Assembly: GCA_025839675.1 (NCBI GenBank) | Contig: CP104013.1 | Span: 5,190,001 to 5,222,000 of the forward strand | Direction: 5' to 3' | Length of the DNA stretch: 32,000 nt | From: Candidatus Lokiarchaeum ossiferum | Lineage (GTDB): Archaea > Asgardarchaeota > Lokiarchaeia > Sigyniarchaeales > Promethearchaeaceae | Shown: piece by piece, positions 1-32,000 of the stretch | How positions within the stretch are numbered: position 1 is the first letter of the stretch | How the letters are laid out: each line of letters begins with the position of its first letter | Program-made: the position numbers and the translations under genes | Notes under the pieces: model-generated | What the model saw: only the letters and a program-made list of their open reading frames with translations | Databases searched by the model: none | What the model was told of the DNA's origin: nothing

Positions 1-1
1 T

Positions 2-541
2 GATCCTGAAGGTATTACTGGAGAAAAATACCAATTCTTCTTGGACTTAAAACAAGTTCGACGAGGGCGAATTAGTGAATACGCTGAAGAATTCAATGTG
101 GAATATTATGCTAATAAGCGCCCATGGGAAATTAAGGCTGATATTGCGTTACCATGTGCAACTCAGAATGAAATTGACGCCTCTGATGCTCAAAAATTAA
201 TTGATAATGGCGTTATTGCAGTTTCTGAAGGAGCAAACATGCCAACTACTCTTGAAGCAACCAACCTATTCTTGAAAGCAGGTGTTGCGTTTGGTCCAGG
301 TAAAGCAGCCAATGCTGGTGGTGTTGCAACTTCTGGATTGGAAATGGCACAAAATAACATGATGATTGGCTGGTCAAGGGAAGAAGTGGACCGCAAATTA
401 CATGATATTATGATTGGTATCCATAGCAAATCCTATGCTGCTTCTAAAGAATATGGTGAGCCTGGAAATTATGTTTTAGGTGCCAATATTGCTGGTTTCA
501 TGAAAGTTGCAAATGCAATGATCGCTCAAGGCCACTGGTAA
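2..541 (+). CDS. gdhA: Glutamate dehydrogenase, C-terminal portion (5' end lies upstream of the window)
   Basis: The frame is open from base 2 (DPEGITGEKYQFF...), upstream of the listed ATG at 41. Translation shows GDH C-terminal blocks RPWEIKADIALPCATQNEI, EGANMPTT, GPGKAANAGGVATSGLEMAQN and ANIAGFMKVANAM. Stop TAA at 539-541. Confidence 0.9.
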   Translation, partial: DPEGITGEKYQFFLDLKQVRRGRISEYAEEFNVEYYANKRPWEIKADIALPCATQNEIDASDAQKLIDNGVIAVSEGANMPTTLEATNLFLKAGVAFGPGKAANAGGVATSGLEMAQNNMMIGWSREEVDRKLHDIMIGIHSKSYAASKEYGEPGNYVLGANIAGFMKVANAMIAQGHW

Positions 542-546
542 TATTC

Positions 547-584
547 TGAACTTGATTTAAAATAGTTCAAATTTTTTTCTTTTC
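547..584. terminator. Hairpin plus T-run between convergent genes
   Basis: TGAACT (547-552) pairs with AGTTCA (564-569) around an 11-nt loop. A T7 run follows at 572-578, with more T-rich sequence after it. Oligo-T tracts are the usual archaeal termination signal. The site lies between the gdh stop and the stop of the minus-strand gene ending at 704. Confidence 0.35.
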
Positions 585-703
585 CTTAATAATATGATAT
601 CCTTTGAAAAATCAAAGTAATTTTAGATCATTGTTGGTTTTTAACTGAGCAACTCTAAAATTTAAACATTAATTGATATTGAATCAAGAAAAAATGGAAA
701 TTA

Positions 704-3361
704 TTATTCTTTCACTTTGCCTTTCAAATAGCAAACACCTTTTTGAGTCAAAGAATCCAAGGTAAGATGAATTTTTTGTCCTGTTTCCATCTTATCTGCA
801 TCTATCACTTTAAGGGCATAGGACCAGTTCTCGTAATCAGGAAACAGTTGTTTCAAAATATTGGGGACTGTATGGAAAAAGGTGCGATTTAGTTTGAAAT
901 CGCCCTTATCTGGATTCATGGCAAAGTAAATAATATTGTCTTCTACGATATTATTGAAGAAATGAGTTCCTAACGAAATATCGGGAACAAGGCCGTCATG
1001 CATTTCGGCAATTTCTCCCATCACAGTGACATTACTTATTTCTGAATAATTTACAGGAATTCCTAAACTTGGCGTGGTTGTTCCCCATCTACCAGGTCCT
1101 AGCAATAAAATTTTATGTCCCTTAGAATTTGACAACTCATTCAATTTTCCGATTAATCTTGCAATGGAGTACTTTTCACGGGTAGTCAATTTTCCATAAA
1201 TATTTGGGACTACGTAAATAACTCGATCTATTAAAATTGCCCGACTCGTTCCAATTATTGGCCCATTGGTTTCAAAGATTAATTTTTTTGCTTGGATATT
1301 TTCTGGCATTTTTATTTTGTGGATTTCTTTATGAACTTGAAAAGGACGACATTGGAGTAAATTTATGCGAAAATCCGATGGATTCATGAAATTGGCTGTG
1401 TACTCTATATCGACGGGGTTGACATAGACTTCTTGCAAACATTCCATTAAACGTTTCATTGTACTGATAAAATTTGTGTTTGAAATCACAGGATCAAAAG
1501 TGAGAATTCCGGTGAACACATCTTTTCTTCCTGCATTTTCCATCCTTTGTTCTAAACCCCTATCCGTGGTTGTGAAAAGTTCCAACGGTAATTCTTCAAT
1601 TTTCGGAGCCACTTTGTAGATGTGATTGTTGGAAAATTGGTTTTGTTTTAAGTCAATATAATCAAATTTATTTTGGGAATATTTTCGTATTTGTTCGACA
1701 TTCGAGGAGGTTCGTAAATCAGGGATATTTAAAGCGATTAATCTCGTATAATCATCATCCGTTCTATCTACTGCGCGGGTACCAAGTCCAAAAACCATTC
1801 GGAGAAATCCCGATTTGGGATCGATTTTCTTATTCCACACAAATGGATTGTATGAAAACCCCACCCCAGCGAGATGCGGGAAAAATATATCCTCATATTT
1901 CACACCTGAAACCCTCATGATTAAAAGAGCCATTTCTTCATCTTTGTCCAACAAACCTCGAGAACGACGATACTGCAAAGCATCACGATTAATGGTGCTA
2001 GCATAGATTTCTTTTACTGCTTTGACAAAATTTCGTAATCTTTCTTCTGGTGGTCCCTGATTTGGGCAAAAAATAGTCATATATTTTCCAGAAAAGGAGT
2101 TACCAAAGGCATCTTCTTGAAGACTACTTGAACGTACAACAATAGGTGACTGGCCAAAATAATGTAACATTTCAGAAAATTGGCGCAAGATATATCTTGG
2201 AAAAGTACCATTGATTATTTTTGCTCTAGCTTCATCTATACCTTGCAAAAAAGTGTTAGGATTGGATAGTCGTTTACGATCCCACCAAATATCATTCGTA
2301 ACCAAATAACTATAGAATAAGTGAGATCCTATATAAAAAGAATCGTGTTTTTCTAATTTGCGCGCAATTTCGGGTTCATTTTTCCGTAAAATGGCTCGGG
2401 CTAATATCAATCCAACTGTTTTTCCTCCCACAAGCCCCGTTCCAATCATTCGTCTGCCGATTATCAGTAGATCTTCCAAAGTAATAAATTGGACTGCTAA
2501 AACGCGCATTCGATCATCTTGAACAAACATTCGTCGCATAATTTTATTTTTCAAAAGTTCTGGGTTGATCTCAGGTTTTTGTCCTTTTTTTATGCTTTTT
2601 AGAACATCATCGGCTTGTTTAAAGAGTAAAAACCAAGAATCCATTCTTCGAATAGTGAAATCTAGCTCTGAAATTGGCGTGTTTGATAAGGTTTTTGCAA
2701 CAATTCCGCTTTGATTAACCGGGATAAAATCTCCTGTAGGATCAGTCGGATCTATCCATTGATGTAGCATGTAAATCGTGGATGAATGTCGATTTAACAC
2801 TTTTAAGGGGTGAATAAACACTCCATCATCGTTTTTATGTACATTTATCACGATTGAAGCTGCATTGTGAATTTCTTTTATAGAATGGGATGCGTTACTA
2901 TCTCTTTTAATTATAAAATATCCGATACTATCATTTTTTTTTAAAAAGGGTGCAATTAATACAAAGAAATTTGCAATCATTACGTCGCTGAACCATTCGA
3001 CGGCTAAATTGGTTAAATGATCAAAAATATAATAAATTCCTTTCCCCTTTCCACTCATTTCCCTAATAATATTTGATAAGCAATGTTCAAATCCTTCGCT
3101 TGGATTAATATAAATTATTGTTCCTGCACTATCATTTGGGATAAAAGAAAAATGTTCTGCAAATCGGAAGTAGACAAAACTTTTTTTCTCTTTATTTGCA
3201 TTCCGTGCATAATTATAAACAAACGGTTTTATATTCTGAAGATCTTCCACTTGCCATACTAAAGTATCTCCTGGAACTATACCTTTAAGGATATTGTCTA
3301 ACCCAAATATTCCTGTGCTGAATTTCTCGTTTTTTGACGTACTATTTTCTTCTCTATTCAT
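704..3361 (-). CDS. Large PEP/pyruvate-binding (PPDK_N ATP-grasp) domain protein with degenerate KaiC/RecA-like N-terminal domain, paralogue 2
   Basis: 885-aa ORF with ATG at 3361. The N-terminal ~220 aa are collinear with KaiC/RadA-type RecA-fold domains (FSTGIFGLDNILKGIVPGD, IFDHLTNL, HPLKVLNRH), but the Walker-A position reads LVWQVEDLQNIK rather than GxxGxGKT. The middle carries PPDK_N signatures GLVGGKTVG, VVRSSSLQEDAFGNSFSGKY, MALLIMRVSG, GVGFSYNP and VFGLGTRAVD. The C-terminal ~230 aa carry GPGRWGTTTPSLGIPV and PDISLGTHFFNNIVE blocks that I cannot assign to a family. No phosphohistidine swivel motif was seen. Confidence 0.8.
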   Translation of the reverse strand: MNREENSTSKNEKFSTGIFGLDNILKGIVPGDTLVWQVEDLQNIKPFVYNYARNANKEKKSFVYFRFAEHFSFIPNDSAGTIIYINPSEGFEHCLSNIIREMSGKGKGIYYIFDHLTNLAVEWFSDVMIANFFVLIAPFLKKNDSIGYFIIKRDSNASHSIKEIHNAASIVINVHKNDDGVFIHPLKVLNRHSSTIYMLHQWIDPTDPTGDFIPVNQSGIVAKTLSNTPISELDFTIRRMDSWFLLFKQADDVLKSIKKGQKPEINPELLKNKIMRRMFVQDDRMRVLAVQFITLEDLLIIGRRMIGTGLVGGKTVGLILARAILRKNEPEIARKLEKHDSFYIGSHLFYSYLVTNDIWWDRKRLSNPNTFLQGIDEARAKIINGTFPRYILRQFSEMLHYFGQSPIVVRSSSLQEDAFGNSFSGKYMTIFCPNQGPPEERLRNFVKAVKEIYASTINRDALQYRRSRGLLDKDEEMALLIMRVSGVKYEDIFFPHLAGVGFSYNPFVWNKKIDPKSGFLRMVFGLGTRAVDRTDDDYTRLIALNIPDLRTSSNVEQIRKYSQNKFDYIDLKQNQFSNNHIYKVAPKIEELPLELFTTTDRGLEQRMENAGRKDVFTGILTFDPVISNTNFISTMKRLMECLQEVYVNPVDIEYTANFMNPSDFRINLLQCRPFQVHKEIHKIKMPENIQAKKLIFETNGPIIGTSRAILIDRVIYVVPNIYGKLTTREKYSIARLIGKLNELSNSKGHKILLLGPGRWGTTTPSLGIPVNYSEISNVTVMGEIAEMHDGLVPDISLGTHFFNNIVEDNIIYFAMNPDKGDFKLNRTFFHTVPNILKQLFPDYENWSYALKVIDADKMETGQKIHLTLDSLTQKGVCYLKGKVKE

Positions 3362-3379
3362 ATTAGAACTAATCCTATT

Positions 3380-3394
3380 TTTTTTTTATATAGG
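3380..3394 (-). promoter_or_regulatory. TATA-box-like element upstream of paralogue 2
   Basis: The minus strand reads CCTATATAAAAAAAA roughly 20-30 nt upstream of the ATG at 3361, in the 63-nt gap between the two paralogues. This spacing fits a leaderless or short-leader archaeal transcript. Confidence 0.4.
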
Positions 3395-3424
3395 TTAAAA
3401 AAATGGAGGTTTTTGTCCATTAAA

Positions 3425-6046
3425 TTATTTATAACAATAACCAATTTGAGTAATTGAGTTCATGTTTAGTTTGACTTCTCTTTCTTTATTGATCAGGGGG
3501 GGATCAATAACTTTGATTGCGTGTTCCCACTGCTGACCATTTGGTATAATCTCCAAAAGTTGGTTCTTTTCTGAGACGAAATAATCCCGATTTAAGTAAT
3601 TATCTTTTCCTTCAGGGTTCAATGCTATATAGAGCATATCAAGTTCAACTATATTGTTGAAAAAATGGGTTCCCAAGCTAATATCGGGGATTAACCCTGA
3701 ATGCATTTCTGCAATTTCACAAATTATTGACACTTGATTAATTTCCGCAAATATTACTGGAATTCCTAAACTCGGAGATGAAGTTCCCCATCTACCTGGA
3801 CCTAATAACATGATCTTCTTTTTCTTTGAAGAAGGGTGATGATTAATTTTTCCAATTAAACGCGCAATTTCATGACGATCTCGCATGCCCATTTGACCGT
3901 AAATTTTAGGAACGATGTATATTATACGATCTAGAGTTGTGGCAATACTTGTTCCAATTATCGGTCCTGAAGTTTTAATAATAATCTCTTTTGACTCAAT
4001 TTCTGAAGGGGAATCAATTATTTTTATTTGAGATTTGATTTGGAATGGTCTACACTGTAATAAATTAATCTTATATTTTTGATCTTTGAAAAAATTCACG
4101 GAAAACTCAACATCAACTGGAGTTTGATAGGCATGTTGTAATGTTTTTAAAATATTACCAAAATCTTTGATGAAATTTGTTTCTCTTAATAGACGATCAA
4201 AAGTTAGAACTAATGAAAAAGGAATTGGACGATTTGATTCTTCTGCTCTTTTTTCAAGTTCTGCATCTCTTTCAGCATACAATTCAATAGGAATATTTGG
4301 ATTTTCCTTCATTACAGCTCGAAAGCGGTGCGTTGTTAAATGATTTTCCTTAAGATCAAGAACATCTACCTTTTTCTGAGAAACAGGCAATATATCAGAA
4401 AATGATTTTTCTAAACGTAAAGTGGGGCAATTGACAGCAACTAATCGAGTGTAATCATCGTCGGTTCGGTCTACTGCCCGTGTTCCCAATCCAAAAACCA
4501 ATCGAATAAAACCTGCTTTAGGATCTATTCTTTGATCCCATACATAGGGATTGAAAGAAAATCCCACCCCTGCTGCTTGAGGATAAAAATAATTTCCATA
4601 TATTGATCCGGAGACACGTTGGACAAGTAGCGCCATTTGTTCGTCCATATCTATCAATCCTCGCATTTTACGATATGTTAAAGCATCTTTTCCTACTGTA
4701 CTAGCGTACACAGTTTTTACTGCTTGAAGAAATTTTTCCATTCTTTCTTCAGGTGGTCCTTGATTCGCCAAAAAAACACTTTCATATTTTCCTGAAAATG
4801 AATTTCCATAGGCATCTTCTTGCAAACTACTTGATCTGACGATTATTGGTGCTTGACCGTAATAATCGAGCATGTTTTCAAATTGTTCCATTATATGAGG
4901 GGGAAATACTCCAGCCATTATTTTTTGGTTCGTTTCTTCTAAATTCGTTAAAAAGGTCTCTTCTGCACATAATTTTCTTCTTTCCCACCAGCAATCATTT
5001 TCTACCAAGAAGGAATAATATACTTCGGATCCAATAAAAAAAGAATCTTGAATTTCAAGAATATCTTCCCACTTTGGATCATCCTTTTTTAAAATTGCTT
5101 GTGCGATAAGCATTCCGACCGATTTTCCACCGATTAGTCCCGTACCTATAAGACGTTTTCCAATGGCTAGTAAATCTTCTAATTCAAAATAATTCACCGC
5201 TAAAATGAATAGTAAATCGTCTCGGACAATTGCCATCTTTAATAAACGATTTTTAAAAATATTCGCTTGTACGGGTGATATTTCTCCCAATAAGATGCCT
5301 TCTAAAGTTTCTTGCGCTTGTTTAAATGTGATATGCCATAGATCCTGCTTTTTCCCACGAAAATCAAGCCAAGGTTGCAATTTTCGCGCTAATATTTTGG
5401 CAATTGTTGCACTTTCTTTAACAGGATAAATGACATCTTCTGAATTTTCTTTTTTATCCCATTTATGAAGCATATAAAGGGTTGGGGAATACCTTTTTTC
5501 TACTTTAATGGGTTGTATATATATCTCTTCTTCATTTTCATAAATTTCGAGAACAACTTGGGCCGTTTTTTGAATATTAGTTATTGTATTTATTTCATGG
5601 CGATTTCGCATGAGAGCAAAATAGGCAATAGTATCAAATTTGTAAAGATAAGGGCAAGTTAACATAAAAAAATTTCCAACCATGACATCACTATACCAAT
5701 CAACCGCCAAATTACTTAGAGAATCGAATACATAACATGTTCCGATACCGAATTTTTCAATCGTGGAAATTATTTGAGAAACAAAGTTTTCAAATCCTTT
5801 TTCTGGTTCTAAATGATAGATATGATATTCCACATCTTCAGGGACTAATCGTTCATGGAGTGCAAATCGAAAGTAAATGATTTCTTTTCCTTCAGCATAT
5901 GCTTGACGAGTGAAGCGGTGAACAAATGGGATAAAAAGTTTTATTGATTCTAATCGTAAAACAACATTATCGCCTGGTTTCAATCCGTGAAGCATTGAGT
6001 CTAATGGAAGAATCCCCGTACTAAAATTCAAATCGACATTTTTCAT
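3425..6046 (-). CDS. Large PEP/pyruvate-binding (PPDK_N ATP-grasp) domain protein with degenerate KaiC/RecA-like N-terminal domain, paralogue 1
   Basis: 873-aa ORF with ATG at 6046, collinear with the downstream 885-aa protein over its whole length. Shared blocks include FSTGILPLDSMLHGLKPGD, GLIGGKSVG, IVRSSSLQEDAYGNSFSGKY, GVGFSFNP, VFGLGTRAVDRTDDDYTRL, LLQCRPFQ, GPGRWGTSSPSLGIPV and PDISLGTHFFNNIVE. The Walker-A position is again non-canonical (VVLRLESIKLFIPF). Confidence 0.8.
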   Translation of the reverse strand: MKNVDLNFSTGILPLDSMLHGLKPGDNVVLRLESIKLFIPFVHRFTRQAYAEGKEIIYFRFALHERLVPEDVEYHIYHLEPEKGFENFVSQIISTIEKFGIGTCYVFDSLSNLAVDWYSDVMVGNFFMLTCPYLYKFDTIAYFALMRNRHEINTITNIQKTAQVVLEIYENEEEIYIQPIKVEKRYSPTLYMLHKWDKKENSEDVIYPVKESATIAKILARKLQPWLDFRGKKQDLWHITFKQAQETLEGILLGEISPVQANIFKNRLLKMAIVRDDLLFILAVNYFELEDLLAIGKRLIGTGLIGGKSVGMLIAQAILKKDDPKWEDILEIQDSFFIGSEVYYSFLVENDCWWERRKLCAEETFLTNLEETNQKIMAGVFPPHIMEQFENMLDYYGQAPIIVRSSSLQEDAYGNSFSGKYESVFLANQGPPEERMEKFLQAVKTVYASTVGKDALTYRKMRGLIDMDEQMALLVQRVSGSIYGNYFYPQAAGVGFSFNPYVWDQRIDPKAGFIRLVFGLGTRAVDRTDDDYTRLVAVNCPTLRLEKSFSDILPVSQKKVDVLDLKENHLTTHRFRAVMKENPNIPIELYAERDAELEKRAEESNRPIPFSLVLTFDRLLRETNFIKDFGNILKTLQHAYQTPVDVEFSVNFFKDQKYKINLLQCRPFQIKSQIKIIDSPSEIESKEIIIKTSGPIIGTSIATTLDRIIYIVPKIYGQMGMRDRHEIARLIGKINHHPSSKKKKIMLLGPGRWGTSSPSLGIPVIFAEINQVSIICEIAEMHSGLIPDISLGTHFFNNIVELDMLYIALNPEGKDNYLNRDYFVSEKNQLLEIIPNGQQWEHAIKVIDPPLINKEREVKLNMNSITQIGYCYK

Positions 6047-6086
6047 ATCTACTAGTAAATATGATTTTTAACGTAATAATTCTGCA

Positions 6087-6098
6087 CTTTTTATATCG
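6087..6098 (-). promoter_or_regulatory. TATA-box-like element upstream of paralogue 1
   Basis: The minus strand reads CGATATAAAAAG about 40-50 nt upstream of the ATG at 6046, inside the 140-nt gap after the E1-like gene. Confidence 0.35.
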
Positions 6099-6186
6099 AG
6101 ATATTTCTCAGAATCCCTATTCAAAACAAAAAAAAAACTAAAAAAATATGAAAAAAAAAAGAAATTAAGTTCAATATTAAAATGGA

Positions 6187-7806
6187 TTACAATAATTGAA
6201 GAATAACATTGAATTGTTTTATCTCATTCTCTTCCTTTTTCTTCCCAAAAGCAGTCAATGTTATTTCATCCAAATTTTTCAATTCAAATTCTTCCAGCTT
6301 TTGTGGACCTGTTCGTCCTTTTTCAAAGAGGGGGTTATAGACAAATTGTTTCGTCAAGGGATTGGTAATCATCCAACCGTCAAGAGTGATGGAAGAATTC
6401 ACTTCATTCATTGCCTTGAATAAATCGGATACAGTGCTTTCTTTTGGAAGTGCAACGGTTAAGTTTTCCTGTCCTTTTCCAGATCCACAAACCACGCATG
6501 AGTCAATTCTCGAAATATCGACTTGATCAAATATTCCGTATACTCCATTGTAATTGATGTAGGGAGGATCCATAATCGGTCCAACATTTTTTCCTGCTTT
6601 TAAGAAAACTAATTTAATTGCTTCCTGAGATTGAATCGAAGAAATAATTGAGCTAACACTTTGGATCGCTGGAATTTTATTTCCTAAGATATTTTCCATA
6701 TCTTCTAATTCAAAATTATTTCCAAAAGTGTGCAAAATATTTTTTTTTATTTGGCTTACTTCTTCAGAAGAAATCTGAGTTTTATATTCGGGGGGAATAC
6801 TCTCATCTAACACTCTTGCACGCAACTCTTCTAATTCTTGTTGAGCGAATGCTAATGTTTCAGTCATTTCTATTTTATTGTTATAATCGGGTTTCCTCTC
6901 AAATTTCTTTGAAAATAATACTTCCCCTCGAATAGCACAATGTTCGCGAGTCCGTGGAATTCCTTTTAATGTGCAAGCTGCGACTTGATTTCTAAGCGGT
7001 GGGGGGATTGGGACAACGCATCGATAGCAAGGTGTAAAATTACACAATTCGTCTCGTTTTTCTAAAAATTCAACTTTTGCCTCTTTCTTTAAATCTTCTA
7101 GAACTGGAGTAATTTTTTCCTTCTTAATTTGGGCAATTTTATCTTCAAGCTGTTCTATTTCTGTCATTCCTAAGAAATATTGCGGATGATTTTCTTCTTC
7201 TAATGCCCAAAGTTTCTCTTGAAATATGCTATCTATCTTTTTTGTTTCATTTCCAAAAGGAATTGGTTCTCCGAATTTGTCCATTGTTTTTTCAGGCAGA
7301 ATCACCTGGACATGTCCTTCAAAACCCACGGTCCCACCTTCAATTAGTGGGATTTTCAACTTTTGGCAAAATTTATTTAGATCCATGCGTGCTTGAACAT
7401 TATCCAAAGCTGCGATGACTACTTGACATTCTAAATATTTTTCCATTGATATTTTCTGAAGGGGAATTGTATATACTTCCGTTTCCATAAAAGGATTCAT
7501 AAGTTTTAGTCGCTCAGCGGCGACTTCTGCTTTGTATCTGCCTTCATCTCCCTTGTAAAATAACATCTGGCGTGATAAATTGCTGGTTTCAATTGTGTCC
7601 AAATCACATAGGATCAATTTTCCTATACCTGCAAGGGCAAGATCCTTCGCAATTTCACAGCCTAAAGCCCCAACACCTGCGATAAAAACGGTGGAGTTTT
7701 TAACGATATTCTGATCCCATCCCTCAATTAGTTTTTGCCGTTTTGTGCGTTCTCGTTCTTCCTGAGAAAGACTCCTTTTTTTAACTTCAACAGATTTATT
7801 TGGCAT
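6187..7806 (-). CDS. Eukaryote-type ubiquitin-like-protein activating enzyme (E1-like, ThiF/MoeB/UBA superfamily) with catalytic-cysteine segment and C-terminal beta-grasp-like tail
   Basis: ATG at 7806 gives MPNKS...; the listed start at 7812 is a TTG two codons upstream. The adenylation domain shows GVGALGCEIAKDLALAGIGKLILCDLDTIETSNLSRQMLF and ALDNVQARMDLNKFC. A first CxxC (TPCYRC) is followed by PPP and then AACTLKGIPRTREHCAIRG. That segment parallels the catalytic-Cys region of eukaryotic Uba3/Uba2 as I remember it (PMCTIASMPRLPEHC). A second CxxC (CVVCGSG) precedes a ~95-aa C-terminal domain. Confidence 0.85.
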   Translation of the reverse strand: MPNKSVEVKKRSLSQEERERTKRQKLIEGWDQNIVKNSTVFIAGVGALGCEIAKDLALAGIGKLILCDLDTIETSNLSRQMLFYKGDEGRYKAEVAAERLKLMNPFMETEVYTIPLQKISMEKYLECQVVIAALDNVQARMDLNKFCQKLKIPLIEGGTVGFEGHVQVILPEKTMDKFGEPIPFGNETKKIDSIFQEKLWALEEENHPQYFLGMTEIEQLEDKIAQIKKEKITPVLEDLKKEAKVEFLEKRDELCNFTPCYRCVVPIPPPLRNQVAACTLKGIPRTREHCAIRGEVLFSKKFERKPDYNNKIEMTETLAFAQQELEELRARVLDESIPPEYKTQISSEEVSQIKKNILHTFGNNFELEDMENILGNKIPAIQSVSSIISSIQSQEAIKLVFLKAGKNVGPIMDPPYINYNGVYGIFDQVDISRIDSCVVCGSGKGQENLTVALPKESTVSDLFKAMNEVNSSITLDGWMITNPLTKQFVYNPLFEKGRTGPQKLEEFELKNLDEITLTAFGKKKEENEIKQFNVILQLL

Positions 7807-7909
7807 TGTCAAAAATTACTAGGCTTTTGATCTTTAAAGAAATTTCGTGCAAAATAAATATCCTTAGATGAAAATGAAAATGAAAAAAATGATTTTAACT
7901 ATATAAAAA

Positions 7910-8896
7910 TTATATTTTAATTGGCTTGCCAGTAAAAGGATTGAACATGGACGTCACATTCATTCCAAATAAATCTCGCACTCTTAATCGAAAAACGTAG
8001 GTGAGAATATTTTGAAGAATGATTAATACAAGTAATATCCCGTTTAAGACCACGATCATTCCAAACCAAATTAAATTTGCTTTTCCAATTACCATAACTA
8101 CAATGCAAAATGTCTTAATCACTGTTCCTCCGACAAAAGACCAAAGTTTATGCATAATCGAGAACGTTTGTTTGTAGATCTTTTGATATTCTGTCTTGAT
8201 TTTTAATTTTTCATCAGATGGAAGCTGAGCAGGAATATTTAATTTTGGGATTGGGGAGATTGCTTGGTAAAAATTTGTAATGAATTTGACAATTATTTTA
8301 AAGGGGTGGAGATCTTTCTTTCGCTGTTTTCGGGCTTCTTGTTCTTCAGGGAAACAAAACATCTCGAACTTATTATTCTGATAAGTATCTAATTCTTGGA
8401 CATATCTTGCACGAAAATTATCATAGGCTAGCACTTGTAACCCTAAGGAAAGCCCTAACACTATTCCATACACAAAAACATACATTCCTCGAGTATCAAA
8501 TTCTGCTATCATCAAACCAATAACCACAAACATAAAACCTAAGACATCACAAACTGCATCAAAGTAAGCCCCGATTTTGCTAAATTTTTTCAAATTTCTT
8601 GCCAGTGATCCATCTACATTATCGAGAACATGACCAACTAACAACATCATTCCTCCCCAAAAGAAGTGTCCTGTGGCAATAAATACTCCGGACAAGATTG
8701 TTATTATAAAGCCAATTACGGAGATTTGATTGGGCGTCATATTCAATTTTTTAGCAACCATTACTAAAGGAAAAGCCATTGGACGGTATATCAACTCATT
8801 TAAGAATTCACCGTTTTGCTTGGCACCTTTGTTATATTCTTCTACTATTTTTTCAGTACTTGTAATCATGTTGTGCACATTCTGCAAATATTTCAT
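7910..8896 (-). CDS. CDP-alcohol phosphatidyltransferase family membrane protein with long C-terminal extension
   Basis: Exact family motif D(x)2DG(x)2AR(x)8G(x)3D(x)3D in DNVDGSLARNLKKFSKIGAYFDAVCD, with multiple hydrophobic helices. A charged soluble-looking segment (RARYVQELDTYQNN...KIKTEYQKIYKQ) and further helices follow the core. At 328 aa the protein is longer than typical ~200-aa archaeal family members. The ATG at 8896 lies 9 nt after the stop of the upstream gene. Confidence 0.85.
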   Translation of the reverse strand: MKYLQNVHNMITSTEKIVEEYNKGAKQNGEFLNELIYRPMAFPLVMVAKKLNMTPNQISVIGFIITILSGVFIATGHFFWGGMMLLVGHVLDNVDGSLARNLKKFSKIGAYFDAVCDVLGFMFVVIGLMIAEFDTRGMYVFVYGIVLGLSLGLQVLAYDNFRARYVQELDTYQNNKFEMFCFPEEQEARKQRKKDLHPFKIIVKFITNFYQAISPIPKLNIPAQLPSDEKLKIKTEYQKIYKQTFSIMHKLWSFVGGTVIKTFCIVVMVIGKANLIWFGMIVVLNGILLVLIILQNILTYVFRLRVRDLFGMNVTSMFNPFTGKPIKI

Positions 8897-8905
8897 TAAA
8901 AAAAA

Positions 8906-10066
8906 TTATCTCCAGTCAAAGTAAAAGGTGTTTAATTTTTCTGGAAGAGGTAAAGTTGAATGATTTTCTTGATAAAATGCATCAATATAAATTTTTTTTG
9001 GGAATAGGATGAATTTTGCTTTTTTAAACGGTATTGCATTAAAATATTTGATATAGGGCATCTGAATCCCTGCCCATCCCATTTCTTTTGATTGAATTGC
9101 CAAAAATTTGGCTAAATCTGTTGCATCGGTTTGTTTTAACCTGTAAGTGTGGACTAAATCTAACCATCCAAATGGAACCGATTCCCCATATCCTGCGAAT
9201 AAAAATTCCCACGCTAAAAGAAATCCGTCCACATCTCCATGTGTATTTTCATGAACTACACAATTTACTCCCGGTTGATTTAAATACCATAAAAAATCTT
9301 TTTCCTCATGAACGATTGCCATTTCATTTTGTTCTACATGGTCACTCATTAGTTCAAATAAAATTGGGCCATCTTCTGGCTCATATCTTCTAATTTGTGA
9401 ATTAGGTTTATATTTGATTTTTGGAGGGGATAATATTTTGAGACCCCATCGTTCATACCGTTTTAATTTGAAAACTTTTTTTACTTTCTGGATATCAAAG
9501 ATACGGATTAAAAAATGGTTAATATTAGCTAATCTCTTTAATGGGATTAAATCTGTTTCCCGTGAAACTGCTGCACTCAAGTCTTTTCCATGTTGTTCAG
9601 GTTCATGGAAGGAAAAAGCAATATTATAGCCTTTCTCTATCAACATTTTCCTTACTTCTTTCCCCATTTCAACTGAAATTCCTTTTCGTTGGTGCTTCCA
9701 ATGGACTGCTGCCCAAGCTGGAATTGCACATTCGAATAATGAATTTTGATAGTGAACCGTTCGTGGTATGCATCCAATAAATCCAATTACTTCATTGGTT
9801 GGAATATGAATTGCTCTAACAAAAAGATCTTTAGGCAAGTAAGGTGAACCAAAAATTCTCCGAAAAGTTTCTTCATTGAATATCAAGACTCCTCCCTCTT
9901 TTTTAGCCATTTCATCATTTAGAAAAGCGGTGGTAATAAGGTCAGAAATCTCTTTATAATCGGAATCGTGAAGAGTAAACTGTTCAATTTTATATTCTTG
10001 CCCTTGATTACCTTCAATTTCACCAGGGGTGTCCATAATTTCTTGATTTTCTACAATACTCTTCAT
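8906..10066 (-). CDS. Tandem-GNAT acyltransferase, N-myristoyltransferase (NMT)-like
   Basis: 386-aa ORF with ATG at 10066. It has a GNAT acyl-CoA motif region (AAVHWKHQRKGISVEMGKEVRKML). By eye it is collinear with both lobes of eukaryotic NMT as I remember yeast and human sequences. Matching blocks are FNEETFRRIFGSPYLPKDLFVRAIH..NEVIGFIGCIP, then IRRYEPEDGPILFELM, VVHENTHGDVDGFLLAWEF and KEMGWAGIQMPY...FKKAKF. The overall size is similar to the NMT catalytic core. Confidence 0.55.
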   Translation of the reverse strand: MKSIVENQEIMDTPGEIEGNQGQEYKIEQFTLHDSDYKEISDLITTAFLNDEMAKKEGGVLIFNEETFRRIFGSPYLPKDLFVRAIHIPTNEVIGFIGCIPRTVHYQNSLFECAIPAWAAVHWKHQRKGISVEMGKEVRKMLIEKGYNIAFSFHEPEQHGKDLSAAVSRETDLIPLKRLANINHFLIRIFDIQKVKKVFKLKRYERWGLKILSPPKIKYKPNSQIRRYEPEDGPILFELMSDHVEQNEMAIVHEEKDFLWYLNQPGVNCVVHENTHGDVDGFLLAWEFLFAGYGESVPFGWLDLVHTYRLKQTDATDLAKFLAIQSKEMGWAGIQMPYIKYFNAIPFKKAKFILFPKKIYIDAFYQENHSTLPLPEKLNTFYFDWR

Positions 10067-10115
10067 TTTTTTTCACATTTATTTAGGCATTAAAATTTAA
10101 TTCATGAAATGTCTA

Positions 10116-10127
10116 TTTATATAAATA
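10116..10127 (-). promoter_or_regulatory. TATA-box-like element upstream of the NMT-like/CDP-alcohol transferase gene pair
   Basis: Near-palindromic TTTATATAAATA about 50-60 nt upstream of the ATG at 10066, in the 201-nt gap after the GTPase gene. Confidence 0.35.
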
Positions 10128-10267
10128 ACTATTTGATTTTTAACTTTTGCTACCATTTCCATCAATAATTGACAATTGGCAACAAATCACTTAAAACTAG
10201 AAGAGGCCAGTTTTTGGAAAAAATGTGTTTTTACAATGAGAACCAACACATAATTCGGCCCAGTATT

Positions 10268-10876
10268 TTACTTATTAGCTAATTTCTTCATATTAAATTT
10301 GTAGGATTCGTTCAAAATTTCATTAGTGAGAATGTGAATATCTTTGCCTGTTTTTGAACTGATTGTGTAAAATTTATCTAAATTCAATTGACGGGCAATA
10401 TCTATCATTGTATCCATTGCCACTTCTTTTTCTTCGTCAGAATTCAATAAATCCGCTTTTGTCCCAACTAAAATGATCGGGGCGTCTGCAGGGGCATTCT
10501 CTTTCCAAATTTCAAACCATTCTTGAATATACTTTGTGGTGCTAAATCGGGTTAAATCAAAACAAATTAATCCTCCCACCGCTCCTTTACAGTAACGTGG
10601 TAGCATAAATCTAAATCGTTCTTCTCCCGCAAAATCCCAAATTTGAGCTGCAATCTCAATGGAATCAAAATCATCAGCATCTTCAGGAGCAAAAGGATCC
10701 ATGATTGCTGTTTTGTATAAATGGAAATCTACTCCGATGGTCATTTTAGTTTTACTATCAAAAATACCTGTAATCATCCGTTTTGTGAGTGTTGTTTTGC
10801 CAACCCCGCCTTCTCCCAAAATACATATTTTAAGGACATTACTTGGGGGTTTGTAGTTTGATTTTGATGCTGTCAT
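10268..10876 (-). CDS. Rab/Ras-like small GTPase
   Basis: G1 is GEGGVGKT. Switch I is TIGVDF, matching the Rab-type IGVDF motif. G3 is WDFAGEERF, G4 is GTKADL and G5 is SSKTG. I place the start at ATG 10876 (MTASKSNY...); the listed start at 10921 is a TTG. There is no C-terminal cysteine, so no prenylation motif. Confidence 0.9.
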   Translation of the reverse strand: MTASKSNYKPPSNVLKICILGEGGVGKTTLTKRMITGIFDSKTKMTIGVDFHLYKTAIMDPFAPEDADDFDSIEIAAQIWDFAGEERFRFMLPRYCKGAVGGLICFDLTRFSTTKYIQEWFEIWKENAPADAPIILVGTKADLLNSDEEKEVAMDTMIDIARQLNLDKFYTISSKTGKDIHILTNEILNESYKFNMKKLANK

Positions 10877-11210
10877 AACTGAAATTCTTATCCTAGGATT
10901 CCTAAACGTTTCTATGATCAATTAGGTTGTAATAGCTATTAAGATTTTTCTGGATGAAAGGTTTTTTTTTTATCTGCCTTCTTTGAACGTATCTTTAATT
11001 AAGAAATCTTAAGAATTTTTGGCCATAATTCAATATGGGAAATATATATCTATGATGTTTAATCAATATTTAAGAAAATTGACAATGGAAAAAAAGGTCA
11101 TAAAAGAGATAGCTAAGAAGACTCCCTTAGAACTGTCCTTTTATTGATTAGAAGAAGGAAAAATTCGTTTAGCAGAAGCATTAAGGAAACAAGATATAAA
11201 AAAGAAAAAA

Positions 11211-12620
11211 CTAATACTTTATGAAGAGAATCACAATTAAAATTATCCTTACAATAAAATAAATTAGGGCCAAAACAATTGCGATTTTATAAATAGAACT
11301 CGCAGTGGTGTTTTCTTTAGCTCGCTGATAAAATTGATTCTCTAATTTATTCCATACCATACCGATTGAAAAAGTAATTAAAAGATTCAACGGATAGAAC
11401 CATAGATAATTTAGGGGTGATCCATCAAACATGTCAGGAGTGGGATCGATAGGATCAAACATTGTTAAGAAAAATTGGTAAACAATCGAAAAATAAAATA
11501 TCTGAGTGAGAAGGATATGGTAAGTTGATTTACTTATACGCCGGATAATATCACTAAGCTTACCTTTTGGATTCATTGGAAAAAAATTCATTCCAATTAA
11601 AAAAAGAAAACCAGAATAGGGAAAAAATCCGAGATTATAATCACCAGTCAAAAAATACCAATTTCCGTACTCTTGATACATGATGATGTAGATCAAGGAT
11701 AATAGACCTATGGGCCATATAAAAAAATTCCTAGGTGATAACAAATCGTGATCAGTGGAAAACCAAAGTCCCATTCCTACTGCACTAAATAGTGCAAATA
11801 CATGACATGAAAAATAAGACGTCATGACTCTTGCTGGATTATCCCAAGCAAAATATCCGTATAAACCTGCCTTGATGAAGTACCATGATATTTCAATTAC
11901 AAATGTTCCAAAAATGGTAAGTACTGAGTTCCTTTTATAGCACCAGTAGAGTAATGGGAAGATCAGAATTGTTGACATGAGCACGGGGAGAAACCACATT
12001 CCCGGTCCATAGAAGGGAGTATATCCAATAAAAATATTCTGAAAATTTTCATAATATACAACATCATTGGTCTCGAAGAAATCTGCAGATTCAAATATAA
12101 AAAGAACTGTGTGGGCGAGATACAAAATCAAAAAGGGGACCACATATCTTTTCATTTTGTTTTCGATGTAGGAAAAGCTATACATCTCTTTAAGAGTCCG
12201 TAATCCTTGTTTATCAAATGATTTTCCCATATTAAAGCCCATAACAATCATTAGAATTGGGATTGATATCCGTTCCCAATATGATGATCCATAATCGTGT
12301 AAAAATGTATGGGTAAAGGTGTGATCCATTATAACAAGAGCGATCATCAGAGTCTTCCAAGCATCTACTTGAAAGTACCGCTTGGATTTGACAATTGATC
12401 GTGAGTCATTTGGTAATTTTTCATTGGATTCCTCGATCAGTGGGTCATTAAGAATTGTATCATTCATTCGCGGGTTAATAAATATTGCTCCAATGATCGA
12501 AATTGTCATAAAAATAAATAGAATCAGGGTTAAGATGAGTGATTCTAACCCCATAGTAAAGATCAAAGCGTAAAAAGACAATAAAAGGATTGTTATGAAA
12601 ACTGCATCTGAATTTTTCAT
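11211..12620 (-). CDS. Polytopic membrane protein, acyltransferase-3 (OafA-like) family candidate
   Basis: 469 aa with many hydrophobic helices. The N-terminal signature VDAWKTLMIALVIMDHTF resembles the (R)xxxDxxRxxAxxxVxxxH opening motif of acyltransferase-3 family membrane O-acyltransferases. ATG at 12620. Confidence 0.55.
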   Translation of the reverse strand: MKNSDAVFITILLLSFYALIFTMGLESLILTLILFIFMTISIIGAIFINPRMNDTILNDPLIEESNEKLPNDSRSIVKSKRYFQVDAWKTLMIALVIMDHTFTHTFLHDYGSSYWERISIPILMIVMGFNMGKSFDKQGLRTLKEMYSFSYIENKMKRYVVPFLILYLAHTVLFIFESADFFETNDVVYYENFQNIFIGYTPFYGPGMWFLPVLMSTILIFPLLYWCYKRNSVLTIFGTFVIEISWYFIKAGLYGYFAWDNPARVMTSYFSCHVFALFSAVGMGLWFSTDHDLLSPRNFFIWPIGLLSLIYIIMYQEYGNWYFLTGDYNLGFFPYSGFLFLIGMNFFPMNPKGKLSDIIRRISKSTYHILLTQIFYFSIVYQFFLTMFDPIDPTPDMFDGSPLNYLWFYPLNLLITFSIGMVWNKLENQFYQRAKENTTASSIYKIAIVLALIYFIVRIILIVILFIKY

Positions 12621-12742
12621 TATACTTCATTTTTTTTTATGTTCTGTGCGTTAAATTCCTTTTTCATTAGTTTCAAATTTTATTATACTTATAAATCATT
12701 TGAGAATAAAATTATCAACTGTAATTACAAAAAGGTTATTTC

Positions 12743-15049
12743 ATGAAGGAAAACAAATTAGTCCCCTCAGAGTTATCAAAAAATTATTCAGGAACATCTG
12801 CTTTTTTTACTCCTGACTGGATGGTCACGTGCATCCTTCAAGGTACGGAGTATTTTCTCACTCAATTTTTTAATAAACCATTGGGATTGAGTGATCCTTC
12901 CCTGGTGTATTTAGAACCTTCGGCTGGTGAACTGATTTTTCCGCTAACATTATTCGATCATATATATGAAAAAAATTCAAAAGAGAAGTTCAAAGAAATT
13001 ATTCGCTCGTTGATTAAAGATCGATTGTTTTGTTATGAAATTAATCTTGACATCTATAAAAGTGGTAAACAAAATTTAAAGCGTTATATTCAAACAAAGA
13101 GGGGATTGGGTGATTTAAATTCATCTTTTAAGCATTTTTTTTTGGAGAACACTGTAGAAGATAATAATAATACTGAGGCCTTAAACAATAGAGATCAAAT
13201 ACCCCATTCATCAGAAGATTGTCTAATTATTTTTGGTAATCCTCCTTATTCTGTGAGTAATACTACAAATCGTCCGTGGATAAAGTCTTTGGTGGAAGAC
13301 TATAAAATTCACCTAAATCGACCCGGAAGAAAAAAAATCGTAGGATTGAAAGGGATTCAAGATGATTATGTGAAATTCATCCGTTTAGCTCAATGGAAGT
13401 TAGCTGATCAAAACCACCCGGGCATTTTTGCTTTCGTGGTCAATAATTATTTCATTGATGGAGATATTTTTCGAGGAATGCGCTCCTCCCTTCTCTCTGC
13501 TTTTGATTATCTCTATATCATCAATCTTTTTGGAGATCCTAAAAAATCAAAATCCAATTTCTCATCAAATCAAGAAAAACAAATAAAAACCTATGATGAA
13601 AATCCGTTTGATATTCAAACAGGAATTTGTCTCATATTCGCCATCCTCCAAAAGCCTGATTGTAAAGGAAAAGAAAAGCGTGAAAAATGTAAAGTCTTTT
13701 ATGCAGAAAAAAGAGGTTCCAAAACTCAAAAAAAACAGTTTCTTCTTCAAAAATTTGAAAAAATTTCTTTTACTGAGGTAGATCCTCGGATCGATCTTGA
13801 GTTTGTTCCCATCAGCCAGAAATTATTGAAAAAGGAAGTGAAATATAACTCCCTCCCATATCTTCCAGAAATTTTTCAATATAATATTATCGGGATTCAA
13901 TCTTTGCATGATACATTGATTACCCATCCAGATAAATCCAGACTCGTTGATATACTATCAAATTTTTATAATGGATTTTTTTCAAGCAAAGAAATAACCG
14001 ACACAAAAAATCAGAAATGGGTGAAATTTGATGGAGTTTCATATCATGACGCACGAGATTGGAAAATTACCGATGGCTTAGCGGGTTTTTTGATTAAAGC
14101 TAAAAAAAATATCATTAAATGGCAATGGCGAGGGTTTGATCAATGGTGGGTTGCCTATGATGAAAATTTGATGACAAAGGGTTCTAGTAGTTATAGTCTA
14201 ATGCAATATTTTCTTCCTCCAAATTCGAATCTCGCAATTGGCGTGTCTAAAGTTTCTCGAAAAGCAGATGGGACATCGAGTGTATTCATTACGGACCAAA
14301 TATCTGAATCTCATTTTATTGAAGGTGGATCTGGGATCGGTGATTATATATTTCCATTAAAAGTTGGCAAAAACAAAAAAAAAAAAAACGATTGGAATCT
14401 TCCTGATTCTGCTTGTGAATATAATTTATCTTCCATGATTCTTCACCATTTAAACAAGCTATATTCAGTTCAACATATTGATCCAGAAGATATTTTTTTC
14501 TATATTTGTGCAATTTTGAATTGCTCGAGGTATTCTACAAAATATCAATTTTTCTTGAAAAAGGATTTTCCCCATATTCCTTTTCCCAAAAAAATGGCTG
14601 AATTTATTCAGTTCAGTAAGATTGGAAGAAAATTTGCTCAATTATATACTTTTAACATTGATTCATCTTCAGTAAGCCAATTTTCTCTTAGTAAAGCACA
14701 GAATATGCAAATTATTTCCCCTTATTATGACCCTCTTCAGAAAAAAATCTTTTTTCAAAAAAATTCAAAACATCCAGCAATAAATTCTTCTAATAATAGA
14801 TTTTGGATTGGAAATATTGATGAATCTATGTGGAACTTTGAAATTGGTGGAATTCGTCAATTGGAATTATGGTTAAAACACCGAAAATACGTTTCTCTCA
14901 CTAATTCGGGAAATGTATCAAAAAAATTTGGATTTACTCGGAGTATTTCTGACGATGAGTTAAACCATTTCTTAAAAATATGCGTTGTAATTAAATCAAT
15001 TTTAGAATTGAAACAAAAAGTAGATTACCTATATTCACAGATTTTTTGA
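12743..15049 (+). CDS. N6-adenine DNA methyltransferase, YeeA/type ISP-like MTase plus target-recognition module (no nuclease or helicase part)
   Basis: Gamma-class order of motifs: FFTPDWMV (motif X), YLEPSAGELIF (motif I position) and IIFGNPPYSV (motif IV, NPPY). QDDYVKFIRLAQWKL and FAFVVNNYFIDG follow. The C-terminal WNFEIGGIRQLELWLKHRK matches the IGGYxVxxKWLKDRK signature I associate with type ISP/YeeA C-terminal domains. Confidence 0.7.
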   Translation: MKENKLVPSELSKNYSGTSAFFTPDWMVTCILQGTEYFLTQFFNKPLGLSDPSLVYLEPSAGELIFPLTLFDHIYEKNSKEKFKEIIRSLIKDRLFCYEINLDIYKSGKQNLKRYIQTKRGLGDLNSSFKHFFLENTVEDNNNTEALNNRDQIPHSSEDCLIIFGNPPYSVSNTTNRPWIKSLVEDYKIHLNRPGRKKIVGLKGIQDDYVKFIRLAQWKLADQNHPGIFAFVVNNYFIDGDIFRGMRSSLLSAFDYLYIINLFGDPKKSKSNFSSNQEKQIKTYDENPFDIQTGICLIFAILQKPDCKGKEKREKCKVFYAEKRGSKTQKKQFLLQKFEKISFTEVDPRIDLEFVPISQKLLKKEVKYNSLPYLPEIFQYNIIGIQSLHDTLITHPDKSRLVDILSNFYNGFFSSKEITDTKNQKWVKFDGVSYHDARDWKITDGLAGFLIKAKKNIIKWQWRGFDQWWVAYDENLMTKGSSSYSLMQYFLPPNSNLAIGVSKVSRKADGTSSVFITDQISESHFIEGGSGIGDYIFPLKVGKNKKKKNDWNLPDSACEYNLSSMILHHLNKLYSVQHIDPEDIFFYICAILNCSRYSTKYQFFLKKDFPHIPFPKKMAEFIQFSKIGRKFAQLYTFNIDSSSVSQFSLSKAQNMQIISPYYDPLQKKIFFQKNSKHPAINSSNNRFWIGNIDESMWNFEIGGIRQLELWLKHRKYVSLTNSGNVSKKFGFTRSISDDELNHFLKICVVIKSILELKQKVDYLYSQIF
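14375..14388 (+). repeat. A14 homopolymer inside the methyltransferase CDS
   Basis: Direct count gives c-aaaaaaaaaaaaaa-c at 14374-14389, encoding part of GKNKKKKND. It is the longest coding-region homopolymer I noticed in the window. Confidence 0.95.
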
Positions 15050-15081
15050 AGATTTTATAAAGATGAGAAAAAAATTTATTT

Positions 15082-15306
15082 TTAATTGCGTTTTTGTGTG
15101 GCTCGTGCGTGTTTCTGGGCCGCGATTGAATTGGCTTGACCACCATATTTGTTCAAGATGACTCGTTTAACATACAATTTTCGATTTCGAACGCGAGGGA
15201 TCTTTTTTGATCTGGAATTAATGCCAGTTCGGGGAACTTTGGGGGTAATATTTCGAACTTTTCCTGCTTTTGTAAGACTTCCGTGTGAACCTGGAATAAT
15301 GAACAA
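15082..15306 (-). CDS. rps30e: Ribosomal protein S30e (eS30)
   Basis: [19 protein letters not shown] matches the conserved HGSLxxAGKVRxxTPK core of eS30, and the remainder is basic. There is no in-frame ATG. The ORF opens with TTG at 15306 immediately after GGAG, so the exact start is uncertain. Confidence 0.85.
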
Positions 15307-15341
15307 CTCCGAATAATAATTTATGAACTTAAAGAAAGAAA

Positions 15342-15417
15342 TGGTAGCCTCTCCAAGATTCGAACTTGGGTCAACGGGGTCAAGGCCCGTGATGCTTGGC
15401 CACTACACTAAGAGGCT
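15342..15417 (-). tRNA. tRNA-Gln: tRNA-Gln (anticodon UUG) with encoded CCA
   Basis: I folded the reverse complement AGCCTCT-TA-GTGT-AGTGGCCAA-GCAT-C-ACGGG-CCTTGAC-CCCGT-TGAC-CCAAG-TTCGAAT-CTTGG-AGAGGCT-A-CCA by hand. It has a 7-bp acceptor stem, a TTCGAAT T-loop, a 5-bp anticodon stem and a total length of 76 nt. The A1-U72 pair and A73 are typical of archaeal tRNA-Gln. Loop position 33 reads C rather than U. Confidence 0.8.
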
Positions 15418-15743
15418 CCCATTGATTTTTTTTAAGAACTCAAGATAGGAAAAGCTTCCACGAATAAAAAAGTTTTCGAATTTGGCTTTGACCTAGGCTG
15501 TAAAGTTCTTTCTTGTGTTGTTCTTTTGTCGATACTTTATAAATTTTTAGAAATTTTTCTTTGAATATTGAAAAGCGACTCCAATTTTTATAACAAGGGA
15601 TCACGAAGGCAGATTAATTTCAAGGAGAAAAAAGGTATCTTCTTTTTCAGTATTCTGAGCGATTACAGATACGGTTTAGATAATGTATTAATTTCAATCT
15701 TTATTGAGTAAGATATTAAAACAACAAAATCGCATAGTTGTTT

Positions 15744-16829
15744 ATGAAAAAACAAAAAATTGTAAAGCAACTCCTTTTTGCTTTGGTTTTATTTTTGTGT
15801 ATTTTTAATAATTATTCTCTGTCATATCAAAATCTAATTAAAGCAGATATTGAGCCATGTTCCTCTTCCTTGGAAATCGGAGATTATTGGAAATCAGTCG
15901 TAATTACCAAAGCTGAAGGATACAATTTTAGCTCAACCTACAATTATAAAATCGTAAATTTCACTTCAATAGAGGATTTATGGGGAAATACGCATGAATG
16001 CTATGTAAAAGTGAGTAATTTCTCATCGAATTTTTCATATGATGAATTTGATGTGATTATAGAAGGTTATTCTAAGGAATTTTTTAATATTTCGAACAAT
16101 CTAATGGTTAGAAATGCTTATTTTAGCAATCAAACGATATTTAATAATGAAACTCATGCAATTCATTCATTCCTTATCCAAAATGTGACACACAACTTCA
16201 AACGGAATATTAGTTTCAATCCGTTCCAATTGTTGTCACCAGGAAGGTCGTTGGTGGTGAATGAAACATATATTAGTAACGGAACTATTGCAATGAATGG
16301 CCCTGCAAATGAAGTAAGTTCTTTACCCATTTCTATTCTTAGAAATTATACAATGGTTGGCTATGATGAATTTATAATAGGAAACAGTCCTTTAAACGTG
16401 AGTGTTTTTCAGATAGAACAAACAATGGCTGATTTAATGTCGTTCAATGTAACCGTGTTTTACTCTCATCAATTAGGTATTGAATTAAAATCCGTCCTCA
16501 AACAGGTAGAAATAGATGGAACCTATAATGTTGAGACTGAGAATATTGTAATTGATATAAATACTCGCTCGTTCGCTGATTTATTAACCGATAATTCAAC
16601 TTCAAGTACCGCTACTGGAACAGAAACAACTACTTCAGGAACAAGTACAGAAACTAGCATTGAAACGAGTAATGAAACTCAAACTGGCTCTGAATCATCG
16701 AATAGCGAAGGTTTTTCAATTAATGGGTATTCTTCGATTTTGATTTATGGGCTTGGTTTGATGGTAGCAGTTCAATTTAGTAGGATTGTAAAAAAGAAAA
16801 AAGCGAGAGTGGTTAATCCAGCATTTTGA
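15744..16829 (+). CDS. Secreted, C-terminally anchored surface protein rich in N-glycosylation sequons
   Basis: N-terminal signal-like segment KQLLFALVLFLCIF. I counted at least 15 N-x-S/T sequons (NFS, NFT, NIS, NQT, NET, NVT, NGT, NYT, NVS, NST and others). A Ser/Thr-rich stalk (STSSTATGTETTTSGTSTETSIETSNETQTGSESS) leads to a C-terminal helix ILIYGLGLMVAVQF followed by KKKKAR. ATG at 15744; the listed start at 15738 is a TTG. Confidence 0.7.
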   Translation: MKKQKIVKQLLFALVLFLCIFNNYSLSYQNLIKADIEPCSSSLEIGDYWKSVVITKAEGYNFSSTYNYKIVNFTSIEDLWGNTHECYVKVSNFSSNFSYDEFDVIIEGYSKEFFNISNNLMVRNAYFSNQTIFNNETHAIHSFLIQNVTHNFKRNISFNPFQLLSPGRSLVVNETYISNGTIAMNGPANEVSSLPISILRNYTMVGYDEFIIGNSPLNVSVFQIEQTMADLMSFNVTVFYSHQLGIELKSVLKQVEIDGTYNVETENIVIDINTRSFADLLTDNSTSSTATGTETTTSGTSTETSIETSNETQTGSESSNSEGFSINGYSSILIYGLGLMVAVQFSRIVKKKKARVVNPAF

Positions 16830-16903
16830 AGTTCAGCAATTTTTGAATTTGGATTCGCTTTATTTTTAAAAAACAGATGAAGTTTGAAGAATATTAAAAT
16901 GTC

Positions 16904-17521
16904 TTAAATTGAGATTTTATGAGACCACTTTTCCAAGAATTGTTGATCAAGTTCGGGATCTCGCACATTATCCGGAAGCATCTGAGGGATATTTTCGAAA
17001 ACAGGAAACCAACGTTTGCATTCATGACATTGAATGACTGCATCTTCAATTTCGAATTCGTATTTAAAAATGTTCAGAAATTCCAACTGGGTTAATATAG
17101 ATTGAAAAATTTTATCTGGATCTGCTGGTTCACCCGCAGTTAGAGAATTCAAAGCCGCATTTAGTTTCGTTTTGATTTCTGTCTTCACTAATTCTAGAGC
17201 TTGAAGTGTCGCCCAACTTGATTTATCTTGCACATTGGAAAGTTCCTCAATCCCAGTGAGTAATTGTTCTAAGTAATGATCAAAGCGGGTAGGCTTTAAA
17301 ACTAAAAGATCATTTACAAACAATTCTCCATTTTCCCGAACTTCTTTCTTAACAGGAGTTGCCTCATTCAATTTAAGAACATTTTTTTCCTGATATCCTT
17401 TAATAAGTATTTCAAGCGGATTTGGAGAAAGTTCTTCAGATTTCCATTTTAAAATTGTTAAGCTTAAGGGATAGGCTTTATCAATCGGACAAGCAAGAAT
17501 TTCCAATAACCATAATTTCAT
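16904..17521 (-). CDS. trm112: Trm112-like protein with large central insertion
   Basis: The N-terminal LLEILACPIDKAYPL and C-terminal IQCHECKRWFPVFENIPQMLPD match the two halves of the Trm112 zinc-knuckle fold (LLxxLxCP ... LxCxxCxxxYPIxxGIPxML). About 125 helical-looking residues separate them. ATG at 17521; the listed TTG is at 17530. Confidence 0.65.
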   Translation of the reverse strand: MKLWLLEILACPIDKAYPLSLTILKWKSEELSPNPLEILIKGYQEKNVLKLNEATPVKKEVRENGELFVNDLLVLKPTRFDHYLEQLLTGIEELSNVQDKSSWATLQALELVKTEIKTKLNAALNSLTAGEPADPDKIFQSILTQLEFLNIFKYEFEIEDAVIQCHECKRWFPVFENIPQMLPDNVRDPELDQQFLEKWSHKISI

Positions 17522-17636
17522 AAAAACCAATGTAAGTAGTGGTGGCTTTGATAATAAATTTCTCCTTAAAATATTTCAAGAAAAAAAATTCAAATTCTAA
17601 TATAAAAGAAATGAAAAAAATTAAAAATGAGCGAAA

Positions 17637-19487
17637 TTAAACTGTAAAGGCTCGTAATTCGTTAATATAACGATCGATTTTCTTTTGTGAAGAAGATGTG
17701 CGTTTCAGCATTTCTTCTGAAAGTTTTTCGTAGGCTGCTTTGGAAGGGAGCTTTCCAAGTTTGTATTTTTCTTGGAGGGAATTGATACTATCCTTCACGG
17801 ACATTTTTTCTGCTTCCAAATAGTCCAATTTTTGAATGATAAATTTAACATCAACATTGGATTGTAATAGAATGCGTTTAAATGGGGCGATTTCCTCGTT
17901 TAATTCTTTCAATTTGCTGGTCAAAACTTTCATTGTTTTTGAGTAAGCTTTCTTCTGAATTTTCCGACGAATTAGGGCAGAATCTGCTTTTTCTATATCG
18001 ATTAATAATGCATTCTTTTCTTCATATAGGGTGACAAATTGGGTTAATTCGCTGATAGGAATCGTTTCAGATTGTTTTTCGATTTCTCCTTCAATTGGGT
18101 TTCTTGAACGAGTGACCGCATAAATGCTAAATATAGCTGCAAATAATAGGATAAAAATGATCGCACGATACATTTTTAATAGTAAATTCACCGAATAGGT
18201 CACATCGATAATATTTTCTTGGAAACGCGAAACACCGGTTGAACTTGTTTCATAAACAATTGATGTTGCGGTTTTATGAATATTTTCAGTATTCAAATTA
18301 GAATTTTTGAGTTTGGAAACACCCATAAGTTCTACAGTTGAACTCAATTCATCAATAACATAATCACTTTTTGTAGTAAGAATATCAAATTTCAACGATT
18401 GCTTCCCATATTCTGAAGAGATATAATCATCCACAGGTAATTCATATTCCAATGAGAATAAAATATAATTTCCTTGTCGCATTGGTGCTCGATTGTAATA
18501 AAGTAATAACGACACATCAATGGTTCCATCATCGTTTTTACTTGTGCCCATTTTGACGGCATCTGGTTGTGGATCATCCTCATTATCTCCATTTCCCAAT
18601 TCTCCAATATCATCAAAAATTCTTACATGTTCTGCTTGCTGTGGAATTTGAAAATCAAGCGTATAAATGGGTGTTTTTCCCCATGAAACAATTCTATATT
18701 GTTCCACTACTCGAATATATCCCCATGAATTAATTGTAATGTGTCGAGATAATGAATTAATTCGAATCGGACCTGCATTTTCGTTTGAATATGAAAAATT
18801 ATTGATGACCTCGTCAAATGGAGCAGAATTCTCTCCATAATATTCTTGAAAAGTTCCATCATAATCAGTGGGTTCTCCTACGAGATAATATTCTGGTTCC
18901 CCATATAAGCTCGCACTACCATCAGGAACCAAGAAAAAGGCATGAAATTCTATAACCTCATATGGACAAACGGGGTGGAGATATGCCTCATAACCATAAT
19001 AAGAATTTGCCAAAGATACAGATAACGCATCTTTAAACACCATATTTAAAGTAAAAGACACGGATGAATAGGGGAGAAGGGGTTCAGATAATAGTATTTC
19101 TAAAACATTATATCCTTGAAGTTTTTCTTCTAATAATTGAGATTTCATGGGTCCAGAAGTTAAATCGGAAGCTTCATGGAATATTAAATTCTCAACATTC
19201 GTATCAGAAAGGCAAATATCAATAGTCATAATGCTATTAGAATTATTATTTCGAATTTTGTAGGAATCTTCAATTAAAACAGTTCCAAAACTATCAACTT
19301 TAATTTCCCGTGAAACGTTTTGAATATAGATTTCATTATAGGAAGCTGAAGATGATTTTGGAAATCCACTACTACTTGCTGGAGTAGTTTGTGGAGCGGC
19401 GCCAACAGTTATGAAAAGGGGTACTACCATTAAAATAAACAGAATCCCCAAAGCGCCCGAAATTAACAACTTTTTTTGTCGAAACAT
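17637..19487 (-). CDS. Ribophorin I (OST1) homologue, oligosaccharyltransferase subunit-like
   Basis: The topology is a signal peptide, a ~400-aa lumenal or extracellular part, one TM helix ([17 protein letters not shown]) and a ~165-aa coiled-coil tail. Blocks are collinear with human RPN1 as I remember it. [20 protein letters not shown] parallels [41 protein letters not shown] parallels [38 protein letters not shown] parallels RFPLFGGWKTHYIVGYNLP. The C-terminal [35 protein letters not shown] parallels [31 protein letters not shown]. ATG at 19487. Confidence 0.8.
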   Translation of the reverse strand: [616 protein letters not shown]

Positions 19488-19684
19488 GCTCAATAGACCT
19501 TTAACATTGCGGTAATTTATTCTGTTAAATATAATGTGGTGTGTTAATTAAAAAGCATGGTTCGGTTTTTTTTTCAATAAGTTGATCATGGACTCATTGA
19601 CTCATAACCGAGAAATAATTGGTGATAATATTGAACGGTGTAGAAGTATTTGAAATGTTCTTTAAAGGAATAGATCAAAACTTT

Positions 19685-19695
19685 TTTTATTTACA
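19685..19695 (+). promoter_or_regulatory. TATA-box-like element for Sec61-beta
   Basis: TTTTTATTTAC is centred about 26 nt upstream of the ATG at 19716. This fits a leaderless transcript starting there and argues against the listed ATG at 19698. Confidence 0.35.
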
Positions 19696-19715
19696 GAATG
19701 TTTTATGTTTTAAAT

Positions 19716-19925
19716 ATGTCTCAAAAAAATAAATCGAAGCGACAAAAACGTCGATCAGCCGATGGACCAATGCCCTCAGGAGGCGCTGGATTAATTCGCT
19801 TTTATCAAGACGCTTCAAACGGAATTAAAATATCTCCAATTACTGCCATTGTTCTTTCCGTCTTGCTTATAGCAATTGTTATCGTGGGACAAGTGACATC
19901 AATATTTGATTGGATTGGCGGTTAA
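19716..19925 (+). CDS. secG: Protein translocase subunit Sec61-beta (archaeal SecG)
   Basis: A basic N-terminus is followed by GGAGLIRFYQDASNGIKISP and a single C-terminal TM helix (AIVLSVLLIAIVIVGQV). That is the Sec61-beta signature (GxxRFYxxxxxGLKxxP plus a tail anchor). Confidence 0.85.
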   Translation: MSQKNKSKRQKRRSADGPMPSGGAGLIRFYQDASNGIKISPITAIVLSVLLIAIVIVGQVTSIFDWIGG

Positions 19926-20076
19926 TTATTTTTTTTTTATTTATTTCTTCTCTTCAATCTGTTTTTGAGCATGGATCTTTACTTACTACTTAGAATTACC
20001 TAGAAAATTTCATCGCAATGTTACTGATCCATTTTTAGAAGTTCAGTTTATATTATTAGAATCGTTATGGTGTAAT

Positions 20077-20385
20077 ATGGAAATCTCAAAATTTCAATCT
20101 TTAATGAAAGATTTATATTACGCTAATGATAACCGACGTGGAATTTATCGTACTACTTTATGGCTATTTGAAGAAATGGGAGAACTTTCACACGAGTTAA
20201 AAAAAAATTCTATGGAGATGGATAAAAAAGCAATCGCCGAAGAGATGGCTGACATTTATGCTTGGGTTGCTTCTCTAGCAAATTTATTAGATATTGATTT
20301 AGATGCTGCAGTTCAGCAAAAATATCCAAACAAATGTTTGAAATGCAATAAAAATCCATGCAAATGTAATAAAGATTTGGATTAG
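20077..20385 (+). CDS. MazG-like nucleotide pyrophosphohydrolase, small single-domain form with Cys-rich tail
   Basis: EEMGELSHEL ... EEMADIYAWVASLANLLDIDLDAAVQQKY matches the MazG EExxE ... ExxD four-helix motif pattern. The C-terminus is CLKCNKNPCKCNK. Confidence 0.65.
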   Translation: MEISKFQSLMKDLYYANDNRRGIYRTTLWLFEEMGELSHELKKNSMEMDKKAIAEEMADIYAWVASLANLLDIDLDAAVQQKYPNKCLKCNKNPCKCNKDLD

Positions 20386-20493
20386 TTTAATTTATTTTTT
20401 GCACTTTTTTTTTAAAAACCATTTTGGTAGAAGAATTTTTAGGATTTCGTGCGTTTAAAAAACTGAAGGTATTAAATAGGGCCAGAAAATATC

Positions 20494-21756
20494 ATGGATG
20501 ATTATATATTACAATTACGAAAAGCTAACTTAATTGAAAGTAGAAATTATTTGCAAACTTTAGAAATTCTTGAACAAATAATCTCTATGTTTCAAAATGA
20601 TACTACAAATGAAATGAGAGTAACAAGAGATTCAAAAATTTTGATGTCTCGAATCGCTTATTTAAAAAATTTGAAAAAATCTCCATCTTCTCGTTTATCA
20701 GAAAAACCCGCACGAAATCAAATCAAAGTTGAAGAACAATTCAAAGAGGAAGTTATATCAATTGAATTGGATCACATCATATCTCCGATTATTGATGATG
20801 TGTACACCATGTTAATGAATAACGAGTCCATTGAGTACAAAGATTATCTTTCATTCTACAAATCGGTTCATACTTATTTGGTGGAGGACTCGAAACCAAT
20901 TGTTTATGAAAGCTCTGAAATTGCGTATTTTGTTGGAGATACTCATGGATCGTATTCTGAAACAATTTTAATGATTACTTATTTTGAAAAAATACTTCAG
21001 AAATTTCCAGAAGCAAAAATTATATTCTTGGGTGATTATGTAGATCGGAATCCTTTTGATTTGGAAAATCTCACTTTAATTATCGCCTTCTGGATCAAGT
21101 TCAAGAAAAATGTTACGTTAATACGAGGAAACCATGAAGATCCAAAGATCAACGATGCCTATGGTTTTATTGATAACTTGAAGGAAAATTTTGTTATTGA
21201 ACAATGGGTTGATGATTTATATGGCGAAATATTGAAAATATTCGTGAATTTACCTATAATACATATTTTGAACGTTACATCCAACCATGGTACCTCCGTT
21301 CGAAAAATATTTTCTGTTCATGGAGGAATTCCAGTAAATAATGATCATCCTGAAGAAGCAATTTTGCTAAGTGATCTTGAAAAAAACCTTCATATTCCGG
21401 TGAATTCGTATGAAAATTTCTCTGAATATTTAAATTGGTTGTTATGGGCAGATCCCAAAGAAAACTTAGATGGCTATTTACTTGATCCTAACACCGGTCG
21501 AAATCAGTTTGGACCAGATATTTTTAACCAATTTGTCAAAGCTAATGACATTGATATTGTCGTTAGGGCTCATGAAGTGTTAAAAAATGGATTTAAAACC
21601 TTTTTCAATGACCATCTGATCAGTCTGTTCTCGACCTCTTATTATAAAAATCGGAAGATTGGAGATGGGGCTTTCTTACGGATTTTTGAAGATAAGCCCT
21701 TTACCCCGCTCCCGATTGATCCAACCTTTTTAGAACAGGATTTAACTCAATTTTAG
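20494..21756 (+). CDS. PPP-family Ser/Thr protein phosphatase with ~140-aa N-terminal helical extension
   Basis: All PPP signatures are present in order: GDTHG, GDYVDRN, RGNHE, YGF, HGG, LLWADP and RAHE. The N-terminal ~65 aa are predicted helical by composition and MIT-like by eye. Confidence 0.85.
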   Translation: MDDYILQLRKANLIESRNYLQTLEILEQIISMFQNDTTNEMRVTRDSKILMSRIAYLKNLKKSPSSRLSEKPARNQIKVEEQFKEEVISIELDHIISPIIDDVYTMLMNNESIEYKDYLSFYKSVHTYLVEDSKPIVYESSEIAYFVGDTHGSYSETILMITYFEKILQKFPEAKIIFLGDYVDRNPFDLENLTLIIAFWIKFKKNVTLIRGNHEDPKINDAYGFIDNLKENFVIEQWVDDLYGEILKIFVNLPIIHILNVTSNHGTSVRKIFSVHGGIPVNNDHPEEAILLSDLEKNLHIPVNSYENFSEYLNWLLWADPKENLDGYLLDPNTGRNQFGPDIFNQFVKANDIDIVVRAHEVLKNGFKTFFNDHLISLFSTSYYKNRKIGDGAFLRIFEDKPFTPLPIDPTFLEQDLTQF

Positions 21757-21845
21757 TTTATTATTTGTGCCTTTTGGTATTTTTTTCCTTTTTGTTTCCC
21801 CGAAAATATTTAACAACAAAAAACTAACTAAATATCGTTGAAATT

Positions 21846-22778
21846 ATGAGTTGGAGTAAGCAAAAAGAAGATTTATTGGAAATTCTTGAGAGCGTAAGTA
21901 AAATTGATCCTTATTCTCCAGAAACTAAAAATCTTGAACTTTATTTAGTCAAGTGGATGAAGATCCGAAAACTCGCAACAAATCTCATAAATCGAGAAGA
22001 TCTTTCTAACGAAGATAAACAAGTTCCCCAGTCTTTACTCCAGAAATTCAAACATCAAGTTTATCCTATCTTGTTGGAATTCTCAAAATCTGTAAAAAAA
22101 ATACCGATTAAAGAACTCCTTTCTAAATTTCGGGCTGAACTACAAAGGTATTATGCTCTGGCAGATGAGAATATTAAGATTGTACCCATGCTCTCTTTTT
22201 CAATATATGAAGATGCCCAATTTTTTGTGAATTTATATCAATTTGTATTGGAAAAATCTCTGATAAATGTCGTTAAAAATGAAATCAATTATCGAATGCG
22301 GGTATTGAAGCAATCCTTCGAAATTGAAAGCGGAACTCAAAATATTGAAGCAGATCTCATTCAATCTACTTCATCAAATGTACCTCCAGATCTACAGAAT
22401 CAATCTGAAATATTAATATCAGAAGTAAAAATGCCTGAAGAAGAACTATTGGATGCTTTATCAGGGGAAAGTTACTCTGAGCTAAAATCCGAAATAGACA
22501 TCAATTCTTCTCCTCAGATACAATTACAAGGAAATTCCGTATCTTCCAACACTGATGATGAAATTGGAATTGATTCAAATCTTGCTTCGAGCACTATTGA
22601 AGATGGGCTTCCTATTTATCAACGATTTCAACCCACCCGTTCATATGCTTACAGAAAGTGGTTTCCAGAAAATACGTGGAATCATTTTGCGAATATTCGT
22701 TATTGTAAATTTTGTGGGAAAAAATTCTTAGAAGCCCAACGAATTTGTTCTGGGTGCCACCAGCAATATATTTTTTAG
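21846..22778 (+). CDS. Hypothetical protein: helical N-domain, acidic/Ser-rich linker, C-terminal 4-Cys zinc ribbon
   Basis: 310-aa ORF with an ATG start. The C-terminus is CKFCGKKFLEAQRICSGCHQQY (CxxC...CxxC). The middle is low-complexity (SSNVPPDLQNQSE..., SSPQIQLQGNSVSSNTDDE). No family was recognised. Confidence 0.6.
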   Translation: MSWSKQKEDLLEILESVSKIDPYSPETKNLELYLVKWMKIRKLATNLINREDLSNEDKQVPQSLLQKFKHQVYPILLEFSKSVKKIPIKELLSKFRAELQRYYALADENIKIVPMLSFSIYEDAQFFVNLYQFVLEKSLINVVKNEINYRMRVLKQSFEIESGTQNIEADLIQSTSSNVPPDLQNQSEILISEVKMPEEELLDALSGESYSELKSEIDINSSPQIQLQGNSVSSNTDDEIGIDSNLASSTIEDGLPIYQRFQPTRSYAYRKWFPENTWNHFANIRYCKFCGKKFLEAQRICSGCHQQYIF

Positions 22779-22847
22779 TTTTTTTTTGGCCTCGAAAATA
22801 CTTATATATTAAAAATAGCTCGTTATATCATAAAGTAGGTGACGAAC

Positions 22848-23855
22848 ATGGACTTGACGATGGTTGAATTTAATGCTCAATTTAAGAAATATATGAATGA
22901 TGTAAAAATACTGGAGAAGACTCATCCCCGGGAATCAATAGGATTGTGGGTTCAGATTTGTCAATTTATTGTGAATTTTGCAAAGTCACCTCAATGTCCG
23001 AGGACATTACGTCCTAAACTTGTAAATCAAGCGGATTCTATTATTGTGAAAGTAAAACATATGCAACAAGGTCACATTAATTCTGTTTTTAGTAAAGATG
23101 CTCAAGTCCCCCAAAAACATATTTCTTCCAGTGTGGCTCAACACACCAATTCGTTCTCTTCTGAAGAAAATTTAGATGACTCGGATTCAAACTCTGAAGA
23201 TCACTTATTATCACAATTAAATTCATTACCCGAAATTCCTTCTGATGAAATTGCTGATCAAAGCACCAAGAACAATATAGCTAATGTTGAAAACCCCCAA
23301 GATCCTAATCAAGATTTAAATGAACAAACTCCACCACCATCAAATGCAACACCTATGGGCCCTACAAATCAATCGGAAGCCATCCCTCCAAAATTTGATT
23401 CTTCCCCCCTTTATGATTTGAAGAAATTGGAAGAAGAATTAAAACAAATGCCGTCTAACATGACAGAAATCTCTCCCAGTCCTTTTGCAAACCAAAGTAT
23501 TATTCCGGATGTGGATAAAGTTAAGAAAAACCTGGATTTGGATTCTTATAAAAAAGAAACAACCTTTCTTGATGTGACCAATACGGTACACCAAGGTGAC
23601 AGCGATCAAAGTGAAGTAAATGATCAGTCTAAAAATGCTCGCAATGATATTATGCGCGTTGCTGGTTTTTCAAAAGACCCTCTCGATCGAGATAAGTCTA
23701 AGCCCGAAATTATTAATGATCCCTTTAGTTCTGTAGATCCCGACGAAAATTTGCTTGATCAAACCGAACAGCGTACTTGTTTTGCTTGTGGGGGGTCTTT
23801 AGGTGACAACGAATTAAAATGTCCGTTATGTGGCACAGAAAATCCCCTAAATTAA
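22848..23855 (+). CDS. Hypothetical protein: MIT-like helical N-domain, long acidic/Pro/Ser-rich linker, C-terminal 4-Cys zinc ribbon
   Basis: The ATG at 22848 is preceded by GGTGA with a 5-nt spacer, and the listed GTG start at 22839 lies inside that Shine-Dalgarno-like sequence. The C-terminus is CFACGGSLGDNELKCPLCG. The architecture matches the preceding gene. Confidence 0.6.
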   Translation: MDLTMVEFNAQFKKYMNDVKILEKTHPRESIGLWVQICQFIVNFAKSPQCPRTLRPKLVNQADSIIVKVKHMQQGHINSVFSKDAQVPQKHISSSVAQHTNSFSSEENLDDSDSNSEDHLLSQLNSLPEIPSDEIADQSTKNNIANVENPQDPNQDLNEQTPPPSNATPMGPTNQSEAIPPKFDSSPLYDLKKLEEELKQMPSNMTEISPSPFANQSIIPDVDKVKKNLDLDSYKKETTFLDVTNTVHQGDSDQSEVNDQSKNARNDIMRVAGFSKDPLDRDKSKPEIINDPFSSVDPDENLLDQTEQRTCFACGGSLGDNELKCPLCGTENPLN

Positions 23856-23933
23856 ACTCCACTTTTCACTTTTTCAACTCATTTGTATTTAGGAAACTTT
23901 TTCAAAATTGATGCTTTTCAAAGCTCGATTACT

Positions 23934-24893
23934 ATGAAAATGTTAGTTACCGGTGGAGCGGGTTTTATCGGATCTCATCTTGTGGATTATTTGATTGCGA
24001 AAAATCATGAGGTCATCGTGGTTGATAGTTTGATTGATGGTTATCTTGAAAATATTCAAGGTCATATAGACACAAAAAAGTGTGTGTTTGTTCAAGGGGA
24101 TATTCGCGATAAAGATCTAATTTTAAATCAGCTTCCAGTGGTCGATATGATTTACCATTTAGCAGCGGATCCTGATGTGCGAGCCAGTGTCCCAAATCCT
24201 ATGACTTCCTATGATCACAATATGAATGGAACCATGAATTTGTTGGAGTATATGAGATTAAAAGGAGTGAAGAAGATGGTATTTACGTCTTCTGGAGGAA
24301 CAGTTTATGGAGATGTTGATACTTTTCCGATGACTGAAGAACTAGTCCTTAAACCAATAAGTCCCTATGGTGCTTCGAAGGCTGCTGCTGAAATGTATTT
24401 ATCTGCTTATGCAAATGCCTACAATATCAAAATTGGTGTTGCTCGGTATGCCAATATCTTTGGGGAACGTTCTCGTCATGGAGTCGGTTTTGACTTTTAT
24501 CATCATTTAACAGACAATCCAAAGGAATTGACTATTTTAGGTGATGGTCTTCAACAGAAATCTTATTTACATGTTTCGGATGCTATTAAGGCCACGTATT
24601 TAATTGGAGAATCGCTTGATTCTCAAGAAAAATGGTATGATTATTATAATGTCGGATCGGAAGAATGGAATACCGTTAAAGAAATTGCGTCACTTTTTGA
24701 AAAGGAACTCGGATTGACAGATGTTCACCATAAATTTACCGGTGGAGTTAAAGGATGGGTGGGTGATGTAGCAAAAATGCTATTATCTGTCAAAAAAATC
24801 GAGACACTTGGGTTTTCGGCCCAGGTATCTTTTGAAGAAGGTGTTCATCTGTATTGTGAATGGTTGAAAAAAACATACCCAAAAGAAAACTGA
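23934..24893 (+). CDS. NAD-dependent nucleotide-sugar epimerase/dehydratase (extended SDR, GalE-like)
   Basis: MKMLVTGGAGFIGSHLVDYL gives the Rossmann GxxGxxG motif. SSGGTVYG and PISPYGASKAAAEMY give the catalytic YxxxK. I place the start at ATG 23934; the listed start at 23883 is a TTG, 17 codons upstream of the conserved N-terminus. Confidence 0.85.
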   Translation: MKMLVTGGAGFIGSHLVDYLIAKNHEVIVVDSLIDGYLENIQGHIDTKKCVFVQGDIRDKDLILNQLPVVDMIYHLAADPDVRASVPNPMTSYDHNMNGTMNLLEYMRLKGVKKMVFTSSGGTVYGDVDTFPMTEELVLKPISPYGASKAAAEMYLSAYANAYNIKIGVARYANIFGERSRHGVGFDFYHHLTDNPKELTILGDGLQQKSYLHVSDAIKATYLIGESLDSQEKWYDYYNVGSEEWNTVKEIASLFEKELGLTDVHHKFTGGVKGWVGDVAKMLLSVKKIETLGFSAQVSFEEGVHLYCEWLKKTYPKEN

Positions 24894-25036
24894 GTTTTGA
24901 ATTATTTGAAGAGATTCATTACGATAAATATTGTACCTTTTTTATTTTCTTCTTCTCCATTTTGAGTTGTTTATTCTTTTCTAAGTAAATTTGGGGCTAA
25001 ATTGGATTTAAGTCGGCGAGGATTAATTTTGATGTA

Positions 25037-25051
25037 TTGGAATTATTCCAA
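25037..25051. promoter_or_regulatory. Perfect 7-bp inverted repeat upstream of the archaellin cluster
   Basis: TTGGAAT-T-ATTCCAA read directly from the sequence. It lies about 30 nt upstream of the TATA-like GCTATAAATAAC at 25081-25092. Confidence 0.3.
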
Positions 25052-25229
25052 CGTATTTTCCAAAAAAAAAGGTTTCACCAGCTATAAATAACAAAATCAT
25101 TCTCGATAACTAAGTTCAATACTTCCAGTCTCTGTTCAAACGCGAATAATTTCGATGTCAGGTAATTATCGATGAGTAATTAAAAATCGGGTCTGGAAAC
25201 ACGGACGGTCTTAAAACATGGTGGCAAAC

Positions 25230-25859
25230 ATGATAGAAAACAAATATGTTTCGTATAAACGAAAAAAGCGCTCAAAGTTGCGACGGGCAAGCGAGGGTAT
25301 GACTGCGGCTATTATTTTAATTGCGTTCATTATCACCGCGGCAGGGATTGCATTTGTGATTTTAACAATGGGATCCGAAATGCAGCTCGAGTTAGGAAAT
25401 GTAGGACAAGAAGGGAAAGATGCTGCTTCATCTGCACTTCAAGTCGAAGGTGGAATTGTTACTGGTTATTCTACCGCTGGTACAACTGTTACTGGATTTG
25501 CATTTAATGTCAAACTAGTTCTTCCGACAGGTCAAGTTGATTTGTCTTCGGATGCAATAACTGTTTGGTTGAAAATTGGTTCGGATGAAGAAGTCGAATG
25601 TACTTATGAAGGTGCTGCTTTTTCTACCTTAGCCGCTGCAGGAGCAAATAATGACGATGAATATTACATAGGTTGGCCATCTGGTTCTGGAGATGTAATT
25701 ACTTCCAGTGAAATGGCAAGATTTTATGTTAGTGCAACAACTGCAAACGGTGCCATCGAATCTGAAGATGTAGTCATCATACTAAATACAGGTGTTGCTA
25801 CTTTGAAAATAACTAAAACAATCCCAATTGGATTAGTCACTGGAGTAAACTTACTATAG
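25230..25859 (+). CDS. arlB: Archaellin (archaeal flagellin) 1
   Basis: A basic leader ends in RRASEG. It is followed by MTAAIILIAFIITAAGIAFVILTMG and GQEGKDAASSALQVEGGIVTGY. This is very close to the class-III signal and N-terminal helix of Sulfolobus-type archaellin as I remember it (GLDTAIILIAFIITASVLAYVAINMG ... GEETASTALTLSG). The ATG at 25230 is preceded by GGTGGC; the listed ATG at 25218 overlaps that Shine-Dalgarno-like sequence. Confidence 0.75.
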   Translation: MIENKYVSYKRKKRSKLRRASEGMTAAIILIAFIITAAGIAFVILTMGSEMQLELGNVGQEGKDAASSALQVEGGIVTGYSTAGTTVTGFAFNVKLVLPTGQVDLSSDAITVWLKIGSDEEVECTYEGAAFSTLAAAGANNDDEYYIGWPSGSGDVITSSEMARFYVSATTANGAIESEDVVIILNTGVATLKITKTIPIGLVTGVNLL

Positions 25860-25874
25860 GACAAGGTGAAAAAA

Positions 25875-26495
25875 ATGCAAAACAAATATGTAGAATACAA
25901 ACGTAAAAAACGCTCAAAAGTCAGAAAAGCGAGTGAAGGAATGACTGCTGCAATTATTTTAATTGCTTTCATCATAACAGCTGCGGGAATTGCTTTTGTC
26001 ATCTTAACAATGGGTTCTGAAATGCAACTCGAGTTAGGAAAAGTTGGAAGTGAAGGTAAAGACGCTTCTTCATCTGCAATGCAGGTAGAAGGTGGTATTA
26101 TTACAGGTTATACTGCTGCATCAGCAGTTCAAGCATATGGTTTCAACATCAAGCTGGTGTTATCCACAGGACAAGTAGATTTATCTTCAGATTCTATTAG
26201 TGTATGGTTATCTGTTAACCATGGTGAAGAAACAGATTTAGCTTATGATGCAAATCTCGAAACACTTGCTAATGCAAGTGCTGAAGCAAGTAATGAATAT
26301 GATATAAATTGGTATGATGGAACTGGAGATGTATTAACTGGAAATGAAATGGCTCGATTCCTTATCAGTTCAACCACTGGTGCAACTGAATCTCAAGAAG
26401 TTTTAATTGTGATCAACTCTGGTGTAGCTACTTTAAAAATTGAATTGAGTATTCCAATTGGTCTCGTTGCAGCCGGATCAAATATCTTGCAATAA
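25875..26495 (+). CDS. arlB: Archaellin 2
   Basis: Same N-terminus as archaellin 1 (KRKKRSKVRKASEGMTAAIILIAFIITAAGIAFVILTMGSEMQLELG) and same C-terminal GVATLKI..IPIGLV block, with a divergent middle. The ATG at 25875 lies after GGTGA; the listed GTG at 25866 lies inside that motif. It starts 15 nt after the stop of archaellin 1. Confidence 0.75.
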   Translation: MQNKYVEYKRKKRSKVRKASEGMTAAIILIAFIITAAGIAFVILTMGSEMQLELGKVGSEGKDASSSAMQVEGGIITGYTAASAVQAYGFNIKLVLSTGQVDLSSDSISVWLSVNHGEETDLAYDANLETLANASAEASNEYDINWYDGTGDVLTGNEMARFLISSTTGATESQEVLIVINSGVATLKIELSIPIGLVAAGSNILQ

Positions 26496-26605
26496 TCTTT
26501 TTTAAATAACTTTTTTAATCCATTTGACTTCCTGATTTTTTTAGTTCTCTTTTTGCAATTTTCAAATTTTATTTGTAAAATCAATTAGAATATTTTTAAA
26601 TTTTT

Positions 26606-26617
26606 AACTATAAATAG
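26606..26617 (+). promoter_or_regulatory. TATA-box-like element for archaellin 3
   Basis: AACTATAAATAG lies about 100 nt upstream of the ATG at 26721, which implies a long leader. It is followed by TTCGATGT (26626-26633), an 8-mer that also occurs upstream of archaellin 1 at 25151-25158. Confidence 0.35.
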
Positions 26618-26720
26618 TAATCTTTTTCGATGTACGTAACTCTTATTTCATGATCCTGTTGGGTGGCTCCCTAATAAATGGTTCAAGAAATAAAATAGAT
26701 CAAATATATTGGTGGCTAAT

Positions 26721-27359
26721 ATGAGAAATTTTGGAAAAATACTTTCATTTAGAGATGATATGAAGAAAAAAGCATCTCAGGGAATGACAGCAGCGATTAT
26801 TTTAATTGCATTTATTATAACCGCTTCAGGTATTGCATTTGTTATTTTAAGTCTAGGTACAGAAATGAGTTTGGAGCTAGATAAAATTGGTGAAGAAGGT
26901 AAAAATTCTGCTTCTAGTTCATTTAAAGTCGAAGGAAATATTGTGGTAGGATATGTTGAGGATCCTCAAGGTTCTACTAAAAATATCACAACTTATGTTT
27001 TCAATCTCGCATTGATTCTAGATTCAGGAAAAATTAATATGAAATCAAATGCCATTACCATGTGGATAAAAGTGGGAAGTGCAGAAGAAACAGAACTCTC
27101 GGAAGCTGATTGGAGTGGTGGATATTTAACAGGAGCTCGTGCTTCAATATTAAATCAATATGATATGGAATTTATTAATTCCAATTCGGATGAAATTGCA
27201 GAATCGGGTGAACTTGTTCGCATGTATGTTTCATCTACTGTTGCCCTAGGGGCAGAACCTGGAACTCGAGTGTATATAATTTTAAATTCAGAAACATGCA
27301 CATTGAAAATTAATAAAGTAATCCCAGATGGATTAAATATTGGAAGTAATATGCTCTAG
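26721..27359 (+). CDS. arlB: Archaellin 3 (divergent paralogue)
   Basis: KKASQGMTAAIILIAFIITASGIAFVILSLGTEMSLELDKIGEEGKNSASSSFKVEGNIVVGY, with a C-terminal TLKINKVIPDGL block. The ATG at 26721 is preceded by GGTGGC, as for archaellin 1; the listed TTG is at 26709. Confidence 0.7.
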   Translation: MRNFGKILSFRDDMKKKASQGMTAAIILIAFIITASGIAFVILSLGTEMSLELDKIGEEGKNSASSSFKVEGNIVVGYVEDPQGSTKNITTYVFNLALILDSGKINMKSNAITMWIKVGSAEETELSEADWSGGYLTGARASILNQYDMEFINSNSDEIAESGELVRMYVSSTVALGAEPGTRVYIILNSETCTLKINKVIPDGLNIGSNML

Positions 27360-27514
27360 TGCTCTTTTTAAAAAACTAAATTTCCGATTGAATAAAATCC
27401 ATTTCGAACAATAACTTTTTTTTAGCTATAATAATGGAAGTTTTCTGATTTGAATCTATAATTGATCTAATTTAATCAATTGAAATGTAAATATTTTGAT
27501 TGAAAATAAAAAAA

Positions 27515-28528
27515 TTACGTTAATTGTTCGATACCATCTTCAGTAACTAAGAATGTATGTTCCCATTGAGCTACATAAATGCCTTTTTCTTCCTTTAAGA
27601 CCATGTGTTGACCAATTTTACCAACTGTTGTGAGTTCACGGATAGCAAATTTACCAGTGCGAAATTCCTTCAATAATTCGCGCATGCTGAAAGGTAAGGT
27701 TTTTTTATTATGTGCAATCCATCCCACAACTTTGCGGGTAATTTTGCCACGTAAGGGAACACGATCGGATTTTAGATCATACTCGTAGATATAACAATTT
27801 GACCCACGATGGATATTTCCAGCTCCGGTGCTGGCAAAACATTCTAGCGCGAATACTTCGCCCTCTTCAAACACATCTCCCGTAGGCAAGGCAACGTTTG
27901 GGATTTCTTTAAATCCATGCACTTGGAATTTTTCTAAAGAGTGTCCACTTAATTCCTTAATCGGGTTATATCCGAACCCTTTGATAATTTTGGAGGTCGC
28001 CTTTCCAATTTCGTTGGCTTTCACACCTGGTTTAATTAATGACATGCCCTTTAGAACGGCAGTTTGAACGGCCAAGATGAGATTTTGAGTACTTGGATCG
28101 GTGTTAAAAGACACGGTAAACGCTCCATCGGCCACATAGCCTTCGACCGATACACCAATGTCTATTTTTACTATATCTTCTTCCTTGATTATGGATTCAT
28201 CATCAGGTGGGCTTGAATAATGGGCGGCGACTTCATTCACACAGATATTGGTGGGAAATCCAATTTCACCACCTAACTCAATTATCTTGGCTTCAGTTTT
28301 TTCACAAATATCCAAATATTTGGCTCCCACAATAACTAAGGGTTTGATATATTCAACTACTTGCTTATGAATTTCTCCCGCTTTTCGAAAAGATTCCAAC
28401 CGTAATTTCTGTTCTTTTTCTTCTTCTTCCTTAGCGAGTTTTTCTTCTTCGGTTAATTCTTTCTCAACATTTTCCTCAGCCGCGGCTTCGGTTGGAGTCG
28501 TTTCAATTTTTTTTTCTTCTTCACTCAT
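27515..28528 (-). CDS. map: Methionine aminopeptidase, type 2, with charged N-terminal extension
   Basis: The pita-bread core shows FRKAGEIHKQV, NEVAAHY, VKIDIGVSVEGYVADGAFT, LSGHSL, FALECFAS and AQWEHTFLVT. The type-2 helical insert is present (RVPLRGKITRKVVGWIAHNKKTLPFSMREL). About 45 N-terminal residues are almost entirely E/K/T/A. ATG at 28528; the listed GTG is at 28537. Confidence 0.9.
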   Translation of the reverse strand: MSEEEKKIETTPTEAAAEENVEKELTEEEKLAKEEEEKEQKLRLESFRKAGEIHKQVVEYIKPLVIVGAKYLDICEKTEAKIIELGGEIGFPTNICVNEVAAHYSSPPDDESIIKEEDIVKIDIGVSVEGYVADGAFTVSFNTDPSTQNLILAVQTAVLKGMSLIKPGVKANEIGKATSKIIKGFGYNPIKELSGHSLEKFQVHGFKEIPNVALPTGDVFEEGEVFALECFASTGAGNIHRGSNCYIYEYDLKSDRVPLRGKITRKVVGWIAHNKKTLPFSMRELLKEFRTGKFAIRELTTVGKIGQHMVLKEEKGIYVAQWEHTFLVTEDGIEQLT

Positions 28529-28623
28529 GGTTTTCACTGTGCGATAGTAGGTAAAGTATATAAAGTAAAGGAAGGATTACCCTTTAAATTTACCATCAAA
28601 AATTTTAAGAAGAAAGAAAAAAA

Positions 28624-29280
28624 CTATAGTAAAATTCCTTTGGTTTTAAGTAAATGGTTTATTTTCTTCAATACTATGGCGAATATTTGATCTGGGGATT
28701 GATCGGCATCAATTATGAGATATTTTTCTTTGGGATTGTGTGCAACGATTTCTTTAAAGCCTTTCCGGATTTCATACTGAAAGTTAATTTCTTCAAATTT
28801 ATCCATTTCTTCTTGGTTTTCAGTATTATGGGTAATTCTACGCTTAAGAGCGATTTTAGGATCTATATCAAAGATGATCGTAAAATCTGGGGTCAAACTA
28901 AATTTATTAATTGATTCTATCCACGCCCGATTTATGCCATCATTTTTTCCTTGTATTGATTGATAAATATAGGAAGAATCTCGATATCTATCGGAAATGA
29001 CTAATTTACCGTCATTTAAAGCAGGTAAGATTTCATCATGGCAGTGTTCTATTCTGTCTGCAGCAAAGAGAAGGGCGTCCAGTTGGGGTGGATTTTGATC
29101 CTTTTTCAAATATTTCCGTAAAATTTGCCCTAAATCTCCCTGTGATGGTTCTGTGGTGATGTGTACTTTTTGATTCATTTTTCTAAAATGGTGATATAGG
29201 TTTTTAGCTTGGGTGGATTTACCACATCCATCAATTCCATCAAGAACCAGAAAGAATCCCGCCCAACTTTGTCTAGTCAT
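28624..29280 (-). CDS. tmk: Thymidylate kinase
   Basis: FFLVLDGIDGCGKSTQ gives the P-loop, with TTEPS, DRY and a LID-like region also present. I place the start at ATG 29280 (MTRQSWAGFF...), 17 codons inside the listed ORF, because the conserved N-terminus begins there. Confidence 0.85.
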   Translation of the reverse strand: MTRQSWAGFFLVLDGIDGCGKSTQAKNLYHHFRKMNQKVHITTEPSQGDLGQILRKYLKKDQNPPQLDALLFAADRIEHCHDEILPALNDGKLVISDRYRDSSYIYQSIQGKNDGINRAWIESINKFSLTPDFTIIFDIDPKIALKRRITHNTENQEEMDKFEEINFQYEIRKGFKEIVAHNPKEKYLIIDADQSPDQIFAIVLKKINHLLKTKGILL

Positions 29281-29418
29281 ATTAAAGTGGAAAGAAACAC
29301 CTTTCTTAAACTTACTGCAATATTTGTTCAAGAAAAAATTTTCATATTTGGGCCAATGCTAATTCTACCCTTTAAACGATATTTGATGGACTCCCATTTT
29401 CCGTTTCATTGGGATTGC

Positions 29419-29428
29419 TTATTTAAAT
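29419..29428 (+). promoter_or_regulatory. TATA-box-like element for the large 3'-open ORF
   Basis: TTATTTAAAT is centred about 26 nt upstream of the ATG at 29450, which fits a leaderless transcript. Confidence 0.3.
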
Positions 29429-29449
29429 GATATTTTCTTTGCAAGGAAA

Positions 29450-32000
29450 ATGTTTAAAGGATCGGGGAAAGCATCTAGAATTATGTCTAAGAAAGGTAAG
29501 GCAGTATTGAATGTGGTGAAGTTTGGAGCGATCGTTGCTGTTATATTAGTGGGATATTCATTTAGTTCCGTAATATCGGAGCGGATCTTTAATAGATCTC
29601 CAAATCGTCTTGATCGATCTACCCAAGGGGAAGATCTGACTGCAATATCGCCTACCGACCTTATCAGGGAAGAATTGACTTTAGATTTTTCTTCCATTAT
29701 GGAAAATTTACTTGATTCAAGTTTGCTCGATTCGATGACTGACGAAGAAAAAACTCAGTTTTTTGAGGATTTATTCGGTGATGGTATCGAAGAATTCATG
29801 GATGATGAAGATTTGACTCCCGATGAATTTTTACAACAATATGGTGATGATTTGCAAGATTTAATGGAATCCATTGGGGGACAAGAATTTAGTGCCGATG
29901 CCTTGGATCAATTTCCTCCAGAACTTGCACTAATTTTACTGGCCAAGGATGTATTTTATGCATATGAATCAAATCCGAGTTCCAATTCATGGGATGATCC
30001 TGAAGACACTCTATTCAAAACTGGAGCGTATGATGAATATAACTTGGATAGTTTCTCTTGGAAAATTTCCGATCTTTTAGATAACAGAGCGGATATCTTG
30101 GATATCGATGAAGTTAATGATTACAAATGGAAAATTAAATATCCTATAACAACATTGGAGAGTACCACCCCTGCAATGCCCACCATATCTCCTTCTCCCC
30201 GAATCCAGCTTGATTCGTGGGAATCGACTCCAATCATTCCTTCGAATGATCCTGCCCCTATGAAAATGCAATCCAATATGGGTTCGGCTTATATGGAACT
30301 CGAATATTCTCTTACCGATTTAAACAAACAAACAAATATAACTTATGATCTTCTGTACAATGGCGGCGATTATCATTCTCCGAGTTATTATGATAACGAC
30401 ATTAGTATGTCACAATACGTTGGGACCTCTATTACTGTAGCAGCATGTTCCACAAGTCCTAAACAAGGTGAAACAAGTATTACGTGGACAGATTATCGTA
30501 ATACTCACCCGAATTTTGATCAAGTTGTAAGCGATTTGGCATCTTATGCGGAATTTACTGCCGCTTCCAATATATATGAAAAAATGGAAGCCATTGTCAA
30601 TTTTGTTGGAGCCAATTTTGTTTATGATCCCGCCAGTGGGTTTCGTCCCGATGAAAATGAAGATCCTTTAGAATGGTTTTGTGAAGGAAAGCAATCGGCA
30701 ATGTCATTTGAATTTACTTACTTGACGGTGTCGTTAGCTCGATTAAATAATATTGCAGCAAAGTATGTGTCTGGCTATAAATATAACCCTCTTTTTGAGT
30801 TTCAATACGGAGGGGCTTATTCTGATCCTTCTGAAGGGGGGGACGTCGCCTACCCTTATCGAGTTGGAAATTTATATTCATGGGTTGAAGCTTTTATTCC
30901 TACCTCTACTACCACTGGTGATTGGGTCTCCTTTGACAATCGATTTGATGCTGAACCCATAATCCCTACTCCTGATGGAGTAAGGTTAAACCTTGATTTT
31001 GGAGGGGCAGCTACTTCAGATTTGGCTGGTGTCCCTCGATTTATTTCTGATTTTCCTCTTGTCGGAAATGTTATCCCTGTTGAATTGACCTATACAATGC
31101 AAGGGTCAGCAATCCAAAATCAGAAAATAACTGTCAGTGATACCACATATGGCGAAGTTATTGGCGATTTTTATACCGGTCAAGGTGGAATTGGAACTTA
31201 TGAGATTGAACTTGAAAATCTGGTCCCTGGTACCCATGTATTGAATTTCACAACTACTTATTTGGGATTATCCTTTGGAAATGTTTCGGTTATTAATGTC
31301 TTGGATGACGTCGAAGTTTATTCCACTTTGAGTGACGAATATATCGTGGCTCCCTCAAATCAAGATCAAAATATTGATATTGATGGTTATGTCTGGGATC
31401 CTGTCTTAGGAAAACCAATCAAAAGTGCTCAAGTATCCTTCACCGGGTTAATGCAACCTACTGAGTCTCAACCTACTGAAGAAGTTTTTAATCTTTCACC
31501 CAATATTACGACAACGGTAGAAAATGGTAATGATTACAATTTTACTCTTGCGGCATTGATTCCAGGATTTCCTGTTGAAGATTATGGAAGGGAATACAAA
31601 ATTGTGACTAACTTTGATGGAAAATTCGATCTTTCGGCTGAAATACTTCAATACGCTCTCCCTTATCAGCTCATTTTTGCCGATATTTTTGGAGGGGGAG
31701 AACAAATCTGTACCTTCGATCCCAATGCCAATTTGTCCTTAACAGTAAATAATACGGTTGAGATTTATGATGACGAATACCATCGTTATACTTTTTACAT
31801 TAATAACTCATATTCTGTTAATAACACAGTAGGTACTTATCCTACAGGGCCAACAATTGGAGAACGTGATGGATCCTTTAGTTTATATATCAACGCGACA
31901 ACCGTTTTGGGAACTGGAGGTGAACCCGGTCAAACTATCAATATTTATGATGAAACCGAATCAGATCGTCTAGTTACCTCATTTATTACTGATGGAACGG
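29450..32000 (+). CDS. Large N-terminally anchored extracellular protein with transglutaminase-like core and beta-rich repeats (3' end beyond the window)
   Basis: This ORF is not in the supplied track because it has no stop. I translated 29450-31999 codon by codon and found no in-frame stop (850 codons). The N-terminus is MFKGSGKASRIMSKKGKAVLNVVKFGAIVAVILVGYSF (TM anchor), followed by an acidic region (DEEKTQFFEDLFGDGIEEFMDDEDL). A transglutaminase-core-like block follows (SAMSFEFTYLTVSLARLNNIAAKYVSGY ... LYSWVEAFIP ... GDWVSFDN). The rest is beta-rich, sequon-containing sequence. Confidence 0.8.
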   Translation, partial: MFKGSGKASRIMSKKGKAVLNVVKFGAIVAVILVGYSFSSVISERIFNRSPNRLDRSTQGEDLTAISPTDLIREELTLDFSSIMENLLDSSLLDSMTDEEKTQFFEDLFGDGIEEFMDDEDLTPDEFLQQYGDDLQDLMESIGGQEFSADALDQFPPELALILLAKDVFYAYESNPSSNSWDDPEDTLFKTGAYDEYNLDSFSWKISDLLDNRADILDIDEVNDYKWKIKYPITTLESTTPAMPTISPSPRIQLDSWESTPIIPSNDPAPMKMQSNMGSAYMELEYSLTDLNKQTNITYDLLYNGGDYHSPSYYDNDISMSQYVGTSITVAACSTSPKQGETSITWTDYRNTHPNFDQVVSDLASYAEFTAASNIYEKMEAIVNFVGANFVYDPASGFRPDENEDPLEWFCEGKQSAMSFEFTYLTVSLARLNNIAAKYVSGYKYNPLFEFQYGGAYSDPSEGGDVAYPYRVGNLYSWVEAFIPTSTTTGDWVSFDNRFDAEPIIPTPDGVRLNLDFGGAATSDLAGVPRFISDFPLVGNVIPVELTYTMQGSAIQNQKITVSDTTYGEVIGDFYTGQGGIGTYEIELENLVPGTHVLNFTTTYLGLSFGNVSVINVLDDVEVYSTLSDEYIVAPSNQDQNIDIDGYVWDPVLGKPIKSAQVSFTGLMQPTESQPTEEVFNLSPNITTTVENGNDYNFTLAALIPGFPVEDYGREYKIVTNFDGKFDLSAEILQYALPYQLIFADIFGGGEQICTFDPNANLSLTVNNTVEIYDDEYHRYTFYINNSYSVNNTVGTYPTGPTIGERDGSFSLYINATTVLGTGGEPGQTINIYDETESDRLVTSFITDGT

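Follow-up and report, generated by a model that had tools for sequence, protein, structure and literature searches.

A prokaryotic relative of N-myristoyltransferase encoded beside a CDP-alcohol phosphatidyltransferase gene in Candidatus Lokiarchaeum ossiferum

Genes and features of the locus

The window, that is the whole stretch of 32,000 nucleotides analysed, contains two neighbouring open reading frames of 386 and 328 codons on the minus strand, exactly as the original prediction described them. A small GTPase gene lies upstream and a ThiF/E1-like gene downstream. The features are collected in Table 1.

Table 1. Positions of genes, domains and motifs in the window.
Feature	Position	Strand	Details
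NMT-like double-GNAT acyltransferase gene	8906..10066	-	ORF of 386 aa; stop codon 8906-8908
N-terminal GNAT lobe	9497..10006	-	about residues 21-190; Pfam and alignment to NMT blocks
GNAT motif-A signature Q126-R-K-G-I-S131	9674..9691	-	family alignment; consensus Q-R-K-G-L-A
C-terminal pseudo-GNAT lobe	8909..9403	-	about residues 222-386; hhalign and sub0 bridge
C-terminal pentapeptide Y-F-D-W-R-COOH	8909..8923	-	invariant; register via sub0 alignment
CDP-alcohol phosphatidyltransferase gene	7910..8869	-	319 aa from conserved Met10
Longer CDP-alcohol transferase ORF	7910..8896	-	328 aa from window-specific ATG at 8896
Catalytic motif D-x2-D-G-x2-A-R-x8-G-x3-D-x3-D	8546..8623	-	strict regex match
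Hydrophilic insert of about 90 aa	8150..8419	-	residues 151-240 (319-aa numbering), between TM4 and TM5; hydropathy
Conserved 36-nt spacer	8870..8905	-	opens with a T8 tract (8898-8905) adjoining the GNAT stop, then A/T-rich
Ras/Roc-type small GTPase gene	10268..10876	-	upstream; 202 aa from ATG; Pfam Ras E 6.8e-31
ThiF/E1-like gene	6187..7806	-	downstream; Pfam ThiF E 1.3e-53

A Ca. Lokiarchaeum ossiferum hypothetical protein found as a database match shares 98% identity with the 386-aa protein, whose AF2 model has a pLDDT of 90.4 and a pTM of 0.88. Residues 1-20 are disordered in this model; in most homologs translation starts about 20 residues after the start of the window protein. The hydropathy profile revealed no hydrophobic segment (KD19 maximum 1.21), as is expected of a soluble protein.

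The N-terminal lobe is presumed to bind acyl-CoA and to carry out catalysis. It contains the sequence Q126-R-K-G-I-S131, which fits the established pattern of GNAT motif A, the pyrophosphate-binding element (Q/R-x-x-G-x-G/A after the beta4 strand), and which is preceded in the family alignment by the strand P116-A-W-A-A-V-H122, with P116 invariant. The C-terminal lobe is a pseudo-GNAT domain presumed to bind the acceptor. It ends in a terminal beta-strand (residues 381-383 of the model, block pLDDT 88) and in an almost fixed sequence: the final residue is Arg in 87/87 full-length core family members, nearly always as ...YFDWR, [WF]R closes all 84 of the database homologs and WR closes 68 of 69 ORFs taken from the family loci.

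The neighbouring gene encodes a clear member of the CDP-alcohol phosphatidyltransferases (Pfam CDP-OH_P_transf PF01066, E 3.8e-14, 53.8 bits, the cut-off being 22) and its family motif, said to be perfect in the original prediction, proved to be a strict match. In this family the motif sits on TM2-TM3. The best NCBIfam match, archaetidylinositol phosphate synthase (NF040950), reached 60.4 bits, below the equivalog cut-off of 180, and the best PDB matches (IPCT/DIPPS 4mnd, E 6.4e-7; AF2299; PIPS) cover residues 22-158 only, similarity to the solved relatives ending at about residue 158. A long soluble insertion and extra helices had been predicted: the insertion was found, but hydropathy and the place of the motif agree with the canonical set of six TM helices. 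Only 8 homologs were present in 5.8e9 proteins, all of them from Lokiarchaeum-level genomes, and a second paralog occurs elsewhere with no GNAT gene beside it. By these database counts the transferase is a divergent family restricted to Lokiarchaeum.

The gene pair and its surroundings

In the window, 9 nt (TTTTTTTTA) separate the GNAT stop codon from an in-frame ATG at 8896-8894, and from this spacing it had been argued that no promoter could fit and that the two genes were almost certainly co-transcribed. The 9-nt gap is real, but it is not conserved: the upstream ATG is TAG in the L. ossiferum sequence and the frame is broken in ERZ26802894, as found by junction alignment. The transferase homologs are 298-320 aa long (n=8; seven of them 319-320 aa), all shorter than the 328-aa ORF of the window, and gene callers place the start at Met10, the start of the relatives; the spacer is therefore likely to be 36 nt long. 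It opens with a T8 tract, which is the usual gene-end signal in the window, where an oligo-T run follows the stop codon of 14/20 genes, against a background of 13%. A TATA-like box would also fit into the spacer, some 27-36 nt ahead of the conserved transferase ATG, from which a leaderless transcript could start. The claim of almost certain co-transcription was accordingly dropped.

An operon of acyltransferase and transferase could make or modify a lipid, e.g. by N-acylation of an amine head group, or could tie the acylation of proteins to the membrane. The genes share a strand and are separated by 9 nt in the window and by about 35-38 nt in the relatives, and their adjacency is kept in three Lokiarchaeum-level genomes, namely the window, L. 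ossiferum and a third assembly in which the transferase is only 91% identical; in these three genomes the short spacer would let transcription read through from one gene into the next, and the two products might be linked locally in function. However, tblastn and a motif scan located no transferase beside the GNAT gene in any of the 70 other family loci, and so adjacency across divergent genomes, as expected of a conserved operon, was not found. Each gene also occurs alone in the same slot, anchored by the GTPase gene upstream and the ThiF gene downstream: the order is GTPase-GNAT-SBBP-ThiF in locus L002, which has no transferase gene, and GTPase-CDPOH-ThiF in locus L079, which has no GNAT gene. 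The tiny transferase family is confined to Lokiarchaeum, against an Asgard-wide GNAT family with some bacterial members, the spacer opens like a gene end and can hold a promoter element, and the soluble GNAT protein has no membrane-binding feature in its hydropathy profile. An operon of this kind is thus highly improbable.

Because the pair is missing from those 70 loci, because each gene is found alone in L002 and L079, because a lone paralog exists and because the T8 tract resembles a gene end, the transferase is probably a separate, Lokiarchaeum-specific gene in a variable syntenic slot and not a functional partner of the acyltransferase. The functional coupling suggested in the original prediction is weakened, as that prediction itself had foreseen for such an outcome, and the tempting link to membrane-lipid synthesis was removed as unsupported.

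The small GTPase gene is conserved upstream of the slot in L002, L074, L078 and L079. Its product was considered as an acylation substrate and rejected: it has no Gly2, and only in the Loki group does the GTPase gene adjoin the acyltransferase gene. Across the family loci no consistently conserved neighbour hinted at a substrate of the GNAT protein, gene neighbourhoods being clade-specific.

Genes for Sir2, M20, M28, TPR, DinB_2 and methyltransferase proteins recur beside the GNAT gene, each within sub-clades only, and are for that reason taken as leads and not as evidence.

Relationship to N-myristoyltransferase and to other prokaryotic proteins

The original prediction assigned the 386-aa protein to the fold of eukaryotic N-myristoyltransferase (NMT) and proposed a check against generic double-GNAT families. 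The assignment withstood this check. When the family profile was compared with the PDB, the best 35 sequences were all NMT (best E 1.2e-11), followed by the protein N-terminal acetyltransferase Naa30 (E 0.011) and Eis (E 2.7). The homology is well beyond chance: hhalign between the Asgard family and NMT gave a probability of 97.9% and E 5.4e-13, or 99.1% and E 9.4e-19 with a fuller NMT alignment, and in a Foldseek search with the AF2 model the best 50 matches were all NMT (E about 6e-21, TM 0.72, about 380 aligned columns). These results support the 386-aa protein as a genuine homolog of NMT in both of its GNAT lobes, and NMT as its closest solved or characterised relative.

Pfam gave weaker matches. 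The window protein matched Acetyltransf_9 with E 3.9e-6 and NMT(N) with E 5.7e-4, the latter below the cut-off for NMT PF01233 (20.2 against 25 bits), and there was no match to NMT_C PF02799. Among 38 family members, NMT(N) matched 33 (best 6.4e-12), NMT_C only three and weakly (best E 5e-4), Acetyltransf_9 all 38 (best 2.7e-12) and Acetyltransf_1 27.

The sequence blocks that had been matched by eye to NMT were largely recovered by profile-profile alignment. The N-terminal lobe aligned with the NMT blocks FRFDYSxEFLxWAL, KLVGFISAIP and NFLCVHKKLRSKR, and the alignment extended over the first two blocks of the second lobe, IRRYEPEDGPILFELM and VVHENTHGDVDGFLLAWEF. The strand P-A-W-A-A-V-H aligned with I-N-F-L-C-V-H, the oxyanion-hole strand of NMT. 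Neither the last block (KEMGWAGIQMPY..FKKAKF) nor the similar distance to the C-terminus was confirmed directly, the comparison of the C-terminal third with NMT being not significant (E 0.27), but both held when the alignment was made through an intermediate prokaryotic family, sub0, which is described below. In this register the invariant ...YFDWR tail falls on the position of the catalytic C-terminal tail of NMT, in agreement with the order helix-strand-helix-long strand-loop-strand of the model, so that the tail is equivalent in position to that of NMT as well as invariant in the family. The C-terminal carboxylate of NMT is the catalytic base. A different register, in which a direct global hhalign places FYFDWR on YLYNWK and which would give NMT an extra tail, was rejected: it has near-zero confidence, the direct comparison is not significant, and both the sub0 alignment and the secondary-structure order of the model oppose it.

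Some features of NMT differ in the Asgard family. The N-terminal FWxTQPV or B'A' region, which covers myristoyl-CoA, is absent, as the original prediction stated: the Asgard proteins have about 5-25 residues ahead of their first beta-strand, and the alignment with NMT begins at the strand equivalent to PDFTWDALD. In addition, Asn246 and Thr282 of human NMT1 are aligned by hhalign to Ala/Ser and Asn/Asp, respectively, and so the catalytic detail may differ from that of NMT; the oxyanion hole itself is formed by backbone atoms.

The Asgard family was found in Loki-, Thor-, Heimdall-, Hod-, Gerd- and Sigynarchaeia. Beyond it lie related proteins of about 350 aa (tier 2), the largest branch of which, sub0, comprises 57 representative clusters; true bacterial members exist. 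In one locus, L080, the genes around are those of an ordinary prokaryote. Tier 2 proteins are homologous to the Asgard family from end to end (hhalign E 7.3e-53), have the same length and likewise miss the N-terminal segment of NMT; in 48/90 the C-terminal residue is Arg or Lys, often within ...Y-x-[DE]-hydrophobic-R. They differ from the Asgard family in scoring 43-121 bits against its profile, its own members scoring 355-610 bits, and in being far more diverse (mean column identity 25% as opposed to 54%). Cluster look-up and PDB profile search turned up no tier 2 member that is named, structurally solved or of known function. By these profile comparisons, a broad and unstudied superfamily of prokaryotic NMT-like double-GNAT proteins includes the Asgard family as one of its branches.

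At about 15% identity, profile-profile scores were used in place of a tree. The E values against NMT were 8.5e-28 for sub0 and 9.4e-19 for the Asgard family (hhalign), those of the two profiles against the PDB were 4e-25 and 1e-11, and some sub0 members are above both Pfam NMT thresholds. On these scores sub0 resembles NMT more closely than the Asgard family does; the latter is therefore not the closest prokaryotic relative of NMT, and no special affinity between Asgard proteins and NMT emerges. An Asgard-specific NMT, as implied in the original prediction, thus gives way to a superfamily that includes true bacteria and is at least as NMT-like overall.

According to work cited in PMC12219266, NMT is exclusive to eukaryotes. 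Apart from this 2025 paper, literature searches on NMT together with Asgard or Lokiarchaeota returned nothing relevant. The paper itself mentions "NMT-type" double-GNAT folds in archaea and bacteria, as a passing remark based on AlphaFold models (PMC12219266); these proteins probably belong to tier 2.

Could the Lokiarchaeum protein be a functional N-myristoyltransferase, attaching a long-chain acyl group co-translationally to the N-terminal Gly of Asgard proteins, and the direct ancestor of the eukaryotic enzyme? NMT is its closest characterised relative in sequence and fold, the C-terminal tail is invariant, as is the catalytic tail of NMT, and the family is conserved across six Asgard lineages. 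But sub0 is more NMT-like, bacterial members exist, the segment that covers the acyl-CoA is missing and the residues aligned with Asn246 and Thr282 differ. The neighbouring GTPase is without Gly2, and the published Asgard Arf-family GTPases have neither Gly2 nor predicted myristoylation sites (PMC11914678; bioRxiv 10.1101/2024.02.28.582541). We regard this identity as very unlikely.

Proposed function and comparison with known systems

Taken together, the profile searches, gene order and AF2 model make it probable that the product of the 386-aa ORF is a soluble N-acyltransferase which has two lobes, depends on acyl-CoA and belongs to the NMT structural type, with the transferase gene as an independent neighbour. 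The N-terminal lobe would bind acyl-CoA, with a putative oxyanion hole at the P-x-W-x-A-V-H strand, and the C-terminal lobe, a non-catalytic pseudo-GNAT domain, would form the acceptor pocket. From its predicted position the C-terminal carboxylate may reach the active site between the lobes, perhaps with the side chain of the Arg, and there assist, as its counterpart in NMT does, in deprotonating or positioning the acceptor amine. The acceptor would most likely be a peptide or protein amino group, either the N-terminal alpha-amine or Lys, and next a free amino acid or small amine.

The protein might instead be an N-acyl- or acetyltransferase of small molecules (a free amino acid, a polyamine or another metabolite) and not modify proteins. 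All 38 family members examined match generic GNAT models, and about 10 Heimdall-type loci carry genes for M20 (aminoacylase-type) and M28 peptidases in the same block. Paralog expansion and tandem duplication, which are common for metabolite-modifying enzymes, were seen in the GNAT family. Some double-GNAT enzymes are known to act on small molecules, such as HisAT/NAT16 on histidine (PMC12219266). Nevertheless, HisAT/NAT16, Ta0821, MshD and FemX gave no match even at E<=10 when the family profile was run against the PDB, the nearest solved match other than NMT was Naa30, a Sir2 protein deacylase gene adjoins in 11 other loci, and the signal from the clade-specific neighbourhoods is inconsistent. 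A small-molecule substrate is accordingly considered rather unlikely.

A wider proposal, which we hold to be unlikely, is that Asgard archaea and scattered bacteria N-acylate proteins, possibly with fatty acyl groups, through NMT-type enzymes with a catalytic C-terminal carboxylate, and that eukaryotic NMT descended from this prokaryotic superfamily. If so, protein N-acylation of the NMT kind would be older than eukaryotes. An Asgard archaeon of a cultured lineage carries a strongly conserved NMT-like member with an invariant C-terminal tail, and in culture the Lokiarchaeum copy would be open to direct tests. The origin of protein N-myristoylation can now be put as a specific question to biochemistry and phylogeny, for which named candidates exist.

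The transferase resembles archaetidylinositol-phosphate synthase, IPCT/DIPPS and AF2299 in its perfect motif and in homology over JM1-TM4. It differs from the archaeal CDP-alcohol phosphotransferases by scoring far below every NCBIfam equivalog cut-off and by carrying about 90 additional hydrophilic residues between TM4 and TM5.

With HisAT/NAT16, Ta0821, MshD, Eis, VipF and FemX/MprF the acyltransferase shares two fused GNAT domains, one lobe being catalytic. It differs from Eis in that the PDB profile match (E 2.7) covers the N-lobe only, the other double-GNAT enzymes not being matched at E<=10. The HisAT type is defined by a beta-hairpin with a substrate-binding Trp and not by a C-terminus at the active site (PMC12219266).

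Compared with NMT (NMT1/NMT2, yeast Nmt1p; PF01233 and PF02799), the Asgard-family protein is prokaryotic and about 360 aa long, is only about 15% identical and lacks the N-terminal K-box and the FWxTQPV segment. The residues that correspond to Asn246 and Thr282 are not conserved, the GNAT motif is the canonical Q-x-x-G-x-A in place of R-S-K-R-V-A, and the tail ends in an invariant W-R where NMT has hydrophobic-Q/L/M. The two nevertheless share a single-chain double-GNAT fold with collinear lobes, an alignable start of the second lobe (NMT blocks LRPMETKD.. and VVENANGEVTDF) and a short tail that follows the last long strand and leads to a fixed C-terminus.

The two reading frames and their junction

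Two consecutive open reading frames on the minus strand, coding for an acyltransferase of the GNAT fold and a CDP-alcohol phosphatidyltransferase, were found exactly where the original prediction had placed them, in a window that is AT-rich from end to end (GC approximately 33%).

Features of the window, in window coordinates
Feature	Position	Strand	Remarks
GNAT gene (NMT-like acyltransferase), 386 aa	8906..10066	minus	stop codon 8906-8908
CDP-alcohol phosphatidyltransferase, 328 aa	7910..8896	minus	in-frame ATG 8896-8894
Segment syntenic in the Loki group	6187-10921
Tandem PPDK_N paralogs, 885 and 873 aa	704-3361 and 3425-6046	minus	ATP-grasp-like domain
Acyl_transf_3 membrane acyltransferase	11211-12620		divergent from the Type ISP gene
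Type ISP protein, 768 aa	12743-15049	plus	NPPY-type methyltransferase motif
Three tandem archaellin-family genes	25218-27359	plus	PF01917, E 1e-12 to 1e-13
M24 metallopeptidase, 340 aa	27515-28537	minus	about 17 kb from the GNAT gene

Nine bases, TTTTTTTTA, separate the stop codon of the GNAT gene from the next in-frame ATG, and the predicted 9-nt spacing is correct as far as this ATG of the window. In the junction alignment, L. ossiferum carries TAG in place of the window's upstream ATG, and a third assembly has a broken frame; the Met10 ATG is conserved, as is the sequence that follows it. Since the upstream ATG is not kept and that of Met10 is, the transferase is likely to start at position 8869, with a spacer of 36 nt. 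The observation is real, with its start codon corrected.

Directly 3' of the GNAT stop codon, the 36-nt spacer begins with a T8 tract, which is conserved. This tract looks like an ordinary gene end, because oligo-T is an established termination signal of archaea. A run of at least five T occurred within 25 nt after the stop codon in 14 of the 20 window genes, versus 13% of random 30-nt segments, an excess that fits termination of transcription at oligo-T in this genome. For a leaderless mRNA, the sequence rich in A/T at 27-36 nt 5' of the conserved ATG could provide a TATA box. With a conserved spacer of this length, a tract resembling a gene end and room for a TATA box, the claim that the two genes are almost certainly co-transcribed could not be upheld; co-transcription is possible.

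The downstream gene matched PF01066 (E 3.8e-14) and, as had been noted by eye, carries a strict match to the catalytic motif of the family; judged by these features it is a genuine member of the CDP-alcohol phosphatidyltransferases. Its best matches are archaeal enzymes of the inositol-phosphate type, at scores far below every equivalog cut-off. The long soluble insertion that had been described corresponds to a hydrophilic insert of approximately 90 aa between TM4 and TM5; the extra helices described with it were not found. Seven of the eight homologs are 319-320 aa long and the remaining, distant one has 298 aa. A second, insert-bearing paralog, 64-65% identical, was observed at an unrelated locus in Lokiarchaeum (L071 and L076, 6001-6960), where it adjoins genes for an LVIVD-repeat protein, a 341-aa unknown protein, a ferredoxin-like protein and a GH2 glycosidase.

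Genomic neighbourhood of the two genes

Conservation of the pair was analyzed at 70 loci encoding members of the acyltransferase family, taken from species-representative genomes. No CDP-alcohol transferase was detected by tblastn or motif scan within 6 kb of the GNAT gene at any of them. The pair recurred only in L. ossiferum (chromosome CP163304, with the same gene order as the window) and in one further Lokiarchaeum-level assembly.

In the Loki group (the window and loci L002, L079, L074 and L078) genes for a small GTPase, a ThiF/E1-like protein and a PPDK_N protein form a syntenic block with a variable middle slot. Between the GTPase and ThiF genes, this slot contains the GNAT and CDP-alcohol transferase genes in the window, the GNAT gene followed by one for an SBBP beta-propeller protein in Promethearchaeum sp. 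(L002), and the CDP-alcohol transferase gene alone, without a GNAT gene, in L079. The two genes are gained and lost independently between conserved anchors, and the evidence therefore speaks against a dedicated functional partnership. The proposed coupling of the acyltransferase to lipid head-group chemistry is not supported: the pair is absent from the 70 loci and each gene stands alone in the same slot in relatives.

Elsewhere, the neighbours of the GNAT gene included Sir2 (11 loci), M20 (10 loci) and M28 (13 loci) proteins, as well as TPR, DinB_2 and methyltransferase proteins; they are clade-specific, and no theme common to them was found across loci. The Sir2-family deacylase gene (PF02146, E 2e-33) was seen in 11 Heimdall-type loci, immediately downstream and convergent in L034, L038, L047 and L054, and one gene further off in L012, L016, L022, L039 and L052. 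Eukaryotic sirtuins strip the lysine myristoylation added by NMT; the adjacency could be an acylase/deacylase pairing, or merely clade synteny. In approximately 10 loci (e.g. L024, L026, L029, L037, L040, L041) the GNAT gene lies in a conserved block of the order c6 c2 GNAT c5 c7, together with genes for peptidases of the M20 (aminoacylase-type) and M28 families, a DinB_2 protein and a protein of about 520 aa that is itself conserved (cluster c7). This block hints at N-acyl-amino-acid or N-terminal processing chemistry.

Several other genes of the window were annotated (see table). The M24 metallopeptidase is possibly a methionine aminopeptidase, and is probably housekeeping; it bears on the NMT-like gene only in that, in eukaryotes, Met removal comes before NMT action. 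In both tandem paralogs the PPDK_N domain is preceded by an unannotated N-terminal region of approximately 300 aa, and the 768-aa protein carries a Type ISP restriction-modification C-terminal specificity domain (E 6e-47).

NMT-like proteins in Asgard archaea and bacteria

Candidatus Lokiarchaeum ossiferum has a 'hypothetical protein' with 98% identity to the 386-aa protein of the window, in which no hydrophobic segment was found. As a single sequence it matched Pfam Acetyltransf_9 (E 3.9e-6) and, below the curated cut-off, the Pfam NMT N-terminal domain (E 5.7e-4); it had no NCBIfam match, and its PDB matches were weak (E about 0.01), yet all were NMTs. The fullest annotation among 84 close homologs, distributed across Loki-, Thor-, Heimdall-, Hod-, Gerd- and Sigynarchaeia, was 'GNAT family N-acetyltransferase'.

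A profile was built from 38 family members (alignment A1, mean column identity 54%). The best 35 distinct PDB sequences that it matched were all NMTs (top E 1.2e-11); the first non-NMT match was Naa30 (E 0.011), Eis followed at E 2.7, and HisAT/NAT16, Ta0821, MshD and FemX gave no PDB match. Acetyltransf_9 was matched by all 38 members, Pfam NMT by 33 (best 6.4e-12) and NMT_C, weakly, by three. Profile-to-profile alignment of A1 with eukaryotic NMTs covered 223 columns, beginning in the N-lobe and reaching into the C-lobe, at a probability of 97.9% (E 5.4e-13); against a fuller NMT alignment the probability was 99.1% (hhalign, E 9.4e-19). The AlphaFold2 model computed from A1 (pLDDT 90.4, pTM 0.88, disorder limited to residues 1-20) retrieved NMTs in all 50 matches listed by Foldseek against the PDB (E about 6e-21, TM about 0.72, about 380 aligned columns). 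On this evidence, the by-eye reading of the protein as an NMT-like double GNAT is correct and statistically solid.

A profile search run exhaustively over 1.84 billion representative proteins gave 288 matches at E<=1e-3, of which 83 reached E<=1e-10 and 21 reached E<=1e-30. The matches fell into three tiers: the core family (355-610 bits), a middle tier of about 90 prokaryotic double-GNAT proteins of approximately 350 aa (43-121 bits), and eukaryotic NMTs (43-55 bits). Several middle-tier proteins exceeded the curated Pfam thresholds for both NMT and NMT_C, and 48 of the 90 have Arg or Lys as their last residue, often in the pattern Y-x-[D/E]-hydrophobic-R. A PDB profile search found no solved structure inside this tier, and a cluster look-up found no names for its members. 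Its main subfamily, sub0 (P0230-P0358, alignment A4), is large and without names, and roughly half of the proteins in it have a terminal Arg or Lys.

By profile comparison, sub0 lies nearer to NMT than the Asgard family does, both in hhalign (E 8.5e-28 versus 9.4e-19) and against PDB sequences (E 4e-25, each lobe significant by itself, versus 1.2e-11). On median, the Asgard core scored somewhat above the tier-2 proteins against the NMT profile (25 versus 13 bits).

Core-family members ending in YFDWR or LDWR were also found in the genomes of true bacteria (L011, L063, L059 and L049): that of L011 lies on a 5.7-Mb high-GC contig beside GGDEF and LuxR genes, and that of L063 on a 2.3-Mb chromosome beside TonB, ExbB, GlgA and ornithine carbamoyltransferase genes. 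Their presence there implies that the gene has passed horizontally between Asgard archaea and bacteria. Since sub0 is closer to NMT and bacterial carriers exist, a special relationship between the Asgard family and NMT is not demonstrated; NMT-likeness is shared across a broad prokaryotic superfamily that is unstudied.

Tandem duplicates were observed in L013 (6019-7116 and 7290-8432) and L061 (6001-7074 and 7227-8300), and up to four copies in one Heimdallarchaeota MAG (L010, L020, L056, L068), suggesting that substrate specificity has diversified in the family.

We found no literature connecting NMT with Asgard archaea. NMTs have been reported as limited to eukaryotes (as stated in PMC12219266), and Asgard Arf GTPases are reported to have no Gly2 and no predicted myristoylation sites (PMC11914678; bioRxiv 10.1101/2024.02.28.582541). 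The HisAT/NAT16 paper (PMC12219266) notes double-GNAT AlphaFold models of 'NMT-type', a class it defines by a C-terminus placed at the active site, from both archaea and bacteria, and its table includes a Thorarchaeota protein; it gives neither function nor family description for these proteins.

The C-terminal tail and comparison with NMT

[W/F]-R is the ending of every one of the 84 database homologs, 68 of which have YFDWR; W-R directly precedes the stop codon in 68 of 69 ORFs of the fetched loci, and Arg is terminal in all 87 full-length core-family sequences. Such invariance indicates that the Asgard tail is under extreme constraint.

When their C-terminal thirds were compared directly, NMT and the Asgard family showed no significant similarity (E 0.27). 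The subfamily sub0 provided a bridge: it aligned end to end with the Asgard family (E 7.3e-53), and its alignment with NMT (E 8.5e-28) extended to column 436 of 449. The register obtained in this way pairs SKE-GW-GLQ-P with AK-KGFDVFNAL and KKAKF-iffpKkL-idlf with LKF-GxGDG-l-YYLYNWK, exactly as in the original prediction. A forced global Asgard-NMT register, which gives NMT an extra tail, is of low confidence, and the bridge supports the other register. The model runs through helix 312-328, strand 333-337, helix 345-349, long strand 353-365, a loop and strand 381-383 to the end, a predicted order that fits the bridge register; 20 residues separate the long strand from the C-terminus, versus 14 in human NMT1. 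From the bridge register and this element order, the Asgard tail is positionally equivalent to the catalytic tail of NMT, and we infer an active-site position for its carboxylate.

The NMT-like interpretation is supported, and the protein is most likely an acyl-CoA-dependent enzyme that N-acylates an amino group, with an NMT-type mechanism in which the invariant C-terminus is used. The Lokiarchaeum protein is a concrete, testable candidate from a cultured Asgard lineage, and draws attention to a superfamily of prokaryotic proteins, large and uncharacterised, that is related to NMT.

Although NMT-like, the protein falls outside the NMT family as formally defined; its identity to NMT is approximately 15%. 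The FWxTQPV N-terminal segment of NMT is missing, as predicted, in both the alignments and the model. Asn246 and Thr282 of human NMT align with Ala/Ser and Asn/Asp, respectively, in the Asgard family. The Asgard protein keeps the canonical GNAT motif Q-R-K-G-x-A/S, whereas NMT has R-S-K-R-V-A at this place.

Follow-up and report, generated by a model that had tools for sequence, protein, structure and literature searches.

Gene organization of the locus

The window, i.e. the whole stretch of 32,000 nucleotides from Candidatus Lokiarchaeum ossiferum that was analyzed, carries at 17637..19487 (- strand) a gene for an orthologue of ribophorin I (RPN1/OST1). Read from the ATG at 19487 to the stop codon at 17637-17639, it encodes 616 aa; the longest ORF (17637..19493, - strand, 618 aa) starts two codons upstream of this ATG, with a TTG at 19493. 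Directly downstream, on the same strand, lies a gene for a Trm112-like zinc-ribbon protein (16904..17530, - strand) with an insertion of about 130 aa, its Pfam Trm112p match (E 4.3e-10) being split over aa 8-178.

The divergent neighbor encodes a Sec61-beta protein (19698..19925, + strand, 75 aa) of the tail-anchored SecG/Sbh1 type. PF03911 matches its residues 29-63 (E 9.6e-13, 48.4 bits for a cut-off of 27) and NCBIfam Sec61beta gives E 2.2e-13 with 49.7 bits, under that model's cut-off of 55. The hydrophobic stretch ISPITAIVLSVLLIAIVIVGQV near the C-terminus corresponds to the tail-anchor transmembrane helix. The true start is likely the ATG at 19716; the homologues of related loci align from residue 8 or 22 on. 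A co-directional gene for a MazG-like nucleotide pyrophosphohydrolase follows (20077..20385, + strand, Pfam MazG E 3e-8).

The preliminary description of this DNA placed a divergent region of about 230 nt between the ribophorin and Sec61-beta genes. The ORFs do lie head to head: the longest ones are 204 nt apart, and 228 nt separate the RPN1 ATG from the Sec61-beta start at 19716. The intergenic region (19494..19715) has 27% GC, and the equivalent spacer of 73 loci has a median of 153 nt (range 133-236). Of the TATA-like elements proposed on both sides, the hexamers are present, but their number (7 in the spacer) is not above chance, equally AT-rich windows of 222 nt containing 4.5 +/- 3.2. 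When the 80 nt preceding each of the two genes were profiled by position over the 73 loci, only a diffuse A/T-rich signal emerged in place of a promoter motif. As first described, no STT3/AglB or OST3/6 domain appears in the window, either in ORFs of at least 100 aa or in the ORF running off its end.

Relationship of the 616-aa protein to ribophorin I

The closest database protein, 98% identical, is a "hypothetical protein" of Ca. Lokiarchaeum ossiferum. Alone, the 616-aa protein has no match to PF04597 (Ribophorin_I) when Pfam is scanned with hmmscan at E <= 1, and an NCBIfam scan likewise gives no Ribophorin_I match. PF04597 is nevertheless carried by two homologues 36-38% identical to the query (P0004 and P0006, E 1e-12), and it stands in the precomputed annotation of several distant relatives. 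At the sequence level the decisive test for the ribophorin I call is the family profile. Built from 117 sequences, it matches human RPN1 (6s7o_E) with E 6.4e-55, profile positions 15-574 aligning with residues 8-604 of the 607 of the chain, and yeast Ost1 (6c26_1) with E 1.3e-25; a profile of 8 sequences already matches RPN1 (E 5.9e-5). The missing PF04597 match of the window protein is a sensitivity failure of the Pfam model. Recognition by a Ribophorin I profile, which had been anticipated, thus fails for the single sequence in Pfam but succeeds through the homologues and the family profile. The block of RPN1 aligned in the preliminary description has the same register as the profile alignment.

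The AlphaFold2 (AF2) model of the 616-aa protein (mean pLDDT 91.8) was compared with known structures by Foldseek. Ranks 1 to 8 are all RPN1/Ost1 chains (E 6.6e-31 to 1.4e-19), headed by human RPN1 from the Sec61-TRAP-OST-A translocon (8b6l_O, E 7e-31) with 6s7o_E also high; 8whn comes ninth (E 6e-11) and the best unrelated match has E 8e-8. The end-to-end profile match and these fold matches bear out the description of a full-length homologue. They support the conclusion, drawn from sequence profiles and a model, that the gene encodes the Lokiarchaeal orthologue of oligosaccharyltransferase (OST) subunit 1, ribophorin I/Ost1.

The family is large and archaeal, extending over Asgard lineages and at least to Bathyarchaeota too, and its members nearly always retain the tail. 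Loki-type homologues are 35-40% identical overall to the window protein, the extracytoplasmic part being far more diverged than the tail. A protein search seeded with the 117-sequence alignment returned six close Loki proteins only and no new lineage.

Predicted architecture

The signal peptide, lumenal domain, single transmembrane helix and helical tail attributed to the protein are all recovered in the prediction; the tail, given as about 165 aa, is about 154 aa long. Residues 1-30 or so (19398..19487, - strand) form a predicted N-terminal signal peptide or anchor, made up of a basic stretch (MFRQKK), a hydrophobic helix and VGAAP. In the model this helix takes up aa 2-25 and leads into a linker of low pLDDT. 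The extracytoplasmic ("lumenal") region (about aa 31-439; 18171..19397, - strand) is modeled as a two-lobed beta-sandwich with strands from aa 53 to 433 (pLDDT > 90). Foldseek superposes it on human 6s7t_E with a TM-score of 0.75 (rmsd 4.4) and on yeast Ost1 with 0.66-0.70. The single transmembrane helix of the model (aa 440-462; 18102..18170, - strand), which the profile aligns with those of RPN1 and Ost1, is directly followed by TRSR. The extracytoplasmic part is acidic (pI 4.3) and the tail basic (pI 9.2). Sequence and model thus predict a type I topology, with an N-terminal signal peptide and the C-terminus in the cytosol. The signal peptide of the orthologue from MK-D1 is functional and cleaved in HeLa cells (PMC11417166).

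Human RPN1 (6S7O, 8B6L) is collinear with the window protein and has in common with it the lumenal fold, the single transmembrane helix, the C-terminal four-helix bundle and a G-K-L...K..Y loop between helices 3 and 4, but the identity is only 14-15% in the structural alignment. Yeast Ost1 (6C26, 6EZN, 8AGB) shares the lumenal beta-sandwich domains and the transmembrane helix; with its 476 aa it stops just past this helix and has no cytosolic bundle. As regards the bundle, the window protein thus follows the metazoan type. The closest known system, OST1 of Candidatus Prometheoarchaeum syntrophicum MK-D1 (WP_147663064.1), has an architecture equal to that of the window protein and belongs to another genus.

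The cytosolic tail

The predicted cytosolic tail (aa 463-616; 17640..18101, - strand) is modeled as four helices (478-506, 512-541, 545-577 and 583-615; pLDDT > 90), with a conserved loop, RY-K/R-x-GKLPSK, at about aa 574-583. It is 64% identical over 151 residues to the cytosolic domain of MK-D1 OST1 (8whn_A, E 3e-53). Modeled alone it has a pLDDT of 92.7 and TM-scores of 0.83-0.86 to the 8WHN crystal structure, the range being 0.83-0.90 across full-length and tail-only models. Across more than 100 diverse archaeal sequences no other region of the protein is conserved as well as the tail, and most of the best 150 of 526 family representatives match through profile position ~600 of 605. A soluble stand-alone copy of the tail is present in some genomes (L002, L071).

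The similarity of the tail to that of human RPN1 depends on how it is measured. Against a tail HMM of 115 sequences the human tail obtains 21.2 bits (E 0.002); the highest score among 500 shuffles is 11 bits. With a 37-sequence tail profile human RPN1 comes at rank 31 (E 0.12), amid tropomyosin-type coiled coils; pairwise BLASTP of the two tails is not significant (E 2.7); and Foldseek, run with the tail only, lists its human counterpart at rank 17 (E 0.9), below S. pombe Rex1BD. From these comparisons the tail-only sequence likeness is borderline. Because these scores are weak, the case for homology of the two tails is made by their position, length and topology and by the collinearity of the full-length proteins. 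The conserved tail of the preliminary description holds on these grounds: the alignment with human RPN1 covers it, the model superposes on the human tail of 8b6l_O (TMq 0.63, rmsd 3.7 A, 133 columns), and the MK-D1 crystal shows its four helices in the human topology (PMC11417166).

Carilo et al. (J Biol Chem 2024, PMC11417166) have shown that the cytosolic domain of MK-D1 OST1 is a four-helix bundle of human topology (8WHN) and that it pulls down human ribosomes, which the N-terminal domain used as a control did not bind. This binding was obtained with human, not archaeal, ribosomes and with a basic domain. By analogy, it is reasonable to extend the MK-D1 findings (signal peptide, four-helix bundle and ribosome pull-down) to the window protein. 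The identity and the tail conservation of a Loki-type ribophorin I are therefore already published for a sister archaeon.

Four-helix bundles of similar size occur in the REX1B domain (PF14966; S. pombe Rex1BD, 8J0H, rmsd 3.1), whose proteins are soluble, nuclear or cytosolic, and without a membrane part, unlike the window protein. Pfam REX1B matches Loki-type tails (best 4.5e-7) and the human RPN1 tail (E 0.009) below threshold and in the same register. All REX1B matches of the window protein are under the Pfam cut-off of 24 bits, and the coiled-coil families DUF724, CdvA and GvpG score alike. On sequence and model, the REX1B likeness is a lead, not a membership; as a side reading, the RPN1 tail and the eukaryotic REX1B domain might have a common origin.

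Conservation of the Sec61-beta/RPN1 junction

A locus was taken as informative when at least 450 nt were available upstream, and as positive when a divergent Sec61-beta gene lay within 500 nt. The arrangement found here, with Sec61-beta and MazG read in one direction and RPN1 and Trm112 in the other, is present in 68 of the 68 related loci with enough upstream DNA, so that other genomes share the adjacency. Clustering of the 68 loci by RPN1 identity gives 42 groups at 70%, most of the loci merging into one single-linkage cluster at 50%. They were found with a 28-sequence subset of the 117-sequence alignment and the pattern RY[KR][RKL]G[KR]LPS[KR], which favours the clade with the GKLPSK motif. 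The junction also occurs in L095, L097 and L098, in which RPN1 is only 24-29% identical to the query. In the 62 loci whose upstream DNA reaches 900 nt or more, MazG always lies behind Sec61-beta, and Trm112 is co-directional with and downstream of RPN1 in 75 of 78 loci. MazG is missing in L097 and a co-directional Trm112 in L061 and L098; all three keep the junction. The outer flanks vary (9 and 7 homology clusters on the two sides). In MK-D1 the accessions of OST1 and Sec61-beta are consecutive (WP_147663064.1 and WP_147663065.1), and Sec61-beta is therefore likely the neighbor of OST1 there too.

Seven more distant lineages were sampled, namely Borrarchaeum (L089), P0059, P0049, P0065, P0057, P0096 and the Bathyarchaeota-like L100, and in none of them was RPN1 paired with Sec61-beta. 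Trm112 is downstream of RPN1 in the P0059 clade too. Those members of the positive set that carry a name are all Lokiarchaeota-type. Cluster look-ups mostly gave "Promethearchaeota archaeon", with no class name for several positive (P0017, P0025, P0043) and negative (P0049, P0057, P0059, P0065, P0096) lineages, and no Heimdallarchaeial member was identified by them. Thus the pairing, whose conservation across Asgard lineages had been proposed as a check, holds in the Loki-type clade but not in the seven distant lineages, and it seems to be particular to the Loki lineage and not ancestral to Asgard archaea.

In other lineages genes of glycan synthesis recur near RPN1: Glycos_transf_4 (AglH/ALG7-type), DUF354 and hexapeptide-transferase genes. 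The wider association of the RPN1 gene is with glycan synthesis, the gene standing elsewhere among those for lipid-linked glycans. The upstream genes of L089 and L101 encode homologous hexapeptide-repeat transferases and the remaining upstream genes are unrelated. A single partner gene common to the lineages lacking Sec61-beta was considered and rejected, only these two upstream genes being homologous. For an assignment of DUF354 as Agl24/Alg13-14, the GGxGGH-type motif was absent in four DUF354 neighbors and a literature search gave no result.

Proposed role and alternative explanations

In the reading we prefer, the window protein would join AglB/STT3 and OST3/6, encoded elsewhere in the genome, at the plasma membrane, whereas human RPN1 works in an ER complex. 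Its tail would hold a translating ribosome beside the SecY/Sec61 channel, and nascent chains would be N-glycosylated while emerging, by analogy with mammalian OST-A. Within a deep Lokiarchaeia-type clade the junction, with a shared spacer of about 150-230 nt, is conserved although the outer flanks differ; this makes it probable that RPN1 and Sec61-beta are co-regulated by a bidirectional promoter region. Taken as a whole (ribophorin I/Ost1 orthologue, OST partner, ribosome-holding tail and co-regulation with Sec61-beta), we regard this explanation as probable. Conserved gene order is no evidence of physical interaction. Among Asgard archaea, the human subcomplex III subunits Ost2, Wbp1 and Swp1 are reported only from Heimdallarchaeia (Eme et al. 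2023).

The pairing could also be devoid of translocon meaning. The ribophorin I gene would then belong to a vertically inherited block of unrelated housekeeping genes, kept because a short bidirectional promoter region is hard to split. To this we give a substantial probability, somewhat short of even. The block also holds MazG and Trm112, neither of which has a known connection with secretion or glycosylation. None of the seven distant lineages has the pairing, the named positives are all Lokiarchaeota-type, and many positives are not independent, as they fall mostly in the one cluster at 50% identity. However, the junction lasts down to 24-29% RPN1 identity, outlives the loss of MazG (L097) and the relocation of Trm112 (L061, L098), and stays constant while the 9 and 7 flanking clusters change; moreover, in eukaryotes Sec61-beta and RPN1 work at one membrane machine.

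As for the tail, it might be a general-purpose, REX1B-like basic four-helix bundle with a non-ribosomal role in archaea (e.g. oligomerisation, binding of another cytosolic partner or sensing), resembling the human tail at the level of the fold only. The borderline tail-only tie, the sub-threshold REX1B match, the stand-alone soluble copies (L002, L071) and the heterologous ribosomes of the published pull-down (PMC11417166) would all fit, as would the rank of S. pombe Rex1BD, the best non-OST1 structural match (E 0.02, TM-score 0.69-0.78), above the human tail. We nevertheless consider it unlikely. One continuous alignment gives the tail the same position, length and C-terminal end as that of human RPN1, and it is the most conserved region over more than 100 diverse archaeal sequences. 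The top sub-threshold Pfam match of the human tail is itself REX1B; being in the same register, it links the Loki and human tails rather than separating them. Finally, crystal and human domain agree in helix topology, and the N-terminal control failed to bind ribosomes (PMC11417166).

Far less probable still is a ribophorin fold put to use outside OST, in a lone surface or membrane protein such as a substrate-holding chaperone or an S-layer-associated protein. It would agree with the lack of an AglB or OST3/6 gene in the window. Against it, no role other than that of an OST subunit is known for eukaryotic Ost1/RPN1. The gene is, besides, recurrently found elsewhere beside the Glycos_transf_4, DUF354 and hexapeptide-transferase genes, and published AF2 models show MK-D1 OST1 within an OST complex that matches the human complex on superposition (PMC11417166).

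Beyond the preferred reading of an OST subunit co-regulated with Sec61-beta, the invariant junction might reflect co-regulated, stoichiometric parts of one ribosome-SecYE-beta-OST supercomplex at the archaeal plasma membrane. This extension is tentative and, in our judgment, rather doubtful. If it were true, the four-helix bundle of RPN1 would dock the ribosome, and an OST-A-like translocon for co-translational glycosylation would be older than the ER.

Implications

Eme et al. 2023 credit the first report of an Asgard Ost1 to Zaremba-Niedzwiedzka et al. 2017. In the literature Ost1 is called absent from MK-D1 in one paper and was crystallised in another; the miss of the Pfam model may explain this conflict. 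What is added here is an orthologue in a Lokiarchaeum-type genome, annotated as "hypothetical" and missed by that model. The sole new point is the head-to-head pairing with Sec61-beta, conserved in Loki-type archaea and not in other lineages; we found no mention of it in the literature searched, and the gene neighborhood does not appear in PMC11417166. The pairing does not extend to all Asgard archaea and is not to be taken as an ancestral trait that eukaryotes inherited.

A ribophorin I with its ribosome-facing tail is one eukaryote-like part of the translocon that favours an Asgard origin of the ER export and glycosylation machinery, an argument already made in these earlier works, the tail structure and the ribosome pull-down being those of Carilo et al. 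2024 (PMC11417166). For the Loki-type clade, the conservation of the junction predicts that the RPN1 and Sec61-beta genes are co-expressed.

The 616-aa protein belongs to the Ost1/RPN1 family

The gene under study (17637..19493, minus strand) encodes 618 aa if read from a TTG codon and 616 aa if read from the ATG at 19487; its closest database protein is a 98% identical "hypothetical protein" of Candidatus Lokiarchaeum ossiferum. The preliminary description had called the product a full-length ribophorin I homologue. Read literally, the single-sequence scan speaks against this call, as plain hmmscan against Pfam (E <= 1) and NCBIfam gave no Ribophorin_I match for the 616-aa protein, but the family profile speaks for it. 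Homologues 36–38% identical to the window protein carry PF04597 (best 1e-12), and a profile built from just eight close homologues reached human RPN1 (6s7o_E) at E 5.9e-5. With this profile an exhaustive HMMER search returned 526 cluster representatives at E <= 0.001, 130 of them at 1e-30 or better; for most of the best 150 of the 526 the match includes the tail, extending to about position 600 of 605. With a full-length profile of 117 representatives, a single alignment to human RPN1 covered chain residues 8–604 of 607 (E 6.4e-55), and the match to yeast Ost1 (E 1.3e-25) extended to residue 470 of its 476.

The AlphaFold2 model computed on the 117-sequence alignment (mean pLDDT 91.8) has a helix at aa 2–25, a beta region at aa 53–433, a TM helix at aa 440–462 and four long helices at aa 478–615. 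It shows a predicted type I membrane protein, whose ectodomain is acidic (pI 4.3) and whose cytosolic four-helix bundle is basic (pI 9.2). When the full model was compared with the PDB by Foldseek, the top eight matches were RPN1 or Ost1 chains only, the first unrelated match being at 8e-8. The matches include human RPN1 of the Sec61-TRAP-OST-A translocon (8b6l_O, E 6.6e-31, 611 columns), of OST-A (6s7o_E, E 2e-28) and of OST-B (6s7t_E, TM 0.75, rmsd 4.4 Å), and yeast Ost1 (TM 0.66–0.70). Since the PF04597 matches of homologues, the profiles, the model and Foldseek agree, membership of the Ost1/RPN1 family is secure; the ribophorin I call is borne out by the 117-sequence profile and the structural matches, and the missing Pfam match is a sensitivity failure, because homologues, family profiles and model all lead to RPN1/Ost1.

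The cytosolic tail

Over the tail (aa 463–616) the protein is 64% identical (E 3e-53) to PDB 8WHN, an entry titled "Ribophorin 1 superfamily protein" that contains the OST1 cytosolic domain of Prometheoarchaeum syntrophicum MK-D1. The structure of this domain, a four-helix bundle sharing the topology of its human counterpart, has been published (Carilo et al., J Biol Chem 2024, PMC11417166), and conservation of the tail, which the preliminary description had singled out for checking, is thus already known for a sister genus. The tail is the best-conserved part of RPN1 among archaeal homologues (consensus ...REFxxLYEEKxAL...RYRxGKxSKxAY...ID..I..LR) and is also found in a Bathyarchaeota MAG (L006).

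The full-length profile alignment to human RPN1 spans the tail rather than stopping before an unrelated coiled coil, and it does so in the register that the preliminary description had given. Taken separately, the tail gives uneven results. The human tail scored 21.2 bits with a tail-only HMM of 115 sequences (E 0.002 at PDB size), whereas the best of 500 shuffles reached 11 bits; a 37-sequence tail profile ranked human RPN1 31st (E 0.12) amid tropomyosin-like coiled coils of the PDB, and pairwise BLASTP between the window and human tails was not significant (E 2.7). The tail-only model (pLDDT 92.7) superposes on 8WHN with TM 0.83–0.86 and on the human tail (8b6l_O) with TMq 0.63 and rmsd 3.7 Å over 133 columns, but the latter match has E 0.9 and rank 17. 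We read the archaeal and human tails as homologous by position, length, topology and collinearity, and not by tail sequence alone.

The best structural match of the tail outside OST1 is the Rex1BD four-helix bundle of S. pombe (PDB 8J0H; Foldseek E 0.02, TM 0.69–0.78). The Pfam family DNA_repr_REX1B (PF14966) gives sub-threshold matches to Loki-type tails in the same register (best 4.5e-7) and is the top Pfam match of the human RPN1 tail (E 0.009). These matches are a hint that the RPN1 tail and REX1B share an origin, but other coiled-coil families score similarly. On two independent contigs the usual place of Trm112 behind RPN1 is taken by a soluble, free-standing version of the tail of 149 aa (L002:770-1219 and L071:762-1208, both plus strand). 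This version, 43% identical to the window tail, has neither signal peptide nor TM helix but retains the GKLPSKAAY loop. It might serve as a free competitor or regulator of the tail's binding partner.

Divergent pairing with Sec61-beta

The Sec61-beta ORF (75 aa; 19698..19925, plus strand) lies head to head with RPN1, matches PF03911 with 48.4 bits (cut-off 27; E 9.6e-13) and ends in a C-terminal hydrophobic anchor. The spacer measures 204 nt between the longest ORFs; taking the ATG at 19716, from where homologues align, as the Sec61-beta start gives 228 nt. The TATA-like elements described earlier are indeed present on both sides of the spacer, but their number is uninformative (7 hexamers versus 4.5 +/- 3.2 in equally AT-rich windows), and the position profile of the spacer across 73 loci contains no sharp motif. 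A MazG-like gene (20077..20385, plus strand) stands behind Sec61-beta, and a Trm112-like protein of 208 aa (16904..17530, minus strand) is encoded co-directionally downstream of RPN1.

Loci were sampled from GTDB genomes (6), one JGI contig and metagenomes (80), the metagenome search pattern, RY[KR][RKL]G[KR]LPS[KR], biasing the sample to the Loki-type clade; each of the four window proteins was sought in their six-frame ORFs by iterated HMM search. Near-complete RPN1 was found in 86 loci, 68 of them with at least 450 nt upstream, and a divergent Sec61-beta lies within 500 nt in all 68 (median ORF-to-ORF gap, 152 nt). The adjacency is therefore not unique to this genome. MazG follows Sec61-beta in 62/62 loci with at least 900 nt upstream, and Trm112 follows RPN1 co-directionally in 75 of 78. 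The RPN1 proteins of pairing-positive loci are 28–40% identical to the query and form 42 single-linkage clusters at 70% identity, with most of the loci merging into one at 50%; the named loci are Lokiarchaeota-type MAGs or Ca. Harpocratesius repetitus. The outer flanks vary (9 homology clusters left of MazG, 7 right of Trm112), which leaves the Sec61-beta/RPN1 junction as the block's most stable feature.

Exact-protein look-up extended the pairing to three more divergent RPN1 lineages: P0017 (29% identity, L095), P0025 (27%, L097; MazG missing) and P0043 (24%, L098; Trm112 inverted). In MK-D1, OST1 and Sec61-beta are WP_147663064.1 and WP_147663065.1 (Carilo et al., Table S1, PMC11417166); gene context is absent from that paper, and we infer from the consecutive accession numbers that adjacency is suggested there as well. 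Conservation across Asgard lineages thus holds for the Loki-type loci and these three, but not for the more distant lineages sampled. The pairing is absent in Candidatus Borrarchaeum (L089), in the P0059 clade (L091), where the divergent neighbour is Glycos_transf_4 and Trm112 is still downstream, in P0049 (L094), P0065 (L096), P0057 (L099) and P0096 (L101), and on a Bathyarchaeota-like contig (L100). Contigs L005, L006 and L093 are cut too near the gene to be informative. The pairing seems to be particular to the Loki lineage and may have arisen when MazG-Sec61-beta was inserted beside RPN1.

Glycan-synthesis neighbours

Glycos_transf_4, the AglH/ALG7-type GlcNAc-1-P transferase family, follows Trm112 in 39/49 Loki-type loci (e.g. 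L012:6672-8015) and is also near RPN1 in L095 (7180-8505), L091 (3194-4492), L089 (9888-10874) and L099 (7070-8065). Genes for DUF354 and hexapeptide-repeat transferases recur beside the block or the RPN1 gene, and these neighbours are found in both pairing-positive and pairing-negative groups. Thus the broader genomic association of archaeal RPN1 is with lipid-linked-glycan synthesis. The Glycos_transf_4 neighbour is missing from the window, which has lost it. Between DUF354 and Glycos_transf_4, L089 (9599-9868) and L099 (6807-7064) encode on the minus strand an 85–89-aa multi-TM protein with no Pfam match; the small OST subunits Ost4 and Ost5/TMEM258 have been reported in Asgard archaea (Eme et al. 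2023).

Other genes of the window

The domain scan of ORFs of at least 100 aa, and of the end-truncated transglutaminase-like ORF, found no STT3/AglB or OST3/6 domain in the window, as had been stated from the sequence. Content fitting an Asgard genome includes a 540-aa ThiF/E1-like protein (6187-7812, minus), a Ras/Roc-family small GTPase (10268-10921, minus), ribosomal protein eS30 (15082-15306, minus; Ribosomal_S30 E 1.5e-10) adjoining tRNA-Gln(TTG) (15342-15417, minus), and three tandem archaellin genes (25218-27359, plus). The window also encodes two tandem PPDK_N-domain paralogues (704-6046, minus), a protein with a Type ISP C-terminal specificity domain (12743-15049, plus) and a large transglutaminase-like surface protein running past the window end (29450-32000, plus). 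ORFs 21846-22778 and 22839-23855 are without Pfam match, and each has a Cys-rich, zinc-ribbon-like motif at its C-terminus.

In the Trm112-like protein the zinc-ribbon halves are split by an insertion of about 130 aa, part of which shows weak likeness to human TRMT112 (E 0.065). Trm112 is a methyltransferase activator, yet its gene is linked to that of an OST subunit, and the linkage extends to a clade that lacks the Sec61-beta pairing. Two genes from RPN1, ORF 15738-16829 (plus strand) encodes a secreted or membrane-anchored protein of 363 aa with no Pfam match, in which a signal peptide and a Thr/Ser-rich stalk are accompanied by a TM helix at the C-terminus and a KKKK stretch. Its N-x-S/T sequons number 17, where shuffles predict 7.2 +/- 2.3, and it is likely a heavily N-glycosylated surface protein.

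Novelty and interpretation

An earlier report of Ost1/ribophorin I in Asgard archaea is credited by Eme et al. 2023 to Zaremba-Niedzwiedzka et al. 2017, and ribophorin is listed among widely distributed eukaryotic signature proteins (Wu et al. 2022). Ost1 is nevertheless stated to be absent from P. syntrophicum MK-D1 (PMC11284389, 2024), whose OST1 cytosolic domain was crystallised (PMC11417166, 2024). Because the window RPN1 also escapes Pfam Ribophorin_I, which probably misses MK-D1 OST1 too, this conflict may be a problem of detection sensitivity. Given the prior Asgard reports and the 2024 tail structure and ribosome binding, RPN1 identity and tail are essentially known; no statement of the Sec61-beta/RPN1 adjacency was found in the searchable literature, and what is new is a small observation on synteny, limited in its phylogenetic reach.

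Conservation of the divergent junction points to co-regulation of RPN1 and Sec61-beta, though it does not demonstrate that their products touch. It is quite possible, at somewhat less than even chances, that the four-gene block is simply inherited housekeeping synteny; most pairing-positive RPN1s do merge at 50% identity, while the outer flanks have diversified. A generic or REX1B-like bundle with some other function appears unlikely for the tail: the REX1B matches would suit it, but the MK-D1 tail, and not the extracellular domain, pulled down human ribosomes (PMC11417166). Less likely still is an RPN1 working outside the OST complex; the window does lack STT3/AglB and OST3/6 genes, but glycan-synthesis genes recur around RPN1 in other lineages, and the Sec61/OST/TRAP assembly of MK-D1 as modelled with AF2 can be superposed on the human translocon (PMC11417166).

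We favour a protein acting within OST. RPN1 would assemble with AglB and OST3/6 encoded outside the window. In mammalian OST-A the ribosome contact involves the rRNA H19/H20/H25 region and eL28; the archaeal tail may likewise help to hold the translating ribosome beside SecYE-beta, which would allow co-translational glycosylation as in mammalian OST-A.
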